Source: Arcobacter sp. LC1 (GTDB taxonomy: Bacteria > Campylobacterota > Campylobacteria > Campylobacterales > Arcobacteraceae). Taken from it: a stretch of DNA of 64,000 nt. Below are positions 1 to 64,000 of this stretch, piece by piece. Position 1 is the first letter of the stretch, and every line of letters begins with the position of its first letter. The notes under the pieces were generated by a model, which saw nothing but the letters and a program-made list of their open reading frames with translations, was not told where the DNA came from and did not search any database. The position numbers and the translations under genes are program-made. The stretch is from positions 3,627 through 67,626 of the forward strand of contig JAACJU010000010.1 in NCBI GenBank assembly GCA_021378565.1. The letters are read 5' to 3'.

Positions 1-243
1 AAAGCTAGTTTTGTAAAGTAATTTTCTTAGCTGTTTATAGATTAAAGTCTGGGAACTCACAATGTTTTTTAAAATATTAATATTATTTTTTCTAGGATTT
101 AAGCTAAAAATTTTATTTAGCTCATAACCATTATGGCATTTTACCCTAGTGAAGAATGAAACATCAACATACAAATTTTTTATTTTTTTTTTATTTGCTC
201 TATAAAGAGCATATTGAAACATTTGGTTTCCCAAACCTCCCAT
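1..243 (-). CDS. glycosyltransferase family 11 (alpha-1,2-fucosyltransferase-like), N-terminal 81 codons; the gene continues past the left window edge
   Basis: Cut by the window edge, so absent from the ORF track. Reverse translation from ATG 243..241 reads MGGLGNQMFQYALYRANKKKIKNLYVDVSFFTRVKCHNGYELNKIFSLNPRK... with no stop down to base 1. GGLGNQMFQYA is the hallmark N-terminal motif of GT11 fucosyltransferases. Confidence 0.8.
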   Translation of the reverse strand, partial: MGGLGNQMFQYALYRANKKKIKNLYVDVSFFTRVKCHNGYELNKIFSLNPRKNNINILKNIVSSQTLIYKQLRKLLYKTSF

Positions 244-1341
244 GATAGCGATAATTTTAATTGATAATCCTTTTAAAATTATAATACAGAAAAATTACTT
301 AAAAATAGTTTTATATAGATATTGTTTTAAGATACTAAAATATTTATCTCTATTTTGCCTTGTTTACGCCTTAATAATTTGCCTATCTATTGGTAGTCAT
401 AAAAATATTAAAATCATTATCAACTTGATATTATTAGTATTAATCCATCCGTGCAGATAATGAACCGCCTTCTGGGACACTTAGAAACACTATAAAATCT
501 CACATTCTTAGAACATAGCTAAATATTTTATTTTCAATATCTATAAATCCATAAACAATAGTATTTAATTTATTTAGTTCATTTCTATATTAATTTAAAA
601 TAATGTTCATTGGATATATTGTCGCATATGTGCAAATTTATATATTTAATATATAGCAAAACATCCAAGCAATGATTCTAGTCCATTATTTATTAGATAT
701 ACAACTAAAAAAAAATTTAGAGCCTTTTGACTATTTTTATATTATTCATAGCATCTGGAATTTTACAAACAGTCCTGATACAAAAAACATTTACTTATAA
801 TTATTTTCTATAAATGTTTATAAATACATTTTTTACAAAGAGATTATAATATCCAATAATATCAAATTGATTAGTCTATGCTTTTTGTATATCTTAATAA
901 TTTTTTAGGTGCATATATTTTATTGTAAACAGCTCTTACTCTTCTTAGAATTTTATTATTTTGAAAGCATACATACATTCTCATTATACAAAAATATTCT
1001 TTTATGCAAGTGCACTTTATTTTTAAGGTAATCTTAAATATATTATCAGCTATGCTAGATATTAAATAACATTTTAGATTCTCATATTGCAGCAAATTTT
1101 GTAACGAATAGCGTCTATATTATTTTTTGTTTTTCAAGCATAGTCAATATCAGTTAAAGCATATAAAAAAATATTTAAATCTTTTCGAAATGTCACCGTA
1201 ATTTATAATAGTAGAACTACTACAACTAAAACATCTATAATAGAAAAAATGATTCCAAAGAATCTATTGTCATTTTAAAATATCTAAAACTATTTCTAGA
1301 AAGAGTAGCTATTGATAGTTTTTATTCATCTTTTATACTTC

Positions 1342-2790
1342 TTAAGTACCTTGATATAAAGTATATTGTTTTTTATTGTATTCAAATACTGCTTTATTTT
1401 GTTTGACAATAAATGCATTTTGATTTTCAATATATTCATTAATTTTACTAGGCAATTTTTTTGGACTATCTAAATATTCAAATTCTAACTCTGCATAATC
1501 TGTCATAAAACTTCTACGATTAGTAAAATTAATTATTAAGCCTAGTTTTCCTTTTTTTAAACAATCTATAAAGGCATTAGAATACTCACTTAAAAATAGG
1601 TCATTCTCTTTTATATCTTTATCTAATGTATTGTTTGAAATAGTTAAATTTTTCAATTTTAGGAATTTAACATATTGCTCAATTCTTTTTATTGAATTAA
1701 TCCCTTCATGGGAGGGATGTACCATTGCTGGATGTGTTCTTATTGTAAATCTCAAATAAGGAAATTTTTTTGCAAGATTAGCGAATTCTCTTACACTAAT
1801 ATCTGTGTCACTTCTATTAATTAAAGATGACCAATCTCCAGCATGACCAAGAATTAACAAAATATCGTTAATTTTTTTAAAAGAAGTTTCAATCATTAAC
1901 TCATCTTTTGATAGAGGTAATTTACTCAATATTTTTAATCCAAACTTTTCAAACCATTTTTTATCTATAAAGTCCTTAACTACAAATACACAATTTTTAC
2001 TAAATATATCAAGATATGTCCTTGGCATATTACTAGGATTATTACCATCGATAAAGATATAATGCTTTTTATTTAAACTTAATAAGATATTTGAGACTCT
2101 CTTATTGTAATTATGAATAGTACTGGCAAAATAATCTACTTTCAGTGAGCCTAATTTAAGTAAAAGTGAAAATAAAAAATAATTATATACACGCTTTGTT
2201 CTTATTGCATCATTTTTAATTTTTAACCTATTTGCATCTACAGTAAATAAATATTTCTTTTTATCATAGATAATGTGTTCTACATAAATTTTCCTAGTTA
2301 TTTTGCTTAATATCTTTTTAAATATATTAGATAAAAAATTATGATAAACTATTTTAGAATTTACAGAAGATAAATTTATAAATTCTGACTGCCAAACTTC
2401 GCTTGCTATGCCTAGTCCTTTTAGACAATGTGTATTATAAATTTTGTTTTTTGCTAATACTCTTTTTCTAACTATTATATTTTTATATAGCATACTTTTA
2501 TTCATAAATTTTAAAACATCAAAAGTGTGGATATTAAAAGTATTGCTAGAATTGATGTCGCATAACTCCATTTCCTTATCATCAATATAATCGCTAAATA
2601 TCTTAAACTCTATTATTTTATAATTTATATTAATTTTTATATATTCTATTTCATTATCAAATAATAAGCAAGTTGATAAAATAAGAATAGTATTGTATTT
2701 TTTAAAGTTTATATCTTCGCATAAGCTTTTTAAATCAACATTTTGATTTAAAACATACAGTACATTAAATTCATTATTTAATTGTCTCAT
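1342..2790 (-). CDS. hypothetical glycan-biosynthesis protein, possibly a GT-B type (capsule/nonulosonate-type) transferase
   Basis: 482-aa ORF whose start overlaps the upstream gene stop by 4 nt (ATGA). The C-terminal half contains LILGHAGDWSS...IRTHPAMVHP, which resembles the xHP motif of KpsS/KpsC-type and bacterial sialyltransferase-like enzymes. Function is tentative. Confidence 0.45.
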   Translation of the reverse strand: MRQLNNEFNVLYVLNQNVDLKSLCEDINFKKYNTILILSTCLLFDNEIEYIKININYKIIEFKIFSDYIDDKEMELCDINSSNTFNIHTFDVLKFMNKSMLYKNIIVRKRVLAKNKIYNTHCLKGLGIASEVWQSEFINLSSVNSKIVYHNFLSNIFKKILSKITRKIYVEHIIYDKKKYLFTVDANRLKIKNDAIRTKRVYNYFLFSLLLKLGSLKVDYFASTIHNYNKRVSNILLSLNKKHYIFIDGNNPSNMPRTYLDIFSKNCVFVVKDFIDKKWFEKFGLKILSKLPLSKDELMIETSFKKINDILLILGHAGDWSSLINRSDTDISVREFANLAKKFPYLRFTIRTHPAMVHPSHEGINSIKRIEQYVKFLKLKNLTISNNTLDKDIKENDLFLSEYSNAFIDCLKKGKLGLIINFTNRRSFMTDYAELEFEYLDSPKKLPSKINEYIENQNAFIVKQNKAVFEYNKKQYTLYQGT

Positions 2791-3497
2791 TTATAATCTT
2801 TTAACCATTTCTCAGTCCTTTTAATATCATCAAATGTGTGTACATCAAAGCATGCATCTACGAAAATAGGTTTAATATTGTTTCCTAAAAAAGTCCATGG
2901 TTTTTGTCCATTTTTAGAATAAAGTGAATTTTTCATATTCAGTACCCAAAAATTATGTCCTAAAAAATAACAAGCTTCTAATTCTTGCCTATTAGTAGAG
3001 ATTTCCTTATCGGCGAAATCAAAAAAAGCTTCTAAACTACCCTCTTTATTAAGCCTTTTTGCCCTATATGGATGATGATCTTGCTCCTGATAAACAGGAA
3101 CTTCAGCAGAAATTGAACTGTCATTTAAAATATCATTTATTCCTTTTTCAATCCATTCACTTTTTACGGTTGCTGAATTTGCTAAAAAAACAATTAAAAT
3201 ATCAGGTGTAATATTATCATTCTTTTTCATATATTCAACTGCATGAAAAATTGCGTCAATATGCCTTGCAGTCGATGAGGATAATACTTCTGGCCTTTTA
3301 ATCTTTTTAAACCCTAATTTATAAGTTATATCTAAAATCTTATCATCATCACTGCTAACATAAAAATGTGTGATTAGAGAAGTATTTTTGGCTACATTCG
3401 CAGGATAGCTTATCAAGGGTTTTCCTAATATAGGTAAAATATTTTTATTTTTTAAAGTATTATTTCCTCTTCCTGTCAATAATGCTACAATATTCAT
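2787..3497 (-). CDS. CMP-nonulosonate synthetase (acylneuraminate cytidylyltransferase family; NeuA/PseF/LegF-like)
   Basis: The N-terminus MNIVALLTGRGNNTLKNKNILPILGKPLISY fits the cytidylyltransferase P-loop pattern (ARxGSKxxxxKN...GKPLI). It sits in a nonulosonic acid locus. Confidence 0.75.
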   Translation of the reverse strand: MNIVALLTGRGNNTLKNKNILPILGKPLISYPANVAKNTSLITHFYVSSDDDKILDITYKLGFKKIKRPEVLSSSTARHIDAIFHAVEYMKKNDNITPDILIVFLANSATVKSEWIEKGINDILNDSSISAEVPVYQEQDHHPYRAKRLNKEGSLEAFFDFADKEISTNRQELEACYFLGHNFWVLNMKNSLYSKNGQKPWTFLGNNIKPIFVDACFDVHTFDDIKRTEKWLKDYK

Positions 3498-4429
3498 AAT
3501 AATACTTCTTTTGCATATTTATACATTGTTTTCATTCCATCTGATAAAGAAATTTTAGCAGTCCAGCCTAATAATTCTATTTTTGAAGAGTCCGAAATAG
3601 ACCCAAATTGATCCCCTTCATGTGAGCCAATATTTTCTATAAAAAAATCACTTTCTTCTTTATCGTTTATTTCTAAAATCAGTTTTATTAATTCCCTCAC
3701 TTTAGTAGCAGTTCCTGAACCAACATTAAAAATTTCAGAATCAGTTTTATTATCTAAACCCAATATTAGAGCATCAACAACATCATCAATATATATAAAA
3801 TCTCTATATCTCTCAAAAGAACCTGTAACAGAAATTTTGTTAGACAATATAGATTGAGCCATGAATATGCTTGCCATTCCTTGTTTCATATTTAGCATGT
3901 TTTGCCCTGGTCCATAAACATTAAAGAGCCTAAATATTGTATTTTTTATTCCATACTGCTTAAACATATTTAAATAATATTCTCCAGCAACTTTTGAAAC
4001 CCCATAGTTTGACAATGGGGATAACAAATCTTCTTCTTTTATTTTCCCTTCCTTATTTCCATATGTCGCCATAGAAGAAGAGAATATTATTTTTTTAGCG
4101 GAACACTTTCTTGCAAAATTACAAATATTCAATGTTCCTTTGATATTTGTGTCTATATCAAGATATGGTTTAACTTGTGATATAGCCCCTGATGTCTGAG
4201 CTGCGAGATGGTAAATTAAATCAAATCTCCCCCCCCCCCCCTTTTTTTTTATAATATCAAAATTTTTATATTCTCTAATATCTAATATATACTTTTCGCA
4301 TTCTAACTCAGAAGAAGCTATACGATCAGCAAGATCTATTATAGTTACACAATGACCATTTGTCTGCAATTTATTTGCTAAAGCAGTTCCAATAAAACCT
4401 GCTCCACCTGTGATTAGAATATTAGACAC
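3494..4429 (-). CDS. NAD-dependent epimerase/dehydratase (extended SDR) carrying an in-frame poly-G tract
   Basis: Rossmann motif MSNILITGGAGFIGTALANKL and catalytic YxxxK (NYGVSKVAGEYY). The ORF is intact across the A9G13 tract, which encodes KKKGGGGR. Confidence 0.85.
   Translation of the reverse strand: MSNILITGGAGFIGTALANKLQTNGHCVTIIDLADRIASSELECEKYILDIREYKNFDIIKKKGGGGRFDLIYHLAAQTSGAISQVKPYLDIDTNIKGTLNICNFARKCSAKKIIFSSSMATYGNKEGKIKEEDLLSPLSNYGVSKVAGEYYLNMFKQYGIKNTIFRLFNVYGPGQNMLNMKQGMASIFMAQSILSNKISVTGSFERYRDFIYIDDVVDALILGLDNKTDSEIFNVGSGTATKVRELIKLILEINDKEESDFFIENIGSHEGDQFGSISDSSKIELLGWTAKISLSDGMKTMYKYAKEVLL
4229..4250 (-). repeat. homopolymer: 13 C (4229-4241) then 9 T (4242-4250) on the plus strand, which is A9G13 in the sense strand of the epimerase gene
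   Basis: Counted directly from the sequence ...tcaaatct CCCCCCCCCCCCC TTTTTTTTT ataat... Confidence 0.97.
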
Positions 4430-5069
4430 ATAAATTCCTTTTAAAATATATTGAAATTAAATCGCTTGCAATATTATGGTCATGAACATCTTTAATTTCT
4501 ATGGATTCAAAATAATCAGTCTCATATAGCAAAGGTTCAGAGCCAACCATACTATTTGTTTTAATAATTTCATTCTTATTAATTATGAAAATTCCATTAG
4601 TTATTATATATATTGGCTCAATATCTTTTCGTGATACAAAATCATTAGAAAAATTTAATTTAGATTTTTTATAAAAAACATACTCTTTTCTTTTTTCTAC
4701 TGAAATAATTGATGATTTACCAGACTCAAGAAGTTTACTCCACATCTTTTCATATATATTACTACCTATAAAAGGAGACATTGAATTTGCCCAAAGGATA
4801 AATTCTGAATTAATATCCTTTACAGTATTTAATACCTTTTCCATATATGGCATATTTTTTTTTGTCTCATGAAAATTAACATTCTCTTTTAAAGCTATTT
4901 TTTTTATTGTTTGACTACTAGAACTAATATAAATATTAGTATTATCAATAAATTCTTTACACTGAGCTATCTTCCATTGTAATAATGTAGTATCACCAAA
5001 TGGAGCCAAGTCGCCAGAATAATGGTACTGATTAAAATCCTGAGCTGGTATAATAACTACTATTTTCAT
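4422..5069 (-). CDS. second cytidylyltransferase-like protein (CTP_transf_3-like fold, divergent)
   Basis: MKIVVIIPAQDFNQYHYSGDLAPFGDTTLLQWKI resembles the N-terminal nucleotide-binding strand and loop of sugar cytidylyltransferases. Overlaps the downstream gene by 8 nt. Confidence 0.5.
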   Translation of the reverse strand: MKIVVIIPAQDFNQYHYSGDLAPFGDTTLLQWKIAQCKEFIDNTNIYISSSSQTIKKIALKENVNFHETKKNMPYMEKVLNTVKDINSEFILWANSMSPFIGSNIYEKMWSKLLESGKSSIISVEKRKEYVFYKKSKLNFSNDFVSRKDIEPIYIITNGIFIINKNEIIKTNSMVGSEPLLYETDYFESIEIKDVHDHNIASDLISIYFKRNLCV

Positions 5070-5839
5070 AGTATTCTCCTTCTTAATTCTGGAAGTCTTT
5101 TAACTTCATTTTTAATCTGTAAAACACCAAACTCCCTTTTTGACAATATATATAATTCTTCAAACTTCAATGATTCTTTTAGCGCTTGAGCATTTTTAAA
5201 AAATATTTTTGTTGGTAAAATAATTTTTCTAGTTTCCATCTTATATATAATTTCTTTTAAACTTGGATAATTTTTGTTTATTATATTTAGTGTCTTACAC
5301 GATATACTCCCACCGACTGTGAAAGTCAAGTTAGAATCATTTACTTTTTTTCCAATTTTTTGAAGAAGTTCAAAAGTAAAGCTACTGTCTGGTTTAATAT
5401 TATCATTAAAATATGAAGCAGTTAGGTCAGATCTTCCGATGGTTATATTATTAAATTTATCTATTGCGAATTCAAGTATTTCATCTATTGATTTAATAGA
5501 ATTTTTAGTTTCTATATTTAAAGTTGAATGAATTTTATGCCTTCCGTAAACTTTTTTCAATGAATCAAAAAATTTTTTTGCACCAAATTTACTTTCAACC
5601 ATTGGAGCTATAATACCATCAACACCAATTTCTAGTGCGTCATTTATATCTCTTATGGCCTCGACACCGCCTATTTTTAAATATAATTTAATTCCAGCCT
5701 GTAAGGTTAGTCTTCTTAATCTCGTTAAATCACGAAAAGAAGAACCTTCAGCCTCAAACTCTGCTTTAATTCCTTGCAATTTATACTCATCACGAAGAAT
5801 ACAAAGTTGTTCATAAAGTTTTTTTTCAATTCCAAACAT
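5066..5839 (-). CDS. HpcH/HpaI-type aldolase/lyase-like TIM-barrel protein (tentative)
   Basis: GVDGIIAPMVESKFGAKKF resembles the PMVE(S/T) motif of the HpcH/HpaI/citrate-lyase-beta family. 4-nt overlap with the downstream gene. Confidence 0.4.
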   Translation of the reverse strand: MFGIEKKLYEQLCILRDEYKLQGIKAEFEAEGSSFRDLTRLRRLTLQAGIKLYLKIGGVEAIRDINDALEIGVDGIIAPMVESKFGAKKFFDSLKKVYGRHKIHSTLNIETKNSIKSIDEILEFAIDKFNNITIGRSDLTASYFNDNIKPDSSFTFELLQKIGKKVNDSNLTFTVGGSISCKTLNIINKNYPSLKEIIYKMETRKIILPTKIFFKNAQALKESLKFEELYILSKREFGVLQIKNEVKRLPELRRRIL

Positions 5840-6540
5840 ATTTATCCTAATCTAGATTCTTTATATCTTAACTTATATTTTTTATTTTCATAATATAACT
5901 TATTATATCATTTTTGCTTTTAAATTTTTAAAATTATCTAGTACCCTCAACACAGAAGCCTAAAAATTAGTGTTGCACTTCCAAGTTGAATGGGCAGTAT
6001 TAAACAATCTTGACTAAATCATCGGGGAGGGGTGAATTGTGTCAGCCTTTTAAAATATCTTGAAGCTATCAAAAAGCTTGATTTTACCGCAAATCCTATG
6101 AAATCTTAAATTCTACGATCAAAAAGAAAGACTAAAACTAAAGGCACATTTGCTAAATAGAATCTTCTTTTAAAATTATGTATTTATCAACTCAGGACTT
6201 CAAAATAAATGGAAAAACTTAAGTTAAGAAATTGGCCTGAAATTTATCCCGAACTTTCATATTTTTCAGCGAAATTATGGAAAAATATACAAAGTAGATG
6301 AAAGATGTTGGTGGGTTTACACAGTTTAGTTTATAGTCTCTTTAAAACTCATTCTCAAGTGAGGTTAAACCTATAAAATTTTTTCTTGTATTTGGAAAAT
6401 TTATATGCTAATTCTTCTAAATTTAATATTGCTGAAGTCTAAATTCTTTAAATTATTTACTAGATATTATTCTATCCAATAATTTAGGTTTCAAGGTTTA
6501 CAATTTATTTTTATGGTCTCTAAGAGGGATAAATTATTTT

Positions 6541-7611
6541 TTAATAGTTTGTTATCAACATATCACAAAAATCTAATTTTCCTATCTCCATTATAATACT
6601 TGAATAAGTTAATCCTGCTCCAAAACCAGCTAGCATACAATTGTAAGTCTTTTTTGTAATATCGTTATGAACATTATGGCAAATACATACTGGTATAGTC
6701 GAACTATTAGAATTACCATAATATGTAACAACATTGCTAGGAACTTTATTTTTAGCCACACCTAATTTTTGAGATAATTTATCCACCATAAATTTATTTG
6801 GCTGATGAAAGAAATAGTAATCTAAATCATCTTTATTTATTTTTGCAAATTCTAATGTTTCATTGATATATTTAGGTATATCTTGCATAACGTATTGAAA
6901 AACAGCCTGCCCATCCATATGAACACTTTTTATATTTTTATTAAATCCATATTTAGAAGAGGAATATTTTTCAATCTCTTCTTGAGAATTATCTCTAAAT
7001 CCTAAGGCAGGAAATATGAGGGCATCATATTTTGAAGAATCAATAATTGTATGCAAAAAAATAGGAAGATTTTTTTCACAATTTTCAACAACAGTTATTG
7101 TAATCGCATCACCCGATAATGGATAACCACTAGTATTGCTTCTGTCTGGATTTTTCGCAAGCACATCACCTGTAATTAATATAACTTTATTCATATTATC
7201 ATTATTTAAAAGCATAAAGGCTTGCAATAAGCCATTAGCATAACCAGCACATTGCTGATTTGTATCCATACAAAAAACACTATTATCTAAATCTAAATTT
7301 GACATAATAAGATTTGACGTTCCAGGCATTAAAAAGTCTGGAGTAGTTGATGATAAAATAATAGCAGAAATATCTTCTTTTTCTAAAATATGATTATCAA
7401 ACATATATCTAAGCCCAAATGTAGCTATTTTTGAAACATAACTATCACTTTTGAAAAGACGATGTTTTTCATAACCCATAGTTTTTTGAAGTTTTCTATT
7501 TTGTTTCTCTGAAAGATTGTTAAGCTTCATATCATCTTCAAAATTATATTCTGTTTCAGGCAAAAGAGACAATATACTTGTTATCTTCTTTCCATAAAAT
7601 GTAGTTTTCAT
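6541..7611 (-). CDS. 3-oxoacyl-ACP synthase III (FabH-like KAS III), copy 1
   Basis: Cys-His-Asn triad contexts: NQQCAGYANGLLQA, FFHQPNKFMVDKL, YGNSNSSTIP. Confidence 0.8.
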   Translation of the reverse strand: MKTTFYGKKITSILSLLPETEYNFEDDMKLNNLSEKQNRKLQKTMGYEKHRLFKSDSYVSKIATFGLRYMFDNHILEKEDISAIILSSTTPDFLMPGTSNLIMSNLDLDNSVFCMDTNQQCAGYANGLLQAFMLLNNDNMNKVILITGDVLAKNPDRSNTSGYPLSGDAITITVVENCEKNLPIFLHTIIDSSKYDALIFPALGFRDNSQEEIEKYSSSKYGFNKNIKSVHMDGQAVFQYVMQDIPKYINETLEFAKINKDDLDYYFFHQPNKFMVDKLSQKLGVAKNKVPSNVVTYYGNSNSSTIPVCICHNVHNDITKKTYNCMLAGFGAGLTYSSIIMEIGKLDFCDMLITNY

Positions 7612-7833
7612 ATCTTTTCTCCAGCTATTTTATCTTTATATGCACAAAATAAGCCATTCTAACCCTTTTTTGCTAATTTGATTTTTTAGTAATTTTTTAT
7701 TACTAATACTTATTTAATGTAACACTTAAAATTCTTAATATATAATTTGCCAATAAGATTATCTATCTAATCAATTGTTTTATTATAAAATAAAAAAATA
7801 TTTTTATATTTTCTATTTTTAATTTAAAATATG

Positions 7834-8064
7834 TTAAACAGTACCACCACTTTTAACTATTAATTTTTTTATTCTTTCTATGCTCGAAAAATTTTCAGGA
7901 AGAATATCTTCACCATTAATTACAATATTAAATTTTTCTTCAAATTCTGTTACTAATGTAATAACATCAAAGCTATCAAGCATACCTTCATCTATAAAAT
8001 CTATATCATTTAAAAAATCATATTCTGGTCTTGTATCGATTAGTATTTTTCTTATTTTCTCCAC
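7834..8064 (-). CDS. carrier protein (DltC-like / acyl or aminoacyl carrier)
   Basis: 76 aa with the phosphopantetheine-serine context FIDEGMLDSFDVITLV. Lies directly downstream of the adenylating enzyme. Confidence 0.75.
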   Translation of the reverse strand: MEKIRKILIDTRPEYDFLNDIDFIDEGMLDSFDVITLVTEFEEKFNIVINGEDILPENFSSIERIKKLIVKSGGTV

Positions 8065-8075
8065 TATTGTTTCCT

Positions 8076-9602
8076 TTATCTATACTTAGATTTGAGTAAA
8101 ATTTTATCAATTTTCCCATTATGATTTAATGGCAAATTATCAATTTTATGATATTTAGTTGGCACCATATACTTAGGTAAAATATTCATTAATGATAATT
8201 TTATTTGTTTATCTATATCGTCTATGTTTTTAGAAGTATAAATAAGTATTATTTTTCTTTTAATATCATCATAAAAACTTATACAGTCATCTACATCATT
8301 TAATGATATAGCAGCAGTTTCTATCTCCCCTAATTCTATTCTATAACCTAAATGTTTTATTTGATTATCTTTTCTTCCACAGAAAATCAAAAGTCCTTCA
8401 TCATCATACATTGCTAAATCACCTGTGCGATAAATAATATCTGGATAATCATTATGCAATGGATTTTGAACAAAAACTTCTTTTGTTTTCTTTGCATTTT
8501 TGTAATAACCTGGAGAAATACTTGTTCCCAAAACACACATTTCTCCAATTTTATCTTTATCTTTTATTAAATCATCTTTTTCATCTAAAATAAGTATTCT
8601 TTTATTTTCAATACTTTTTCCTATCGGCAATGATTCTTTTTCGGTATACTCTTTGTCCACAATATAATATGTTGAATTAACAGTCCCTTCTGTGAAACCA
8701 TAAAGATTAGCAATAAAATTAAGTTTTGGGAGTTTATTTTTTATATAATTAAGATGTTTTACGGGCATAACTTCACCCCCAAACATAATAGTCTTTATTT
8801 TATCTAATACTATTTTATCAAGAGCTTTAAAATTGGATAAACTAATAAGCGCAGAAGGAACCCAAAACAAAAAATTAACATTATTTTTTTTTATAAATTC
8901 TACTACTTTGATTGGAAAAGCAAAAAGTTTTTCTGGGATAATTATCATTGTCGCACTTTGTTTAAGTGTTGCATAAACATCTTGTGTAGTAATATCAAAA
9001 TATAGTGCAGATTGGTTTCCAAAAATAGTTTTTTTATTAATAGGCAGTTTATTACAAGCCCAATCAATATAGTCAATAATATTTTTATGATTAATTGTCA
9101 CACCCTTGGGCACTCCTGTTGATCCTGAAGTAAAATATGTATACACAAGGTCTGTATCTACTGAATTTTTTTCATTAGATTTATAGGAATATATATCTTT
9201 TGAAAAGTCAATTAAATCATAACATATAATCTGTTCTTCTTTTATTCCTAAATCCAAAATCTTTTTTTTATTGTTTGAATTTGTTATCACAAGAGAAGGA
9301 GAAAGTGTTTTGATTAAACTTTGAATCTTTTTTTTTGGAAAATCTATACTAGTTGGAGTATAAAAATTTCCACTATAAACGATGCCAAGCATTGAAACAA
9401 TAGCTTCGATACTTTTTGGTAAAAAAACAAGGATAGCTTTATTTTGTGTATAAGATATTTTTTTAATTATTTCATTAGAAATAGCTAGTGCGAGATGTTT
9501 GCACTCAGCAAATGTTATTGATTTATTTTCATCAATAAATGCTATTTTATTTTTATTTTTTAAGCAACTATCTTCTAGATATTCTAAAACTGATTTATTC
9601 AA
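8076..9602 (-). CDS. AMP-dependent ligase, DltA-like (amino-acid or acid:carrier-protein ligase)
   Basis: Adenylation core motifs are present: YFTSGSTGVPKGV, FGGEVMP, YGFTEGT, YRTGDLA, GRKDNQIKHLGYRIELGEIE, NHNGKIDK. Confidence 0.85.
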   Translation of the reverse strand: MNKSVLEYLEDSCLKNKNKIAFIDENKSITFAECKHLALAISNEIIKKISYTQNKAILVFLPKSIEAIVSMLGIVYSGNFYTPTSIDFPKKKIQSLIKTLSPSLVITNSNNKKKILDLGIKEEQIICYDLIDFSKDIYSYKSNEKNSVDTDLVYTYFTSGSTGVPKGVTINHKNIIDYIDWACNKLPINKKTIFGNQSALYFDITTQDVYATLKQSATMIIIPEKLFAFPIKVVEFIKKNNVNFLFWVPSALISLSNFKALDKIVLDKIKTIMFGGEVMPVKHLNYIKNKLPKLNFIANLYGFTEGTVNSTYYIVDKEYTEKESLPIGKSIENKRILILDEKDDLIKDKDKIGEMCVLGTSISPGYYKNAKKTKEVFVQNPLHNDYPDIIYRTGDLAMYDDEGLLIFCGRKDNQIKHLGYRIELGEIETAAISLNDVDDCISFYDDIKRKIILIYTSKNIDDIDKQIKLSLMNILPKYMVPTKYHKIDNLPLNHNGKIDKILLKSKYR

Positions 9603-9611
9603 TTATAATCC

Positions 9612-10451
9612 TTATTTTATACTGTCAACATTACCATAAGTATAATTTTTCCCTAATTTAAAAGAGTCATATGGCCTTGCTAATAATATATTAATATCTT
9701 TTTTAAAATATTCTAATGTTTCTTCAAATGCACTTTTGCCTTTAATAATCATTATTTCTTTTTCGCCTAAAGTAATTCTTTTCAAAATATTCTTACTTTC
9801 TAAAATATTTTGAAATCCAATATCAACACTTGGAATAACAGTATCGTATAGGGTAAAAAGATTATATGTTTCTTCTGTGATTATATCACCATTAATAATT
9901 TTACCTGTAAACTCTTTTTCATACCGGTAAGGCACATTAGCAATAGCTTCAACATAATGCAAAAAGGTAAAACATTCAGTGGGTTTTGCACCAAAAAATA
10001 AAAACATATTATCGTCACTTTCTGATAGTATCTCAAAAGAACTTCCTTTTCCACAAGATAATTTGGATAGATTATTAAATTTTTCAGGTACTTCGCCTAC
10101 AACACATACGGAAAGTAACGGATCTATAGTTCTAAAAGTGCCTTCTTTTTTTCTTACATATTCATTTAATACCCCCATTCTGGTTTTTGAATTTTTAATA
10201 TCATAATACTTATTATTACAAAAACTAAAAGTATATGTTGGAAAGATAAGCGTTTTAACTTCTAAAGCCTTTATCGCTTCATACAATTTAGCAATAAAGT
10301 CTTTTCTTTTTAGCAAAGGTTTGCCAAAACCTATATCGGTATGAATATATAATATTTTTGCCTTATGTGCATTTAACTCTTTTAAGGATGATATTACATT
10401 TTCTAAAGTATAAATAATACCTTTTGTATCTTTAAATAGCTCTATCTTCAT
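9612..10451 (-). CDS. AAC(3)-fold (aminoglycoside 3-N-acetyltransferase family) acyltransferase
   Basis: KILYIHTDIGFGKP...VKTLIFPTYTF parallels the (L)LVHSSLS...GTLxMPT pattern of the Antibiotic_NAT family. The genomic context suggests a sugar N-acyltransferase. Confidence 0.55.
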   Translation of the reverse strand: MKIELFKDTKGIIYTLENVISSLKELNAHKAKILYIHTDIGFGKPLLKRKDFIAKLYEAIKALEVKTLIFPTYTFSFCNNKYYDIKNSKTRMGVLNEYVRKKEGTFRTIDPLLSVCVVGEVPEKFNNLSKLSCGKGSSFEILSESDDNMFLFFGAKPTECFTFLHYVEAIANVPYRYEKEFTGKIINGDIITEETYNLFTLYDTVIPSVDIGFQNILESKNILKRITLGEKEIMIIKGKSAFEETLEYFKKDINILLARPYDSFKLGKNYTYGNVDSIK

Positions 10452-11200
10452 TAAAATATTCCCCCATCTATATAATAACTTTCACCTATAATATATTTTG
10501 CACTATCACTCATTAAAAACATAACCATATTTGATACTTCTCTTGGGCTTAGGTTTTTAGACACAGAACTATCATCTATTTCTTCAGTATTAGGTTTTAA
10601 TAATTTATATTTTTCAGTATCTAATGACATCTTAGTTAAAACACTACCTACTAAAACACTGTTGATTCTTATTTTTCTTTTAAAAAGTTCAAGAGATAGC
10701 GTTTTAGACATACCTTCTCCTGCATTTTTACTAGCAATATATACTGCTTGCGCTTTTTTTGGCACTTTAGTTAGCATTGCAGAAAGATAGACTATAGAGG
10801 TATTATCATTTGAAAATGTTTTTTTACTTAAATGTTTTATGATTTCTAAATATGAATAGGTATTTACTTTCATTACTTTTTCAAAATTATTATAATTAAT
10901 AACTTTTAAGGGATAAATTCCGACATTTCCCGCGCAATGAACATATCCATTAAATTTCGTATCATCATAATCTAAAAGATTTTTAACTAAGTCAAATAAC
11001 CCATCTATATTTTCTAAATCATAAGACATATATCTATGTCCTTTTCCTTCCATAAGTGAGATTGTTTCTTTTAATCTTTCTTCATCTCTTGCAAGTAAAA
11101 CAACTTTTGCACCAAGTTCACTTAGATGAATGGATATTTCTCTTCCTATTCCTGAACTAGCACCAGTTACTAATATTTTTTTTCCTTCAAAAGAAATCAT
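10451..11200 (-). CDS. SDR-family oxidoreductase (FabG-like 3-oxoacyl reductase), copy 1
   Basis: KILVTGASSGIGREI (TGxxxGxG) and YIASKNAGEG (YxxxK). Confidence 0.8.
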   Translation of the reverse strand: MISFEGKKILVTGASSGIGREISIHLSELGAKVVLLARDEERLKETISLMEGKGHRYMSYDLENIDGLFDLVKNLLDYDDTKFNGYVHCAGNVGIYPLKVINYNNFEKVMKVNTYSYLEIIKHLSKKTFSNDNTSIVYLSAMLTKVPKKAQAVYIASKNAGEGMSKTLSLELFKRKIRINSVLVGSVLTKMSLDTEKYKLLKPNTEEIDDSSVSKNLSPREVSNMVMFLMSDSAKYIIGESYYIDGGIF

Positions 11201-11937
11201 GATAAATATCCTCTTACATCAAAGCACCTTCCATATACTCCACTTGAATATTCACTTAGTAAAAAAGCAACTTGCTCTGCAATATTTTCAGGGTCTATTG
11301 GGCCTGTTCTCATCTTATTTATTGTATCTTTTATTCCTGAAGATAAATCATCTTCATTTACATCTTCAGAAGATACAATCGCAGGACGAATTGCGTTTAC
11401 TCTTATTCCTTTAGAATAAAGTTCTTTTCCCATAACAATTATGCTACTATCAATCGCACCCTTGCTAGCAGAATACGCCAGTTGCCCTTTATCTCCATTA
11501 ATTGCAGCATAAGAAGATAAAACAACAATACTTCCTTTTCCCGAAATTTTCTTATTTGCGTAGCATCTTACCATCTCTGCAAAAGCATAATAATTTACAA
11601 GCATAATATCATGGAGAAAACTATAAGTTGTATTTTTTATTGGATGAATAGGAATAATGCCTGCACTATATACTAATCCTGCTAATTTTTGATTATCTAT
11701 TTCTAAAATAGATTTCATAAAATCCATAATCTTATCTACTTCTTTTACATCAAAAACCAATGAATAGTGTCCCTTGCCCTCAAGCTCACAAAGAGTCTCT
11801 TTAAGTTTTTTTTCATCTCTTCCGCTTATTACTACTTTTGCACCTAATTTACTTAGCTTAATAGCTATTTTTTTGCCTATATTACCACTAGCACCCATTA
11901 CAAGTATCTTTTTATTATTTAGCTCAAGCATTTGCAT
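11197..11937 (-). CDS. SDR-family oxidoreductase (FabG-like), copy 2
   Basis: KILVMGASGNIGKKI and YSASKGAIDS motifs. The ORF-track start at 11961 lies inside the upstream FabH gene. Internal ATGs at 11937 or 11931 (MQMLELNNKK...) give the usual short stop/start overlap. Confidence 0.75.
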   Translation of the reverse strand: MQMLELNNKKILVMGASGNIGKKIAIKLSKLGAKVVISGRDEKKLKETLCELEGKGHYSLVFDVKEVDKIMDFMKSILEIDNQKLAGLVYSAGIIPIHPIKNTTYSFLHDIMLVNYYAFAEMVRCYANKKISGKGSIVVLSSYAAINGDKGQLAYSASKGAIDSSIIVMGKELYSKGIRVNAIRPAIVSSEDVNEDDLSSGIKDTINKMRTGPIDPENIAEQVAFLLSEYSSGVYGRCFDVRGYLS

Positions 11938-12994
11938 TTTCCACTTTTGATCTACCTTCATCCCAAGTAATATCTGTAGAAATAATAGGAAAAATATCTT
12001 TTGGACTTACGAGTGCATCTGCAATACCTAACGATAATCCGATTCCAAAACCTGCCATAATCAATGAAACTTCTTTATCACTATTATTTTCTTTATAAAA
12101 ATCACACATAACATTTGGTATTGTTGCAGAAGATGTATTCCCATAAACGCCCAAAGAAAAAGGCACTTTATTTTTATCAGCTTTTATTTTTTTAATAATA
12201 ACATCAAGCATTGATTTATTTGCTTGGTGCAATAAAATTGCATCATAATTATCAATACTTAAATCAAATGATTTTAAAAAAGATTTAAATAATCTAGGTA
12301 CTTTTGTGATGCTAAATGTAAAAATAGCTAAGCCATCCATATGAATAGCAGGATCAAAGCTTGGATGTCCTGTATAAGCATACCTAAGTCCAGTAGTTGC
12401 ACCCAAAGCTTTAAATCCACTTCCGATAGTTCGCAAATCAAATCTAAAACCTGGCGCATTTTTTTCGTATTCGATTAATGTAGCAGAACCGCAGTCACCA
12501 AATAGCAAATCATTCAAAGTTGGTTTAGCACTTATACCATTCACAGTATCACCAACCAAAAGTAAAACTTTTTTCATAAATCCACTTTGCAATTTACTTG
12601 CAGCAAGTTGTAGTCCATAAACATAGCCTGAACAACCAAGATTTACATCATACGCCATGCAGTTTTCTGATAATCCTAGCCTATATTGCAAAGTGCCTGA
12701 AGTTGTAGGAGCGCCATAATCTGGTGTTTGAGAAATAAAGATTATTGCATCAATACTTTCTCTAATAATATTTTTTTTTCTAAAAATCTCTTCACTTGCT
12801 TCAAAGCATAAATCTGACGTCATTGTTTTTCTATTTTTACTATAAAACTTTTGATGTACACCTGCTTCTTTTACGAACCTCTGTATAGACTCTTTATTAA
12901 GATATTTATAAAAATCCTCTGCTGTTAATTTATCTTTGGGTACAGCGCAACAAACAGCTGAAATTTTTACATTTTTTATATGATCAATAGCCAT
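11924..12994 (-). CDS. 3-oxoacyl-ACP synthase III (FabH-like KAS III), copy 2
   Basis: DVNLGCSGYVYGLQLA, LLHQANKSMLD and YGNTSSATIP give the catalytic Cys/His/Asn contexts. Confidence 0.8.
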   Translation of the reverse strand: MAIDHIKNVKISAVCCAVPKDKLTAEDFYKYLNKESIQRFVKEAGVHQKFYSKNRKTMTSDLCFEASEEIFRKKNIIRESIDAIIFISQTPDYGAPTTSGTLQYRLGLSENCMAYDVNLGCSGYVYGLQLAASKLQSGFMKKVLLLVGDTVNGISAKPTLNDLLFGDCGSATLIEYEKNAPGFRFDLRTIGSGFKALGATTGLRYAYTGHPSFDPAIHMDGLAIFTFSITKVPRLFKSFLKSFDLSIDNYDAILLHQANKSMLDVIIKKIKADKNKVPFSLGVYGNTSSATIPNVMCDFYKENNSDKEVSLIMAGFGIGLSLGIADALVSPKDIFPIISTDITWDEGRSKVENANA

Positions 12995-12996
12995 CT

Positions 12997-13215
12997 TTAT
13001 TTCATTGTATTTAAAATATCTTGTACTGTTTTAAACTCTTTTATGTCTGCTGGATTGGCAATAACACCAAATTCTTCATCCATCATTACTACATATGATA
13101 TAGCAGCCAAAGAATCCCATTCTTCTAAATCATCAAGTACTGTTTCTTTTGTAAATTCATTTAATCCTAACTCAAAAAGTTCAGCTAATAATTCCATCTT
13201 TTTGTTTAAATCCAT
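12997..13215 (-). CDS. acyl carrier protein
   Basis: 72 aa, acidic, with the Ser context LEEWDSLAAISYV (DSL motif). Lies immediately upstream of FabH copy 2. Confidence 0.75.
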   Translation of the reverse strand: MDLNKKMELLAELFELGLNEFTKETVLDDLEEWDSLAAISYVVMMDEEFGVIANPADIKEFKTVQDILNTMK

Positions 13216-13528
13216 TTTATTGTCCTTAAAATATATACTGCTAATACTATCAAAATAAATATTAATAATTACTCAAGTTTATAGTTTTATGAGTTATTAG
13301 AACTAAAAAATATTAATCTTTAAGCTGATACATATATATTTACAAAAATCAAAATAATTTATAGCTGAATATAATTAAGTATAAATTCATCTGTAATATA
13401 TTTATCGCTTCTACTAAGCTTCAATAACATTATAATTTTTTAATATATAATGCTTAGCTATATTTATTATCCTACTATTTTATTTTTGCTAATAATTTTA
13501 TTATTTATTTTTTCATATTTTTTAAATT

Positions 13529-14902
13529 TCATTGTCTCAATATTAAGATATAGTTTTTAAGCCCATCTGCTTTGTATCCAACTCCTATATCAAGTTTTTT
13601 AGCTATTTTGTTGTCATCATCAATCCAAGCAGTACATCTTTTATTCTCAAGAGGCAAGCCAGAGATTAAGTAATATCCTATAGAACGACCTCTATAATCA
13701 GGATGAACACAAGTTAATCTCAAATAGTATGTATCTTTTGCTCCTTTTTTTTCATATATAGCTATGCCAGCTATTTCATTATCTTGCTTGATAATGAAAA
13801 TTTCTTCTTTTCCAATTAAAGTATTTAAATCAGAAATAGATGGTACATAATCAACTAAAACATCGAAAGTATTATCTATCATTTTTTTGATATCTTCAAT
13901 ATCTTGAACCTTAGCAAATTCAATTATTTCAAACTTCTTTGATTTCTTATCAGCACTATATCGCGAATAAACTTTATATGGTGAAAATCCTATGTTATTA
14001 TACAATGACTTGTCTAGACTTTTTCTAGAAGCAACTTCAAGAATAATAGTTTTTTTGTGCATTTGGAAAAAATCATTTAAATCATTTATTGCCTTATAAT
14101 CACTTAAAAAATAATAAAATCTATAAAATTCTTCTTCTTTTTTTAAAATAAAAATACTATTTTCTCTGACAAAAAAATAACAATTTTCAATAAGATTAAG
14201 AAAATCTTTATAATTAACGAAACAATTAGTATATTTGCATCTATTTTTAAATATTTTTATAGCTTGTTCTTTTGCATTTAATTTATCTTCTAATCTAAAA
14301 TTATTGTAATGTCCTGCAAAAACTTGAATTGAATCCTTAAGACTATTTAAATAAGGCATAGTGATATTTAAATAGTCTTTTTTCTTTGTCCCTGGACCTT
14401 TCAGCGAAGTCTCACAAGATTCAAATAAAGAATCACCTGCAAATAAAAAATCTTCTACTAAAATACAAGAACTTCCTGCTGAATGACCTGGTGTATGCTT
14501 AAAAAAGAACTTATACCCTTGCCAAAATAATTCATACGTATCATCAAATGTAATATTAGCAGGTTTAACTGTAATCTCACTTATTGGTGAGTTTAATTTT
14601 TTGTTCATAAAGTCAAGTATAATATTAGAAAATTTAGATAAATTTTTAGATGATGATTGAATATTTTCACTTGTAAATTTTTGACTTATTAATTGTGCAT
14701 CATATTTTAGTCTTAATTCATCAACTGCCATAATATGGTCAAAGTGTTCATGTGTTAATAAAATATAATCAAGCTTATCATTTCCTAGTGCTTTTAATAT
14801 TTCTTTATAATTGTTTGGATCAATAACGATAGCGTGATTATTGTGTTGTAAAACATAAGAATTTATGCCAATATCATTTTTATTGCAAGTTGTTATTTTC
14901 AC
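13529..14902 (-). CDS. fusion protein: N-terminal metallo-beta-lactamase-fold hydrolase + C-terminal GNAT N-acetyltransferase (PseH-like position)
   Basis: HxHxDH motif LLTHEHFDHI at the N-terminus. The C-terminal part has CVHPDYRGRSIGYYLI, a GNAT acetyl-CoA loop (R/Q-x-x-G-x-G/A type). Confidence 0.7.
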   Translation of the reverse strand: MKITTCNKNDIGINSYVLQHNNHAIVIDPNNYKEILKALGNDKLDYILLTHEHFDHIMAVDELRLKYDAQLISQKFTSENIQSSSKNLSKFSNIILDFMNKKLNSPISEITVKPANITFDDTYELFWQGYKFFFKHTPGHSAGSSCILVEDFLFAGDSLFESCETSLKGPGTKKKDYLNITMPYLNSLKDSIQVFAGHYNNFRLEDKLNAKEQAIKIFKNRCKYTNCFVNYKDFLNLIENCYFFVRENSIFILKKEEEFYRFYYFLSDYKAINDLNDFFQMHKKTIILEVASRKSLDKSLYNNIGFSPYKVYSRYSADKKSKKFEIIEFAKVQDIEDIKKMIDNTFDVLVDYVPSISDLNTLIGKEEIFIIKQDNEIAGIAIYEKKGAKDTYYLRLTCVHPDYRGRSIGYYLISGLPLENKRCTAWIDDDNKIAKKLDIGVGYKADGLKNYILILRQ

Positions 14903-14914
14903 AAGATTCCCTTT

Positions 14915-15961
14915 TTATTTAAAATGATTCCATTCTAATATTTCATTTTTGTTTATATTTTTTCTTAATTTCATTCCTAAAATTTTATCTCTATCAAAAG
15001 GAGAAATCCCATATCCAGGTCTTAACATCTCAATATCTTCTTTTTTTATAATATCACCGATTTTGAGTTTTTTATTAATATGAAGTGACCTTGTAGCCCA
15101 ATGTTTATCTAAAGATTCACAATCAGTTACTCTTTTTTTTGAATTACCATAAGCTGATTCTAGATTTCTTATTTCTGTAACAAGATTTTTCATATCATTA
15201 GGATCCATGCTAAACCAATGATCTGGCCCTTCTAAATTTTTATCAATAGTAAAATGCTTTTCTATTATTTTAGCACCAAGTCCAATAGCTCCAAGAGATG
15301 CTGTAATGCCCATAGAATGATCTGAAAAACCTATAACACAATCAGGATACATCTGTTTAAGAGTTTTAATAATATTTAAATTCATATTTTTTATCTCTGG
15401 AGGATAAATTGCAATACAATGCAATAAGCAAAGCTCTTTTGTGCCATTTTTTCTTAATAAATTTATGGCTAAATCTAAATCACCAATCGTAGATTTTCCA
15501 GTCGATAAAATAACTGGTTTTTTTGTTTGCCCTATCGCCTCTAACATATCAACATAATTCACATCAGATGAGGCTATTTTATAAATTGGGTTATCAAGTT
15601 TTTCCAAAAAACTAACACCATCTAAACTAAATGGAGTTGAAAAACAAATAAGATTTTTACTTTTTGCATAACCATAAATTTCTTGATGAAATTCTCTTTT
15701 TAATGTTACTTTATCAAACATTTCTTCAAGTGTTTCGCAGACCTCATTTCCTTTTTTGCCATATTTGATTAAGTCATTTTTATTTGATATTAATTCATCG
15801 CTAGTATAAGTTTGAAACTTGACAGCATCTACTCCACATTCGTAAGCAGCATCAATAGATTTTTTAGCTAATTCTAGATTACCATTGTGATTAGCTCCAA
15901 TTTCAGCAACAATAAAAGCAGGCATATTATCTGAAATTATTTTATTTCCTATTTTAAACAT
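14915..15961 (-). CDS. nonulosonic acid synthase (NeuB/PseI/LegI family; PseI-like by context)
   Basis: FIVAEIGANHNGNLELAKKSIDAAYECGVDAVKFQ is the NeuB-family N-terminal signature. The C-terminal segment is SAF-domain-like. Confidence 0.85.
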   Translation of the reverse strand: MFKIGNKIISDNMPAFIVAEIGANHNGNLELAKKSIDAAYECGVDAVKFQTYTSDELISNKNDLIKYGKKGNEVCETLEEMFDKVTLKREFHQEIYGYAKSKNLICFSTPFSLDGVSFLEKLDNPIYKIASSDVNYVDMLEAIGQTKKPVILSTGKSTIGDLDLAINLLRKNGTKELCLLHCIAIYPPEIKNMNLNIIKTLKQMYPDCVIGFSDHSMGITASLGAIGLGAKIIEKHFTIDKNLEGPDHWFSMDPNDMKNLVTEIRNLESAYGNSKKRVTDCESLDKHWATRSLHINKKLKIGDIIKKEDIEMLRPGYGISPFDRDKILGMKLRKNINKNEILEWNHFK

Positions 15962-15969
15962 ACTATCTC

Positions 15970-16935
15970 CTATATTTCTATTTTATCAAGTATATTCTCA
16001 ATATTTTTTAAAGAACTACCATCAATTATTTTATAAGCATTTTTACATATATCATTGATTTTATCTAAATCTAACTTTAACATATTTTGATAAGCATTTT
16101 TAATGTCACCTAAATCATTAATCATATTTTTTTCTCCAAAACTTTTTACTATGTATTCTAAGTATTTCCACCTTACAGCAGAAACTGGCACACCTAGACA
16201 CATTGCCTCATAAGTTATCATACCACCAAGAGTGACAACTAAATCACTTGCTAATATTAAATCAACCATATTTACAGGACTATCTAAATATTTTACATTT
16301 TTTTTATATATACTTTTTATATATACTTTTCTTTTTTCTTCCATAGCGGGACCCAGTATTATTGTATAGAAATATTCATTATCTTTTATATTTTCTGAGA
16401 AAAATTCTGTATAAAATGCAGGATCAGCACCTCCAAAACATATTAAGATATTTTTAACTTTACTAATTGGCACATAAGTTTTTTTTCTATTTTTAACTAC
16501 ATTTTCAGGAACTATATAATATTCAAAACCTCTTATAATATCGATTTTATCATTTTTATAAACATAATCAAAACTATCTGATATGATTAATAAATCAGGT
16601 TCAAAACCTAATTCTAGGCCATTTAAGTGAATAATTTTTCTAATTCCAAATTTTCTTAATCTATTGCTTAACATTTTATCAGCATCTAATAAATCACAAA
16701 TATATATATCGCAATTATATTTTTTAATTATTTTAAGCGAATCTTCTAAACTATCAGATCTTTTAATATTATTTTTTTTATACTTGCAAAAAAGATCTTC
16801 CGTACATTCAAAAATTCCAAGAACTTCTCTTTTTTTTTCTAGATAAGAAATCAATTCATAAGATCTTGATAGGTTACCAATTCCTATATTTTTATTTCCC
16901 CTAGCATGAATTATAACCATTTTAGTGTTCTCCAT
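15970..16935 (-). CDS. PseG-like UDP-sugar hydrolase / GT28-type protein
   Basis: The N-terminus VIIHARGNKNIGIGNLSRS parallels the RxDSSxxIGxGHxxR motif of PseG/SpsG. C-terminal GT-B half: ILICFGGADP... Adjacent to the synthase gene. Confidence 0.6.
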   Translation of the reverse strand: MENTKMVIIHARGNKNIGIGNLSRSYELISYLEKKREVLGIFECTEDLFCKYKKNNIKRSDSLEDSLKIIKKYNCDIYICDLLDADKMLSNRLRKFGIRKIIHLNGLELGFEPDLLIISDSFDYVYKNDKIDIIRGFEYYIVPENVVKNRKKTYVPISKVKNILICFGGADPAFYTEFFSENIKDNEYFYTIILGPAMEEKRKVYIKSIYKKNVKYLDSPVNMVDLILASDLVVTLGGMITYEAMCLGVPVSAVRWKYLEYIVKSFGEKNMINDLGDIKNAYQNMLKLDLDKINDICKNAYKIIDGSSLKNIENILDKIEI

Positions 16936-17332
16936 TATAGCTATTAAAAAAGATTTTTAAAATATGTTTTATATTTTTAATTAAAAATTTTGTTAGTTAT
17001 GGCTTGTTAGATAGTGCATTATAATAGTATAAATTATGCTTTTATAATCGTATATGCAATAGATTTATTTTCAGCACCATATTTTAAAGATTTAAAGAAA
17101 TATTGCCAACTCATAACTAAGCCTTAACTGAAATAAAATTTTAGTATATTTGTAATTTTATCTAATATTGCATGGATTAGAGCTTATATTTTAGATAAAT
17201 AAGTATTTAATATTTTTTCAATTAAAAGGAATAAAAGTCAAAATAAATTTTAAAAGATTATTCACTTTTTATCTATAAATTTCATATAGTTTTGATTCAG
17301 TGAATATAACCTTTTCTTAAAGAATATTTCAC

Positions 17333-17338
17333 TATAAT
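17333..17338 (+). promoter_or_regulatory. candidate -10 box (TATAAT) of the fez-like operon
   Basis: TATAAT lies 31 nt upstream of the GTG start at 17369. An AAGGAAG ribosome-binding site is at 17356-17362. Confidence 0.4.
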
Positions 17339-17368
17339 TAAATTTGAAAATTTAAAAGGAAGCCTCAA

Positions 17369-17683
17369 GTGTTAGAAATTTCTAAACTAGATGAATTAAG
17401 GTCTTATTTTACTTTAATCCATCATACAAAAGGAAGACTTAGGCTAAGAATAAGTTCTAAGATAAAAAGTGAAAAGCAAAATTTAAAACTTGAAGATATT
17501 GATTCTCTTGTTCTAAAGATTAATGGTATCAAAAGTTTAAAAATCAATGAATTAATCGGTTCGCTTACAATACAATATGATAATGATATTTTTCCAAAAA
17601 ATTTATGGGATGACTTATTAGAGGGTAAAAATTTAGAAAAAATTTGCCAAATAATTAATAAAATAATTAAGGAGTTAGAATAA
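17369..17683 (+). CDS. small soluble HMA-like domain protein (HHTKGRLRLRI motif), first gene of the fez-like operon
   Basis: GTG start with an RBS. The motif HHTKGRLRLR...INGIKSLKINELIGSLTIQYD resembles the N-terminal ferredoxin-like domains found on some P1B ATPases. Its stop abuts the next ATG (TAA ATG). Confidence 0.55.
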   Translation: MLEISKLDELRSYFTLIHHTKGRLRLRISSKIKSEKQNLKLEDIDSLVLKINGIKSLKINELIGSLTIQYDNDIFPKNLWDDLLEGKNLEKICQIINKIIKELE

Positions 17684-18421
17684 ATGAAAGAAAATTTTGA
17701 TCAAGAATTGCTAAGTTCTAAAAAAATTGATACTAAACATTCAGAGCCCATTTTACATCAGATTTTAAGAATAGCAGTTTATGATGAGTATTTTGCCTAT
17801 GAGGCTTATTCAAAAGTTTTAGAGCAATTTGGGGCTATTGAGCCTTTTGTACAAATTGTAGAAAATGAAAAAAATCACTATGTTTTTTTGATAAAGCTTT
17901 TAGAAAAATACCAAGTGCCTGTGCCTATTAATGATTGGGCTTTAAAAATCACAATGCCTCAAAGTTTGCTTGAATGTGCTGAACTTGGAGTTGCAAGTGA
18001 GATAAATAATATAAGATTATATGATTATTTACTAGAATTTGCAGAAGAAGATGACGTAAAAGATGCCTTGTATTTTTTACAAGCAGCGTCTTATAATTAT
18101 CATTTACCAACTTTTAGAGCCTTAGTTTCAAAACTTTTTAACGAAGAAGAAACAAGCACGCAAGATTTTTCTTTAAATCAAGATGATTTATTAGCTAAGC
18201 TTCAGCAATTTCAAGAATTAGGAATTTCTCTTGCAAATGGAGAATTAGACCAAGATAAGCTAACAAAGCTTTTAAGCACTTTTAGCCCTTCATTTTTAGG
18301 TGGCTTAGTTCTTGGTGGAGCAGGAAGTTTTTTTGCTTCATCTATGATAAAAACAAGTGAAGAAGAACAAAAAGAAGATAATGATGAAGATGCAAGCGAG
18401 CAAGGTATTGACAAAAATTAG
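17684..18421 (+). CDS. ferritin-like (DUF2202-type di-iron) domain protein with a C-terminal GxxxG membrane segment and acidic tail
   Basis: Candidate di-iron ligand contexts: YDEYFAYEAY, ENEKNH (ExxH), ASEINN, SYNYH. C-terminal FLGGLVLGGAGSFFASSMI is followed by EEEQKEDNDEDASE. Confidence 0.6.
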   Translation: MKENFDQELLSSKKIDTKHSEPILHQILRIAVYDEYFAYEAYSKVLEQFGAIEPFVQIVENEKNHYVFLIKLLEKYQVPVPINDWALKITMPQSLLECAELGVASEINNIRLYDYLLEFAEEDDVKDALYFLQAASYNYHLPTFRALVSKLFNEEETSTQDFSLNQDDLLAKLQQFQELGISLANGELDQDKLTKLLSTFSPSFLGGLVLGGAGSFFASSMIKTSEEEQKEDNDEDASEQGIDKN

Positions 18422-18463
18422 TTAAATAAAACATAATATAACAAAATTAAATAAAGGATAAAT

Positions 18464-18709
18464 ATGTTTGGCTTTATAATTGGATTAGTTATTGGTGGTG
18501 GCGCTGTTGTTGCCTTGAAAAAAAATAAAGGTGGAGCAAAAGAAATCTTTGACAAGGCTAAAAAAGAGGCAAAAGATAAGCTTAAGCTTGGTAAGAAAAT
18601 TGCAAAAGATGTCAAAAAAGATATTAAAAAAAATATCTCTGAGTCTAAAAATGAGTCTAAGAATGAATCTAAAAAAGAAACTAAAATTAACGAAGAAAAA
18701 GGAGAATAA
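18464..18709 (+). CDS. small membrane protein: one GxxxG helix plus a Lys-rich tail
   Basis: MFGFIIGLVIGGGAVVAL followed by a K/E-rich tail. An RBS AAGGA is present. Three overlapping ORFs in other frames are treated as artefacts. Confidence 0.6.
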   Translation: MFGFIIGLVIGGGAVVALKKNKGGAKEIFDKAKKEAKDKLKLGKKIAKDVKKDIKKNISESKNESKNESKKETKINEEKGE

Positions 18710-18711
18710 AA

Positions 18712-19062
18712 ATGGCAAAATTTTCAATAAACACAGGAGAGCCTAGACATGTTTTCGGGCATTTTGTTAGCGGAGCCGTTGCTTGCGGAATTGCAAGTGC
18801 AACATTAAATTATAAAGATTATAAAAATAAAGAGTTAAGCACTAAGCAAATTTTAGTATCTACACTAAAAACTTCAGTAGAAGGTGGAGCGGTAACTGCA
18901 AGTGCAATAGCAGCTGCAAATTATCTAGGTAAGGGAAATATTTTAGGATTATTAGGAAGTGTATCTTTAGGACTTGCTAGTGTTTATGCAATAGAGCAAA
19001 TATCACAAAAATATCCTTGCAAAAAAGAAGATGAATTTTTAATAAAAAAAGAAGGAAAATAA
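18712..19062 (+). CDS. small Gly/Ala-rich two-helix membrane protein
   Basis: Strong RBS (AAGGAG). Hydrophobic segments FVSGAVACGIASATL and LGLLGSVSLGLASVYAI. Confidence 0.6.
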   Translation: MAKFSINTGEPRHVFGHFVSGAVACGIASATLNYKDYKNKELSTKQILVSTLKTSVEGGAVTASAIAAANYLGKGNILGLLGSVSLGLASVYAIEQISQKYPCKKEDEFLIKKEGK

Positions 19063-19063
19063 T

Positions 19064-19399
19064 ATGCATGATAATCCATACCAAACAGATATAGAAAATA
19101 CAAGAAAATTTAAAAAATCTCACAAAGGTTGTTCAAATCCTTATATAAAATCGAAACAAAATTATAGCCATAATGGCAAGAATTCTAAGCAAGATGGTTT
19201 TTTAGGTGGTTTTGATACTAATGGTTTTTTAAAAGGGGCATTAATTGGAGCTTCACTTACATTTCTTTTAACAAACGAAAAAGTGCAAAAAACACTATTT
19301 AAAACATTTGCAAAAGGCGGAAACCTTGTTCAAGCTGGAATTGAAGAAATGAAAGAACGAATAGAAGATGCAAAAGCAGAGCTTGAAACTAAGGAATAA
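19064..19399 (+). CDS. small membrane protein with a GxxxG-type helix and a C-terminal coiled/amphipathic segment (YtxH-like)
   Basis: The start lies 1 nt after the previous stop. FLGGFDTNGFLKGALIGASLTFLL is followed by AGIEEMKERIEDAKAELE. Confidence 0.55.
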   Translation: MHDNPYQTDIENTRKFKKSHKGCSNPYIKSKQNYSHNGKNSKQDGFLGGFDTNGFLKGALIGASLTFLLTNEKVQKTLFKTFAKGGNLVQAGIEEMKERIEDAKAELETKE

Positions 19400-19400
19400 A

Positions 19401-21545
19401 ATGCAAAAAGTAAGACTCTTACATTCTACTAATAATAGGGCTAGATTTTATTTTGGCTCTTTAAATAAGATTTTAAATATTAGTGAATTTATTTTTGATT
19501 TAGAAAAAAATAAAAAAATAAAAAAAGTAAGAATCAATAAAAAAGTTAAAAGTATAATCCTTATTTTTAAAGATTTAGAAATTTCTTTTTTGCAAGATTT
19601 ACTAGAAAATTTAGAAATTTCTAAATACTTATCTTCTGCAACTTTTTTGAGCCTAAACGAAACTTCAAGCAATGAAAATAAACCTTCTTTAAAAGAAGTT
19701 TATAAATCTTCAAGTGTAATGGCTTTAGTACCTTTGATAAAAAATGATTATGCAAAAATGTTTTTGACATCATTTGCTGTTAGACCTTTGTTAATTGATG
19801 GGTTTAAAGAATTTTTTAAACACGGCTTAACTTCAAGAGTGCTTGAAGCTACTGCTGTGGGTGTTTCTTTTGCAAGAAAGGATTATCTTGCGGCGAATTC
19901 TACAAATGCTTTACTTGAACTTGGAGAATATATAGAAGAAACTACAGTTCATAGAAGTGATGATTTGATAAAAGAATTAGCAAAACCAAATGTAGAAGAA
20001 GCTTGGATTGAAAAGACAAAAGATGGAAAAAAAATCCAAGAAAAAATAAAAACTGCATTACTTAAAGTAAGTGATATCGTTGTAGTTAGAACAGGCGATA
20101 CCATAGCAATTGATGGGCATATTATAAGTGGAAAAGCCCTTGTAAATCAAGTATCTATGACAGGTGAAGCGCAAAGTGTTGAAAAAAGCAGAGGCGATAG
20201 GGTAATTTCAGGAACTATTGTCACAGAAGGCACTATCAAAATATGGGCTGAACAAGTAGGTGATGATACGGCGACAGCTAGAATAAAAAACTATATTAAA
20301 AATTCTTTAGATGAAAAATCAAAAATAGGGCTAAAAGCAAGTAAATTAGCTGATAAATTAGTGCCGATTACTTTGGGCTTAGCAGGTTTTTCTTATCTGA
20401 TTTCAAGAGACTTTAAAAATGTAGCTTCTGTTTTACAAGCTGATTATTCTTGCGCTTTAAAACTTGCAACTCCAGTTGCATTTAAAGCTTCTATTTCTCA
20501 AGCTGGAAGAAATGGCGCTATGATTAAAGGGGCAAAATCTATTGAAAATCTAGCCCTTGCTGATACTTTTGTTTTTGATAAAACGGGAACTTTAACTAAG
20601 GGGCAATTATTAGTTGAGTCTGTTTTGTCTTTTGATAAAAATTGGAGCGAAGAAGAGCTTCTTAATCTAAGTGCTTCAGCTGAAGAGCATTATTTTCACC
20701 CTGTGGCTGAAGCTATTGTAAATGCTGCTAAAAATCAAGGTTTTGTGCATATGCACCATGAAGAAGTAGAATTTATAGTTGCGCATGGAGTAAAAACTAG
20801 TGTGAAAGACAAAGAAGTAATTATCGGAAGTAGGCACTTTTTAGAAGATGATGAAAAAATTGATTTTTCTAAATATGATGAACAGATTAAAAAACTTCTT
20901 GTTAATGGAAATATGGTTTTATATGTGGGCTATGGTAAAAAACTTTTAGGAATTATTAGCTTAAAAGACACGCTAAGAGAAAATGCCAAAGAAAGTATTA
21001 TAAAACTAAAATCGCTTGGTGTTAAAGAAATTATTATGATAACAGGAGATATAGAAAGCAAGGCAAAAGAAATCGCTGATGAGCTTGGCATCGATAAATA
21101 TTACGCAAATGTTTTACCCACACAAAAAGCCAAAATTGTAAAAGACTTAAAAGATGAAGGCAAAAATGTAGCTTTTATAGGAGACGGCATAAACGACGCA
21201 CCTGCTTTAATTAGTGCAAATGTTGGGATTTCTATGCACAAAGGTGCAGATATTGCCAAGGCGACAGCTGATATTGGACTTTTAAAAGATGATATTGCTT
21301 TGGTAGCTGAGCTAAAAGAATTGTCAAATAAAACGCTAAGTAGAATTAATAGAAATTTTAAGGCTACAGTTGGCATCAATAGTCTTATTTTATTTAGTGC
21401 TACACTTGGAGTTTTAAATCCTATTTCAACAGCTGTACTTCATAATGGTACAACTATTGCACTTTTGATTAACTCTTTAAGAAAAATAAATATTGATAAT
21501 GCAAACAATACAAATAATCCAAATAAAAAAGCAAAGAAAGCATAA
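19401..21545 (+). CDS. P1B-type heavy-metal ATPase, P1B-6-like (FezB-like)
   Basis: DKTGTLT (FVFDKTGTLT), TGE (MTGEAQ), MITGD, GDGINDAPAL. The TM4 motif is SCA (ADYSCALKLATP) instead of CPx. The last TM has HNGTT. There is no CxxC metal-binding domain. The start is moved to ATG 19401 (RBS AAGGAA, 1 nt after the upstream stop) rather than the track start 19368. Confidence 0.85.
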   Translation: MQKVRLLHSTNNRARFYFGSLNKILNISEFIFDLEKNKKIKKVRINKKVKSIILIFKDLEISFLQDLLENLEISKYLSSATFLSLNETSSNENKPSLKEVYKSSSVMALVPLIKNDYAKMFLTSFAVRPLLIDGFKEFFKHGLTSRVLEATAVGVSFARKDYLAANSTNALLELGEYIEETTVHRSDDLIKELAKPNVEEAWIEKTKDGKKIQEKIKTALLKVSDIVVVRTGDTIAIDGHIISGKALVNQVSMTGEAQSVEKSRGDRVISGTIVTEGTIKIWAEQVGDDTATARIKNYIKNSLDEKSKIGLKASKLADKLVPITLGLAGFSYLISRDFKNVASVLQADYSCALKLATPVAFKASISQAGRNGAMIKGAKSIENLALADTFVFDKTGTLTKGQLLVESVLSFDKNWSEEELLNLSASAEEHYFHPVAEAIVNAAKNQGFVHMHHEEVEFIVAHGVKTSVKDKEVIIGSRHFLEDDEKIDFSKYDEQIKKLLVNGNMVLYVGYGKKLLGIISLKDTLRENAKESIIKLKSLGVKEIIMITGDIESKAKEIADELGIDKYYANVLPTQKAKIVKDLKDEGKNVAFIGDGINDAPALISANVGISMHKGADIAKATADIGLLKDDIALVAELKELSNKTLSRINRNFKATVGINSLILFSATLGVLNPISTAVLHNGTTIALLINSLRKINIDNANNTNNPNKKAKKA

Positions 21546-21796
21546 TGGATAAAACAATAAAAGCTAAAACTAATTTAGAAACAAAAAAAGAATTAGCAAA
21601 AATAGGAATGAGTGTTTCCATGGGCTTAACTGTGCTAAGCTCTTTTTCTATGAAATCAAAAACTATGAAAAATATCCATTTAGGCGCTGGAGTTGCTCTT
21701 GTTGGATTTTCTTTTTGGCACTATGCTTTGTATGAAAAAGATAAGAAAATTAAACCAAGTAAATTAGACAAACTAGACAAAATAAAAAAGCCTTAA
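21545..21796 (+). CDS. small two-helix membrane protein, last gene of the fez-like operon
   Basis: Its ATG overlaps the ATPase stop (TAATG). Hydrophobic segments IGMSVSMGLTVLSSF and LGAGVALVGFSFWHYAL. Confidence 0.55.
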   Translation: MDKTIKAKTNLETKKELAKIGMSVSMGLTVLSSFSMKSKTMKNIHLGAGVALVGFSFWHYALYEKDKKIKPSKLDKLDKIKKP

Positions 21797-21949
21797 GAAA
21801 ATATCTTCAAAATTTTTAAAAAACTATAAACCCAATAAAACTAATAAACAAAAATCCAAAAGCCTTAACTTGACTTTAAGTTAAAATTTGCAAGTATTAG
21901 AAGTATTTAATAAAAATTATAATAATTCTAAGACTAGAAAAGGCAGAAA

Positions 21950-22252
21950 ATGAAAAATCTATTATTAGTTATATCAGCAATATTATTTTTAAGTGGGTGC
22001 AATTTTGATTATTTAAAATCAGGTAAAGAATTAAAAAAAGAAATTAGTCAAATTAAAAAAAGAGACCCGTATGGCTTTGATGGCGAATTAGATAAAAAGT
22101 TAGCTAGTTTGCAAAAGGCTTTTTATAATACTGCTGAGGGTAAAGCTCAGCTAAAAGCAAACAAAATACATAATGACAAGATATATAAACAAATAGTAAA
22201 AGACTCAAAGCTAAGCCCTGAAGCTAAAAAATGGTGGGCGGAAAGAGAATAA
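21950..22252 (+). CDS. small lipoprotein
   Basis: Signal peptide with a lipobox: MKNLLLVISAILFLSGC. Confidence 0.7.
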   Translation: MKNLLLVISAILFLSGCNFDYLKSGKELKKEISQIKKRDPYGFDGELDKKLASLQKAFYNTAEGKAQLKANKIHNDKIYKQIVKDSKLSPEAKKWWAERE

Positions 22253-22572
22253 ATAAATTTTAAGGAGTAAGAAGATGAAAGGATTTAAAGAATAATTATA
22301 AAAGAACAAGCTAGAAAAATCCGCACAAAATTAGCTAAAAATACTAAAGATAATTTATAAATTTAGTAAGTGGTATGCTTGCACATAATTATAAAACTAA
22401 TAAAGTTATTAGAATAAAGCAAAAATTCTCATGATAGTGGAGTATTCACCTTATAGTTGCAAAATATTTAAAAGATATAAAATCTATTTGACTAGATTTT
22501 AAACATTGAGTCGAGTTTTTAAAATCAAAGATATTAAGTACAATATTTATAGAAATACGTTATAATATCTTT

Positions 22573-22655
22573 GAGTTTGGTAAACTAACTCCGTTAGATT
22601 GATTATCTAACATTTATGAGAGTAAAAAGCAGGGCTTAGGCTCTGCTTTTTTTTG
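22573..22655 (+). ncRNA. candidate small RNA (about 83 nt), or the structured 5' leader of the downstream mini-ORF
   Basis: TATAAT at 22561-22566. Internal hairpins CTAAC-tcc-GTTAG and TTAGAT-tgat-ATCTAA. Ends in a strong intrinsic terminator at 22628-22655. No ORF lies between 22253 and 22706. Confidence 0.35.
22628..22655. terminator. bidirectional Rho-independent terminator
   Basis: AGCAGGGC-ttag-GCTCTGCT (8-bp stem with one G-U pair), followed by T8 on the plus strand and preceded by A5 (T5 on the minus strand). Confidence 0.75.
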
Positions 22656-22706
22656 CTTTTTTTAGCGGGTTAGTGAGGGTGGGACTTTTGTAAAAGGAGG
22701 TTTATT

Positions 22707-22787
22707 ATGAAGAAGTTTACCAAACTAAAAAACTTCATAATTACAATATTTATTATTTTTTTTGTTCTAGTAACAAAATTATTTTAA
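22707..22787 (+). CDS. 26-aa hydrophobic peptide, candidate type I toxin
   Basis: Below the ORF-track size cutoff. AAAGGAGG Shine-Dalgarno 6 nt upstream of the ATG. Peptide MKKFTKLKNFIITIFIIFFVLVTKLF (basic N-terminus, one TM helix). A terminator hairpin follows. Confidence 0.4.
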   Translation: MKKFTKLKNFIITIFIIFFVLVTKLF

Positions 22788-22793
22788 ATATTA

Positions 22794-22817
22794 GGGGGAG
22801 ATTAATCACCTCCCTTT
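22794..22817 (+). terminator. hairpin plus T-run downstream of the mini-ORF
   Basis: GGGAG-attaatcac-CTCCC followed by TTTT. Confidence 0.45.
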
Positions 22818-23108
22818 TATCTCTCAAATTCTTTTTTTGCTATTATAAAAGCTTTAATAGCTTTTTGAAATTTGGTATATTTTTAACTAATTATGCAAAA
22901 ATATTTTTTCATAAATTTTGCAAATAACATAAATAAAGAGACAGAAAAGAAATAAAAAGAACTTTAAAAACTTAAAAAAAGATATAATAAATAAAATTTT
23001 TACTAAATTTTTGTTTTATATCATAAATAAATTCATCTTAATGCTTAGTTTGTTTCCTTATCATAAGGATATAAAATAAGTAAATTAAAGATAAAAAGCC
23101 CAATATTG

Positions 23109-23137
23109 TTGACATTTCTAAATAAATAAGCTAAAAT
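23109..23137 (+). promoter_or_regulatory. sigma70-type promoter of the S10 operon
   Basis: TTGACA (23109-23114), a 17-nt spacer, then TAAAAT (23132-23137), about 64 nt upstream of the rpsJ ATG. Confidence 0.6.
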
Positions 23138-23200
23138 CCACACTCACTTAAAATGTTCAAAAGCACTTTTGCTATTTGACGAGTTCTTTAAAGGAAAAAA

Positions 23201-23515
23201 ATGGAAAAGATTAGACTTAAGTTAAAAGCCTATGACCACAGAGTATTAGATAGATCAGTTGCTTCTATTGTTGAAGCTGTAAAAAGAACTGGTGCTCAAT
23301 TAAGAGGACCAATTCCACTTCCAACTAAGATTAGAAGATATACTGTAATAAGAGGTCCTCATGTAAATAAGGATTCACGAGAGCAGTTTGAGATTAGAGT
23401 TCATTCAAGAGTTATTGATATAGTGGCCGCTACTCCTGATACTGTCGATTCTTTGATGAAACTTGACCTTGCACCTGAGGTTGATGTTGAAGTAAGATCA
23501 ATGGGTAAGGAATAG
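23201..23515 (+). CDS. rpsJ: 30S ribosomal protein S10
   Basis: [20 protein letters not shown]...[24 protein letters not shown] is a conserved S10 sequence. First gene of the cluster. Confidence 0.97.
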
Positions 23516-23518
23516 AAC

Positions 23519-24097
23519 ATGGAATATATAGTAGAAAAAATAGGAATGAGTAGAACTGTTAATACTTCTAGTACAGCTGTAACCTTAGTTAAAGTTCTTG
23601 ATGTAAAAGTTCTTGATATACAAGAAAAAGGCACTGCATTTGTAGCATACAGCAGAGGTAAAAACTTTAATAAAACTATTGAAGGACAGCAAAAAAAATA
23701 TAATCTAAGTAAAGAATTTAATAATTTTGCTACTTTAAAAGTAAACAATACTGAAGCTGGGGATTTAGATACTTCACTTCTTGCATCTGCAAAAGTATTA
23801 AAAACTTCTTTTAATTCAAAAGGTAGAGGTTTTACAGGTGTTATGAAAAGATGGAATTTTGCAGGTGGACCAGGTGGACACGGTTCAAGATTTCACAGAG
23901 CTCCAGGTTCGATTGGTAACTGCGAATGGCCAGGACGAGTTCAACCAGGTAAAAAAATGCCAGGACAATATGGAAATACAAAAATATCAGTTAAAAATGA
24001 AGTTATTTCATTTGATGACAAAAGTGGTATTTTAGTTCTAAAAGGTTGCGTTTCAGGACCTAATGGAGCATTAGGAAGAGTAAGGATTGCTAAATGA
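23519..24097 (+). CDS. rplC: 50S ribosomal protein L3
   Basis: Operon position. [22 protein letters not shown] is the L3 signature region. Confidence 0.95.
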
Positions 24098-24705
24098 ATA
24101 AAGCTATAATTTTAAATGATAAATTTGAAAATAACGGCGAACTAAAACTCCCAGAAGCTTTTGAGGGTATTAATTCGCATAATTTATATTTATATGTTAA
24201 ATCATATTTATCAGCTCAAAGAGCAAATACAGCAAGAGTAAAAAATCGTTCCGAAGTAAGAGGTGGTGGTAAAAAACCTAAGGCTCAAAAAGGAAGCGGT
24301 GGTGCTAGATGGGGTTCTATGCGTTCACCTTTATTTGTAGGTGGTGGTCAAATTTTTGGACCTAGCAAAAGAAACTATGAGCAAAAAGTTAATAAAAAAC
24401 AAAAAGTTTTGGCTTTAAAATATGCTATTAACGCTCAAGCAAAAAGAGGAAGCTTATTTGTAAGCGATACAATAAAAGTTGAGTCATCTAAAACAAAAGA
24501 TGCTATTAGTATTTTGGCAAAATTAAACAAAAGAGATACATTAATAATAGTTGATACAATTGATGAAAAAACATATTTAGCGTTTAGAAATATAAAAAAT
24601 TGTTATTTAATCGAAAAGCAAGAAGTTAACGCCTATGTAATTTCAGCTTATTACTCAGTACTTTTTGAAAAATCAGTACTTGATAGTTTAACACAAGAGG
24701 TATAA
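24094..24705 (+). CDS. rplD: 50S ribosomal protein L4
   Basis: Operon position. [23 protein letters not shown] is the L4 motif. Confidence 0.95.
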
Positions 24706-24706
24706 A

Positions 24707-24988
24707 ATGGCAGATATTACTGATATTAAATCAATCCTTTATACAGAGAAGACAATTGAACTGCAAGAAAGCGGTGTTGTGGTAGTCCAAACAAGTACTA
24801 GAATGACTAAAAATGGATTAAGAGAAGTTTTCAAAGAGTATTTTGGGGTAAGTCCTTTAAAAATAAATTCTTTAAGACAAAGTGGAAAGGTCAAAAAATT
24901 CAAGGGAAAACTTGGAAAAAGACCTGACTTTAAAAAGTTTTATGTAACTTTACCAGAGGGCGCGGAAATCGCTAGCCTGTCAGCTTAA
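24707..24988 (+). CDS. rplW: 50S ribosomal protein L23
   Basis: Operon position and size (93 aa). ILYTEKT is an L23-like N-terminus. Confidence 0.93.
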
Positions 24989-24997
24989 GGAGAGAAA

Positions 24998-25825
24998 ATG
25001 GCAATTAAAAAATTTAGACCTATAACTCCAGCTAGAAGATTTATGTCTGTTATGGATACTTCAGATATAACTTCAAAGCCAAGCGTTAGAGCTCTTTTAA
25101 AAAGAGTAAAAGCAAGTGCTGGTAGAAATAACAACGGAAGAATTACCTCAAGACATAGAGAAGCTGGGGCAAAAAAACTTTATAGAATCATAGATTTTAA
25201 AAGAAATAAATTTGGAATCGAAGGTGTAGTTAGCACTATTGAATATGACCCTTATAGAAATTGTAGAATTTGTCTTATTACTTATAGAGATGGTGATAAA
25301 AGATATATTCTTCAACCAAGTGGTTTAAAAGTTGGTGATAAAGTAAATGCAGCTGAGTCTGGACTTGATATTTTACCTGCAAATGCTATGCAACTTATTG
25401 GTATTCCAATAGGAACAATGGTTCATAATATTGAGATGAAGCCTGGAAAAGGTGGACAAATCGCTAGAAGTGCTGGTGGTTATGCTCAGATTATGGGTAG
25501 AGAAGATAAATATGTAATTTTAAGACTACCTAGTGGAGAGATGAGAAAAATCTTAGGTGTTTGTATGGCTACTATTGGAATCGTTGGAAATGAAGATTTT
25601 TCTAATATGGTTGTAGGAAAAGCTGGTAGAAGTAGGCATTTAGGAATTAGACCGCAAACTAGGGGTTCAGCGATGAATCCAATAGATCACCCACATGGTG
25701 GTGGTGAAGGTAAAACAAATTCTGGAAGACATCCCGTAACTCCTTGGGGTATGCCAACTAAAGGTTATAAAACTAGAAAGAAAAAAGCTAGTGATAAACT
25801 TATTATTTCAAAAAGAAAAAAGTAA
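24998..25825 (+). CDS. rplB: 50S ribosomal protein L2
   Basis: [15 protein letters not shown]... and [18 protein letters not shown] are L2 signatures. Confidence 0.97.
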
Positions 25826-25835
25826 GGTAGGATAG

Positions 25836-26114
25836 ATGTCAAGATCAATAAAAAAAGGTCCATTTGTAGATGGACACCTAATGAAAAAAGTGTTAAAAGC
25901 AGTTAAAGAAAATAATAAAAAACCAATAAAAACATGGTCAAGAAGATCTACAATCCTTCCTGATATGATTGGTTTGACTTTTACTGTTCATAATGGAAGA
26001 AATTTTATACCCGTGTCAGTTACTGAAAATCACGTTGGTTATAAACTAGGTGAATTTGCACCAACTAGAACATTTAAAGGCCACAAAGGCTCTGTTCAAA
26101 AGAAGGTAGGCTAA
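25836..26114 (+). CDS. rpsS: 30S ribosomal protein S19
   Basis: [12 protein letters not shown]...[13 protein letters not shown] is a conserved S19 sequence. Confidence 0.97.
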
Positions 26115-26115
26115 G

Positions 26116-26448
26116 ATGTCAAAAGCAATTTTAAGATTTATAAGAGTTTCTCCAATTAAATCAAGATTAATAGCAAGAGAAGTTCAAGGAATGAACGCAG
26201 AGCTAGCAATAGCAAGTTTAGCTTTTACACCTAATAAAGCAGCAAAACTTATCTCAAAAGTGATAAGCTCAGCTGTTGCAAATGCAGGGCTTGAGCCTGA
26301 AGAAGCAATTATTAAGAGTGCAAGAGTTGATAATGGTCCAGTTTTAAAAAGATTTACTCCAAGAGCTAGAGGTAGAGCAACTCCAAAGCATAAACCAACA
26401 GCACACATTATGATAGAAGTAGCAGAAGCAAAAAAAGGAGATAAATAA
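26116..26448 (+). CDS. rplV: 50S ribosomal protein L22
   Basis: Operon position. [28 protein letters not shown] is the L22 C-terminal motif. Confidence 0.95.
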
Positions 26449-26449
26449 G

Positions 26450-27148
26450 ATGGGTCAAAAAGTAAATCCAATTGGTCTTAGATTAGGAATCAACAAAAAC
26501 TGGGATTCAAGATGGTTTCCTGGCTTTGCAAAAATGCCTTCAAATGTAGCCGAAGATGACAAAATAAGAAAATTTATAAAAAAAGAACTTTATTACGCTG
26601 GTATTGCTCAAACTATAATAGAGCGAACTGCTAAAAAAGTAAGAGTTTCAGTTGTTGCAGCAAGACCTGGTATTATTATCGGTAAAAAAGGTGCAGATGT
26701 TGAAAAATTAAAAACTACTTTAGCTAAGCTTGTTGGCAAAGAAGTTGCAGTAAACATCAAAGAAGAGAGAAAACCTCAAGTTTGTGCTCAATTAGCTGCT
26801 GAAAATGTATCACAACAATTAGAGCGAAGAGTTGCTTTTAGAAGAGCTATGAAAAGAGTTATTCAAAATGCACAAAAATCAGGTGCTAAGGGTATAAAAA
26901 TATCAGTTTCAGGTAGACTTGGTGGAGCTGAAATGGCTAGAACTGAGTGGTATCTTGAAGGTAGAGTTCCACTTCATACGCTAAGAGCAAAGATTGATTA
27001 TGGTTTTGCTGAAGCACATACAACTTATGGATGCATCGGTATCAAAGTTTGGATTTTTAAAGGTGAAGTTCTTGCAAAAGGAATTCAACCTGAAAAAGCT
27101 GAAACTTCTAAACCAAAAAGAAGACCAGTTAAAAGAAGAGGTAAATAA
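26450..27148 (+). CDS. rpsC: 30S ribosomal protein S3
   Basis: [23 protein letters not shown] is the S3 N-terminus. Confidence 0.97.
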
Positions 27149-27150
27149 AT

Positions 27151-27576
27151 ATGTTAATGCCTAAAAGAACAAAATACAGAAAGCAAATGAAAGGCCGAAA
27201 TAGAGGTAAATCTTTTCGAGGTAATTCTTTAGCTTATGGAAATATTGGTATCAAAGCACTTGAGCATGGAAGAATAGATTCAAGACAAATAGAAGCTGCT
27301 AGGGTTGCAATGACAAGAGCAATCAAAAGAGAAGGTAAGGTTTGGATTATGGTATTTCCTGACAAACCTTTAACTGCTAAACCACTTGAAACTAGAATGG
27401 GTAAAGGTAAAGGTGCTGTTGAAAAATGGGTTATGAATATCAAGCCTGGAAGAATTTGCTTTGAGATGGCTGGAGTTAGTGATGAAATAGCTAGAAAAGC
27501 CTTAACCTTAGCAATTCATAAATTGCCATTTAAAACAAAAATTGTTACTGCGGAAAATGAAAATGAAATATACTGA
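27151..27576 (+). CDS. rplP: 50S ribosomal protein L16
   Basis: [19 protein letters not shown] is the L16 N-terminus. Confidence 0.97.
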
Positions 27577-27757
27577 TATAAAAACTAAAAGCCAAGAAGA
27601 GCTTAAATCATTATTGAAAGAAAAAAAGGTGTTGTTGTTTGAGTTAAAAGCCAAGCTTAAAACTATGCAACTAACAAATACAAGCGAACCAAGAGTTACT
27701 AAAAAAGATATAGCAAAAATACAAACTGCTATTTCAGCTCTTGCTAAGTCAAACTAA
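27563..27757 (+). CDS. rpmC: 50S ribosomal protein L29
   Basis: [29 protein letters not shown] is L29-like. The start is moved from the track's TTG at 27542 to ATG 27563 (GGAAA RBS, normal L29 length). Confidence 0.9.
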
Positions 27758-27766
27758 GGGTCTAGG

Positions 27767-28021
27767 ATGAGTACACACAAAAGAGAGATTCACGGTCTAG
27801 TGGTAACAAAATCTGGAGATAAAACAGCATCAGTTCTAGTAACAAGATCAGTTATGCATCCAAAATATCATAAAACTGTAAAAAGATTTAAAAAATATTT
27901 AATCCATGATGAAAAAAATGAGTTAAGTGTAGGCGATAGTGTTATAGCGCTTGAGTGCAGACCATTGTCTAAAAGTAAATCATATAGATTAAAAACCATT
28001 TTATCTAAAGGAGTCGAGTAA
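27767..28021 (+). CDS. rpsQ: 30S ribosomal protein S17
   Basis: Operon position. [27 protein letters not shown] is S17-like. Confidence 0.95.
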
Positions 28022-28389
28022 TGATACAAAGTTTTACTAGACTAAATGTTGCTGATAACAGTGGTGCTAAAGAGATTATGTGTATCAAAGTTTTAGGTGG
28101 TTCTAAAAGAAGATATGCAACTGTTGGTGATGTAATTGTAGCTTCGGTTAAAAAAGCCATTCCAAATGGAAAGGTAAAAAAAGGTCAAGTTATCAAAGCT
28201 GTTGTTGTAAGAACTCATAAAGAAGTACAAAGAGAAAACGGCTCACTTATTAGATTTGATGATAACGCTGGAGTTATTTTAGATACTAAAAAAGAGCCAA
28301 TTGGTACAAGAATTTTTGGACCAGTTGCAAGAGAAGTAAGACATAAAAACTTTATGAAGATAGTTTCACTTGCTCCGGAGGTGCTGTAA
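28021..28389 (+). CDS. rplN: 50S ribosomal protein L14
   Basis: [28 protein letters not shown] is the L14 N-terminus. Confidence 0.97.
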
Positions 28390-28622
28390 TGCCTAAATTA
28401 AAAATCAAAAAAGGTGATAATGTAAAAATTATTGCTGGAAATGACAAAGGTAAAACTGGTGAAGTTTTATTTGTATTTCCTAAAACAAGCAAAGTGATTG
28501 TAAGAGATTGCAAAATAAGCAAAAAAGCTGTAAAAGCTGATAAAGAGAAAAATCCAGATGGTGGCTTTGTAAAAAAAGAAATGCCAATTGATATTTCAAA
28601 TGTAAAAAAAGTGGAGGCTTAA
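28389..28622 (+). CDS. rplX: 50S ribosomal protein L24
   Basis: Operon position. [22 protein letters not shown] is the KOW motif. Confidence 0.95.
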
Positions 28623-28623
28623 G

Positions 28624-29172
28624 ATGGCAAGTAGATTATACGAAAGATATAAAAGCGAGATTAAACCTACACTTGAAAAAGAATTCAAACAAAATACAAT
28701 GCTAACTGCAAAAGTAGATAAAATTGTTATTAGTGTTGGTGCAGGTGAGGCTATGAAAGATAGCAAACTTATGCAAAATATTGAAGATACAATTTCACTA
28801 ATCGCAGGGCAAAGAGCTGTAAAAGTTATTGCTAAAAAATCAGTTGCTGGTTTTAAAGTAAGAGAAGGTTCACCTGTTGGAGTTAAAGTTACTTTAAGAG
28901 GGCAAAGTATGTATATTTTCTTAGATAAATTATGCTCAATTGCACTTCCAAGAGTAAAAGACTTTAGAGGATTAAATAGAAATGGTTTTGATGGTAGAGG
29001 CAATTATAACTTTGGACTTGAAGAACAATTGATGTTTCCTGAAGTTGTTTATGATGATATTATTAAAACTCACGGAATGAATATTTCTATAGGAACAAGT
29101 ACTGACAATGATGAAGAAGCTTTGAGATTACTTGAGCTTGTTGGCGTTCCATTTAAAAAAGGAAAAGAGTAA
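28624..29172 (+). CDS. rplE: 50S ribosomal protein L5
   Basis: Operon position. [29 protein letters not shown] is the L5 motif. Confidence 0.96.
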
Positions 29173-29357
29173 TGGCAAAAAAATCTATGATTGCAAAGCA
29201 AAAAAGAACTCCAAAATTTTCAACAAGAGCTTATAGTAGATGTTCAATTTGTGGACGATCTCACTCAGTTTATAAAGATTTTGGTCTTTGCAGAATATGT
29301 TTAAGAAAAATGGCTAACGAGGGATTACTTCCTGGCGTTAGAAAAGCTAGCTGGTAA
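29172..29357 (+). CDS. rpsZ: 30S ribosomal protein S14, zinc-binding type Z
   Basis: 61 aa with [22 protein letters not shown] (CxxC...CxxC). Confidence 0.95.
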
Positions 29358-29372
29358 GGAGAAAAAAAGCCC

Positions 29373-29771
29373 ATGATGAATGATTTAATCGCAGACGCTT
29401 TAACTAGAGTTAGAAATGCTGCAATGAGAAAACTTGAAGTAACAACTTTACTTCATTCAAATACTGTTGTTGGTGTTTTAAATGTATTACAAAAAAAAGA
29501 ATACATAGAAAATTTTAAAGTTATTGATGGAAAAAATAATAAAAAAAGTATACAAGTTGTCTTGAAATATGATGACGACGAAAAATCAGTAATAAGTGAA
29601 ATAAAAAGAATTTCAAGCCCAGGTCGAAGAGTATATAAAAATGCTTCTGAGCTTAAAAGTTTTAAAAACGGTTTTGGTACTATTGTTGTTTCTACAAACA
29701 AAGGTGTTCTTGCTAACGATGAGGCTTACGCTTCAAAACTTGGTGGCGAAGTCCTTTGTACAGTTTGGTAA
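29373..29771 (+). CDS. rpsH: 30S ribosomal protein S8
   Basis: [16 protein letters not shown] is the S8 N-terminus. Confidence 0.96.
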
Positions 29772-29780
29772 GGAGAGCAG

Positions 29781-30317
29781 ATGTCTAGAATCGGAAAAAA
29801 ACCTATTGCTATTCCAAAAGGTATAGAAGTTACAGTTGATGGCGCACTTGTAAATGTAAAAAAAGGCAACAAAACAGCTTGTATTGACACGCATTCAAAA
29901 GTGAAAATTGAAGTTACTGATAAAGAAGTTATTTTTACTAAACTTGGAGAAGAAAAAGAAGCTGGAGCATTTTGGGGAACTTATAGAGCCTTAACAGCAA
30001 ATGCTATCGAAGGCTTTGAAAAAGGCTTTTCAAAAACGCTAGAAATTAATGGTGTCGGTTACAGAGCTATAATTAAGGGAAATATTTTAGAATTACAATT
30101 AGGATATTCTCATCCAATTAATTATGAAATTCCTAAAGGTTTAGAAATTAGCGTTGAAAAAAATACTATTAATATAAAAGGTAGTGACAAACAAGCTGTT
30201 GGTCAAACTGCTGCGATTATTAGAGGATTTAGAAAACCAGAACCTTACAAAGGTAAAGGTGTTAAATACAGCGATGAAGTTATTATACGAAAAGCTGGAA
30301 AAACTGCTAAGAAATAA
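29781..30317 (+). CDS. rplF: 50S ribosomal protein L6
   Basis: [17 protein letters not shown] is the L6 N-terminus. Confidence 0.96.
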
Positions 30318-30327
30318 GGTGTAAAAA

Positions 30328-30687
30328 ATGAGTAGAGCAAAAGATATAGTAAAAAAGAACCTTCTTAGACTAAAAAGAAAAAGAAGAATAAGAGGTAAGA
30401 TTAGCGGAACAGCAGAGCTACCTAGATTATCAGTTTTTAAATCAAACAGATTTTTAAGTGCTCAAGCTATTGATGATGTTACAGGTACTACCTTAGCAGC
30501 AGTTTGTGGTAAAAAACTTAATTTAAGTATTAACAAAGAAAATGCAGTAAAAGTCGCAAGTGAATTTGCAAATACTTTAAAAGCAAAAAAAATTACTAAT
30601 GTTGTTTTGGATAGAAACGGATATTTATATCATGGTGTTATTGCAGTATTTGCAGATACACTAAGAGAAAATGGAATAAAACTTTAA
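30328..30687 (+). CDS. rplR: 50S ribosomal protein L18
   Basis: Operon position. [19 protein letters not shown]...DRNGYLYHG is L18-like. Confidence 0.95.
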
Positions 30688-30693
30688 GGTGTA

Positions 30694-31137
30694 ATGATGG
30701 CAATTAATAGAGAAGATTTTGCAGAGGCTATCGTTAAAATCGGTAGAGTAACAAAAGTTGTAAAAGGTGGTAGAAGATTTAGATTTACTGCTTTAGTTGT
30801 AGTTGGTGACAAACAAGGAACCGTAGGATATGGTACAGGAAAAGCAAAAGAAGTTCCTGATGCTATAAAAAAAGCACTTGATGATGCTTTTAAATCTTTA
30901 GTAAAAGTTTCTATAAATGGCACAACAATAAATCATGATATTGAGCATAAATATAATGCTAGTAAGATTTTATTAAAGCCAGCTAGTGAAGGTACAGGAC
31001 TTATAGCTGGTGGAGCTGCTAGACCTGTTTTGGAACTTGCAGGTGTAAAAGATATTATCGCTAAATCTCTTGGTTCAAACAATCCAAACAATCTAGTTCA
31101 AGCTACTGTTGAAGCGCTTGCTAGAATCAAAGGTTAA
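30694..31137 (+). CDS. rpsE: 30S ribosomal protein S5
   Basis: [26 protein letters not shown] is the S5 motif. Confidence 0.96.
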
Positions 31138-31139
31138 AA

Positions 31140-31538
31140 ATGATACTAGATACTTTAAAACCAGCTGATGGTAGTACAAAAAATACCAAAAGAATTGGGC
31201 GAGGACAAGGTAGTGGAAATGGTAAAACTGCTGGAAAAGGAAATAAAGGTCAAAAATCAAGATCTGGATATAAAATAAAAAGAGGTTTTGAGGGTGGACA
31301 ACAACCAATTCACAGAAGACTTCCAAAAGTAGGATTTACTTCAAGAGTAGTTAAAGCACATTCTATAAATGTAGAAAAAGTTACAAAAATTAAAGATTTA
31401 GATGAAATTACACTAGAAACTATAAAAACTGTTTATAAATTATCAAGAAGTGTAAAAGCTGTAAAATTAATAGGCCCAAGTGCAAAAGATTTACTTCCTA
31501 AAATCAAAGATGCTAACGTAACTACAACTGGTAACTAA
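31140..31538 (+). CDS. rplO: 50S ribosomal protein L15
   Basis: [26 protein letters not shown] is the L15 motif. It directly follows rpsE, with no L30 gene between them. Confidence 0.95.
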
Positions 31539-31540
31539 AG

Positions 31541-32803
31541 ATGAGTAAAGAATTAATAAATAAAATCCTAATAACTTTGGGTTTTATTTTTGCTTATAGA
31601 ATTTTAGCTTATGTTCCAGTACCTGGGGTAAATATATCTGTTGTTAAAGATTTTTTTGATTCAAATTCAAACAATGCTCTAGGTTTAGTAAATATTTTTA
31701 GTGGAAATGCAATTTCAAGATTAAGTATAATATCTTTGGGTATTATGCCTTATATTACATCTTCGATTATTATGGAACTTCTAGCAACAACATTCCCAAC
31801 CCTTGGTAAAATGAAAAAAGAAAGAGATGGTATGCAAAAATATATGCAAATCATCAGATACGCAACAATAGTTATAACTCTAGTTCAAGCAGTTGGAGTT
31901 TCTATGGGGCTAAATTCTTTGACTAGTAAAACAGGGCAAAGTGCTATTATGATTGATATGGATACTTTTATAGCAGTTGCCGCAATTTCTATGTTGACAG
32001 GAACTATGCTTTTGATGTGGATAGGGGAACAAATTACCCAAAAAGGTATAGGTAATGGTATTTCTTTGATTATCTTTGCTGGAATTGTTTCAGCTATTCC
32101 ACACGCAATTAGTGGGACTGTAGAACTTGTAAATAACGGACAAATGAATATTTTGACAGTAATTGGCATTTTGCTTGTAGTCATCATAACCGTTTTGATT
32201 ATTATTTATGTAGAACTAGGAGAACGCAGGGTTCCAATTTCTTATTCAAGAAAAACCATGATGCAAAATCAGAAAAAAAGAATAATGAACTATATTCCTA
32301 TAAAAGTAAACCTATCAGGTGTAATTCCAGCGATTTTCGCTTCAGCATTACTTACTTTTCCTTCTACGATTTTGCATAGTTCAAAAAATCCTATTTTAGT
32401 AGCAATTTCAGATTTTATAAGTCCAGCTTCATATACTTTTAATATCTTAATGTTTTTATTAGTAGTTTTCTTTGCATTTTTCTATGCTTCTATTACTTTT
32501 AATGCTAAAGACATAGCGGATAACCTTAAAAAACAAGGTGGATTTATTCCAGGGGTTAGACCAGGAGGCAGTACATCTCAATTTTTAAATGATACTGCTG
32601 GAAGGCTTACTTTTTGGGGTGCAATATATTTAGGGCTAATATCTACTTTCCCTTGGTTACTTGTAAAAGCTATGGGAGTACCTTTTTATTTTGGAGGTGT
32701 TGCTGTATTAATTGTTGTTCAAGTCGCAATTGACACTATGAAAAAAATAGAAGCTCAGCAATATATGAATAAATATGATACGCTAAGTGCAGTTGGGCTT
32801 TAA
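31541..32803 (+). CDS. secY: preprotein translocase subunit SecY
   Basis: 420 aa with multiple TM segments. SIISLGIMPYITSSIIMELL and GNGISLIIFAGIV are SecY signatures. Confidence 0.96.
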   Translation: MSKELINKILITLGFIFAYRILAYVPVPGVNISVVKDFFDSNSNNALGLVNIFSGNAISRLSIISLGIMPYITSSIIMELLATTFPTLGKMKKERDGMQKYMQIIRYATIVITLVQAVGVSMGLNSLTSKTGQSAIMIDMDTFIAVAAISMLTGTMLLMWIGEQITQKGIGNGISLIIFAGIVSAIPHAISGTVELVNNGQMNILTVIGILLVVIITVLIIIYVELGERRVPISYSRKTMMQNQKKRIMNYIPIKVNLSGVIPAIFASALLTFPSTILHSSKNPILVAISDFISPASYTFNILMFLLVVFFAFFYASITFNAKDIADNLKKQGGFIPGVRPGGSTSQFLNDTAGRLTFWGAIYLGLISTFPWLLVKAMGVPFYFGGVAVLIVVQVAIDTMKKIEAQQYMNKYDTLSAVGL

Positions 32804-32804
32804 T

Positions 32805-33566
32805 ATGTCAATTACACTAAGAAAAAAAACTGAAATACAAAAAATACAAACCGCAGCAAATGTTGTTGCACAGACTTTAGAATACTTAAATAAAAATGTC
32901 AAAGCAGGCATGAGTTTGCTTGAAGTTGATAAAATGGGAGAGGATTTTTTGCTCTCTCACAATGCAAGACCTGCTTTTAAAGGCCTTTACGGCTTTCCAA
33001 ATGCAATTTGCACTTCTTTAAATGAAGTTATTATTCATGGACTTCCAGATAAAACCATCATAAAAGAGGGCGATATTTTAGGAGTTGATATAGGCAGTGA
33101 AATAGCAGGTTGGTATGGTGACGCTGCTATTACTATGCCAATTGGCAAAATATCAAAAGAAGATGAGGCTTTGATAGCTTGTTCTAAAGACGCACTTTAT
33201 TTTGCAATCGATATTATAAAAGAAGGTATGAGATTTAAAGAATTATCTTATGAGATTGAGAATTTTATAGTTAGTAGAGGTTATCAACCTCTTGTTGATT
33301 TTTGTGGACATGGTATTGGCAAAACTCCCCATGCTGAACCTGAAATACCAAATTATATAAGTTCAAAAGCAAATATAAAATCAGGGCCAAAAATTAAAAA
33401 TGGTATGGTATTTTGTCTTGAGCCTATGATTTGTGCTAAAGAAAGAGAGCCAGTTATTTTAGCTGATAAATGGTCAGTTGTGTCTAAAGATGGGCTAAGA
33501 GGCAGCCATTACGAACACGAACTTGCTGTAATCGATGGAAAAGCAAGAATTTTAAGTAAAGTTTAA
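32805..33566 (+). CDS. map: type I methionine aminopeptidase
   Basis: VIIHGLP...GDILGVDIG...GWYGDAA...CGHGIG...EPMI...EHE give the metal-ligand contexts. The start is moved to ATG 32805, just after the secY stop. Confidence 0.93.
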   Translation: MSITLRKKTEIQKIQTAANVVAQTLEYLNKNVKAGMSLLEVDKMGEDFLLSHNARPAFKGLYGFPNAICTSLNEVIIHGLPDKTIIKEGDILGVDIGSEIAGWYGDAAITMPIGKISKEDEALIACSKDALYFAIDIIKEGMRFKELSYEIENFIVSRGYQPLVDFCGHGIGKTPHAEPEIPNYISSKANIKSGPKIKNGMVFCLEPMICAKEREPVILADKWSVVSKDGLRGSHYEHELAVIDGKARILSKV

Positions 33567-33581
33567 AAAGGAAAAAAGAAA

Positions 33582-33800
33582 ATGTCAAAAGATGATGTGA
33601 TTGTTGTTGATGGCAAGGTAATTGAAGCCTTACCTAATGCAATGTTTAGAGTGCAACTTGATAATGGACACATAGTTTTATGCCATATTTCAGGAAAAAT
33701 GCGAATGCATTATATTAAAATTTTACCAAACGATAAGGTAAAAATAGAAATTACACCTTATTCTTTGGATAAGGGTAGAATAACTCACAGATATAAGTAA
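33582..33800 (+). CDS. infA: translation initiation factor IF-1
   Basis: [56 protein letters not shown] is a conserved IF-1 sequence. Confidence 0.97.
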
Positions 33801-33872
33801 GGTATTAATAATTCTCTAGTCTAGATTTTTAGGCTAGAAAATGTTTTTTAACATAACTTTATAAAATCCACA

Positions 33873-34538
33873 ATGACTCTTAAAGAAAAAATAAAACTTT
33901 TAACAGAGCTTCAAAAGATTAAAAGTTTTGGCTTAGAATATTTTAATCCAAATGTTTTCAGAAAAAATTATTCAAATACTTTGGAAGCTATAAATCTATC
34001 CCAACTAGAAGAACTAGTCCTTTCTTGCCACCTTTGCCAAAAAGCTAAAATCAAAAATCAAGTAATATTTTCAAGAGGAAATCAAAATTCAAAGATTATG
34101 ATTTTACTTCCTCAAGTAACAAGTTTAGATGATAAAATAAATCTTTCGCCTAGTGGAAAAACAGAAGAAATTTTGGCAAATATTTTAGATATTTACCTAG
34201 GTGCAAAATTAAATGATTTGTATATTACAAATATTTTAAAATGCCAAATGGGAAATTTTAGTCCAAGTTATGATGATATAATATCATGCAAAATATATTT
34301 AGACCAACAAATTGAACTAATAAGTCCTAAAATTATTATTTCTTTTGGCTTAGAATGTTATAATTATCTTTTTAATGATGAGATAGTATATCCTGAAATT
34401 TTAGACCAAAATCTTTTTTACAAAGGTACAAGGATTTTTATTTGTCAAAGTTTAGATTTATTAAGAAGAAATCCATCTTTTGAGAATAAACTTAAAAATG
34501 ATATGCAAAAAATTTACAAAATATTGGAGAAGATTTGA
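33873..34538 (+). CDS. uracil-DNA glycosylase superfamily protein (family 4-like, divergent motifs)
   Basis: CHLCQKAK Cys pair, IMILLPQVTS in place of the GEAPG region, YITNILKC, and RRNPS in place of HPS. Assignment is tentative. Confidence 0.5.
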   Translation: MTLKEKIKLLTELQKIKSFGLEYFNPNVFRKNYSNTLEAINLSQLEELVLSCHLCQKAKIKNQVIFSRGNQNSKIMILLPQVTSLDDKINLSPSGKTEEILANILDIYLGAKLNDLYITNILKCQMGNFSPSYDDIISCKIYLDQQIELISPKIIISFGLECYNYLFNDEIVYPEILDQNLFYKGTRIFICQSLDLLRRNPSFENKLKNDMQKIYKILEKI

Positions 34539-35596
34539 AAAACCTTATATTTTTTATTGTTGTTGTACTAGGTCTAAGTGCTTGCTCAAGTATCAATCTA
34601 GGTATCGGCAATTCTAAGCAAGCTACTACATCAAAACCAAACCTATTGCCTTCATCAAGCAAGAAGAAAGTAGGTAAACAAGCTTATAGAGTTGCTTTGC
34701 TTTTTCCTTCTAAAGTGGTGGGAAATTATGCTTATGATTTGGTAAATACTGTTTCAACTTATCTACTTATGCAAAACAAACAATTCAAAATCAAAATTTA
34801 TGATTCTTTTGATGAAAAGACAGATTCTATAAAAAAACAAATTGCAAAAATCAATGATGATGGATACACAAATGTAATCGCCTTGCTAACTCAAAAAGGA
34901 TTTTTGGAGATTAGAGATGATGAAAGTATTAAAGGTTTAAAAATTTATTTTCCAATTATAAATAAAAATAATTATTATGTCAAACATAAAAATCTTTATT
35001 TTGGCGGAGTAAATTATAAGCAACAACTTGAATATTTAATCCTTTATTCAAATGAAAATATAGTAGATTTTTATGATGATTCTTTTGTAGGGCAAAGATT
35101 AGACGACATGGTAAAATCCCTAGCTCCCAAAATTCTTTATTCGCATGTAATTGATGCAAGAAATAGTAGATATAGATATTTAGTTAATCATGACTCTTTA
35201 AATGATTCAAGTTTGATTTTAAATACACCTATTGTAAAAACTTCTATACTTTTATCACAAATTCAAGCAAATACTGATATTGTCCCAAAAATTATTTTAT
35301 CGACCCAACTAAATTATACTCCTTTGATTTTTTCACTAACTCAAGTAAATGATAGAAAAAATCTAGTAATAGCAAATTCTATCGGAAAAGTTTCTCCATC
35401 TTTAAATGAAGCGCTCTTGTTAAATAATGTAAATATTAATTATAACTTTTTAGCATTTTCATCTCTTGTTGGTATTGATTATTTGTTTTCAGATAATCAC
35501 TCTAGTTTGTTAAATTATGATATGGTAAATAATCAAGCAATTTACCTAGTTAGTCTTTATAAAGTCAATGATTTTAGCTTTGAAGAGATTAAGTAA
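34535..35596 (+). CDS. lipoprotein, possibly LpoA/periplasmic-binding-fold-like
   Basis: TTG start with a GGAG RBS. Lipobox LGLSAC. YRVALLFPSKVVGNYAYDLVN resembles the PBP type-1 / LpoA C-domain N-terminus. Confidence 0.45.
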   Translation: MKNLIFFIVVVLGLSACSSINLGIGNSKQATTSKPNLLPSSSKKKVGKQAYRVALLFPSKVVGNYAYDLVNTVSTYLLMQNKQFKIKIYDSFDEKTDSIKKQIAKINDDGYTNVIALLTQKGFLEIRDDESIKGLKIYFPIINKNNYYVKHKNLYFGGVNYKQQLEYLILYSNENIVDFYDDSFVGQRLDDMVKSLAPKILYSHVIDARNSRYRYLVNHDSLNDSSLILNTPIVKTSILLSQIQANTDIVPKIILSTQLNYTPLIFSLTQVNDRKNLVIANSIGKVSPSLNEALLLNNVNINYNFLAFSSLVGIDYLFSDNHSSLLNYDMVNNQAIYLVSLYKVNDFSFEEIK

Positions 35597-35637
35597 AATT
35601 TGGTTAAAATGCCAAATAATATAATTTGGAGTTAGGT

Positions 35638-37413
35638 TTGAGAACACACTATTGCGTTGATGTTACGGAAAAAAATATTGGAGATATAGTAAGAGTTTCT
35701 GGTTGGGTAAATTCAAGAAGAGACCACGGTGGGATTATTTTTATTGATTTAAGAGACAAAGGTGGCTTGGTTCAACTAGTTTGTGATCCAAATGACAGTC
35801 AAAGTGCTTGGGAGATAGCAAGCAATATAAGAGATGAATTTGTAATAAGCGCAAAAGGAAAGGTAAGGCTAAGAGGAGAAGGCTTAGAAAATCCAAACCT
35901 AATCACTGGCAAAATTGAAATTATTATAGAAGATTTGCTTGTAGAAAATAAATCTAAACCTATGCCTTTTGATTTAGGTGATTTAAAAGTAAATGAAGAA
36001 ATTAGACTTAAGCATAGATTTTTAGAACTTAGAACACCAAAAAGTTATGAAATTTTTGCTTTAAGAAGTAAAGTAAGTTTGACTGCTAGAAATTCTTTAG
36101 ATAAGATGGGTTTTTTAGATGTAGAAACACCTTTGCTCACAAAATCTACTCCTGAAGGTGCTAGAGATTATTTAGTTCCAAGTAGGATTCATCATGGGCA
36201 TTTTTTTGCACTTCCTCAGTCTCCTCAGATTTTTAAACAATTATTAATGGTCTCAGGTTTTGACAGATATTACCAACTTGCAAAATGCTTTAGAGATGAA
36301 GATTTAAGAGCAGATAGACAGCCTGAATTTACTCAAATTGATGTTGAAATGAGTTTTTGTGACCAAGAAGAGATTATTAGAGTTGCACAAAAACTTCTAG
36401 TAGATGTTTTTAAATCTTGTGGACATGAAATACCAAAATATTTTCCTAGACTAACTTATCTTGAAGCTATGGAAAAATATGGAAGCGATAAGCCAGATTT
36501 GAGATATGATTTGCAAATGAAAGAAGTTAGTGATATTTTCTTAAAATGCTCGAATGAGATTTTTTCAACACTAGCAAAAGATAAAGAAAAAAATAGAATT
36601 AAAGCATTAAGAATACCAAATGGAGATAAAATTTTCTCAAAAAGACAGATGAAAGGCTTTGAAGACTATGTGAAAAAATTTGGAGCAAGTGGTTTAGGAT
36701 ATTTTCAATTTAAAGAAGATGGACTAAAAGGACCACTTATTAAATTTTTTGAAAAAGAAGATTTAGATGAGCTTATCAAACAAACAAACTTAAGAGTAGG
36801 GGACGTAGTATTTTTTGGTGCAGGGTCTAAAAAACTTGTTTGGGATTATATGGGAAGACTAAGAATTCATTTAGCACAACTTATGGATATTATTCCAAAA
36901 AATGTTTTTTCTTTTCTTTGGATTGTCGATTTTCCTATGTTTGAGCTAATTGATGGTAAGGCTAAAGCTTTGCATCATCCTTTCACTATGCCACAAATTC
37001 CTGATAATGATGTAAAAAACTTAGATAATATAGAAAATCTAGAAGATTTAAAATCATTTGCTTATGATGTAGTTTTAAATGGCGTTGAGCTAGGTGGTGG
37101 AAGCATAAGAATCCATAAAGAAGATATTCAAGCTAAAGTTTTTTCACTTCTTGGAATTAGTGAAGACGAGGCTCAAGAAAAATTTGGTTTTTTACTTGAT
37201 GCACTTTTATTTGGCGCACCTCCACATGGTGGCTTTGCTCTAGGGCTTGATAGATTACTTATGCTTTTAACTAATTCATCATCCATAAAAGATGTTATTG
37301 CCTTCCCAAAAACTCAAAAAGCACAGTGTTTAATGACTGAAGCTCCAGATGTTGTTTCAACTAAGCAACTAAACGAATTAGGACTTAAGCTAAAAGTACT
37401 TAATCCTAGCTAG
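35638..37413 (+). CDS. aspS: aspartate--tRNA ligase
   Basis: MRTHYC...[58 protein letters not shown]. The start is placed at TTG 35638 (GGAG 6 nt upstream; the canonical MRT.YC N-terminus) rather than TTG 35626. Confidence 0.95.
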
Positions 37414-37430
37414 GCTCTCCTAGCTAGATT
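37406..37430 (+). terminator. hairpin at the aspS 3' end
   Basis: CTAGCTAGG-ctct-CCTAGCTAG, a 9-bp perfect stem overlapping the stop codon. The T-run is weak (ATTTG). Confidence 0.45.
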
Positions 37431-37903
37431 TGCAAAATATTTCTTACAATCTAAAATACTCTAAATATCAAAAAATAACTTCAATTTATCAACTAAAATT
37501 TCAAGAAAACTTGAAAATTGATAATATATTTTTAGTATAAATTAATATTATTTTAATAAAAAATAAAAAAAATATGCTTAAAAAAATTATTTTTTCACTT
37601 TAGTTTTGCTTATAAAAAAAATCAAGTTTTACCTAAGATAGGAACTTAAGAAGTAAAATATTCTTTATAAAAAGATAATTATTATTATTAAACCCTTATA
37701 AGTGTAGATAATAAACAGCTTAAAGAGGTTTTTATAAAAAAATATAAAAATAGTGCTAATGAAATTAGTATATACTCAAAAAAGAGTAAAATTATATATA
37801 AAGTTTTTAAATAGAAAAAAACTTAATTTAGTTATTTTTATTTTGAAATTTTATTATATTTGTTAAATTATTATTTTTTATTTGAATTCTTTCATGAAGA
37901 GAT

Positions 37904-37909
37904 TATAAT
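37904..37909 (+). promoter_or_regulatory. candidate -10 box upstream of the desulfidase-like operon
   Basis: TATAAT lies 35 nt upstream of ATG 37944. RBS AAGGAG. Confidence 0.35.
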
Positions 37910-37943
37910 ATATCCAAATAAAAAATAAATATAAGGAGTTTAA

Positions 37944-39230
37944 ATGGTTGAAAAAGTATTAAAAATTCTAGAAGAAGAGATTGTTGCAGCTGAGGGCTGT
38001 ACTGAACCTATTGCTATAGCTTATTTAGCAAGCAAATGCGTAAGTATCATAGGAGGTATTCCTGAAAAATTAGAATTAGAATTATCAGGAAATATAATCA
38101 AAAATGTTCAAAGTGTAAAAATACCAAATTCAGATGGTATGGTTGGTATTGAAGCTGCTGCTGCACTTGGAATGATTCTAGGAGACTGCTCAAAAGAATT
38201 AATGGTAATATCTTCAGTTAATGAACATAAATTGCCAGTAGTTCAAAAATATCTTGATGAAGATAGAATAAGTATTAAAAAAATAGAGCACGAAACTGCA
38301 AAATTGCATTTAATAGCTACGGCTTATTTAGGAAGTGATAAAGTCATGGTTGAGATTAAACATTATCACACAAATATAGTTAAGATTGAAAAAAATTCAA
38401 AACCAGTTCCAAATTCTTTGCTGTGTGATGCAATGGGTGCTAGTGATACTATGACAAACACAGATTTTTTAACAGTTGCTCTTATCTATGATTTGGCTAA
38501 AACTATTGAACTTGAAAAAATCGCTCCACTTTTTGAAAAAGTTATAACTTATAATAGTGCTATTGCAAATGAAGGGCTAAAAAACACTTATGGCGCAGCT
38601 GTTGGTAAAACCTTAGCACAGGGCATGAAAGAAGGCGTTTATGGGCGTGATGTGAAAAATAAAATTATGAGTTTTACTTCAGCTGGAAGTGACGCAAGAA
38701 TGAATGGTTGTTCTTTACCCGTTATGACTACAAGTGGAAGTGGAAACCAAGGAATGACAGCATCTTTGCCCATAATAAAATATTGCGAAGAAAACAATAT
38801 TTCTCATGAAAAATTAATTAGGGCTTTATTCTTATCTCACTTAACAACAATTCATATAAAATCAAACATAGGACGTCTTTCAGCGTATTGTGGTGTAGTT
38901 TGCTCAGGTGGTGGTGTTGCCGCTGCCTTATCATTTTTAGATGATTTGTCACTTGAACAAATCGAAACTTCTATTGAGACTACTTTGGCTACTTTGTCAG
39001 GTATGATTTGTGATGGAGCAAAATCTTCTTGTGCAGCTAAAATATCAGCTTCGGCTGCTATGGCATTTGATGCTTATTATATGTCAAAAAAACATACAAA
39101 CTTTAAGCAAGGAGAGGGCATAGTTGGGAAAAATGTTGAAGGAACACTAAAAAATATAAATGTTTTAGCACATAAGGGACTTGAAGAAACAGACGAAGTC
39201 ATCTTAGATGTTATCTTAAAAAATAAGTAA
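37944..39230 (+). CDS. UPF0597/YhaM-family protein (L-cysteine desulfidase / serine-dehydratase-alpha-like)
   Basis: N-terminal EEEIVAAEGCTEPIAIAYLA (the GCTEP motif of the YhaM family). Later SGSGNQGMTASLP and CDGAKSSCA. Confidence 0.7.
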   Translation: MVEKVLKILEEEIVAAEGCTEPIAIAYLASKCVSIIGGIPEKLELELSGNIIKNVQSVKIPNSDGMVGIEAAAALGMILGDCSKELMVISSVNEHKLPVVQKYLDEDRISIKKIEHETAKLHLIATAYLGSDKVMVEIKHYHTNIVKIEKNSKPVPNSLLCDAMGASDTMTNTDFLTVALIYDLAKTIELEKIAPLFEKVITYNSAIANEGLKNTYGAAVGKTLAQGMKEGVYGRDVKNKIMSFTSAGSDARMNGCSLPVMTTSGSGNQGMTASLPIIKYCEENNISHEKLIRALFLSHLTTIHIKSNIGRLSAYCGVVCSGGGVAAALSFLDDLSLEQIETSIETTLATLSGMICDGAKSSCAAKISASAAMAFDAYYMSKKHTNFKQGEGIVGKNVEGTLKNINVLAHKGLEETDEVILDVILKNK

Positions 39231-39239
39231 GGAGTTTAA

Positions 39240-39974
39240 ATGTCTAAACCTATAATTGGAATTTCAGGAAGTATTATAGTTGATGAGGGTGGAATGTTCC
39301 CAGGCTATAAAAGAGCATACGTAAATGATGACTATGTTCAAGCAGTAGCAAGTGCAGGAGGAATACCTTATATCATTCCTATAGTTGATGATGAAGAATT
39401 AGTAATTTCACAACTTAGTATGATTGACGGTCTTTTGATGTCAGGCGGACAAGATATAAACCCTTTAATGTATGGTGAAGAGCCAAATCGTTTAGTAGAT
39501 GATATATTTCCACGAAGAGATACATTTGATGAAAGATTAGTTAAGAATTTTATGAAAACTAAAAAACCCATTTTTGGGATTTGCAGAGGTCATCAGATAA
39601 TTAATGTAGTAAACGGAGGAACTTTGCATCAAGATTTAACTTTGATTAAAGGCTCTTATATAAAACATTGGCAAGCACATAATCCAAGTTATGAAACACA
39701 TAGTGTTTTAGTTGAAAAAGATTCAAGATTGCATGATATTTTAGGAGATGAAACTTTGGTTAACTCTTTTCATCACTTAGCTATTAAAGATGTGGCACCT
39801 GGGTTCAAAGTGACTGCAAAAGCAAAAGATGGAGTTATCGAAGGTATTGAAAAAGTTGGAGATGAATTTGTCGTTGGTATTCAGTGGCATAGTGAAATGC
39901 TAAGTGCAACAAATGAAAAAATGCACAATATTTTTGTGAAGTTTGTAGGACTTTGCGCAAAAAATAAAAAGTAG
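39240..39974 (+). CDS. peptidase C26 / class I glutamine amidotransferase-like gamma-glutamyl hydrolase (PuuD family)
   Basis: GICRGHQIIN (nucleophile Cys) and IQWHSE (His/Glu) motifs. Confidence 0.75.
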   Translation: MSKPIIGISGSIIVDEGGMFPGYKRAYVNDDYVQAVASAGGIPYIIPIVDDEELVISQLSMIDGLLMSGGQDINPLMYGEEPNRLVDDIFPRRDTFDERLVKNFMKTKKPIFGICRGHQIINVVNGGTLHQDLTLIKGSYIKHWQAHNPSYETHSVLVEKDSRLHDILGDETLVNSFHHLAIKDVAPGFKVTAKAKDGVIEGIEKVGDEFVVGIQWHSEMLSATNEKMHNIFVKFVGLCAKNKK

Positions 39975-40020
39975 AAAATAAAATAAAATAGATTTAAAAT
40001 TTTAGAGGAAGGAATTTAAG

Positions 40021-41355
40021 ATGGAAATTGTAAAAAGTAAGTTTGGGTTTTGGAGCATAATGCTTTTAGGAGTAAATGCTATTGTCGGTTCAGGAATTTT
40101 TCTTTTACCAAATAAAGCTTATGCTCAAGTTGGAGTTTATAGTCTTTATGTGATTATTTTTGATGCATTCTTGGTTTTATGTATGGCTTTATGCTTTGCT
40201 GAAGCTTCTGGAATGTTCAAAAAAAATGGTGCTGCTTATGTTTATGCTAAAGAAGCTTTTGGAGAATTTGTAGGTTTTGAAGTAGGATTTATGAAATGGG
40301 CAATAAGCATTATTGCTTGGGCAGCGATGGCAGCAGCTTTTACTAAAGCATTGTCAGTTGTTTGGGAACCAGCAGCAGAGCCAATGATTAGAACAATTAT
40401 TCAAGTTGTCTTGATTGGTGGACTAGGAATTATGAATATCGTAGGAGTTAAAATATCTGCATTATTTAATAATATCGTAACAATAGCAAAATTAATACCT
40501 CTTATTTTGTTTGTCGTAATCGGAATATTTTTTCTTGATAAAGCAAACTTTGCTGCTCCAGTAGTAGATGCAGCATCAAGTGTAATAAACACAACAGGTA
40601 CTCTAACGGCAGCTACTTTTGCTTCATCAGTATTATTAATGTTTTACGCATTTACAGGCTTTGAAGCTATTGCGACAGCAGCAGAAGATATGGAAAATCC
40701 ACAAAAAAACTTACCAAAAGTTATTGTTTCTGTAATTATAGCAGTAGTAATTTTTTATATTTTAATCCTTGCTGTGTCTATAGGAACTTTAGGTTCATCA
40801 CTAGCTACTTCAAATGCACCGATAGCAGATGCTATGAAAACTTTCTTAGGTGTTTGGGGAAGAGATTTAGTTCTAGCTGGAACTATCGTATCAATCGGTG
40901 GTATTACTCTTGCTTCATCTTTTTTAACTCCAAGAGCAGGAGTTGCTTTGGCTGAAAATGGTATTTTACCAAAATTTATAGGAAGAAACGGAAGATTTGG
41001 TACACCTACAGCAGCGATTGCAATCAGTACTATTTTATCAATTCTTTTATCTCTAAGTGGGACTTTTTACTTTCTTGCTGCTATCTCAGTTATCTCAAGA
41101 TTTGTGCAATACTTGCCAACTTGCGTTGCTGTTGTAGTTCTTAGAAGAACAAGACCTGATTTAAAACCATCTTTTAGAGTACCTTTTGGACCAGTAATCC
41201 CTGCGATTGCAGTTATTATATCTTTTTGGCTACTTTATAATTCAAGTATGTATAAAATCTTATTTGGTTTAGGTGGTTTAGTCGTTGGTGCAGTTTTGTA
41301 TTTTGTTATGCAATACATCAATAAAAAAGAAGCTAATAAAGCTACAAAAGCTTAG
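40021..41355 (+). CDS. APC-family amino acid permease
   Basis: 444 aa, about 12 TM segments. The N-terminal LLGVNAIVGSGIFLLP is the APC signature. Confidence 0.8.
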   Translation: MEIVKSKFGFWSIMLLGVNAIVGSGIFLLPNKAYAQVGVYSLYVIIFDAFLVLCMALCFAEASGMFKKNGAAYVYAKEAFGEFVGFEVGFMKWAISIIAWAAMAAAFTKALSVVWEPAAEPMIRTIIQVVLIGGLGIMNIVGVKISALFNNIVTIAKLIPLILFVVIGIFFLDKANFAAPVVDAASSVINTTGTLTAATFASSVLLMFYAFTGFEAIATAAEDMENPQKNLPKVIVSVIIAVVIFYILILAVSIGTLGSSLATSNAPIADAMKTFLGVWGRDLVLAGTIVSIGGITLASSFLTPRAGVALAENGILPKFIGRNGRFGTPTAAIAISTILSILLSLSGTFYFLAAISVISRFVQYLPTCVAVVVLRRTRPDLKPSFRVPFGPVIPAIAVIISFWLLYNSSMYKILFGLGGLVVGAVLYFVMQYINKKEANKATKA

Positions 41356-41361
41356 TTTCTT

Positions 41362-41395
41362 ATAATAGCTAGATTTTCTAGCTATTATATTTTTG
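41362..41395 (+). terminator. Rho-independent terminator after the permease gene
   Basis: ATAATAGCTAGA-ttt-TCTAGCTATTAT (12-bp stem) followed by ATTTTTG. Confidence 0.7.
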
Positions 41396-41461
41396 TATAT
41401 TTGTATATTTTAAAATATTCTTACAAAACAATCTTTTTACAATACATCTACAAAATATTTT

Positions 41462-42340
41462 TTAAGATATTTCTTTTGCTTTAGTTTTTACAAAATCTGA
41501 AAATACATTAAACAATTTATTTTTTTCTTTATTTTTATGATAAATGATATAAAATTCTCTTGAAATTTTTATATTTTTAAGTTTCATTCTAAAAAGTTTT
41601 TTTGCTTCAATTTCCTCTTTTACAGCCAAAGTAGAAATAACAGTAATAGCTTCTTCATTTTTTAAAAGCACTTGTTTTATTTCATTAAAATCATCAAGCT
41701 CCATAAAAATATTTAATTCATTATATAAATCTCCAAGATATTTCATAAAAATATCCCTAGTTCCTGAGCCATTCTCTCTTAAAATCCATTTTTTATCTAA
41801 GGCATCAATATAATTATTTTCGTCTGCATTATCATCACTTGTTACAACTATAAGCTCATCATCTTTTATTTTTTCACTTATAATATTTTCATTATTACAA
41901 CGAGTTTCAATCAAGCCAATGTCAATAGAACCATCAAGAACTTTGCTTATAATATTTTTTGAATTTTGAGTTCTTGTCTCAATCTTGATATTTTCATATT
42001 CCATTAAAAACTGATAATAAATATTTGGCATTAAGTAGTTTGCTATAGTTTTAGAAGATGTAATTTTTAATTTACCCGCTAATTTATTTTGATTAAAAAG
42101 TGCCTGTGCATTATTTAGTGCTTGAAAATGAGGATAAGAGATATCATAAAATTCTCTACCTCTTGCATTTAAAATAAGTTTTTTGCCAATTCTATCAAAA
42201 AGGTTTTCCCCTAAAGATGTTTCAAGAGATTTTATAGCTAAAGAAATAGCAGATTGACTTATGCCCATTTCTTTGGCGACAAGACTTACAGAATGATTTT
42301 TGGCCAAACTATAAAAAAAATTAAGTTCTTTGAATGTCAT
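41462..42340 (-). CDS. LysR-family transcriptional regulator
   Basis: N-terminal wHTH: FFYSLAKNHSVSLVAKEMGISQSAISLAIKSLE. 292 aa. Divergent from the yeiH-like gene. Confidence 0.88.
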   Translation of the reverse strand: MTFKELNFFYSLAKNHSVSLVAKEMGISQSAISLAIKSLETSLGENLFDRIGKKLILNARGREFYDISYPHFQALNNAQALFNQNKLAGKLKITSSKTIANYLMPNIYYQFLMEYENIKIETRTQNSKNIISKVLDGSIDIGLIETRCNNENIISEKIKDDELIVVTSDDNADENNYIDALDKKWILRENGSGTRDIFMKYLGDLYNELNIFMELDDFNEIKQVLLKNEEAITVISTLAVKEEIEAKKLFRMKLKNIKISREFYIIYHKNKEKNKLFNVFSDFVKTKAKEIS

Positions 42341-42446
42341 TTTATATCCTTATATAATTTATTTTATATTATATTTAAAATAATATATTTTACATATTAA
42401 ACGATATGTGCTAAACTAAGAAATATTAAAATTTAAGGAGATTTAT

Positions 42447-43463
42447 ATGCAAAAAACAAAAATAAACATAAGAGGAATAATTCTAGTAGCTTTATTTTCT
42501 TTATTAGCAACTTTTATAGCTAGACTACATTTTTTTGAAAATATAGGGATTAGCCCTTTAATTATAGGAATTATAATCGGAATTATTTATGCAAATACTA
42601 TCAGACACAAAGTCCCAGCTTCACTAACGCCTGGGGTTATATTTTGCACAAAATTTATTCTTAGACTTGGAATTATTTTTTATGGTTTTAGATTAACTTT
42701 TCAAAGCATTGAAGCTGTCGGATTAAGTGGAATATTAGCATCATTTTTGATGGTAGTCTGCACTTTTACTATAGGATATTTTGTAGGAGTTAAGGTTTTA
42801 AAACTTGATAGAGATATTACAATTTTGACAACAGCAGGTTCTTCAATCTGTGGCGCAGCCGCTATCTTAGCAACTGAGCCTATCATAAAAGCTGAGCCTT
42901 ACAAAAGTGCAATTGCTGTTTCAACTGTTGTTGTTTTTGGAACTATTGCTATATTTTTATATCCATTTATGTATAGAATGGGAATTATACCTTTTAACGC
43001 TCAAGATATGGGTATTTACATAGGTGCAAGCGTACATGAAGTAGCGCACGTTGTAGCAGCATCAAATGCCATAGGCCCAGAAGCAAGCGCAAGTGCAGTG
43101 ATTGTAAAAATGATTAGAGTCATGATGTTAGCACCATTTTTAATAATCTTGTCTTGGTTTATTGCAAGAAGTGCTACAAATAAAGGCGGTGAAAAAGGCA
43201 AAATTACTATACCTTGGTTTGCTGTAATTTTCATCTTAGTTGTAGGCTTAAATTCTTTTTCTTGGTTTTCTCCAAAAATTTTAGAATTTATTAAAATATT
43301 TGATACTTTTGCTCTTACTATGGCAATGTGCGCTTTGGGAATGGAGACAAGTTTTAGTAAATTTAAAGGTGTTGGTGCAAAACCTATTTATCTAGCTACA
43401 ATTTTATTTGCTTGGTTAATTGTCGGAGGATTTTTTATAGTCAAATTAAGCCTTTTGGTTTAG
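42447..43463 (+). CDS. YeiH/UPF0324-family membrane protein (putative sulfate exporter family)
   Basis: 338 aa, about 10 TM segments. The divergent LysR pairing matches the typical yeiE-yeiH arrangement. Confidence 0.65.
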   Translation: MQKTKINIRGIILVALFSLLATFIARLHFFENIGISPLIIGIIIGIIYANTIRHKVPASLTPGVIFCTKFILRLGIIFYGFRLTFQSIEAVGLSGILASFLMVVCTFTIGYFVGVKVLKLDRDITILTTAGSSICGAAAILATEPIIKAEPYKSAIAVSTVVVFGTIAIFLYPFMYRMGIIPFNAQDMGIYIGASVHEVAHVVAASNAIGPEASASAVIVKMIRVMMLAPFLIILSWFIARSATNKGGEKGKITIPWFAVIFILVVGLNSFSWFSPKILEFIKIFDTFALTMAMCALGMETSFSKFKGVGAKPIYLATILFAWLIVGGFFIVKLSLLV

Positions 43464-43577
43464 TAAAATTGGGCAGTAAGTTAGCAGTTAAATTGTATTT
43501 TTCTTAAATAAAATTTTAATTATCTTAACTTTTGTTTTGTAAGCTTTATTTTAGTAAAATCTAAAAATTATAGAAGG

Positions 43578-43602
43578 CTCTAGAAAAATCAAATTTCTAG
43601 AG
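43578..43602 (+). terminator. hairpin between the yeiH-like and tauE-like genes
   Basis: CTCTAGAAA-n7-TTTCTAGAG followed by TTTG. It could equally be an operator. Confidence 0.35.
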
Positions 43603-43643
43603 TTTGCTAGGTAAAAATTAGAAAATCAAAAATAAGGCATTAA

Positions 43644-44450
43644 ATGTTTAGCCCAGAATCTATTATTTTATATATTTGCTTAGGCTCTTTCGTTGGAATA
43701 ATCGCTGGACTTTTAGGCATAGGTGGAGGAGTTATTTTAGTTCCTGCCTTATCTAGTATATTTATTATGCAAGGCGTTATACCTGAGGCAAATATTATGC
43801 ACTTAGCACTCGGTACTAGCATGGCGACTATTGTTGTGACTTCGTCTTCAAGCCTAAGAGCTCACCATAAAAAAAAAGGTGTGCTTTGGGATTTATTTAA
43901 ATTAATGACTCCAGGGATTATCATAGGGGCTTTGTTAGCAACTTTTATAGGCTCATTTCTTAGCTCTTTTGATTTAGCAATTATTTTTATTATAGTTATG
44001 ATTTTTGTATCTTTTAAAATGTTTTTTAATGGTAAAAAAGAATCGAGCAAGGAAATGTTTCCTCCAAAAGTTCAAGCTACAGCAGGATTTTTTATAGGAT
44101 TAATCTCAGCTTTGGTATCCTTAGGAGGAGGCGTTATAAATGTTCCTTATTTTCTTTGGCAAAATATAGAACCTAAAAAAGCCATAGGCACAAGTGCAGC
44201 ACTTACTTTTCCTCTAGCATTAAGTGGAACTATTGGATATATTATAAATGGTTGGAGTTTTACAAGTTTAGAACATCTTAGTTTAGGCTTTGTGCTAGTT
44301 CCTGTTTTTTTGATAGTTTCATTTTTTTCTTTTATTTTTGCTCCTTTGGGGGTAAAACTAGCATACACTTTACCCATAAATATTATTAAAAAAGTTTTTG
44401 CTTGCTTAATAATATTAGTTTCTGTTAAAATGCTAATATCTTTTGTTTAA
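43644..44450 (+). CDS. TauE/SafE (TSUP) family sulfite/organosulfonate exporter-like membrane protein
   Basis: GLLGIGGGVILVPAL, with a second-half repeat LVSLGGGVINVPYF typical of the TSUP internal duplication. Confidence 0.75.
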   Translation: MFSPESIILYICLGSFVGIIAGLLGIGGGVILVPALSSIFIMQGVIPEANIMHLALGTSMATIVVTSSSSLRAHHKKKGVLWDLFKLMTPGIIIGALLATFIGSFLSSFDLAIIFIIVMIFVSFKMFFNGKKESSKEMFPPKVQATAGFFIGLISALVSLGGGVINVPYFLWQNIEPKKAIGTSAALTFPLALSGTIGYIINGWSFTSLEHLSLGFVLVPVFLIVSFFSFIFAPLGVKLAYTLPINIIKKVFACLIILVSVKMLISFV

Positions 44451-44494
44451 ATAAAAGAATAAATAAATATAAATAAATCAAAAAAGGAAATATA

Positions 44495-45130
44495 ATGGAT
44501 AAAACTTTTGAAGAAGCTATGGATTTTAGACATGCTTGTAAAAAATTTGACACTAATAAAAAAATAGAATGCAAGGATATGAAATATATTGTAAGTGCTG
44601 GGATTAAATCTCCTAGTTCTTTTGGTATGGAGCCTTGGAAATTTTTGATGATTACAGATGAGAAAATCAAAAAAGCTTTAAAACCGCTTTGCTGGAATCA
44701 AGACCAAATAGATACTTGTTCCAATCTTGTAGTAATGTTAGCTCTTATTGAAGATATTAAGCCAAGTTCTGGAGTTCCTTTGAAAATGTTTTCTAGAAAA
44801 GGACTTAGCGAAGATTTGACAAAAGCTTATGTGAAAAAATATGAAGATAAACTAGCTCCTATTTTAGATGATGATGAAAAAATATTTAACTATTCTTCTG
44901 CTCAAGTTCATATAGCAGCCGCAAATATGATGACAGCCGCTGCAATTAAGGGTATTGATTCTTGTCCTATTGGAGGATTTGATAAACTTGATGTTGAAAA
45001 ACTTTTAAAAATTGATAAGAAAAAATATGGAGTAGCTTTGATTGTGCCTTTTGGATATAGAATAAATCCTCAAAGTAAACAATTAAGAAAAACATTCGAA
45101 GAAGTTGTTACACATATAAAAAGTATATAA
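44495..45130 (+). CDS. nitroreductase-family NAD(P)H oxidoreductase
   Basis: AMDFRHACKKFD...SPSSFGMEPWKFLMI is the nitroreductase fold signature. Confidence 0.75.
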   Translation: MDKTFEEAMDFRHACKKFDTNKKIECKDMKYIVSAGIKSPSSFGMEPWKFLMITDEKIKKALKPLCWNQDQIDTCSNLVVMLALIEDIKPSSGVPLKMFSRKGLSEDLTKAYVKKYEDKLAPILDDDEKIFNYSSAQVHIAAANMMTAAAIKGIDSCPIGGFDKLDVEKLLKIDKKKYGVALIVPFGYRINPQSKQLRKTFEEVVTHIKSI

Positions 45131-45198
45131 GAAATTTTAAAAAGTAAATCTTTTAGCTAAATTTTCTTTAGCTAAAAGGCATGATGAATTTTTATAAT

Positions 45199-46176
45199 CT
45201 AAATAAAATACTTAGCAAATTCATCTTTTGAAGCAAATTTTGAAGCTGATATTATTTCATCTCCTATTTTTAGCTTATAAATTTCATCTTCGTTAGTTTT
45301 TGCGTAACTTAGTATTATTTTAGCAGCCATTTCTTTGTCATTTTTTGAAGCCTTAATATCTAGTAAAGAATAAGGCCCCATAACATCAACAATTTTTACG
45401 CAAGAATATTTTTTACTTATAGTGTTTTCTAGCATTTTATTATCTTGCTCATTACGCCCAATAATCAACTTTGCATTATCTTCAAGCCTTAAGTGTCTGC
45501 CATATTTTAAGGTATTCATATCATCAACTTCTAAGGTATCATACTTTATAAAATCTTTTATTCTTTTAGCAGTATTTTGCTCCGTTAGCATACACCCACC
45601 AGCTGGTCTTTCATAATCTTGTATGCCAAAATCCTCTGCTAGTTTTATTTGCCTAGTCCTACTTCGCCCCTCAATATCTAAAAGCTTAGTCCTGTCAACC
45701 CAGCCCTCAAGCTCAGGCTTAGTTTCAGGCAAAAGTTTTGCACAAAGCGGACGAAGAATTAGATTATCTTCATCAAGGCTAAGTTTTTGCACATTTTGCA
45801 TTGCTTCTTTTCTTTGGCTCATTGGGCGTTGCCCTACAACTTCACCACTAATCATAAAATCAGCTTTGTATTTTTCAAGTAAATTTTTAGTATGCCTAAA
45901 CATAAAACCATGACAATCAATACAAGGATTAAAAGCAGAGCCATAGCCATATTTTGGAGAAAAAAGCACTTCTTTTATATATTTGTCTCTTAAATCTAGG
46001 ATTTCAAGCTTAGCCCCGACTTGAGAACACATATTTTCTAAGTGTGCTCTTTTATCTTTTGTGCCACCAAAACCAAAATTTACATGTATGGCTTGAACTT
46101 CTATACCTTGCAATCCTATTATTTTCATTGCTAAAGTTGAGTCAAGTCCACCAGAAAATAAAGCAAGAGCTTTCAT
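45199..46176 (-). CDS. PP-loop ATP pyrophosphatase family protein (ThiI/tRNA sulfurtransferase-like)
   Basis: MKALALFSGGLDSTLA (SGGxDS PP-loop) and a CIDCH Cys motif. Confidence 0.6.
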   Translation of the reverse strand: MKALALFSGGLDSTLAMKIIGLQGIEVQAIHVNFGFGGTKDKRAHLENMCSQVGAKLEILDLRDKYIKEVLFSPKYGYGSAFNPCIDCHGFMFRHTKNLLEKYKADFMISGEVVGQRPMSQRKEAMQNVQKLSLDEDNLILRPLCAKLLPETKPELEGWVDRTKLLDIEGRSRTRQIKLAEDFGIQDYERPAGGCMLTEQNTAKRIKDFIKYDTLEVDDMNTLKYGRHLRLEDNAKLIIGRNEQDNKMLENTISKKYSCVKIVDVMGPYSLLDIKASKNDKEMAAKIILSYAKTNEDEIYKLKIGDEIISASKFASKDEFAKYFI

Positions 46177-46314
46177 AATCTATTCCTTTAAAAATTTTTA
46201 AAATTTTAGCATAAGTTTACCAAAAATAGATTTGACTACTAATTGTTTTTATATTTTATTTTAATATAAATTTTTAAGTTAAAGTGATTTTTGGCTAGAA
46301 TTAAGATAGATTTT

Positions 46315-46428
46315 GATTTAAACGAAGTTTTTGAAGATAAGCTTTATTGCTAAGGCTTAGAGCTTTACTCGGATAACTTCAAACCGATTATTATAGTCTA
46401 TCTGTTCCCACACAAATATGCTGAGACT
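46315..46428 (-). ncRNA. tracrRNA (anti-repeat plus structured tail), antisense to and upstream of cas9
   Basis: Plus strand 46389-46428 (ATTATAGTCTATCTGTTCCCACACAAATATGCTGAGACT) closely resembles the crRNA-sense repeat GTTATAGCACCTGTTCCCACACAAGTATGCTATACT, so the minus-strand transcript is complementary to it, with an internal asymmetric loop. A minus-strand TAAAAT lies at 46434..46429. The tail contains nested stems (CTAAG-cc-TTAG, AAGCT/AGCTT, GAAGTT/AACTTC). The 3' end is uncertain. Confidence 0.6.
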
Positions 46429-46462
46429 ATTTTAATAATATTTAGCTTCAAAGGAGATTAAA

Positions 46463-49400
46463 ATGCTTGAAAAGATTTTAGGTTTAGACTTAGGTATTAG
46501 CTCAATTGGTTGGGCTGTTGTTGAATATGACAAAGAATTAAGCAAAAAAGAGGATTTTTCATCTAATAAAATCATCAAAAGTGGAGTTAGGATTTTTACA
46601 GCAGCAGAAAATCCAAAAACTGGGGAATCATTAGCCTTGCCACGAAGACTTTGCAGGGGTGCTAGACGAATGACTAAAAGAAAATCTCAAAGAATCCATG
46701 CTATCAAAAAATTATGTCTTAAATATCTCGTGTTAAGTGAAAATGATTTATTCTCACAAGACAATATTTTTAAAGAAAAAAATTTAAAAGATGTATGGCT
46801 TTTAAGAGCTAAGGCTTTAAGAAGGGCTTTAGAAGCGAAAGAATTTGTGAGAGTTTTAATCCATATTGCAAAAAGAAGAGGATATAAATCAAATAGAAAA
46901 GTTGATGAAGTTGAAAACAGTGAAGATAAAGAGTATAAAAAATTAGATAAAGAAAAAGGTAAAGTCTTAAATGCTATAAGAGAAAACGAAAAACTATTAA
47001 CTTCTTATTTGACTATTGGCGAGGCAATTTATGAAAATACAAAGAAAAACAAAATTAGAAGAAATAAAAAAGATGATTATAAATATAGCATTTCAAGAGC
47101 AATGCTTGAAAATGAAGTGAAAACTATATTTAAAAAACAAAGAGAATTTTTAAATTCAAGTGCTACCAAAGAATTTGAACAAGAATATTTAGATACATTT
47201 TTAAAACAAAGAGATTTTGCCTCAGTAGATAAAATGGTAGGTTTTTGTACTTTGGAGAAAAAGCCAAACAAAAGAGCACCCAAAGCTTCATATTTAGCCC
47301 AAGAATTTGTAACTCTAACAAAGCTAATAAATACAAAAATTATAGACAAAGATGGACTAGAAAGAAGCTTTACAAAAAAAGAACTTGAACTTGCATTAAA
47401 TTTATGTAAGCAAAGTAAGAAACCTAGCTATTTAAAATTAAAAAAAGAATTACAACTTGCTGAGGAAGAATATTTTAAGGGGATTGTATTTTATGAAATA
47501 GATAAAAGCACAGGAGAATTTACTAAAAAAGCTACTACTTTTAAAAGTGCTTTTAAAGATTTTCATAAACTAAGAAAAGCCCTTACTGAAAATTGTGGCA
47601 AAGACATTTGGAATATAATCTCAAAAGATACCACTCTTTTAGATAAGCTTGGAGAAATATTTTCTTATCATAAAAGTGATACTAAAATAAAAGTAGAATT
47701 AGAAAAATTAGATTTTAAAGGACTTAAGCAAGATGAAAAATCAAATGTAATCGAAGTTTTGATAAGCAATATATCTTTTGCTAAAAACTTGCACCTTAGC
47801 TTGAAAGCCTTAGCTAAGATTGTTCCTTTGATGAAAGAGGCTAAGCGTTACGATGAAGCTATTGCTGAGCTTGGATATAAAAAAGAAACGCTAGAAAATA
47901 AAAGCAAATTCCTTAGAGGCTTAAATAAAGATGAAAATTTTGAGCTTACAAATTCTGTAGTAAAAAGAGCAATCGCTCAAAGCAGAAAAGTAATAAATGC
48001 GCTTATTAGAACTTACGGAAGTTTTGATAAGATACATATTGAGCTCACGAGAGATATAAAAAAATCCCACAAAGACAGAAATAAAATCCAAAAAGCACAA
48101 GAGGAATACCAAAAAGTAAAATCAGGTATTGCTGTAGAATTCAAGCAAGACTTTGGACGTGAACCAAATGAAAAAGAACTCTTGAAATTTAGACTTTGGA
48201 AGGAGCAAGGAGGATATTGTGCTTACAGAGGCTACCAAGGAGCCAAAGGGTACTTAGAACCCTCACTTATAATAAAAGATGAAAATTATGCACAAATCGA
48301 CCATATTTTACCATTTTCAAAAAGTCTAGATGACTCAATGCTTAACAAAGTTTTATGTTTTAGTGGAGAAAACCAAAACAAAAGAAATAATACTCCTTAT
48401 GAATATTTTATGTCTAGTGATAGTAAAAAACAAGATTGGGATAAATATGAAATATTCATTAAAAGCTTAAAGGGATTAAAGCAGGGCAAAAAAAATCGCT
48501 TATTAAAAAAGAACTTTGATGAAAATTCACAAAAAGAATTTAGAGCAAGAAATGCAAATGATACAGCATTTATGTCTAGATTTATAAAAGATTTTATTGA
48601 AGAAAATTTACTTTTAACTTCAAAAGATACGAATAAAGTTTTAAGTAGAAACGGGATGCTAACAAACTTGCTAAGACACTCTTGGCATATAGGCAAAAAA
48701 GACAGGAAAAATCACCTTCACCATGCAGCTGATGCTATTATTATAGCCTTTGCAACTCAAAGTGAAGTGCAGAGACTATCAACTGTATCTGCTAAAGTAG
48801 AAGGTTTTTCATATACTAGCGTAGAAAAAAAAGACAAGAAAACAAATTTTAATCCTCCCATGAAAGATTTTAGAGACATTGTATCTAAAAGTTTAGATGA
48901 TATTTTTGTCTCTTTTTCACCTAGAAAAAAGATAACAGGAGAAGCACATGAGCAGACAATTTTTAGCCCAAAAGATTTAAGTGCAAATAAAAAACAAGAA
49001 AAGCCATCATTACTAAGTGGTGGTTCAGTTCTTAGGAATATAAAGTTAAACCATAATACAAAATTAGCAAAACAAAGCCTTATGCCTAGAATTGATATTT
49101 TTAGACATAAGACTAAAATGAAGTATTATGTAGTGCCGATTTATACTTATAATTTTGTTGAAAATTCTTTACCAAACAAAGCAATAGTTTCAGGAAAAAA
49201 CAAAGATGGCACGCCTAAACCTTGGCTTGAAATGGATGAAGAATATGAATTTATCTTTTCAGTTTTTAAAAATGAACTACTTGAAGTAAAAACAAAAAAA
49301 GAATTAATAAGAGGATATTTTGTATTAGCTGATAGTGCAACATCTAGCATTAAGCTTAAGAGCCATGATAATAAAGAACACGATATTTTTAAAAGAGACA

Positions 49401-49579
49401 GTTCAAAACTTTGTATTAAATCTATTGGTCTTCAAAATGCGAATCATATAAAAAAATTCCAAGTAGATGCCTTGGGTAATATAAGCGAAATAAAAGAAGA
49501 AAAAAGAGTAGGGACAAGAAAAGAATTAAAAAAAGAAAGAATTAAAAAAGAAGATAGAAAAAAAGTTAAAAGAGCTTAA
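46463..49579 (+). CDS. cas9: Cas9, compact type II-C
   Basis: RuvC-I LGLDLGISSIGWAVVE. Arg-rich bridge helix LPRRLCRGARRMTKRK. HNH QIDHILPFSKSLDDSMLNKVLCFSGENQNKRNNTPYEYF. RuvC-III HHAADAIIIAF. 1038 aa. Confidence 0.95.
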   Translation: MLEKILGLDLGISSIGWAVVEYDKELSKKEDFSSNKIIKSGVRIFTAAENPKTGESLALPRRLCRGARRMTKRKSQRIHAIKKLCLKYLVLSENDLFSQDNIFKEKNLKDVWLLRAKALRRALEAKEFVRVLIHIAKRRGYKSNRKVDEVENSEDKEYKKLDKEKGKVLNAIRENEKLLTSYLTIGEAIYENTKKNKIRRNKKDDYKYSISRAMLENEVKTIFKKQREFLNSSATKEFEQEYLDTFLKQRDFASVDKMVGFCTLEKKPNKRAPKASYLAQEFVTLTKLINTKIIDKDGLERSFTKKELELALNLCKQSKKPSYLKLKKELQLAEEEYFKGIVFYEIDKSTGEFTKKATTFKSAFKDFHKLRKALTENCGKDIWNIISKDTTLLDKLGEIFSYHKSDTKIKVELEKLDFKGLKQDEKSNVIEVLISNISFAKNLHLSLKALAKIVPLMKEAKRYDEAIAELGYKKETLENKSKFLRGLNKDENFELTNSVVKRAIAQSRKVINALIRTYGSFDKIHIELTRDIKKSHKDRNKIQKAQEEYQKVKSGIAVEFKQDFGREPNEKELLKFRLWKEQGGYCAYRGYQGAKGYLEPSLIIKDENYAQIDHILPFSKSLDDSMLNKVLCFSGENQNKRNNTPYEYFMSSDSKKQDWDKYEIFIKSLKGLKQGKKNRLLKKNFDENSQKEFRARNANDTAFMSRFIKDFIEENLLLTSKDTNKVLSRNGMLTNLLRHSWHIGKKDRKNHLHHAADAIIIAFATQSEVQRLSTVSAKVEGFSYTSVEKKDKKTNFNPPMKDFRDIVSKSLDDIFVSFSPRKKITGEAHEQTIFSPKDLSANKKQEKPSLLSGGSVLRNIKLNHNTKLAKQSLMPRIDIFRHKTKMKYYVVPIYTYNFVENSLPNKAIVSGKNKDGTPKPWLEMDEEYEFIFSVFKNELLEVKTKKELIRGYFVLADSATSSIKLKSHDNKEHDIFKRDSSKLCIKSIGLQNANHIKKFQVDALGNISEIKEEKRVGTRKELKKERIKKEDRKKVKRA

Positions 49580-49600
49580 ACTATTATTTGAGGAGTTTAT

Positions 49601-50506
49601 ATGGCTTGGAGAAGTATAATCATATCAAAGCCTTCTAAGACATCTTTAAAAAATCATAATTTTTTATATTCTCCAAAAGATGCCAAAGAAATTTTTGTGC
49701 CTATTATAGATATCTCTGTTATTATCTTAGAAACTCATCAAGTGACAATCACAAGTGCTTTGCTCTCAGTTTTAGCTGAATATAATATTTTATTATTTAC
49801 TTGTGATAAAAAGCATATTCCAAATGGAATTTTCACTCCCTTTCATCAACATAGCAGATTTTATTTAACAGTACATTTGCAAACAAAATGGAGCGAAGCA
49901 TTCAAAAAAAGAATCTGGCAACAAATCATAGTCCAAAAGATTACAAATCAAGCTAGAGTTTTAGGTAAAATCTCTAAAAAAAAGGAAGAAAAAGAACTAT
50001 TAATTCTAGCAAAAAATGTCAAGTCAGGTGACAGCGAGAATATAGAGGCTTACGCAGCAAAAATATATTTTTCTTACCTTTTTAAGGATTTTATTAGAAA
50101 AGATATAAGTGATTGGAGAAATTGCGCATTAAATTATGGATATAGTATAATCAGAGGTGTAATAGCTAGAGACTTAAGTGCTAGTGGGCTTATCCCTGCT
50201 CTTGGACTATTTCATAAAAACCAATTAAATGCCTATAATCTAGCTGATGATATAATAGAGCCTTTTAGAGCTTTTGTTGATTTTGTAGTTTATAAAATAC
50301 AAGAAAAAGAAAAAATTCCTAAAATCTCTGAGCTTACTTCTGTGCATAAAATATCTTTAGTCAAGATTTTACAAAATGTAGTAACAGTAAATAGTGATAA
50401 AATAAGTATTTTATATGCATCTTCTGTTTGTGTGAATTCTTTAATTTCTTGTACTAAAAATAATGATTTTTCAAATATTTTATTACCAAAGTTTAATAAT
50501 GCTTGA
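49601..50506 (+). CDS. cas1: Cas1 integrase
   Basis: 301 aa downstream of cas9. NYGYSIIRGVIARDLSASGLIPALGLFHKNQLNAYNLADDIIEPFR is the conserved Cas1 catalytic region. Confidence 0.92.
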   Translation: MAWRSIIISKPSKTSLKNHNFLYSPKDAKEIFVPIIDISVIILETHQVTITSALLSVLAEYNILLFTCDKKHIPNGIFTPFHQHSRFYLTVHLQTKWSEAFKKRIWQQIIVQKITNQARVLGKISKKKEEKELLILAKNVKSGDSENIEAYAAKIYFSYLFKDFIRKDISDWRNCALNYGYSIIRGVIARDLSASGLIPALGLFHKNQLNAYNLADDIIEPFRAFVDFVVYKIQEKEKIPKISELTSVHKISLVKILQNVVTVNSDKISILYASSVCVNSLISCTKNNDFSNILLPKFNNA

Positions 50507-50522
50507 GGTAGATAGGAGATTT

Positions 50523-50831
50523 ATGCGTTTATTCGTATTTTTTGATTTACCGACAGGCACTAAAAAACAAAGAAGAAGTGCTAGTAAATTTAGAGCCACT
50601 TTGATAAAAGAAGCTTTTTCTATGCTTCAATTTTCTATTTACGTAAGAGTTTGTAAAGGGCAAGAAATTGTAAATAAGTATATTGAAAAAGTTGAAAATA
50701 CCTTGCCTGAAGAAGGAAATATTAGAATTTTGCAAATAACTGACAAGCAATATTCTAGAATGAAAATCTTACTTGGAGAAAAAAGCGAGGAAGAAAAATG
50801 CGTAGGAATGAAACAACTTTTATTATTTTAG
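50523..50831 (+). CDS. cas2: Cas2
   Basis: MRLFVFFDLPTGTKKQRRSASKFRATLIKEAFSMLQFSIYVRV is Cas2 beta1-alpha1-beta2. Start chosen at ATG 50523 (GGAG upstream). The track ORF begins at 50463, inside cas1. Confidence 0.85.
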   Translation: MRLFVFFDLPTGTKKQRRSASKFRATLIKEAFSMLQFSIYVRVCKGQEIVNKYIEKVENTLPEEGNIRILQITDKQYSRMKILLGEKSEEEKCVGMKQLLLF

Positions 50832-51014
50832 AAAATATTTTTGTATTTTCTAATTTTTACTTAAAAAAGAGCTAAAAAATAATAGATAATTCACTAGAAA
50901 ATATAAATTCTTTTAAAAAAATGCCTATTTAAAAAAATATTTATAAGCAATTTGCTTTTATTTTTTTAAAGAAAAAGCCCCAAAGCCCACCAGTTAGCGG
51001 ACTCAAGCTTAAAT

Positions 51015-51569
51015 AGTATAGCATACTTGTGTGGGAACAGGTGCTATAACTTCTTTTATTTCATTAATTCGTAGAGTTGTAGTATAGCATACTTGTGTGG
51101 GAACAGGTGCTATAACTCTCTTCTTCTTTAAAACTCTTCTTAATCTAGTATAGCATACTTGTGTGGGAACAGGTGCTATAACCTCATCAACTGTGCCTAT
51201 GAATTTGCTCAAAGTATAGCATACTTGTGTGGGAACAGGTGCCATAACAGTAGCTTTGTATTGTTCGCTAAGCTATTAAGTATAGCATACTTGTGTGGGA
51301 ACAGGTGCTATAACTCTTTGAGTTATTATTATATATATATCGTTAGTATAGCATACTTGTGTGGGAACAGGTGCTATAACGTAGACTTCATCATACATTA
51401 ATTGTATATTAGTATAGCATACTTGTGTGGGAACAGGTGCTATAACGTATGTTTCTTAGTTCATTTTGGGGATTTTAGTATAGCATACTTGTGTGGGAAC
51501 AGGTGCTATAACTATTTAAAGATAGCCCCATTCAATAAGTAAAACATGCTTGTTGAATGGGGCTATAAT
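51015..51569 (-). CRISPR. CRISPR array: 8 x 36-nt repeats, seven 30-nt spacers, one 25-nt spacer and a degenerate 32-nt terminal repeat
   Basis: Repeats start at 51015, 51081, 51147, 51213, 51279, 51345, 51411 and 51477 (plus strand AGTATAGCATACTTGTGTGGGAACAGGTGCTATAAC; crRNA sense on the minus strand GTTATAGCACCTGTTCCCACACAAGTATGCTATACT). Repeat 4 has one substitution (GCCATAAC). A degenerate copy AGTAAAACATGCTTGTTGAATGGGGCTATAAT lies at 51538-51569. Confidence 0.97.
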
Positions 51570-51648
51570 AATATACTTACTATAAAAATAAATCATATAA
51601 AATTTTATAATTTATTGCTATTTTAGTAAAAATATATTATCATAATCA

Positions 51649-52329
51649 ATGCAAAACATAGATATTTATTCAGTAATTCTTATAGCTTTTTTAGGCTCTT
51701 TTGGACATTGTCTTGGAATGTGTGGAGGTATTGTTTTAGCTTATTCAAGCTCTAAAATACAAGCAAAACATTCAAAGTTTAGACAGATTATTTCTCATCT
51801 TTTGTATTCTTTTGGAAGAATTACAAGCTATACAATCTTAGGGTTCGTTTTTGGACTTCTTGGGCTTGGCATAACTTTTAACAATAAAGCAAATGCAATA
51901 CTTTTAATATTTTTAGCCTTCATCATGCTTCTTATGGGCTTTTCACTTCTTGGAAAATCAACATTTTTATTAAGCATTGAAAAAAATATTCTAGCTCAAA
52001 GTTGGTACAAAAAAACTTTTAGCCTATTTTTAAAAAGTGATAAAATTTTGAGTTTTTATGGACTCGGTATTTTAAATGGCTTCTTGCCTTGTGGCTTGGT
52101 TTACTTTTTTGCTATAAGTGCAGCAGCTAGTGGAAGTGCTTTTAGAGGTGCTTTACTTATGTTTGTTTTTGGACTTAGCACAATCCCAGCTTTGTTTTCA
52201 CTCGGCTTTTTTTTAGGACTTTTTAAAAACTCTAGTTTAAGACTAATTTTTATGAAAAGTTCTGCAATTTTAGTGCTTATGTATTCTTTGTATACTTTTT
52301 ATAGGGCTTTTAAATATTATTTAGCCTAA
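51649..52329 (+). CDS. DsbD_2/TauE-like membrane protein with an HCxxMCGG motif
   Basis: GSFGHCLGMCGGIVLAY in TM1. About 6 TM segments. LNGFLPCGLVYFF in the second half. Confidence 0.6.
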   Translation: MQNIDIYSVILIAFLGSFGHCLGMCGGIVLAYSSSKIQAKHSKFRQIISHLLYSFGRITSYTILGFVFGLLGLGITFNNKANAILLIFLAFIMLLMGFSLLGKSTFLLSIEKNILAQSWYKKTFSLFLKSDKILSFYGLGILNGFLPCGLVYFFAISAAASGSAFRGALLMFVFGLSTIPALFSLGFFLGLFKNSSLRLIFMKSSAILVLMYSLYTFYRAFKYYLA

Positions 52330-52521
52330 AAAGTGTTAGTTATTTTATGTCTAAAATTACGCTTAGAAATTTAATTTTAATGAAAAATCTTATATAAAAT
52401 TCATAGAACGCTAAAACTAATATTATATTAAAGATTAAAATGGCTCAAAGCTTCTTTTTACTTTTTTAATAAGCAAAGTTTTGCTAAAATCACAAATAAA
52501 AACTTTATAAAATGGATAAAC

Positions 52522-52719
52522 TTGAAAGAAATATTTGATTATATTATTATCGCTCTTTTTGTTATTTTGTTATTTATCTTTGTTAGAGGCTTTGTTAAAA
52601 CGCAAGTTGATAAGCATAATAAAAAATTAAAAGATGCTGATACAAATTCGCAGCTTAAAACTAGAGATAGAAAAGACAAAATTTCTAAGGATAAAAATGC
52701 TAAAAACCTTACTGATTGA
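52522..52719 (+). CDS. small single-pass membrane protein (hypothetical)
   Basis: TTG start. IIIALFVILLFIFVRGF helix followed by a Lys/Asp-rich tail. Overlaps the glyS start by 23 nt. Confidence 0.35.
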   Translation: MKEIFDYIIIALFVILLFIFVRGFVKTQVDKHNKKLKDADTNSQLKTRDRKDKISKDKNAKNLTD

Positions 52720-54769
52720 GTTTAATTTCGAAGAATTGCCTGCCTTACCTTTTTTAAAAGTTCTGCCAAGTATTGAAAAAAAATGGCAAAGTATTTTAGA
52801 AAAATATTCTTTGCAAAGTGCATTTGAATTTTTTTATACTCCAAGACGACTTGTTTTTTGGCATGAAGAATTTCTTTTAGCTCAAGCTGATAAATCTCAA
52901 GAATTTTTTGGTCCACCCTTGTCCATATCTTATGAAAATGGCGACAAAAGCAAACCTACAAAAGCAGCCCTAGGATTTGCTAAAAAATGCGGTGCAAACG
53001 TCACTGATTTAGAGTCAAAAACTGCGCAAAATGGGGATGTTTTATATCTTAAAAAAGATATAAAGGGAAGCTCTAGTGCCTCACTTTTAAATGCCATGAT
53101 AAAAGAATTTATATTAAGCCTAAATTTTTCTAAAACCATGAGATGGGGTGAGGGTGAATATGAATTCATTCGTCCTCTTAGAAATTTACTTGTTTTATTA
53201 GATGATAAGCTTGTGCCTTGTGAACTTTTTGGAGTTAAAAGCCAAAGTAAAATTTTTGTCCATAGAATGGCTAGTTTTGAGCCAAAATCTTTAAATAATT
53301 CTAAAGAATATTTTAAAACCTTAGAAGAAAATGGCGTAATTTTATTTCAAGATAAAAGAAGAGATTTGATTTTAGAAGGTATTAAAGATATTGAAAAAGA
53401 GCATAAAATCAAAGTTGAGATTGACGAAGCTTTGCTTGCTGAACTTGTGGCAATAACTGAATATCCAAAGCCTTTGCTAGGCACTTTTTCAAAAGATTTT
53501 TTAAGATTGCCCAAAGAAGTAATTATTTCATCTATGAAAGAACATCAAAGATATTTTGCAGTTTATGAAAATACTGACTTAAATTCTAAGGCAATAAGAA
53601 ATGCGGATAATAAGCTAGTAAATAAATTTATTGTTGTATCAAATGCCTTTACCAAAGATTATACTTTGGTTGTAAAAGGAAATGAAAAAGTTCTTTGCCC
53701 AAGACTTGCTGACGCTATGTTTTTTTATGAAAATGACCTTAAAAAAGGACTAGACAACAAAGGATTAAAAGATATAGTTTTTGTAGATAAATTGGGCACT
53801 TTGTACGATAAAATGCTAAGAGAAGTTGAGATTGCAAAAGCCTTAGCAAATGCTTTGGATTTTAAAGAAAAAGAGCTTTTACTCTCTTGTGTTAAGCTAA
53901 GCAAGGCTGATTTACTTAGTGAGATGGTATGTGAATTTACGGAACTTCAAGGACTTATGGGATATTACTATGCAAAAGTTGCCAATAAAGATGAAAAACT
54001 TTGCCTAGGATTAAAAGAACAATATTATCCTTTAGGAGAAAATGCAGAACTTCCTTCTAGTGTTTTTTCTTCGCTTGTCGCAATTAGTTCTAAGCTTGAT
54101 AGTATCTTAAGCCTTTTTAGCATAAATAAAATCCCAAGTGGCTCAAAAGATCCTTTTGCACTAAGAAGAGCAGCAAGCTCAATCATAAAAATATCCATAA
54201 AATATAAACTAGATATTGATTTTTTAGTTTTGCTTGAATCTTTACTGCCTTTTTATAATGGACTCGATATAAAACTTGTAAAGGATTTCTTTTTTGAACG
54301 CTTATATAAAATATTTAAGGTTAATCCATCTATCATAAAAGCAGTAATAGCCAGCAAAGAGGGCAATTTTTATAAAATATCTTTGAAAATCACCGCACTT
54401 GATAGTATAGTTAAGTCAAAAGATTTAAAAGAATTTAGCATTACTTTTAAAAGAATAGCAAATATAATTTCTTCTGTTGATGTAGCTGAAGATGCAGAAA
54501 AAGACTTAAAAATAAAAGAAGAATTGTTATCTCAAAATGAGGAAAAAACTTTATATAAAATGTATCAAGAATATGCCAAGAAAGAATACGTAACTTATGA
54601 AGAAGAGCTAGATACTTTATTTTCTTTAAAGCCATTTTTAGATGATTTTTTTGCTAAAGTTTTTGTAAATTGCGATGATGAAAAGATTAAAGAAAATAGA
54701 AAAAATCTAATAATACTTATTTATAAATCTTTTAAAAATATTGCCGATATTAAAGAGCTGAGCATTTAG
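52697..54769 (+). CDS. glyS: glycine--tRNA ligase beta subunit
   Basis: MLKTLLIEFNFEELPA..., FYTPRRL, MRWGEGEYEFIRPLRNL, KEHQRYFAV, ELQGLMGYYYA. Start at ATG 52697 (AAGGA RBS) rather than the track start 52634. Confidence 0.93.
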   Translation: MLKTLLIEFNFEELPALPFLKVLPSIEKKWQSILEKYSLQSAFEFFYTPRRLVFWHEEFLLAQADKSQEFFGPPLSISYENGDKSKPTKAALGFAKKCGANVTDLESKTAQNGDVLYLKKDIKGSSSASLLNAMIKEFILSLNFSKTMRWGEGEYEFIRPLRNLLVLLDDKLVPCELFGVKSQSKIFVHRMASFEPKSLNNSKEYFKTLEENGVILFQDKRRDLILEGIKDIEKEHKIKVEIDEALLAELVAITEYPKPLLGTFSKDFLRLPKEVIISSMKEHQRYFAVYENTDLNSKAIRNADNKLVNKFIVVSNAFTKDYTLVVKGNEKVLCPRLADAMFFYENDLKKGLDNKGLKDIVFVDKLGTLYDKMLREVEIAKALANALDFKEKELLLSCVKLSKADLLSEMVCEFTELQGLMGYYYAKVANKDEKLCLGLKEQYYPLGENAELPSSVFSSLVAISSKLDSILSLFSINKIPSGSKDPFALRRAASSIIKISIKYKLDIDFLVLLESLLPFYNGLDIKLVKDFFFERLYKIFKVNPSIIKAVIASKEGNFYKISLKITALDSIVKSKDLKEFSITFKRIANIISSVDVAEDAEKDLKIKEELLSQNEEKTLYKMYQEYAKKEYVTYEEELDTLFSLKPFLDDFFAKVFVNCDDEKIKENRKNLIILIYKSFKNIADIKELSI

Positions 54770-54774
54770 TTTTT

Positions 54775-55107
54775 TTGATGGATAATTTTTCTATAAACTT
54801 AACCAAACTTTATGATTTAAAAGAGCTAAATCAAAAGCAACTTTATTTATTTAAAGCTAAAGGCTTTGATGTTATTTTGGTTGATACACTTTTAAAGCCA
54901 ATTTCAACGCTTGATTTTAAAGTACTAAAATATGATCCTTTTGTTTTAGAAAAACTATCTAAAGAAAATTCCATTTTAGTATTTTATTGTGATAGTGGTA
55001 AAACTTCTCTAGCAAGACTTGATTTTTTTAAAGCTAGACTTAAGGGCTTTAGATGCTATTCTTTGAAAAATGGTAGGGCGTATTGGCGTCAAAATTTCCA
55101 AGCCTAA
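54775..55107 (+). CDS. rhodanese-like domain protein
   Basis: ILVFYCDSGKTSLARL fits the rhodanese active-site loop CxxGxxS. Confidence 0.55.
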   Translation: MMDNFSINLTKLYDLKELNQKQLYLFKAKGFDVILVDTLLKPISTLDFKVLKYDPFVLEKLSKENSILVFYCDSGKTSLARLDFFKARLKGFRCYSLKNGRAYWRQNFQA

Positions 55108-55110
55108 AAT

Positions 55111-56328
55111 ATGAAAGAATGTATGAAAGAATATAAATATATTATTCTAGGTGCTGGAATAGCAGGGACTAGTTTGGCATATTTTTTAAGCAAAAGCCAA
55201 GCTTATGAAGATGTGCTTTTGATTGACGCAAATACTAGCATAGCTTCTGAGGCAAGTGGGGCTGCTGGAGCTTTTTTATCTCCCTTGCTTGGCAAAGATA
55301 ATGTGTTTAAGAATTTAGTTAAAAATGCCCTTGAATTTTCTTCTAAATTTTACTTAAAAAATATGCCTGAACTTTATTTTCCTTGTGGAGTTTTGAGACT
55401 TCCAAAAGATAAGCAAGATGAAAATAAATTTATTGACTATGAAAAATATCTTGATTTTACTTATAAGAAAATTAAAAATGCTTATTTCTTTGATGTTGGT
55501 GCTTTGGTTTTTAGCTCTAATATTTGTAAAGCTTTAGCAAAAAATACAAAAACTATTTTAGGCGAAAAAATACTTAATATTGAGCATAAAGATGACTTTT
55601 GGTATTTAAAGGGAACTTCAAATTTTAAAACAAAAAATTTGATTTTATGCACGGGACATAAATTAAAAGAACTTATAAATGAGCCATATTTAGACATCAG
55701 AGAACTTTGGGGGCAAAGAATTGACATAAGTACAAGCAGAAAATTTGAACATAATTATCACAAAAAATGCTCTCTATCAAAAACTTATTTTAGCAAAAAC
55801 TTTAATCAAGATATAGTTTCTATTGGTGCAAGTCATCACAGATTTACTAAAAATTATGGAAAAAATACTTTTTTAGAAGAGCAGATTAATTTAAAAAAAT
55901 TATGTAAAAATCCTGTATCTTATAAACAAGGATTAAGCAAAGATTTAGATATTTTGATTTCTAGAGCTAGGGAAATTGCTCCACTTGATGATATTAAAAT
56001 CTTAGATACTTTTGTAGGTGCTAGAGCTTGTAGTATTGATTATTTCCCTTTTGTTGGAGAAATAATTTCAAGCAAAAATAGCCTAGAGGCTAATAAAAAT
56101 ATAAAAAATGGCTTAGAAGTGCCAAAAGAAAAACTAAAATATTATAAAAATCTTTTTGTCTTTAATGGTCTTGGAGGTAGAGGTTTTGTACTTGCACCTT
56201 ACCTTGCAAATATTTTAGCAAGTACTTTAACAAATAACCCCTTAATGCAAAAAAATATTTTAGACAAGCATCTAAAAAAACACCTAGATTTAGATATTAG
56301 ATTTTTTAGATATGCTAGAAAACTTTAA
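55111..56328 (+). CDS. FAD-dependent oxidoreductase (DAO/MnmC C-terminal-domain-like)
   Basis: YIILGAGIAGTSLAYFL dinucleotide-binding motif. C-terminal FNGLGGRGFVLAP is typical of the DAO family. Confidence 0.65.
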   Translation: MKECMKEYKYIILGAGIAGTSLAYFLSKSQAYEDVLLIDANTSIASEASGAAGAFLSPLLGKDNVFKNLVKNALEFSSKFYLKNMPELYFPCGVLRLPKDKQDENKFIDYEKYLDFTYKKIKNAYFFDVGALVFSSNICKALAKNTKTILGEKILNIEHKDDFWYLKGTSNFKTKNLILCTGHKLKELINEPYLDIRELWGQRIDISTSRKFEHNYHKKCSLSKTYFSKNFNQDIVSIGASHHRFTKNYGKNTFLEEQINLKKLCKNPVSYKQGLSKDLDILISRAREIAPLDDIKILDTFVGARACSIDYFPFVGEIISSKNSLEANKNIKNGLEVPKEKLKYYKNLFVFNGLGGRGFVLAPYLANILASTLTNNPLMQKNILDKHLKKHLDLDIRFFRYARKL

Positions 56329-56669
56329 AAAATAGTTAGAATAAGTAAAAAAATAATTAAAGATTTTTCTATGAATTAAAGTTATTTTTAATATTTACTT
56401 ATGATAATTTTTACCTAATTTTAAGCACTTCTTTTTTATACTATCTCAAAAAAAATGAATAGTCAAAGATTATCTTGATAATTTTTAAGTTTCACTTGCT
56501 AAAATGATAAAACTCGCACTAAAAAGAAAATATTTTTTTTGTCTTATTTAATATATTTTTTTCAAACATAATTCTAGATTAAAAATAAAACAAAATAATT
56601 TCTTAATGGAACTTTAAAACAAATATAGATAAAATAATAAAAAGCTTAAAATTTAGAAAGTTTTAAATA

Positions 56670-58400
56670 ATGAAAAAAAACCCTAAAAATCTAGCACCAA
56701 GTTTTAAAGATTTAGAGAAATTAAAAGAATTACGGTTTCAAAATAAGTTTTTTAGAAATCATCCTAATGCTTTAGAACTATTTCTAGAAAGTGCAAGAGC
56801 AAATGAAGAAAAAATAGCTGTAGAATTCGAAGGCAAAGAAATAACTTATGCTAAATTTTTAGAAGATATTTCTTCTGTGCGTTTGCCAAATTTGGAAAAA
56901 AATTCTTTGGTTGCTATTGTAAATGCTAATAAATATGAAGAAGTTTCAATATTTTTAGCTTTACTTTTTGCTTCTTATGTCCCAATAATTATTACTAAAG
57001 AAATGCCTTCAAAAGAAAAGAAATACATAAAAAATCTAGTAGCATATACTTTAAATCCTAGAAAGAAAGGAATGGAAGGTTTTATCCAAGCTAGCACTTT
57101 GGAATATGAATCAAATAATGATTTTGGACCTTTATTTTTTAGCTCAAATAGTACAAAAAAAAATCCAAAACTAATCTTAACCTCGCAAAGAGCGATTGCG
57201 CATTTTTGTCTTTGGCAAAGTTCTTATTTCTCAGAAACAAATTATAGATTTTCTCAGTTAAGCTCAGTAACTTCTGATATTTATTTAAGAGAGATTTTTA
57301 CTTGTTTTTTAAGTGCATCTTGTTTGGTATTACCCACAGAAGAAGATACAAAAAATATTTTAACTTATCTTGAAACAAAAAAAATTAGTGTTCTTAATTC
57401 TGTTCCAAATTTAGCTTATACTTATTTACAAAAATTAGACAAAAAGCATGTTAACTCTCATCTTAGTTTTATATTTTTTACAGGCGAAAGATTGCCTTTG
57501 GATTTAGTAAAAGCTTATGACCATTTTTGTGTAAATAAAGTAAAGATTTTTAATCTTTACGGATCAAGTGAAACAAATTTAGCAAAAATATATTATGTCT
57601 ATAAGCCAGATTTTAAAGGTGATTATTTACCTTTGAAAAAATCTTTAAGTAAAAGTGAATATTACTTAGAAAAGAATAGGGTGTTTATAAAAACCCTTTT
57701 TGGAGCTTATGGCTATATAAACCAACAAGACAAAGATTTTACTTGGCAAGATAATGGCTATCTTGTTTATAAAACAAAAGATTTGGCTAGCGTTGTAGAC
57801 AAGTCAAAATATTTGTTTGTTAACTCTAGACTTGAAAATCAAAAAAAGATTTCAGGAAAAAGTATAAATCTTGAATTTTATGAAGATGCACTAAAACTAG
57901 CTCTAAATACTAAGGTTTTTGCTCTAATATTTCATAAAGAAAAAGTAAGAGTATTTACTGATTTTAAAAATAATGAAGTGCTTTTAAAAACTTTAACCAA
58001 ATATTTGCCAAAAAATATCCAAGGTGGCATCTTTAAAATAAAAAGATTATGCTTAAATTCACATGGAAAACTTGATAGAAAGGCACTTGCTGACATACCT
58101 AAGGCCTTGAAAAAAAATATAAAGAAGAATGAAGTAAAAAAGGTAAAATTTAAAAATATAATTGTCAATATTCTAAAAACAAAAAATTTCAAGTTAGATG
58201 ATGATTTTTTGAGTCTTATAAAAGATCCTTCTTCTTGTTCACTTTTAGCAAATGCACTTACAGAGGCTTATAAAAAAAATATAACGATAGAATATATAGC
58301 AAAATATTCAAGCCTTAGAGACTTAAAAAACTCTTTAAAAAGAAAGCTAACAAAAAAAGATTTACCAGTTAAGGGTTTAAATCCAAACCCTATAGATTAA
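56670..58400 (+). CDS. stand-alone adenylation-domain protein with degenerate core motifs and a C-terminal carrier-like domain
   Basis: A3-like FFSSNSTKKNPKLI, A5-like NLYGSSETN, A7-like YKTKDLA, A8-like NSRLENQKKISGKSINLEF, A10-like NSHGKLDRKAL. The C-terminal DDDFLSLIKDPSSCSLLANAL resembles a PCP helix-2 region without the GGDSL/GGHS core. Confidence 0.6.
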   Translation: MKKNPKNLAPSFKDLEKLKELRFQNKFFRNHPNALELFLESARANEEKIAVEFEGKEITYAKFLEDISSVRLPNLEKNSLVAIVNANKYEEVSIFLALLFASYVPIIITKEMPSKEKKYIKNLVAYTLNPRKKGMEGFIQASTLEYESNNDFGPLFFSSNSTKKNPKLILTSQRAIAHFCLWQSSYFSETNYRFSQLSSVTSDIYLREIFTCFLSASCLVLPTEEDTKNILTYLETKKISVLNSVPNLAYTYLQKLDKKHVNSHLSFIFFTGERLPLDLVKAYDHFCVNKVKIFNLYGSSETNLAKIYYVYKPDFKGDYLPLKKSLSKSEYYLEKNRVFIKTLFGAYGYINQQDKDFTWQDNGYLVYKTKDLASVVDKSKYLFVNSRLENQKKISGKSINLEFYEDALKLALNTKVFALIFHKEKVRVFTDFKNNEVLLKTLTKYLPKNIQGGIFKIKRLCLNSHGKLDRKALADIPKALKKNIKKNEVKKVKFKNIIVNILKTKNFKLDDDFLSLIKDPSSCSLLANALTEAYKKNITIEYIAKYSSLRDLKNSLKRKLTKKDLPVKGLNPNPID

Positions 58401-58531
58401 ATAAATATTTTATAATTTTGTATGATTTTTTTTGAGATTGTGCGACAAATTAATTGTAAATAATACTTACAAAGTAAAGCTTATAATAATCTATATAAGC
58501 CCTAAGAAGTTACCCCACTAAGAGCTTTTTG

Positions 58532-58555
58532 GAGGCTCTTTTGAGCCTCTTTATT
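58532..58555 (+). terminator. Rho-independent terminator between convergent genes
   Basis: GAGGCTC-tttt-GAGCCTC followed by TTTATT. Confidence 0.6.
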
Positions 58556-58570
58556 CTATTTTAGAAATCT

Positions 58571-60835
<2,265 letters not shown>

Positions 60836-60904
60836 TTAAAAATATTTTCTAAATGCTAAAGGTATTTTATGAAATAAAAAAGCAATGTTTCTTTTTTATA
60901 CAAA

Positions 60905-61978
60905 TTATTTTATACTTTTCCAAAGTGAGGTAATATTTTTACTGTGTCTTCTGTGTTTTTTATGATTTGATTTTTTACTTTTTTTAGTTTTAATATTTTT
61001 TCTAATATTATATTTATGTTTTCTAAAAGATTTTGAAAAAAAGTGTTTTTTAGTTTTTGCATTTTTTACAAAATACAAATAGTTGCTTTTGATTGGAAAT
61101 ATTGCTGCTTTTATAGCATCAAAATTGACAGCACAAACAGGAGAATCAGGAATTCCTCTATATTTATAAGTATTATAAGTGCTAGTATCTTCTCTAATCC
61201 TTTTTGAGCTTATTGGAGTATGGGAATATTTTCCATAATTTAGCGTTCCATCCATTTGAAGTCTCATACCCTTTTTGAGTCTATTGTGAATAACACTTGA
61301 GACAAGAGGCATTTCTTTGACACCAGCTGATTCTTTTTGTATTATCGAAGCAATACTTAAATAAGAATACCAAGAACTTTTGTTGTATCTTCCAAATATT
61401 TTTTGACTGAAATTTTTATATTTTTGATTAGAATAAGAAATGAGATAAAACATCAAATGTCTAGCATTCATACCAATAGGTAAATCATAGCTATTTGCCA
61501 GGATATTCCCATCATCTTTAAATTTATACATATTATAAGCTTGCAATAAGTTGTAATAATTTAAATGCAATTTATTTGCTAGAATCTTTAGGAAAAAATA
61601 ATAAGTTTCCCCAGGAACCAAAGTAACTCTTGTAATCGCTGCCTTTGAAGTAGTGAGCTTGTATAAAAAATCAGCCTTAGTCATAGAGGTTTTTCCAAGA
61701 TTTATCCAACCACTTTGCGGGTATCCTAAATATCTTATCGTCATATTATCTATAAAATTTATTTCGTAGCCAGCATTTGATAAATAGTTTAATACTTTTG
61801 AGGCACTACCTCTTGGAATATCTATAACTTTACTTGATGTTAAAGGTATAGTTAAATAAAACAAAGCTATTATTAGCAATATTAAAACGGGTTCAATAAT
61901 GTTTAAAACTATCAAGTATTTTTTAATTTTTATCTTAGTTATTTGTTTTATAATATATTTTACTTTATTATCGGGCAT
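60905..61978 (-). CDS. mltG: endolytic murein transglycosylase MltG (YceG family) with a basic C-terminal tail
   Basis: N-terminal TM anchor, then IASIIQKESAGVKEMPLVSSVIHNRLKKGMRLQMDGTLNYG, the YceG catalytic region. The tail is KTKKSKKSNHKKHRRHSK. Confidence 0.8.
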   Translation of the reverse strand: MPDNKVKYIIKQITKIKIKKYLIVLNIIEPVLILLIIALFYLTIPLTSSKVIDIPRGSASKVLNYLSNAGYEINFIDNMTIRYLGYPQSGWINLGKTSMTKADFLYKLTTSKAAITRVTLVPGETYYFFLKILANKLHLNYYNLLQAYNMYKFKDDGNILANSYDLPIGMNARHLMFYLISYSNQKYKNFSQKIFGRYNKSSWYSYLSIASIIQKESAGVKEMPLVSSVIHNRLKKGMRLQMDGTLNYGKYSHTPISSKRIREDTSTYNTYKYRGIPDSPVCAVNFDAIKAAIFPIKSNYLYFVKNAKTKKHFFSKSFRKHKYNIRKNIKTKKSKKSNHKKHRRHSKNITSLWKSIK

Positions 61979-64000
61979 ATCAATCTCATCTATTCACTTA
62001 CCTGGTGGATTTAAAATTTCTAGATTGTATTTAAAATTGGATAAAAAACTCATTTTACGAGCTGATGAATTTCAAATAAATCTAGTAAATGATGATAAAA
62101 ATTCAAAATTTGGACTAATCGCCTTTAAAAAAGCACTTGGAATAAACGATTATTTAAATTTATTTTCAAATATAGAAATAAAAAACCTAATAGTAAACAA
62201 GCATAAATTTTTTCTTTTGTATGCAAATAAGAAACTTTCATTAAAAAATAAAAATTTTAATTTTAATCTTAGATACAAAATAGACAAAAAAAAACATATC
62301 ATTTATAATACTATAAATATTTTAGAAAAAAGCGATAAAATTAAAATAAATGCAAACGTTAATATAGATTTTAAATCTAAAAAAATTAGGCTTTTTTCTA
62401 CAATTTTAAGCAATGATTTCTTTATAAAATTAAGAGGAAAAATAAATCAAAAAACAAATGAATATTCTTTTCTAAGTAAAAAATTTAAAATACACTCTTT
62501 AAAATTTTTGAGTAGTATCTTCAAATTTAATCCATCAAGCAAATCTTGGCTTGAGGATAGGTTGAAGTTCAAAAGTTTAGAAGTATCAAAAGTTGATATA
62601 TCTTCAAAAGGACTTGATGTACAAAAAATCTTAAAAAATCTTAAAGTTAAATTAAAATTTAATGGTTTATCTTTGAGATATCTTGACGATGCTCCTAAAC
62701 TTAAAGCGAAAATTTTAAGTGCTAGTTTGAAAAATGGAAATATTTATTTTGGTTTTAAAAATGCCTTTGTAGATAAGATAAATATTGATAAATCCAAAGT
62801 TGCTTTGCTTGATGCTTTTAATAAAAAAGCTAGAGTGGAATTTGACATAAAAACAAATTTTTTCCCAAGACCAACTTTTGTACTTAAGATGAAAGAAGTA
62901 AACGAAGGCGTAAAAGAATGGGCAATTAGAAGGCTAAAAGCTAAAGAATACAAAATATTTTCAGCAAAAAATACTATAAAACTTTCCGATGGAATTTTTG
63001 ATTATAATACTTTTGATTTATTTGCTATGGCAAAAGACGCAAAATTTGTGTTTAAGGGCGAGGAAAATACTCTTCATGTAAATATTTTATACACAAGATT
63101 TAAAAAAGGCAATATTAGATTTTTCTTTGATGGACCAAGTGTAAATGGCTATAAACTTGATAATTCTAAAGCTATTTTGCATAATGCATATGAGGATAAT
63201 ATTGCGCTTGAGCTTGATTTACACTCAAAAAATGCCTTTGATTCTAGACCTTTAAATATACTAAAAGCTTATGGAATCTTAGTTCCATTTGCTCAACTTG
63301 ATGGAAAAAGCAAAACAAATGTAAAAATTTTACTTCCAATACACGGCACTGAAAAAATAAAAGTAACAGCAGATTATGATACGAATTTTTCATATTTTTC
63401 ATATCATGGAATAAAATTTTTAGCAAAAAAATTAAAATTTATTTTAAAAGATAATATTATAAGTCTTGCTAAATCCTGTGTTTTTTATGTGAAAGGTTTT
63501 ACGCTAGACCACGTAGAAAGTGATTTTTACCTTAACTCTATGCATATGATTTTTAATTCTTCGATTAGGGATAAATACGGAATAATAAAAGGGCGTTTGA
63601 TTAATAGTTATGATGTAAAAAATGGTATACTCAGCGGTTACTTAAACATAAAACATGCCAAGTATCCACAACTTCTGAACATAACCAATGAACAAATACC
63701 TTATAGTGTGTATTTTGCTAAGCAAATTAAAGCATATTTTCCTACTTTGGAGACATTTTATACTTATGATGAAAAAAAAGGTTATTCTCTAGAAATGCAA
63801 GACTTGCAAAAATTATATAACTTTATACCATTTTTTGATGAATTTGAGATTTCAAACGGTTTTATTAGAATGCAAGGCACAAGCCTAGATGATATAAAAC
63901 TTCAAGCTAGACTAAGTGGATTTAATTTGCCAGTTTATTTAAAAACAAAGCAATTAAAAAGTATTTTAGTAAATGCAAGGATTGAAAATCAAAATGATAT
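61899..64000 (+). CDS. large membrane-anchored protein, AsmA/YhdP-like (tentative), truncated by the right window edge
   Basis: Not in the ORF track because there is no stop inside the window. The frame starting at ATG 61899 (MFKTIKYFLIFILVICFIIYFTLLSGISISSIHLPGGFKISRLYLKLDKK...) stays open for 700 codons to base 64000. N-terminal signal-anchor followed by a repetitive beta-rich, Lys/Asn-rich sequence. Confidence 0.7.
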   Translation, partial: MFKTIKYFLIFILVICFIIYFTLLSGISISSIHLPGGFKISRLYLKLDKKLILRADEFQINLVNDDKNSKFGLIAFKKALGINDYLNLFSNIEIKNLIVNKHKFFLLYANKKLSLKNKNFNFNLRYKIDKKKHIIYNTINILEKSDKIKINANVNIDFKSKKIRLFSTILSNDFFIKLRGKINQKTNEYSFLSKKFKIHSLKFLSSIFKFNPSSKSWLEDRLKFKSLEVSKVDISSKGLDVQKILKNLKVKLKFNGLSLRYLDDAPKLKAKILSASLKNGNIYFGFKNAFVDKINIDKSKVALLDAFNKKARVEFDIKTNFFPRPTFVLKMKEVNEGVKEWAIRRLKAKEYKIFSAKNTIKLSDGIFDYNTFDLFAMAKDAKFVFKGEENTLHVNILYTRFKKGNIRFFFDGPSVNGYKLDNSKAILHNAYEDNIALELDLHSKNAFDSRPLNILKAYGILVPFAQLDGKSKTNVKILLPIHGTEKIKVTADYDTNFSYFSYHGIKFLAKKLKFILKDNIISLAKSCVFYVKGFTLDHVESDFYLNSMHMIFNSSIRDKYGIIKGRLINSYDVKNGILSGYLNIKHAKYPQLLNITNEQIPYSVYFAKQIKAYFPTLETFYTYDEKKGYSLEMQDLQKLYNFIPFFDEFEISNGFIRMQGTSLDDIKLQARLSGFNLPVYLKTKQLKSILVNARIENQND

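Follow-up and report, generated by a model that had tools for sequence, protein, structure and literature searches.

A widespread, uncharacterised gene cassette that probably attaches an amino-acid-derived side chain to an amino sugar

Nine adjacent genes on the minus strand of a 64,000-nucleotide stretch of Arcobacter sp. LC1 DNA (hereafter the window) form a cassette that is widespread yet uncharacterised; our literature search found no paper that describes it. Our preferred reading, to which we assign a probability of about 0.45, is that one horizontally mobile cassette builds a short hydroxylated acyl chain on carrier proteins and delivers it to the amino group of a nucleotide-sugar intermediate. 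The side chain is probably derived from an amino acid and attached to an amino sugar, and we infer that the intermediate acylated here leads to a pseudaminic-acid-like nonulosonic acid. All steps of this mechanism are deduced from which genes are present, how they are ordered, and which residues they conserve; if they are correct, the cassette would diversify the cell surface.

The first-pass annotation recognised eight co-oriented genes, and all eight open reading frames were recovered at 13215-6541 on the minus strand, in the order it gave and with domain matches that bear out their identities. An acyl carrier protein, ACP1 (13215-12997; PP-binding, E 5e-7), precedes the KAS III-type ketosynthase FabH-1, or KS1 (12994-11924; ACP_syn_III N and C domains), and SDR-A, or KR-A, the ketoreductase paired with KS1 (11961-11197; adh_short, E 4e-32; KR domain, E 2e-12), whose real start probably lies a few codons downstream of 11961. 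There follow the core ketoreductase SDR-B, or KR-B (11200-10451; adh_short_C2, E 4e-38), a putative N-acyltransferase of AAC(3) fold (10451-9612; Antibiotic_NAT, E 4e-21), a stand-alone adenylating ligase resembling NRPS A domains and DltA (9602-8076; AMP-binding, E 2e-55), and carrier 2, or CP2 (8064-7834; PP-binding, E 2e-5). From ACP1 to carrier 2, neighbouring genes overlap by up to 38 bp or lie at most 11 bp apart, an operon-like spacing. An AT-rich gap of 222 bp (7833-7612, no strand) then separates carrier 2 from FabH-2, or KS2, the core KAS III ketosynthase (7611-6541; ACP_syn_III N and C). Confining the unit to these eight genes proved too narrow, as the upstream MBL-GNAT fusion gene (14902-13529, minus strand; Pfam Lactamase_B, E 2e-21, and GNAT, E 2e-6) also belongs to it.

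Comparison across genomes defines what the cassette contains. Among 57 well-flanked loci—those with at least 7 kb on both sides—the AAC(3)-like gene is accompanied by the ligase, carrier 2, a FabH-2-type KAS III, and an SDR in 54, and the loci span at least 14 phyla. With catalytic residues that are invariant as well, the arrangement lies far beyond chance. With an ACP, these genes make up the universal core (54/57). The most frequent order is ligase, GNAT or formyltransferase (the X slot), CP2, KS2, ACP1, KR, AAC(3)-like gene and, optionally, MBL; in 74 of 88 loci the AAC(3)-like gene directly follows an SDR gene, and ACP1, KR, and the AAC(3)-like gene form a rigid block in other loci. Relative to A. 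butzleri, the ligase is 47% identical and the remaining cassette proteins 64-81%; true orthologous cassettes also occur in Campylobacter, in C. concisus and C. pinnipediorum. Because the domain families are shared with FabH, ACP, and FabG, with DltA and DltC, and with AAC(3), one might suppose that housekeeping paralogues and a resistance AAC(3) had simply been thrown together, a notion that we find barely credible. All of the proteins fall far under the NCBIfam equivalog cut-offs (FabH, 150-185 against 249-436; FabG, ~105 against ~297; AAC_3, 38.9 bits against 270), FabZ, FabI, FabF, DltB, and DltD are missing from the locus, and the gene set is syntenic in at least 14 phyla. Those scores and the 54/57 co-occurrence effectively refute chance assembly.

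The interpretation in the first-pass annotation is only partly supported overall. It had seen two modules in parallel, one fatty-acid-synthase-like and one D-alanylation-like, and this split is not supported, since the conserved core (54 of 57 loci) draws on both. Its minimal 3-hydroxybutyryl set does not hold either: FabH-1 and the second SDR are a dispensable add-on, present in 25 of 57 complete loci, and extra KS1/KR/ACP sets, at 0-3 copies per locus, resemble optional extension modules. Ketosynthase and ketoreductase numbers are not always matched, as in Lysinibacillus, with three of the former and two of the latter. FabH-2, for its part, is a core enzyme rather than an appendix beyond a gap. 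The FabH-2-type KAS III adjoins the ligase's carrier in 71 of 79 cases and ACP in 19; KS2 lies beside CP2 with ACP1 elsewhere in 30 loci, against one with the opposite arrangement; and the ligase, CP2, and KS2 come and go as a set. In essence, a KS2 tied to CP2, a core kept in 54 of 57 loci, and an optional FabH-1 favour one hybrid assembly line over two parallel systems.

The residues conserved in KS2 are consistent with a working condensation step. The two FabH-like proteins share only 29.6% identity, and the closest PDB match of FabH-2 is 4efi, a structure of unknown function. KS2 keeps a full decarboxylating Cys-His-Asn triad (Cys121/His269/Asn300) in 72/72 sequences and KS1 keeps Cys121/His256/Asn286 in 48/49; in KAS III-like acyltransferases, the His or Asn is usually lost. 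Ser140, Tyr154, and Lys158 of KR-B are retained in at least 100 of 106 sequences, and KR-A has a classical YxxxK motif, its top NCBIfam matches being FabG-like and under cut-off. Both carriers retain the relevant serine, S35 of the DSL motif in ACP1 (72/72) and Ser31 in carrier 2 (73/73). We propose that ACP1 carries malonyl and the growing chain, and that KS2 condenses a CP2-bound starter with malonyl-ACP1.

Under a parallel scheme, which we consider possible but unlikely, a KAS III, ACP1, and an SDR would turn acetyl-CoA and malonyl-ACP into 3-hydroxybutanoyl-ACP, which FabH-1 and the second SDR would extend to 3,5-dihydroxyhexanoyl-ACP, while the ligase would separately load an amino acid on carrier 2. 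The AAC(3)-like protein and the GNAT would then be the two N-acyltransferases, acylating two different sugar amines or producing one N-(3-hydroxyacyl)-aminoacyl amide. The window does hold two acyltransferase families, and PglD-like or PseH-like acyltransferases adjoin the cassette in some loci. To our knowledge, moreover, the gamma-(acyl)amino-beta-hydroxyacyl group predicted for the hybrid line has been reported on no bacterial glycan. Both product types of the parallel scheme, by comparison, are known: titles cited in PMC7685785 give N-[(S)-3-hydroxybutanoyl]-D-alanyl on Qui4N in E. coli O123 and Salmonella O58 and Pse5Ac7(3-hydroxybutanoyl) in E. coli O165, and 3,5-dihydroxyhexanoyl on Qui2NAc4N is predicted in F. 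psychrophilum from two KAS, an ACP, a KR, and a PglD-like transferase (PMC6519341). These precedents fit the parallel scheme and count against the hybrid line. Even so, the F. psychrophilum module is predicted to do without a ligase, a second carrier, or an AAC(3)-like gene, and the preference of KS2 for carrier 2 over ACP1 and the joint gain and loss of the ligase, CP2, and KS2 are at odds with separate systems. The GNAT is also missing from ~45% of loci and a formyltransferase is present in 20 of 88; since the latter could not move a 3-hydroxyacyl or aminoacyl group, many loci would be left with a single candidate transferase.

The ligase would give the hybrid line its amino-acid character. 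The D-alanylation label fails here, as the ligase scores 258 against a DltA equivalog cut-off of 560, carrier 2 matches the AmcB and DltC models weakly and under their cut-offs (DltC, 21-30 against 52-68), and DltB and DltD have no counterpart in the locus. The amino-acid adenylation model TIGR01733 gives 295 bits (cut-off 317) and the DltA subfamily model 281 bits, and in the PDB the ligase comes closest to LgrA A domains and DltA. Asp203 and Lys497, which we take to be equivalents of GrsA Asp235 and Lys517, residues by which an amino acid is bound through its alpha-amino and carboxylate groups, are conserved in 74 and 76 of 78 sequences. Their retention, with the adenylation score, leads us to read the substrate as an amino acid. 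The pocket code in the window is presumably DIQFMGLVNK, derived partly by GrsA numbering; pocket residues differ even among close relatives, and the starter substrate is not assignable from them.

The slot between ligase and carrier is occupied by a GNAT in 20 loci and by Formyl_trans_N in seven and is empty in 21, a pattern that fits optional capping of the amine. In the window, the corresponding protein is the C-terminal part of the fusion: residues 1-200 form an MBL-fold hydrolase, with hydroxyacylglutathione hydrolase as its best NCBIfam match, and residues 211-457 a GNAT acyltransferase 'X' of ~250 aa. Elsewhere, MBL (200-235 aa) and X (~270 aa) are separate cassette genes, and the stand-alone X lies between ligase and carrier; 15 of 20 X-slot proteins match GNAT models, and the two picked by position alone match Formyl_trans_N instead. 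The formyltransferases resemble sugar formyltransferases as well as the LgrA F domain. Where the window has its 222-bp gap, A. butzleri and A. cryaerophilus (L006 and L007) have a second GNAT 'X' gene, a 275-aa paralogue between CP2 and KS2; tblastn of the gap found no X-gene remnant. We propose that the fusion combines a thioesterase or editing enzyme with an N-capping acetyltransferase.

On the hybrid reading, the ligase would adenylate a small amino acid and load it onto carrier 2, where the GNAT half of the fusion would acetylate the free amine; in other loci, a formyltransferase may take this place, or the step may be skipped. The starter would pass to the FabH-2 cysteine and be condensed with malonyl-ACP1, malonyl loading and phosphopantetheinylation being supplied by housekeeping enzymes, and SDR-B would reduce the 3-keto group. 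In the window, FabH-1 and SDR-A would add and reduce a further C2 unit. Since there is no dehydratase or enoyl reductase among the locus ORFs, the hydroxyls would be retained, giving a 6-(acyl)amino-3,5-dihydroxyacyl-type chain. The AAC(3)-fold enzyme would then move the chain from ACP1 onto a sugar amine, the likeliest acceptor being the 4-amino group of a UDP-4-amino-4,6-dideoxy-HexNAc intermediate, later N7 of the nonulosonate, and the MBL domain may clear mis-loaded carriers as a thioesterase. The predominant gene order is colinear with these reactions and so supports an assembly line.

The AAC(3)-like protein is our proposed final transferase, from ACP1 to the amine. Its AF2 model (pLDDT 93) has AAC(3)-IVa, -Xa, and -IIIb, BA2930, YokD, and FrbF as top Foldseek matches (TM ~0.7), and His37, His165, and Glu168 are invariant in 84/84 sequences; that the fold includes FrbF, a biosynthetic N-acetyltransferase, supports an acylation role. 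Remoter AAC(3)-like domains, outside glycan contexts, occur in fusion with FkbH-like or AMP-binding proteins.

The sugar context of the window is nonulosonic, as the first-pass annotation held, and its identification as a pseudaminic-acid locus is only probable. Upstream lie a NeuB-family synthase gene (15961-14915, minus strand; Pfam NeuB, E 7e-87) and a PseG-like gene (16935-15970, minus strand); downstream (1342-5839, minus strand) are genes for an HpcH-like protein, two CTP_transf_3 proteins (one PseF-like), an NAD epimerase/dehydratase, and U482, a divergent GT-B glycosyltransferase-like protein. The epimerase/dehydratase gene carries a G13 tract. Every NCBIfam score of the NeuB-family, PseG-like, and PseF-like genes is under cut-off (for instance PseI, 320.7 against 340, and NeuB, 345 against 400, for the synthase; PseG, 61 against 154), and the 64-kb window contains no PseB, PseC, or PseH. 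Without a PseH homologue there, the 4-amine must be acylated by another enzyme.

The general idea first suggested, that an acyl group is built on carrier proteins and ends up on a sugar amine, fits this setting. Two loci (L087 and L090) have the cassette within a Pse operon, with PseH on one side and PseI on the other. The cassette is not specific to pseudaminic or legionaminic acid, however: a PglF/E/C/D bacillosamine-type locus (L089) holds it in the window's gene order, between PglD and glycosyltransferases, and 3-amino-sugar (FdtA/DegT-type) loci hold it too. Bacteroidales place it between FdtA/DegT and Bac_transf/Wzy/GT genes, and Lysinibacillus between DegT/PglD and FlaG-FliD-FliS. Because several loci combine it with a PseH- or PglD-like acetyltransferase, it is uncertain both which amine is the acceptor and whether the AAC(3)-like protein is the sugar transferase.

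These placements also weigh against a product unrelated to sugars—perhaps a modified lipid head group, a small N-acyl amine, or a metabolite of the lactam or tetramic-acid type—for which a glycan-locus position would reflect co-regulation or mobility only. We judge that idea improbable, although several observations favour it. In three gut Clostridiales loci (L003-L005), integrases and a toxin-antitoxin pair flank the cassette and no sugar genes occur within 10 kb; a free gamma-amino-beta-keto thioester could, on chemical grounds, cyclise spontaneously; and the fused AAC(3)-like domains noted above lie outside glycan loci. A DegT aminotransferase is found within 10 kb in only 27 of 57 loci and NeuB in only nine, counts that are lower bounds because the BLAST searches used few queries; the DegT figure also counts towards a sugar role.

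Known systems share parts of this design. The Cj1299-Cj1308 region of C. jejuni NCTC 11168, which we take to comprise acpP2, fabH2, acpP3, an 'amino acid activating enzyme', and an ACP, resembles the cassette in joining a KAS III, two or three carriers, and an amino-acid-type adenylating enzyme within a Pse/Leg flagellin glycosylation locus, also in Campylobacterota; presumably it has neither an AAC(3)-like gene nor an SDR pair. No C. jejuni protein is among the best 120 homologues of the AAC(3)-like protein or FabH-2 (all at least ~36-40% identical), and, to judge by titles and abstracts, the papers found to mention these genes are genomic, transcriptomic, or essentiality studies. The butirosin side-chain pathway (BtrI ACP, BtrJ, BtrK, BtrO/V, BtrH, BtrG) likewise builds an amino-acid-derived hydroxy-amino-acyl chain on a stand-alone ACP, N-protected meanwhile, and passes it to an aminoglycoside amine. 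It uses an ATP-grasp ligase, a PLP decarboxylase, a monooxygenase, and the BtrH transferase, with no ketosynthase step, and its acceptor is an antibiotic rather than a cell-surface sugar nucleotide.

DltA and DltC match the cassette in that a small dedicated carrier is encoded directly downstream of a stand-alone adenylating enzyme, which belongs to the same superfamily branch; apart from the low equivalog scores and missing DltB/DltD, the cassette carrier is followed by a ketosynthase gene and not by one for a membrane acyltransferase. AAC(3) enzymes and FrbF share the Antibiotic_NAT fold with the AAC(3)-like protein, which conserves the His and Glu that line up with the active-site motif of AAC(3)-IIIb; enzymes known from this fold N-acylate amines on substrates that resemble amino sugars. 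Identity is only 14-19%, however, and the cassette gene always sits among ACP, KR, and KS genes, with a predicted acyl-ACP donor instead of acetyl-CoA. Carrier protein, AMP-ligase, and SDR also occur together in Pse or O-antigen loci, namely in the rfbKLMNO-type module of V. cholerae O1 and in the ACP/FabG/AMP-ligase/LuxE/LuxC sets of flagellin glycosylation islands from Aeromonas group II and enterobacteria; they are thought to provide an unusual acyl substituent, their authors suggesting a 'liposugar' without chemistry, and they use LuxC/LuxE-type reductase and synthetase with no KAS III or AAC(3)-fold transferase (PMC7874193, PMC4875605).

The closest precedent is the predicted wfpC-wfpG module of F. 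psychrophilum, in which two 3-ketoacyl-ACP synthases, an ACP, a 3-ketoacyl-ACP reductase, and a PglD-like acyltransferase are predicted to acylate UDP-Qui2NAc4N with a 3,5-dihydroxyhexanoyl group that they make themselves (PMC6519341). Gene content sets it apart, as it has no adenylating ligase, second carrier, GNAT/formyltransferase slot, or MBL, and a PglD homologue with a left-handed beta-helix is its transferase where the cassette would use an AAC(3)-fold protein. Like the cassette, it places a dedicated ACP, KAS, and KR, without dehydratase or enoyl reductase, in an amino-sugar locus, and is proposed to build a hydroxylated N-acyl group that a 4-amino sugar nucleotide receives from the ACP.

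An acyl group built on carrier proteins and destined for the nitrogen of an amino sugar is, in our estimation, probably what this cassette of the Arcobacter sp. LC1 window makes. Eight of its genes lie on the minus strand at 13215-6541, exactly as the first-pass annotation had listed them, and ORF calls and domain matches recover all eight: ACP1 (13215-12997), the KAS III enzyme FabH-1, or KS1 (12994-11924), SDR-A (11961-11197), SDR-B (11200-10451), an AAC(3)-like protein of the Antibiotic_NAT family (10451-9612), an adenylating ligase of the amino-acid type (9602-8076), carrier 2 (8064-7834) and, after a gap of 222 bp, FabH-2, or KS2 (7611-6541). From ACP1 through carrier 2, neighbouring genes overlap or lie at most 11 bp apart. 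The window, at about 27% G+C, includes a ribosomal-protein operon; the closest proteins to its own come from Aliarcobacter and Arcobacter, with cassette proteins 64-81% identical to those of A. butzleri and A. cryaerophilus.

The cassette extends beyond this span. Directly upstream of its ACP1 end lies a gene (14902-13529) in which an MBL-fold hydrolase is fused to a GNAT acyltransferase domain of about 250 aa, here called X, and in other genomes the cassette encodes the two separately, the MBL at 200-235 aa and X at about 270 aa, mostly between the ligase and carrier 2. C. concisus shares the fusion seen in the window, and A. butzleri encodes an unfused MBL together with two X paralogues, one exactly at the position of the window's 222-bp gap. 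Neither a remnant of a second GNAT nor any other gene was found in the 222-bp, 313-bp or 700-bp gaps by tblastn, for which all locus ORFs of Arcobacter and Campylobacter served as queries, and scans of the gaps for promoters and terminators performed no better than on shuffles of this AT-rich DNA. The largest gap, 700 bp without an ORF (5840-6540), separates FabH-2 from an HpcH-like gene and has locally higher G+C near 5960-6050; there is no Rfam match in 5700-6700 and no protein remnant within the 5840-6540 stretch.

Active-site residues are retained throughout, and all cassette proteins score far below the curated levels of their housekeeping or resistance namesakes. The Cys121/His269/Asn300 triad of KS2 is kept in 72/72 homologues and the C121/H256/N286 triad of KS1 in 48/49; the SDRs retain Ser-Tyr-Lys, both with the classical ketoreductase YxxxK; and each carrier keeps its phosphopantetheine serine, Ser31 of carrier 2 being present in 73/73. 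A label likening the module to fatty acid synthase holds insofar as the KAS III Cys-His-Asn triads are intact, but goes no further: curated FabH equivalogs give 150-185 bits against cut-offs of 249-436, FabG TIGR01830 about 105-108 against 297.75 and ACP models 20-30 against 65-84, and neither a FabZ/FabA dehydratase nor a FabI enoyl reductase domain occurs among the 17 ORFs of 1342-16935. The companion label, D-alanylation, is not supported. The ligase reaches 257.7 bits for DltA (TIGR01734, cut-off 559.85) and 280.7 for NF003417 (476); carrier 2 reaches 29.6 and 20.7 for the DltC models NF003464 (68) and TIGR01688 (52.35), its best match being the ACP model of cispentacin AmcB (34.9 against 80); and no DltB (MBOAT) or DltD domain is present in any locus ORF. 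The ligase comes closer to the amino-acid adenylation model TIGR01733, at 295 bits slightly below the cut-off of 317.4. No condensation (C) domain and no KS-CLF pair is found in the locus, and the ketosynthases are of the KAS III type.

How widely the set is shared was gauged from a scan that took a single genome for each species and used an AAC(3)-like protein alignment as its query; it returned 80 loci from Campylobacterota, Bacillota, Bacteroidota, Acidobacteriota, Verrucomicrobiota, Myxococcota, Spirochaetota, Actinomycetota, Desulfobacterota, Pseudomonadota, Cloacimonadota, Armatimonadota, Sumerlaeota and Gastranaerophilales. ORFs were called in these and in eight more loci and classed by BLASTP against the window proteins, and co-occurrence was counted across 57 loci, none a duplicate and each with at least 7 kb on either side. 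Ligase, carrier 2, a FabH-2-type KAS III and an SDR stand together in 54 of the 57. A FabH-1-type KAS III is found in only 25/57, in 0 to 3 copies, with extra SDRs and ACPs alongside. The most frequent order is ligase, X, carrier 2, KS2, ACP1, ketoreductase (KR), AAC(3)-like protein and, in some cases, MBL, and 74 of 88 loci have an SDR directly before the AAC(3)-like gene. At E<=1e-30 an all-against-all HMMER search gave 43 clusters (50% identity), rising to 913 at E<=1e-10. What emerges is an ancient and mobile cassette whose parts are tightly co-inherited, and chance juxtaposition of housekeeping paralogues is excluded as an explanation. One copy resides on an unannotated plasmid record of Paenibacillus cellulosilyticus.

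Two variant arrangements deserve mention in their own right. Gut Clostridiales metagenome contigs (L003-L005, about 1-15600) carry two divergently oriented copies of related KS/KR/ACP/ligase sets, one with an AAC(3)-like gene and a long KAS III of 558 aa. Integrases and a RelB/PIN pair border them, and no sugar gene lies less than 10 kb away. The representative of their cluster covers 26 sequences spread over 159 contigs, and the protein appears in 389 collection blocks; these islands are a mobile version of the cassette. At the other extreme is a minimal block (L088:5529-10843) of an ACP-like protein (69 aa), an SDR and an AAC(3)-like protein, which is without ligase, second carrier or KAS III and sits in a rhamnose/GT locus directly downstream of genes for the large and small subunits of acetolactate synthase and a GT2. 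This block could represent a simpler relative, one that reduces a group derived from a keto acid and then transfers it.

Within the cassette, KS2 keeps company with the carrier of the ligase. In 71 of 79 cases no more than 300 bp separates it from carrier 2, and it adjoins ACP1 in only 19; KS2 accompanies carrier 2 with ACP1 elsewhere in 30 loci, against a single locus with the opposite arrangement. This tie bears on whether the locus houses two separate systems, one making a 3-hydroxyacyl group on ACP1 and the other loading carrier 2 with an amino acid, whose products would be attached apart or joined as an N-(3-hydroxyacyl)-aminoacyl unit. Such groups are known from E. coli O123/Salmonella O58 and E. 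coli O165 (titles cited in PMC7685785), and a KAS/ACP/KR/PglD-like module of F. psychrophilum that has no ligase is predicted to make 3,5-dihydroxyhexanoyl (PMC6519341). Against two separate systems stand the coupling of KS2 to carrier 2, the many loci without a second suitable transferase, and the joint gain and loss of ligase, carrier 2 and KS2, and we regard this arrangement as the less likely one. Because the core is inherited as a unit in colinear order and KS2 is tied to the carrier of the ligase, a single assembly line is the most economical reading.

We propose, with a probability of roughly 0.4, that the cassette is a free-standing hybrid of nonribosomal peptide synthetase and type II FAS/PKS logic devoted to glycan decoration, in which a KAS III would extend an amino acid by a C-C bond to give a statine-like gamma-(acyl)amino-beta-hydroxyacyl chain, and the AAC(3)-fold enzyme would transfer that chain from the ACP to an amine of nonulosonic, bacillosamine-type or 3-amino sugars. 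The order of steps sketched here is, to our minds, a little short of an even bet. The ligase would load a small amino acid on carrier 2, and X would cap its amine with acetyl; the slot is empty in 21 loci and filled by a formyltransferase in 7. These formyltransferases resemble ArnA, Fmt, sugar formyltransferases and the LgrA F domain to a similar degree, and so do not discriminate between a sugar amine and an aminoacyl-carrier as substrate. Protecting the nitrogen of an amino starter is known from the butirosin and macrolactam pathways. KS2 would then condense the starter with malonyl-ACP1, an SDR would reduce the keto group, and optional KS1/SDR pairs, of which the window has one, could each add a C2 unit with the hydroxyl retained every time. 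Finally, the AAC(3)-fold enzyme would pass the chain from ACP1 to an amine, with editing or release left to the MBL, whose best family match is the thioester hydrolase glyoxalase II. Under this scheme the window's two rounds would yield a 6-amino-3,5-dihydroxyacyl product.

The ligase is the proposed starter-selecting enzyme of this line. Its Asp203 is kept in 74/78 homologues and its Lys497 in 76/78; from motif positions and a coordinate map, we take these to be the counterparts of GrsA Asp235 and Lys517, the pair that binds an amino-acid substrate through its amino and carboxylate groups. The pocket code of the window enzyme, DIQFMGLVNK, matched no confidently assignable code. Its counterparts read DISYFGFVIK in A. 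butzleri and A. cryaerophilus, DISFIGTVVK in C. concisus, and DIFFWALLDK or DILFFALVDK in most phyla. Bulky pocket residues point to a small substrate; among PDB entries the best match is module 2 of LgrA, which activates Gly. At 47% identity to the A. butzleri ligase (L006:5639-7147), the enzyme falls well outside the 64-81% seen for the other cassette proteins; it lies between the AAC(3)-like gene and carrier 2, the Firmicutes-type position, and its position and orientation differ from those in A. butzleri. From this low identity, the shifted position and orientation and the different pocket residues, the starter-selecting enzyme looks to have been swapped between close Arcobacter relatives, which suggests surface diversification at the level of strains.

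The proposed transferase has the Antibiotic_NAT fold (Pfam E 3.6e-21; AF2 model pLDDT 93). Foldseek aligns the model with AAC(3)-IVa at E 8e-15 and TM 0.69-0.74, and matches to AAC(3)-IVa, -Xa, -IIIb, BA2930, YokD and the biosynthetic FrbF run at TM of about 0.7 with 14-19% identity. His37, His165 and Glu168 are invariant in 84/84 homologues, the latter two aligning with the 'LHHAEH' segment of AAC(3)-IIIb, and the score for the resistance equivalog NF033082 (AAC_3) is 38.9 bits, where the cut-off stands at 270. More distant AAC(3)-like domains, in the Erwinia rhapontici plasmid pERA53 (L092, 7965-10478) and other long matches, are fused to HAD-IIIC (FkbH-like) or AMP-binding partners in proteins of 360-810 aa, with SDR, ATP-grasp, aminotransferase and MFS genes as neighbours. 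These fusions are another sign that this branch of the fold uses carrier- or adenylate-activated acyl groups.

The sugar genes around the cassette vary with the host locus. In L087/L090 the cassette is embedded in a Pse operon, in the order PseB, PseC, PseF, PseG, PseH, ligase, formyltransferase, carrier, KS2, ACP, KR, AAC(3)-like protein, MBL, PseI, and in L089 a cassette in the window's order follows PglF/PglE/PglC/PglD-type genes in a LytR-associated polysaccharide locus. Lysinibacillus carries it between DegT/PglD and FlaG-FliD-FliT-FliS; Bacteroidales between two FdtA genes, a hexapeptide transferase and DegT on one side and DegT/Bac_transf/Wzy/GTs on the other; and Terriglobia and Cloacimonas with DegT, GT2, PMT_2 and GtrA. 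Given contexts as varied as Pse, Pgl and DegT/FdtA loci, the cassette is a portable accessory of amino-sugar pathways generally rather than of pseudaminic or legionaminic acid in particular. Some gut Clostridiales have no sugar gene within 10 kb of it, and for these islands a product unrelated to glycans is possible; in the window it is unlikely.

The placement of the module within a pseudaminic-acid locus survives in part. The cassette is flanked by a NeuB-family synthase (320.7 bits for the PseI model, cut-off 340.25; 345 for NeuB, cut-off 399.65), a PseG-like gene (61.3 against 153.55, its only NCBIfam match) and a PseF-like gene (PseF model, 72.7 against 205.7), but all score below their cut-offs, and tblastn with queries from the A. 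butzleri locus L006 and from L087 found no homologue of PseB, PseC or PseH in the 64-kb window. In A. butzleri these three adjoin the cassette, together with a Maf gene, and here they may lie elsewhere in the genome. Since PseH is missing from the window, the likeliest acceptor would be the 4-amino group of a UDP-sugar intermediate, corresponding to N7 of the nonulosonate.

Between the cassette and the PseF-like gene, on the minus strand at 2787-5839, lie genes for an HpcH/HpaI aldolase-like protein, a second and very divergent CTP_transf_3-like protein with no NCBIfam match, and an epimerase/dehydratase, a set that hints at a second activated-sugar or a further tailoring pathway. The NAD epimerase/dehydratase gene (4429-3494) contains a run of 13 C on the plus strand (4229-4241; G13 in the coding sense) that encodes ..KKKGGGGRFD... 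and is the sole G/C homopolymer of at least 7 in the 64-kb window. The gene is in frame in the sequence analysed, and the run looks like a slipped-strand phase-variation tract by analogy with Campylobacter glycosylation loci. Next to this set, at 1342-2790 on the minus strand, a 482-aa protein without Pfam or NCBIfam match has an AF2 model with a divergent GT-B glycosyltransferase fold (pLDDT 90; TM only 0.3-0.5 to known GTs). Its 37 homologues, including those of Sulfurimonas, Cyclobacteriaceae and Novispirillum, share the invariant motifs NHAGDW..RSDTD, R.HP and SEYS, and an exact-sequence look-up returned no record. A role in transferring the modified nonulosonate is possible.

Serotypes, the epitopes seen by phages and antibodies, and flagellar function are all defined by the N-acyl groups of nonulosonic acids and other amino sugars, yet how these groups are made is largely unknown. 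The cassette, found in Arcobacter and Campylobacter and as far afield as gut Firmicutes, Bacteroidota and Acidobacteriota, offers a concrete and testable route with swappable parts: ligase specificity, an acetyl or formyl cap, and 0-3 extra rounds of KS and reductase. If our proposal of a single hybrid line is right, it would add a new class of bacterial glycan substituent, of a kind chemists have yet to see, present in at least 14 phyla, gut Lachnospiraceae and Campylobacterota among them; the AAC(3) 'resistance' fold would have a native biosynthetic role, with a new function as an acyl-ACP-dependent sugar N-acyltransferase.

We found no published description of the cassette in the full-text literature, where coverage of subscription journals is thin and prior characterisation is possible. 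E. coli O-antigen clusters, such as that of O123 with its 3-hydroxybutanoyl-alanyl group, gave no match at the nucleotide level by blastn with an Enterobacterales copy, and no C. jejuni protein is among the top homologues listed, as is relevant to Cj1299-Cj1308. Sets of ACP, FabG, ligase, LuxE and LuxC in Aeromonas and enterobacterial flagellin islands (PMC7874193, PMC4875605) are related but constitute a different system. The same is true of sfmABCDE in Shewanella. Polyketide-like N-acyl chains do exist on such sugars, as seen in the flagellin nonulosonate of T. denticola, which reportedly carries a 2-methoxy-4,5,6-trihydroxyhexanoyl group. The cassette itself is real and conserved, and it belongs to a known theme, that of carrier-protein-built acyl substituents on bacterial amino sugars.

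Follow-up and report, generated by a model that had tools for sequence, protein, structure and literature searches.

An ORF check on the sequence of a 64-kb window (the whole stretch of DNA analysed) from an uncultured member of the Arcobacteraceae gave seven ORFs on the forward strand at 17369-21796, at the coordinates listed in an earlier note on this DNA (Table 1). The ORFs are intact, have ribosome-binding sites and are tightly coupled at most junctions. The stop codon of gene 1 (TAA, 17681-17683) is followed directly by the ATG of gene 2 at 17684, gaps of 2, 1 and 1 nt separate genes 3 and 4 (18709 to 18712), genes 4 and 5 (19062 to 19064) and genes 5 and 6 (19399 to 19401), and genes 6 and 7 overlap in the sequence TAATG (21543-21547). 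The earlier note had described all seven ORFs as translationally coupled. This holds at the five junctions that it named, but because genes 2 and 3 (18421 to 18464) are separated by 42 nt with a separate ribosome-binding site (AAAGGA), five of the six junctions are tight rather than all six. The GC content of the cluster is similar to that of the adjoining DNA.

Table 1. Features of the cluster and its upstream region, in window coordinates.
Feature	Position	Strand	Description
candidate promoter/operator	17312..17338	+	imperfect 7-1-7 palindrome TTTTCTT-A-AAGAATA (17312-17326), then TATAAT (17333-17338)
gene 1	17369..17683	+	104 aa, GTG start; soluble R-rich HMA_2-domain protein; fez group 3-1
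gene 2	17684..18421	+	245 aa; ferritin-like, DUF2202-type four-helix bundle; fez group 5
gene 3	18464..18709	+	81 aa; N-terminal GxxxGxxxG helix, Lys/Glu-rich tail; fez group 2-6
gene 4	18712..19062	+	116 aa; MamC-like membrane protein; fez group 4-3
gene 5	19064..19399	+	111 aa; YtxH-like, GxxxG helix; fez group 2-1
gene 6	19401..21545	+	714 aa; FezB-type P1B-6 P-type ATPase
gene 7	21545..21796	+	83 aa; DUF4405-like, two hydrophobic segments; fez group 3-3

The gene 6 ATPase

The start of gene 6 was placed at the ATG at 19401, as backed by the N-termini of its homologues, which disfavour a 725-aa form beginning at 19368. All of its P-type catalytic motifs are intact (TGE, aa 254-256; DKTGT, 393-397; MITGD, 546-550; GDGIND, 594-599). 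The FezB signatures given by Grant & Komeili (2020) are D[Y/F]SCA, HNxxT and an N-terminal RxR, and all three are present in gene 6 (DYSCALK at aa 348-354, which bears out the SCA motif reported earlier for TM4; HNGTT at 681-685; R-rich RAR at 13-15). Among full-length homologues, DYSCALK occurs in 41 of 41 and HNGTT in 40 of 41, and both strings are identical to those of the validated FezB proteins RPA2333 of Rhodopseudomonas palustris and Sputcn32_3193 of Shewanella putrefaciens.

One alternative explanation is that gene 6 is a conventional heavy-metal exporter of the cell membrane that detoxifies Fe, Zn, Cd or Co, is assisted by small membrane proteins and forms no organelle. The protein passes the cutoffs of both the generic heavy-metal P1B model TIGR01525 (478 bits) and the NCBIfam Cd-family subfamily model TIGR01512 (348.7 bits; cutoff 313.5), automated names of its homologues include the UniRef label 'P-type Zn(2+) transporter', and its closest solved structures are CopA-type pumps. 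However, its TM4 motif is SCA rather than CPC, CPH or SPC, with HNGTT in TM6, and its identity to SCA-type homologues is 48-70%, compared with 24-28% to Cu, Ag, Zn/Cd and Co/Zn pumps. In a tree of SCA-type homologues, none of them an experimentally characterised FezB, and one representative per exporter class, the SCA clade holding gene 6 was recovered in 200 of 200 bootstraps apart from CopA, SilP, CopB, CadA, ZntA and CzcP. Gene 6 thus lies outside the Cu/Zn/Cd/Co exporter clades, and a position inside them was what the earlier note had named as refuting its reading. CzcP, a P1B-4 pump, has a similar Ser-x-Cys-type TM4 and an H-[E/N]-G-x-T TM6, but its motifs are SPC and HEGST, it is 26% identical to gene 6, and the two grouped together in 0 of 200 bootstraps. 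PfeT, an Fe(II) exporter, is also a P1B-4 pump.

The six partner proteins

Gene 1 matches Pfam HMA_2 above threshold (E = 1.2e-8; 35.4 bits, cutoff 30), in agreement with its earlier description as a stand-alone HMA-like protein. It carries the R-rich motif HTKGRLRLR (aa 19-27), no hydrophobic stretch was found along its length, and it is 42-58% identical to its counterparts in relatives; its group motif strings place it in published fez group 3-1 (Abu_0716, RPA2337). Gene 2 scored 22.2 bits against Pfam Rubrerythrin, slightly below the cutoff of 22.8, and its homologues, annotated as DUF2202 or ferritin-like, match PF09968. An AlphaFold (AF2) model with a core pLDDT above 90 had MJ0754, Rv2844, bacterioferritins and ferritins as top Foldseek matches (TM to target of 0.64-0.74), and these ferritin-like bundles uphold the original ferritin-like call. 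Invariant residues of gene 2 include E35, E62, H65, E100, E106 and H140, and its C-terminus has a hydrophobic segment (aa 196-222, with GxxxG at aa 207) followed by an acidic tail. It belongs to published group 5 (Abu_0715, WS1575).

The remaining four genes encode small membrane proteins. Gene 3, in published group 2-6 (Abu_0714, WS1574; published motif PFLLGLALGAGAVV), has its hydrophobic helix at aa 1-18 with GxxxG at aa 3 and 7; most relatives have an ORF of 68-112 aa at this position, with conservation confined to the N-terminal helix. In gene 5 the GxxxG helix is FLKGALIGASLTFLL, and a conserved amphipathic helix, AGIEEMKERIEDAKAE, comes after it; direct reading of its family showed that the glycines of its GALIG (G58/G62) are invariant. 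A sub-threshold match to Pfam YtxH was found in 24 of 40 members of this family, the plasmid orthologue is a 'YtxH domain-containing protein' in the PGAP annotation, and the gene corresponds to group 2-1 (Abu_0712, RPA2334, Sputcn32_3194; published motif DFVKGALIGAAVTY). Gene 7, in group 3-3 (WS1569, CHAB381_0352, CCV52592_1376), is hydrophobic over aa 20-36 and 43-63 and has the invariant residues K42, H45, W58, H59 and Y63; 33 of 34 family members give a sub-threshold match to Pfam DUF4405, with a best E of 1.2e-4. The earlier picture of small membrane proteins rich in GxxxG stands for the 81-, 116- and 111-aa proteins, and also for the 245-aa ferritin-like protein, all of which have a literal GxxxG in a hydrophobic stretch; in the 83-aa product of gene 7 no literal GxxxG was found.

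Gene 4 (published group 4-3; Abu_0713, WS1573) has three uncharged stretches, one at aa 13-34 and two side by side at aa 58-73 and 75-94. It shares a profile match with magnetosome MamC (NCBIfam NF038051, E = 9e-8), but at just 32.3 bits against an equivalog cutoff of 100, and no other magnetosome genes lie near it. In 38 of 41 members of the gene 4 family the match to the MamC model spans the loop and the two hydrophobic segments, orthologues have a precomputed match to Pfam PF26373 'MamC', and the Arcobacter butzleri orthologue is named 'magnetosome protein MamC' at NCBI. A profile search with this family gave 100 representative clusters at E ≤ 0.001 among 1.84 billion, and the best E-value against the MamC model was 2.5e-18 among the 77 members tested. 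We know of no exporter operon that has tail-anchored ferritin-like, MamC-like and GxxxG proteins in a fixed order, and such a set of partners argues against an exporter role for gene 6.

Conservation and iron-regulatory context

About 40 loci of Arcobacteraceae and Sulfurospirillum share this gene order within unrelated flanks, and so does one Arcobacter plasmid. The recurrence of the order in about 40 independent genomes, between flanks that vary, makes the cluster more than a chance association; all six partner genes accompany the ATPase in order across these loci, so that the co-conservation of small ORFs on which the earlier interpretation depended was found. The start of gene 7 overlaps the ATPase stop in the window, whereas most relatives have 100-200 nt between the two. 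The genome had been called Campylobacter-like, which is loosely right, although the nearest relatives are Arcobacteraceae; the window ATPase is about 60-70% identical to those of named Arcobacteraceae genomes.

Neither fur nor feoB is present in the 64-kb window, and no Fur box scored above chance there (best 12/19). In relatives, a FUR-family gene lies immediately upstream of the cluster in about 18 loci, feoB adjoins it in 3 loci, and a GATAAT-containing promoter element is present in about 30 of 35. The window copy differs from most relatives in that both an adjacent fur and a clear Fur-type operator are absent. The block at 17312-17338, which ends ~30 nt 5′ of the first start codon, is a candidate promoter/operator, a role that we infer from its sequence. 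The nearest relative has a conserved counterpart of this block with a perfect palindrome (TTTTCTT-A-AAGAAAA). A promoter scan found sites no more frequently than expected by chance.

The lack of iron-regulatory context in the window is what an exporter might show. In contrast, the genes that adjoin the relatives' clusters, fur and feoB, are iron-regulation and iron-uptake genes rather than resistance genes, and homologous operons make intracellular granules; on balance we regard a conventional exporter as unlikely. It is also conceivable that the cluster is a silent or decaying module, acquired horizontally and without present function, since the plasmid copy, a duplicate in one MAG with copies 99.7% identical, and the variable flanks show mobility, and since the fur gene and Fur-like promoter element of relatives have been lost here. 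We consider this highly improbable, however, given the intact and tightly coupled ORFs with their ribosome-binding sites, the intact catalytic motifs of the ATPase, a GC content in line with that of neighbouring DNA, and a nearest relative (81-92% protein identity) in which both the promoter block and the full set of seven genes are kept.

Relation to known ferrosome systems and proposed function

Experimentally validated six-gene fez operons are known from R. palustris CGA009 (RPA2333-2338) and S. putrefaciens CN-32 (Sputcn32_3193 onward); both are necessary for the formation of ferrosomes, which are granules bounded by a membrane that store iron, and that of S. putrefaciens is sufficient in E. 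coli. The window is collinear with these operons over a backbone of group 3-1, GxxxG, group 4, group 2-1 and FezB, with the group 2-1 GxxxG protein adjoining FezB and with identical DYSCALK and HNGTT motifs. It differs in its subgroups (2-6 and 4-3, compared with 2-5 and 4-2) and in the addition of the group 5 ferritin-like protein and a separate group 3-3 DUF4405-like protein. The FezC (group 3-2) of both validated operons is a fusion of an R-rich domain with a pair of TM helices; the window has no fused form, and genes 1 and 7 appear to be separate halves of FezC. Desulfovibrio magneticus RS-1 fezABC and Clostridioides difficile fezAB, which are linked to iron starvation and of which the C. 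difficile genes are Fur-repressed, also combine a FezB P1B-6 pump with at least one GxxxG membrane protein, but are much smaller clusters; D. magneticus FezB has DFSCAIK and HNLAT in place of DYSCALK and HNGTT, and neither a ferritin-like nor a MamC-like partner is encoded in fezABC.

The closest correspondence is with clusters catalogued in the Campylobacterota. Genes 1-7 map one-to-one to groups 3-1, 5, 2-6, 4-3, 2-1, FezB and 3-3 of Grant & Komeili (2020), whose supplementary tables contain the same seven-gene set in Campylobacter curvus 525.92 (CCV52592_1376-1382, with Fur at 1383) and Wolinella succinogenes (WS1569, WS1571-1576), and five to six of the groups in C. hominis, C. gracilis, A. 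nitrofigilis and A. butzleri RM4018 (Abu_0711-0716; Abu_0711-0717 with the adjacent Fur), the last having six. The C. curvus, W. succinogenes and A. butzleri clusters have the same relative order as the window and a FezB with DYSCALK/HNGTT, although fur adjoins the cluster in C. curvus and A. butzleri and not in the window. Protein lengths are similar, with 104/228/84/116/120/703 aa in A. butzleri and 104/245/81/116/111/714 aa in the window, and loci whose ATPases are 61-64% identical to that of the window contain, letter for letter, the motif strings published for Abu_0716 and Abu_0712. The suggestion that the HMA-like and anchored ferritin-like proteins make this an elaborated variant is thus not borne out. 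The literature searched contained no experimental ferrosome work in the Campylobacterota, as the earlier note had believed, but the genes themselves were already reported there.

A further possibility is that the cluster builds a ferrosome-like vesicle for the storage of another metal (e.g. Mn, Co or Zn) in place of iron, or one that mainly detoxifies by sequestration. No direct measurement of metal selectivity for P1B-6 pumps was found in the literature searched, the window copy is without Fur-type control, and the R-rich motif is common to related non-FezB pumps, including CtpC. Against this, the TM motifs of gene 6 are those of iron-storing FezB proteins, and both the ferritin-like partner and the iron genes beside orthologous clusters are consistent with iron handling, making this alternative quite improbable.

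All of the published sequence features that were tested were found in this region, and the first proposal of a fez-type cluster, in which small GxxxG membrane proteins accompany a central FezB-type (P1B-6) ATPase, is supported. We conclude that the region is probably an intact seven-gene fez (ferrosome) operon of a type already catalogued in the Campylobacterota. Since this layout was catalogued in 2020 in Campylobacter, Wolinella and Arcobacter, the result is a sound identification rather than a new kind of system. By analogy with the cell biology of D. magneticus, S. putrefaciens, R. palustris and C. difficile, and from sequence features of the window, the gene 6 ATPase would reside in the membrane of a cytoplasmic vesicle and, driven by ATP through aspartate D393 of DKTGT, would move Fe(II) from the cytoplasm to the lumen through a site formed by SCA of TM4 and HNGTT of TM6. 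Genes 3, 4, 5 and 7, the last with its invariant His and Trp residues, may form and stabilise the vesicle membrane, gene 1 may pair with the N-terminal domain of FezB, which is similar and likewise R-rich, and serve in chaperoning or targeting, and gene 2, tail-anchored in the same membrane, may bind or process iron there. Iron in the lumen would build up as an amorphous iron-phosphate mineral, a store on which the cell could draw during iron starvation under anaerobic or low-oxygen conditions.

Gene layout and assignment of the ATPase

The seven genes of the fez-type cluster (genes 1 to 7; see table) were recovered in an ORF listing as plus-strand ORFs at the positions that the earlier note had given them, and reading of the junctions bore out the close spacing it had described. 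The TAA of gene 1 abuts the ATG of gene 2 at 17683/17684, gaps of 2 nt (18709/18712), 1 nt (19062/19064) and 1 nt (19399/19401) separate genes 3 to 6, and genes 6 and 7 overlap in a TAATG at 21543-21547. The junction between genes 2 and 3 (18421 to 18464), which that note had passed over, spans 42 nt and contains a ribosome-binding site of its own. A 725-aa version of gene 6 beginning at the in-frame upstream ATG at 19368 was rejected because the homologue alignments begin at the 19401 start. The GC content of the cluster (0.29-0.31) is like that of the adjoining DNA.

Upstream of the cluster are divergent minus-strand genes (14915-16935) for a NeuB-family sugar synthase and a weakly DUF354-like protein, which are nonulosonic-acid or glycosylation genes. 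Downstream is the plus-strand S10 ribosomal-protein operon (23201 onward), separated from the cluster by a 100-aa lipoprotein gene (21950-22252) and about 950 bp. Both the lipoprotein gene and the upstream NeuB and glycosyltransferase genes were considered as cluster parts and rejected, conservation with the cluster being absent in each case.

Coordinates and assignments of the fez genes of the window (from the ORF listing), of the tabulated A. butzleri proteins and of a second P1B ATPase in related loci of other genomes (L handles)
Feature	Position	Strand	Length	Description
Gene 1	17369-17683	+	104 aa	GTG start; R-rich HMA_2
Gene 2	17684-18421	+	245 aa	ferritin-like
Gene 3	18464-18709	+	81 aa	GxxxG
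Gene 4	18712-19062	+	116 aa	MamC-like
Gene 5	19064-19399	+	111 aa	YtxH-like
Gene 6	19401-21545	+	714 aa	FezB-type P1B-6 ATPase
Gene 7	21545-21796	+	83 aa	DUF4405-like
Abu_0716			104 aa	A. butzleri, group 3-1 (R-rich)
Abu_0715			228 aa	A. butzleri, group 5 (ferritin-like)
Abu_0714			84 aa	A. butzleri, group 2-6 (GxxxG)
Abu_0713			116 aa	A. butzleri, group 4-3
Abu_0712			120 aa	A. butzleri, group 2-1 (GxxxG)
Abu_0711			703 aa	A. butzleri, FezB
Abu_0717				A. butzleri, Fur
Second P1B ATPase	L001:1711-3897			upstream of gene 1
Second P1B ATPase	L004:1430-3619			upstream of gene 1
Second P1B ATPase	L005			upstream of gene 1
Second P1B ATPase	L018:1474-3669			upstream of gene 1
Second P1B ATPase	L032:1899-4070			upstream of gene 1
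Second P1B ATPase	L034:1752-3974			upstream of gene 1
Second P1B ATPase	L042:1780-3957			upstream of gene 1

The criteria for a fez assignment were taken from Grant & Komeili 2020 / Grant et al. 2022, as set out in the bioRxiv preprint with its supplementary tables. FezB is defined there by D[Y/F]SCA together with HNxxT, and most FezB proteins are noted to carry an R-rich N-terminal motif (RxR or RxRxR) that is not confined to FezB (Grant & Komeili, bioRxiv 10.1101/2020.01.10.902569). Gene 6 carries DYSCALK in TM4 (aa 348-354), the same string as in RPA2333 and Sputcn32_3193, and HNGTT in TM6 (aa 681-685), the comparison with characterised FezB proteins being one of published motif strings only. 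Its N-terminus, LLHSTNNRARFYF, contains RAR at aa 13-15 and overlaps a weak HMA_2 match (aa 5-61). The catalytic motifs TGE, DKTGT, MITGD and GDGIND are complete, and the protein scored 478 bits against the heavy-metal P1B model TIGR01525, with matches also to Pfam E1-E2_ATPase and Hydrolase. DYSCALK was present in all 41 full-length gene 6 homologues and HNGTT in 40 of them. The top matches, 60-70% identical, came from Arcobacteraceae and Sulfurospirillum, and one metagenomic protein reached 92%; a PDB sequence search returned no FezB structure, the closest entry being A. fulgidus CopA.

An ATPase falling within the Cu/Zn/Cd/Co exporter clades was the outcome that the earlier note had weighed against its fez reading. 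In one alignment, gene 6 was only 24-28% identical to the exporter references (E. coli CopA and ZntA, S. aureus CadA and CopB, Klebsiella SilP and C. metallidurans CzcP), as compared with 48-66% to the SCA-type homologues; the best tblastn segment against the latter reached 70%. In a neighbour-joining tree, which held a single reference per exporter class and lacked any FezB characterised by experiment, the SCA clade including gene 6 was separated from CopA, SilP, CopB, CadA, ZntA and CzcP in 200 of 200 bootstraps, and CzcP, whose motifs are SPC and HEGST, joined it in none of the 200. The CPC, CPH and SPC motifs present in the references are all absent from gene 6, and membership in the P1B-1, P1B-2 and P1B-4 exporters (CopA, ZntA/CadA and CzcP/PfeT) fails. 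Thus, gene 6 lies outside the exporter clades, and it is tied to FezB because it is orthologous to the published Arcobacter entries.

In seven related loci, the gene directly upstream of gene 1 encodes another P1B ATPase, about 725-740 aa long (see table). This protein has an R-rich N-terminus and an SCPC TM4 motif, and the copy in L042 is about 29% identical to gene 6; in these sequence features, it resembles the published 'FezH'. No such FezH-like gene was found in the 64-kb window.

Accessory proteins and the published fez architecture

Gene 1, which matched Pfam HMA_2 above cutoff and carries a GRLRLR motif, has the properties of the R-rich accessory protein of fez clusters and corresponds to published group 3-1. 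The small hydrophobic GxxxG proteins expected next to FezB are represented by genes 3, 4 and 5 and by the C-terminus of gene 2, with correspondence to published groups 2-6 and 2-1. Gene 3 consists of an N-terminal GxxxGxxxG helix followed by a Lys/Glu-rich tail. The gene 5 family is YtxH-like in 24 of 40 members, with G58 and G62 invariant, and the gene 7 family is DUF4405-like in 33 of 34 members, with invariant K42, H45, W58, H59 and Y63. FezC (group 3-2), a single protein that combines an N-terminal R-rich HMA-like domain with a C-terminal, DUF4405-like domain of two TM helices, was not found in the cluster: the R-rich gene 1 has no hydrophobic stretch, and gene 7 has two hydrophobic stretches and no R-rich motif. 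The functions of FezC appear to be divided between genes 1 and 7.

Gene 2 scored slightly below the Pfam Rubrerythrin cutoff, and PF09968 is present on many homologues, which go by the names DUF2202 or ferritin-like. An AlphaFold (AF2) model built from 65 sequences has a helical-bundle core with pLDDT >90, for which the best Foldseek matches in the PDB were MJ0754, Rv2844, bacterioferritins and ferritins (TM to target 0.64-0.74). Residues E35, E62, H65, E100, E106 and H140 are invariant, and the fourth helix has YxxH in place of the expected ExxH. A four-helix bundle with conserved Glu and His ligands places the protein in the ferritin-like superfamily / DUF2202 (PF09968). At its C-terminus, a hydrophobic GxxxG segment precedes an acidic tail. 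Given this C-terminal anchor and the lack of a signal peptide, the predicted topology would put the ferritin-like domain on the cytoplasmic side, and the acidic tail alone would enter the lumen.

Gene 4 matched the NCBIfam MamC model (NF038051 equivalog) with 32.3 bits and E=9e-8, short of the 100-bit cutoff, and this below-cutoff match was repeated in 38 of 41 orthologues. A precomputed match to Pfam PF26373 'MamC' exists on gene 4 orthologues, and the NCBI name of the A. butzleri orthologue is 'magnetosome protein MamC'; the MamC label is thus already applied to orthologues by annotation pipelines. The gene 4 family (group 4-3) is small: a profile search of 1.84 billion representatives returned 100 clusters at E <= 0.001. 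When 77 family members were tested in search of a bridge to bona fide MamC, matches to the MamC model were obtained for 28, with a best E of 2.5e-18, and none was seen to reach its cutoff, so that the homology stays sub-threshold. On these scores, gene 4 is best described as MamC-like rather than MamC. A literature search found no paper on Fez-MamC similarity or on a protein link between ferrosomes and magnetosomes.

Among the Epsilonproteobacteria, FezB homologues have been tabulated for Wolinella succinogenes, Campylobacter hominis, C. curvus, C. gracilis, Helicobacter winghamensis, H. macacae, Sulfurospirillum barnesii and S. multivorans, as well as for Arcobacter (A. butzleri and A. nitrofigilis), and the small protein that flanks FezB opposite the other cluster genes is assigned to group 3-3 in W. 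succinogenes (WS1569), C. hominis, C. curvus (CCV52592_1376) and C. gracilis (10.1101/2020.01.10.902569). C. curvus CCV52592_1376-1383 comprises the window's seven-gene set plus Fur. The window's seven genes thus map one-to-one onto an already tabulated architecture. The published Abu_0716 and Abu_0712 motif strings occur verbatim in the retrieved loci, which links our homologue set with the tabulated proteins. The validated operons of R. palustris (order FezB, 2-1, 4-2, 2-5, 3-1, 3-2) and S. putrefaciens share a collinear backbone with the window; however, they contain FezC (group 3-2) and lack a ferritin-like gene, whereas the reverse holds in the window. The earlier note had suggested that the cluster is an elaborated variant on account of its HMA-like and ferritin-like extras, a suggestion that is unsupported because these supposed extras are standard components in the published tables.

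Conservation, mobility and regulation

The order from gene 1 to gene 7 is kept in about 40 of 52 genome loci, and the small ORFs are thus conserved together with the ATPase. The earlier note had given a lack of such joint conservation as grounds for refutation; neither this test nor that on the exporter clades refutes the fez reading. The flanks vary among these loci, and the order is also found on one plasmid. We conclude that the roughly 4.8-kb fez module, judged by sequence, behaves as a mobile unit. The nearest relative, L059 (a 247-kb ENA contig), has all seven genes and the S10 ribosomal operon downstream as in the window, but, unlike the window, has a molybdate ABC transporter upstream of the cluster.

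The plasmid copy (L053) is complete and lies at 128912-133388 of the 133-kb Arcobacter plasmid CP129951.1, where PGAP names genes 1 to 7 hypothetical, DUF2202, hypothetical, hypothetical, YtxH, ATPase and hypothetical. A Halarcobacter MAG has 99.7%-identical 4.79-kb segments with differing flanks on two contigs (L018:3743-8530 and L049:3741-8530), and the duplicated segment is exactly the extent of the cluster. One Aliarcobacter bin contains an 85%-identical cluster pair (L020 and L043), possibly a binning artefact.

Among the relatives, a FUR-family gene lies directly upstream of the cluster in about 18 loci (that at L016:3465-3911 matched Pfam FUR with E=2e-32) and feoB lies upstream in 3. 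Comparison of the 120 nt upstream of gene 1 identified an element, TTGATAAT(G/A)A...TATAAT-AAG, in about 30 of 35 loci (e.g. L004, L007, L012, L015 and L016) at 55-75 nt upstream of gene 1. This shared element contains GATAAT and resembles a Fur box that overlaps the -35 region. Neither fur nor feoB was found within the 64-kb window, and when 16936-17368 was scanned for Fur boxes against three consensus sequences, the best match was 12/19. Because this match does not exceed the window-wide background, we make no Fur claim for the window copy. Both the window (17250-17368) and L059 lack the element of the relatives and the upstream FUR gene, and share instead TTTTCTT-A-AAGAA(T/A)A (TTTTCTT-A-AAGAATA in the window) followed by TATAAT. 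The window copy seems to have lost Fur-type control.

Other searches for regulatory elements were negative. Scans of 16900-22300 for sigma-70 promoters and intrinsic terminators gave counts at or below shuffle expectation, the 153-nt downstream spacer folded into merely a weak AT-rich hairpin (z = -1.45), an upstream inverted-repeat search returned nothing more than AT-rich chance pairs, and an Rfam scan of the whole window had zero matches. The best Fur-box-like palindromes in the window, at 37668-37692 and 34961-34979, scored 15/19 against the E. coli consensus and 14/15 against a 7-1-7 consensus, the former lying between an aspartyl-tRNA-synthetase-like gene (35626-37413, assigned by eye) and a serine-dehydratase-alpha-family gene (37944-39230). 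In DNA of about 28% GC, both may be due to chance.

Ferrosome biology and predicted ferrosomes in the Campylobacterota

Fez operons are necessary for membrane-bound Fe/P granules of roughly 20 nm, and that of S. putrefaciens is also sufficient for granules in E. coli. Granule formation takes place under anaerobic conditions, and the granules make for a shorter lag phase when iron is limiting. In C. difficile, where the fez genes are repressed by Fur and help colonisation, the granule mineral is a disordered ferrous phosphate that is separate from cytosolic redox chemistry. The window sequence encodes a P-type pump that is intact and carries the FezB metal-site motifs, a ferritin-like domain anchored at its C-terminus, a soluble R-rich HMA_2 protein (gene 1) that resembles the N-terminus of gene 6, and small proteins, four or five in number, whose hydrophobic helices are rich in Gly/Ala. 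Hypothetical roles for genes 1-5 and 7 would be membrane shaping, targeting and nucleation.

The fez identification is correct, and the cluster is a known system in a new genome that should hold no surprise for a specialist. It is one further instance, from an uncultured Arcobacteraceae lineage, of a cluster type already catalogued across Campylobacterota, and it therefore changes little by itself. In agreement with the earlier note, which knew of no characterised ferrosome in Campylobacter-like organisms, the searched literature contained no paper linking ferrosomes with Arcobacter and no experimental ferrosome work in Campylobacter, other Epsilonproteobacteria or Campylobacterota, where ferrosomes have been predicted for seven years. 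Some members of the phylum are food-borne or emerging pathogens (Aliarcobacter butzleri, Campylobacter curvus, C. hominis and C. gracilis). What is of use is the combination of a phylum for which the search returned no ferrosome experiments, a mobile module and an apparent loss of Fur-type control, and possible guides for experiments are the MamC-like component, the split FezC and module mobility with the apparent loss of Fur-type control in this copy.

Several of these features might bear on mechanism. The MamC-family gene 4 protein and the tail-anchored gene 2 protein, with its acidic lumenal tail, might control mineral nucleation, and the two halves of FezC might act as separate proteins from genes 1 and 7. 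In the window lineage, the module, which lies beside the S10 operon and behind a different putative 7-1-7 operator (TTTTCTT-A-AAGAAAA), may have escaped Fur control. That all three (gene 2/gene 4 nucleation, split FezC and escape from Fur) jointly make the Campylobacterota-type ferrosome a mechanistically distinct sub-type is a proposal that we consider improbable. If true, nucleation by genes 2 and 4 would be a molecular link from ferrosomes to magnetosomes, and escape from Fur with a 7-1-7 operator would imply a regulatory signal other than iron.

Follow-up and report, generated by a model that had tools for sequence, protein, structure and literature searches.

Could a lipid-bounded iron store carry a ferritin-like protein of its own and, if so, what would such a protein do there? 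The question is raised by a 245-aa open reading frame (gene 2; 17684..18421, + strand) in a 64,000-nucleotide stretch of Arcobacter sp. LC1 DNA, referred to here as the window, whose positions are used throughout. Ferrosomes, iron stores bounded by lipid, have been recognised only recently, and studies have so far dealt with the FezB pump and a few small membrane proteins. The fez operon of Shewanella has been expressed in E. coli. The best overall explanation, and one held with good confidence, is that gene 2 belongs to a ferrosome (fez) operon of an Arcobacteraceae bacterium and that its product is the DUF2202-type Fez protein.

A preliminary description of this DNA had read the product as a ferritin-like di-iron domain joined to a Gly-rich membrane helix and an acidic tail, and the motifs it quoted, the helix and the tail are all present where it placed them. 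It had also regarded the architecture as unknown in described fez clusters, and this was mistaken. [quoted passage not shown] Searchable literature yielded no other paper mentioning DUF2202 and no functional study of the fez DUF2202 protein. The gene 2 product is a catalogued but functionally uncharacterised protein type, not a new kind of protein or system.

A ferritin-like bundle in a tail-anchored protein

Gene 2 is the second of seven tightly packed + strand genes; its ATG directly adjoins the TAA of gene 1, and a Shine-Dalgarno sequence, AGGAG (17670..17674), lies 9 nt 5' of it. The protein begins with a hydrophilic N-terminus (MKENFDQELLSSKKIDTKHSEP), in which neither the sequence nor its hydropathy reveals a signal peptide, and contains one Cys (C98). 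Most of its length is taken up by a four-helix bundle (aa 23-158; 17750..18157, + strand), assigned from an AF2 model, Foldseek and the Pfam Rubrerythrin profile. The AF2 model, a monomer built with a 24-sequence alignment, has helices A (23-49), B (55-75), C (95-117) and D (123-158) with a long B-C crossover. Its pLDDT exceeds 90 over aa 10-150 (by blocks, 91-98 over aa 11-150 with one block at 75) and is low past residue 159.

Structural and sequence searches converge on the same relative. Foldseek against the PDB places MJ0754 of Methanocaldococcus jannaschii first (3q4n, E=1.3e-4, TM to target 0.67); the next matches are Rv2844 and numerous bacterioferritins and ferritins. A search with the family profile also ranks MJ0754 first (E=6.7e-5, 18-19% identity) and adds a weak match to the encapsulated ferritin 5n5e over helices C-D (E=0.0097). 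MJ0754, a DUF2202 structure (PDB 3Q4N/3Q4O/3Q4Q/3Q4R), is thus the best match in both sequence and fold, and shares the ExxH of helix B, the Glu of helix C and a helix D with Ser and Asn-His in place of the canonical Glu; the deposited chain differs in having no C-terminal Gly-zipper anchor. The ferritin-like superfamily fold of the preliminary description is confidently predicted.

Domain profiles place the protein less sharply. In hmmscan it scores 22.2 bits with Pfam Rubrerythrin (PF02915) against a cut-off of 22.8; the genome search with the same model gives 22.3 bits, or 24.3 when neighbouring stretches are summed in frame. PF09968 (DUF2202) has no hmmscan match to the protein at E<=1, while precomputed PF09968 matches exist for many of the homologs at 45-50% identity, and source records from Arcobacter, Malaciobacter and Halarcobacter name homologs "DUF2202 domain-containing" or "ferritin-like". 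The bundle shares with those of ferritin, bacterioferritin and rubrerythrin the up-down-down-up order with its long B-C crossover, a helix A Glu with a Tyr seven residues later, the ExxH of helix B, the Glu of helix C and the His of helix D; it differs from them in having Tyr/Phe for the second bridging Glu, no PF00210 match, no rubredoxin domain and a predicted membrane anchor where they have cage-forming elements. Two assignments were rejected: a cage ferritin, since hmmscan finds no PF00210 (ferritin/Bfr/Dps) match in the protein, and a true rubrerythrin, since one ligand is missing and a rubredoxin-type Cys4 domain is absent, C98 being the sole Cys.

A candidate metal site with five of six ligands

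Does the bundle hold a di-iron site? The preliminary description had pointed to four ligand contexts, and they hold up in part. DEYFAYEAY supplies E35 and Y42, ENEKNH supplies E62-x-x-H65, ASEINN supplies E106 and SYNYH supplies H140. SYNYH is not ExxH, and Y137 occupies the canonical Glu position. The protein therefore departs from the six-ligand pattern (E, ExxH, E, ExxH), keeping five of the six. The codons of the candidate ligands span 17786..18103 on the + strand (E35 at 17786, E62 at 17867, H65 at 17876, E106 at 17999 and H140 at 18101), a span that also contains Y42, Y113, Q133, S136 and Y137.

How should the residues be matched to those of canonical sites? The family profile aligned significantly neither to a canonical Bfr-like protein nor to a ferritin, both from related genomes, so the register is drawn from the bundle's internal repeat and from alignments with EncFtn and MJ0754. 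Within the bundle, E35...Y42 of helix A corresponds to E106...Y113 of helix C, and E62-x-x-H65 of helix B to Y137-x-x-H140 of helix D. When EncFtn is aligned, its ExxH Glu faces Y137 and its His faces H140, and MJ0754 helix D likewise has Ser/Asn-His with the Glu absent. The convergence of these comparisons in sequence and heptad register suggests that five canonical di-iron ligands (E35, E62, H65, E106 and H140) are kept and that the sixth is Tyr/Phe; at this position the 80 sequences of public loci have Tyr in 57 and Phe in 23. With a single bridging carboxylate, the putative centre resembles a ferritin ferroxidase centre more closely than that of rubrerythrin.

Conservation points to selection on this site. 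An alignment of 24 homologs (44-82% identity) shows no variation at E35, Y42, E62, H65, E97, E100, E106, Y113, Q133, S136, N138, H140, G207 and G211, among other positions, and the features of the protein thus go well past what chance would give. The candidate-site residues of gene 2 recur in 79-80 of the 80 public-locus sequences, a figure that is partly circular for helices A and D because the loci were retrieved with patterns from these two helices. E62, H65, E97, E106, Y113, G207 and G211 lie outside the search patterns, and three of them, E62, H65 and E106, occur in 80/80 Campylobacterota sequences at an overall identity of about 45%, a retention that argues for selection on the site.

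Linker, Gly-zipper helix and tail

Past the bundle lies a conserved linker (18158..18292, + strand) with two predicted helices, defined by conservation and by AF2 at a pLDDT of only 47-59. Its G186, in an SGN-D motif, is invariant in the 24-homolog alignment and present in 77 of the 80 public-locus sequences. The linker leads into a Gly-zipper hydrophobic helix, FLGGLVLGGAGSFFASSMI (aa 204-222; 18293..18349, + strand), delimited by conservation and hydrophobicity scales and carrying G207xxxG211. This GxxxG is invariant also among distant representatives of the family. The helix is uniformly apolar, with a Kyte-Doolittle mean of 1.56, an Eisenberg H of 0.68 and a hydrophobic moment of 0.03; its Hessa-scale sum of +2.8 kcal/mol denotes marginal insertion, and its AF2 pLDDT is below 50. 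Similar Hessa sums, from +2.1 to +5.6, characterise the other Gly-zipper proteins of the operon.

The charges flanking the helix carry no orientation signal. The absence of a signal peptide, taken with the one C-terminal hydrophobic helix, instead points to a tail-anchored protein whose membrane insertion is predicted, with the bundle facing the cytoplasm and the short tail lumenal or periplasmic. An anchor of this kind sets the protein beside two comparisons. The small proteins FezA, FezE and FezG, as described in the available text of Grant et al., likewise have a hydrophobic region with a conserved GxxxG and are encoded beside FezB, but have no folded ferritin-like domain. EncFtn, an encapsulin cargo, is likewise a ferritin-like module that a C-terminal element guides to a compartment for iron storage, but it is a two-helix unit whose di-iron site forms between subunits, and its targeting is by a peptide into a protein shell, not by a lipid anchor.

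The acidic tail, KTSEEEQKEDNDEDASEQGIDKN (aa 223-245; 18350..18418, + strand), had been taken as a defining feature of the protein, a view that the family contradicts. With 23 aa, 10 D/E and 3 K/R (net charge -7), it lies at the extreme of a distribution in which 79 family tails have a median length of 11 aa and a median net charge of -1, 51 being negative, 12 neutral and 16 positive. The tail is common to gene 2 and a relative of 81% identity. A strongly acidic tail is lineage-specific and not a family feature.

A seven-gene operon around a FezB-type pump

Gene 1 (17369..17683, + strand) encodes a FezD-like, 104-aa soluble HMA_2 protein (Pfam HMA_2, E=1.2e-8, 35.4 bits against a cut-off of 30) with an R-rich GRLRLR stretch, and an HMA_2 gene lies immediately 5' of the DUF2202 gene in 80/80 loci. 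Four further genes on the + strand separate or follow gene 2 and the pump. Gene 3 (18464..18709) encodes an 81-aa Gly-zipper protein with a Lys-rich tail and is found in 66/80 loci; gene 4 (18712..19062) a 116-aa membrane protein similar to the MamC family (NCBIfam MamC, E=9e-8, 32 bits, below the cut-off of 100); gene 5 (19064..19399) a 111-aa YtxH/ssl2009-like Gly-zipper protein, recognised by profile matches and present in 77/80 loci; and gene 7 (21545..21796) an 83-aa membrane protein with a weak DUF4405 match (Pfam, E=0.017), present in 56/80. Orthologs of gene 4 in two public loci (L109 and L111) carry a precomputed PF26373:MamC match. Judged by profile similarity, a magnetosome MamC-family protein is a conserved member of Campylobacterota fez operons (77/80 loci).

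The pump itself is gene 6 (19401..21545, + strand; an alternative upstream ATG lies at 19368), a P1B-6 ATPase of FezB type (TIGR01525, E=4.4e-143). FezB is defined in the available text of Grant et al. by D[Y/F]SCA, HNxxT and an R-rich N-terminus, and gene 6 has this signature: an N-terminal RAR (19437-19445), DYSCA (20442-20456) and HNGTT (21441-21455), together with DKTGT (20577-20591), all on the + strand. The likeness to the published type, within the same text, extends from the protein to its setting. The DUF2202 domain, the C-terminal GxxxG region and the clustering with a P1B-6 FezB are shared, as are the R-rich HMA-like, other GxxxG and DUF4405-like proteins alongside, a DUF4405 protein being listed among the conserved fez proteins. 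Gene 2 differs in coming from the Arcobacteraceae, a family that the searched text does not name, and in its unusually long acidic tail.

Upstream of gene 1, the block CTTTTCTTAAAGAA-ATTT-ACTATAAT (17300-17340) is near-identical in the 81%-identity relative, whereas the remaining intergenic DNA has diverged. It contains a candidate -10 box of the operon promoter, TATAAT (17333..17338, + strand). Across the -35 region runs a near-palindrome, TTCTTAAAGAA, which by its sequence could be an operator. A scan for promoters and terminators was uninformative in this AT-rich DNA, with 22 promoter-like sites against 26 expected. At the other end, the operon is followed by a 100-aa lipoprotein (21950-22252, + strand) with an LPAM_1 lipobox (E=0.003), at whose place the nearest relative has two 98-aa ORFs before the S10 operon. 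The operon of that relative (81% identity) is the same and lies, likewise, just upstream of the S10 ribosomal operon.

Co-occurrence with FezB

Is the pairing with the pump more than local? Across 184 Arcobacteraceae genomes, the DUF2202 gene and a FezB ortholog are each found in 100; they occur together in 99 genomes, each is alone in one, and 83 genomes carry neither of them (Fisher p about 1e-50, uncorrected for phylogeny). The link to a P1B-6 ATPase proposed in the preliminary description, which had suggested this very comparison, is thereby borne out. Where the two genes share a contig, they lie on one strand with the DUF2202 gene upstream in 97/97 cases, at a gap of 896-2300 bp; the five exceptions are on short contig pieces. 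Two DUF2202-FezB pairs with identical or near-identical scores are seen in one genome (G107, at C1:733922-737772 and C2:1093119-1096969), and likewise in G017 and in L026/L032; genuine duplication and redundancy in the assemblies are both possible explanations.

The arrangement extends beyond the family. The 80 public loci come from Arcobacteraceae, Sulfurimonas, Sulfurovum, Sulfurospirillum, Hydrogenimonas and a few MAGs that bear other labels. In every one of the 74 that extend far enough downstream, the DUF2202 gene is followed at 0.9-1.4 kb by a D[YF]SCA/HNxxT ATPase, and the order of all seven genes is the same in 49 of the 80. Four further Campylobacterota families show the same arrangement. 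One reading of the locus, that an unrelated ferritin-like gene happens to stand beside the ATPase, has nothing in its favour except that DUF2202 proteins are common outside fez clusters (1458 cluster representatives at E<=1e-3); it is refuted by the 99/1/1/83 co-occurrence and the strict synteny, and its chance of being right is negligible.

Orthologs without ligands and relatives outside fez clusters

The candidate site is less constant at greater distance. Among 24 distant full-length cluster representatives with a mean column identity of 33%, no columns but Q133, G207 and G211 are invariant, and eight of the 24 have at least one ligand missing while retaining Q133 and the GxxxG. The clearest case is P0150, from a Campylobacteraceae MAG (L109:4226-4915), with the replacements E35H, Y42A, H65A and H140L. 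Its locus reads Fur, HMA_2, P0150, a 104-aa protein, a MamC-like protein, a 103-aa protein and a DYSCA ATPase, so that P0150 fills the same slot as gene 2; the fur gene (L109:3338-3796) lies immediately upstream of this fez operon. Since some same-slot orthologs have no ligands, metal binding is not required in every member. A phylum-wide genome search with P0150 returned the canonical form only, and scanning metagenomes for the subfamily without ligands yielded a single short contig.

Helix C behaves differently from the other helices: E97, E100 and E106 (17972-18001) persist almost throughout the family, even in most members without the ligands of helices A, B and D. These glutamates may form a second metal site or a partner-binding surface.

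Outside fez clusters, four DUF2202 relatives were inspected, and the C-terminal GxxxG anchor is absent from all four. Three of them (P0147, P0170 and P0185) have a hydrophobic, signal- or lipoprotein-like N-terminus, unlike the fez type, and P0200 is without one. Among non-fez relatives (P0127, P0147, P0149 and P0161) there are proteins in which two to four DUF2202 domains stand in tandem, and the hydrophobic N-termini of some resemble those of lipoproteins or signal peptides. This suggests an extracytoplasmic DUF2202 branch, separate from the tail-anchored fez branch.

Iron storage in the host genome

The host genome, 99.8% complete, has no match to PF00210 (ferritin/Bfr/Dps) anywhere, and its only match to the Rubrerythrin model is gene 2. 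PF00210 is found above cut-off in 142 of the 184 family genomes, and the only genus among 22 without it is that of the host. The idea that fez systems and classical ferritins are mutually exclusive was rejected, as most fez-positive genomes among the 184 have PF00210.

What could the protein do?

The most likely role, put forward tentatively, is capture and buffering of cytosolic Fe(II) and, with the HMA_2 protein, its hand-off to FezB, possibly with oxidation. The bundle would bind one iron ion or two in a ferritin-type centre with five ligands, in which Tyr/Phe replaces the second bridging Glu. It could then take up and buffer Fe(II) from the cytosol at the cytoplasmic face of the organelle and, with the HMA_2 protein, pass it to FezB; when O2 or H2O2 is present it might also oxidise the iron. 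Within the ferrosome membrane, the GxxxG helix would pack against FezB or against the further Gly-zipper proteins of the Fez set, and the long acidic tail of the host lineage may add lumenal cation binding. A predicted cytoplasmic bundle, next to the cytoplasmic domains of FezB and the HMA_2 protein, favours such capture and hand-off over nucleation in the lumen.

Could the anchor, the linker and the bundle instead have a structural role? This is a serious rival with a real, if smaller, chance of being right: the GxxxG helix and the linker would assemble or curve the ferrosome membrane, and the bundle would be a spacer or docking module whose metal site is ancestral baggage. Q133, G207 and G211 as the sole invariant columns among distant representatives, the eight of 24 representatives that have lost one or more ligands and the ligand-less P0150 in the same operon slot are all as such a scaffold would have them, and membrane-shaping roles for GxxxG proteins have been proposed by Grant et al., in the text available. 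Baggage of this kind is harder to reconcile with E62, H65 and E106, which were not search patterns, in all 80 Campylobacterota sequences, or with the ferritin-type spacing of a Tyr seven residues after the Glu that is kept in both E35-Y42 and E106-Y113. The preliminary description had proposed a ferroxidase or nucleator acting on the stored mineral, its acidic tail binding iron as acidic magnetosome proteins do. A 23-aa tail of net charge -7 that would be lumenal if the helix spans the membrane, the net negative charge of 51 of 79 family tails and a MamC-like protein in the same operon are in keeping with that proposal. Most tails are short and weakly charged, however, and 28 of the 79 are neutral or positive. 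Without a signal peptide the bundle cannot easily reach the lumen. The mineral of C. difficile ferrosomes is a vivianite-like Fe(II) phosphate, so mineralisation needs no oxidation and no ferroxidase. For the last two reasons, and because same-slot orthologs without ligands exist, a lumenal nucleator role is doubtful, and this model is given a low probability. What stands of the preliminary interpretation is the fold, the Gly-rich helix and the linkage to the P1B-6 ATPase; the novelty of the architecture and the tail as a hallmark do not.

An equally improbable alternative is a rubrerythrin-like peroxide scavenger on the organelle surface, which would shield both the Fe(II) store and the cytosol close to it from Fenton chemistry in these microaerophiles. 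The closest Pfam model is indeed Rubrerythrin (22.2 bits, 24.3 summed in frame), ferrosome iron is redox-active Fe(II), and a host genome without PF00210 is also without the usual Dps-type protection. The protein, on the other hand, has no rubredoxin domain and one Cys (C98), hence no obvious route of electron entry, and one bridging Glu is absent; isolated ferrosomes, moreover, are already insulated from H2O2 by their membrane. Bolder than any of these readings, and unlikely, is that gene 2 encodes the first enzyme-like ferrosome accessory: a tail-anchored, cytoplasm-facing di-iron protein that would couple consumption of O2 or H2O2 to the capture of iron and its loading by way of FezB. In a lineage without ferritin, bacterioferritin or Dps, iron storage and detoxification would then rest solely on this protein and the fez operon, and the acidic tail would serve as a lumenal nucleation site.

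Implications for ferrosome biology

The DUF2202/GxxxG protein is the only Fez component whose fold suggests direct iron chemistry. To its one-sentence record are added a putative site with five ligands, a bundle predicted to face the cytoplasm, naturally occurring orthologs without ligands, which are suitable as controls, and a conserved seven-gene operon of the Campylobacterota. Gene 2 offers a good experimental handle on ferrosome biology and not a new architecture; in a host without classical ferritins, loss of the fez system should give a clear iron phenotype.
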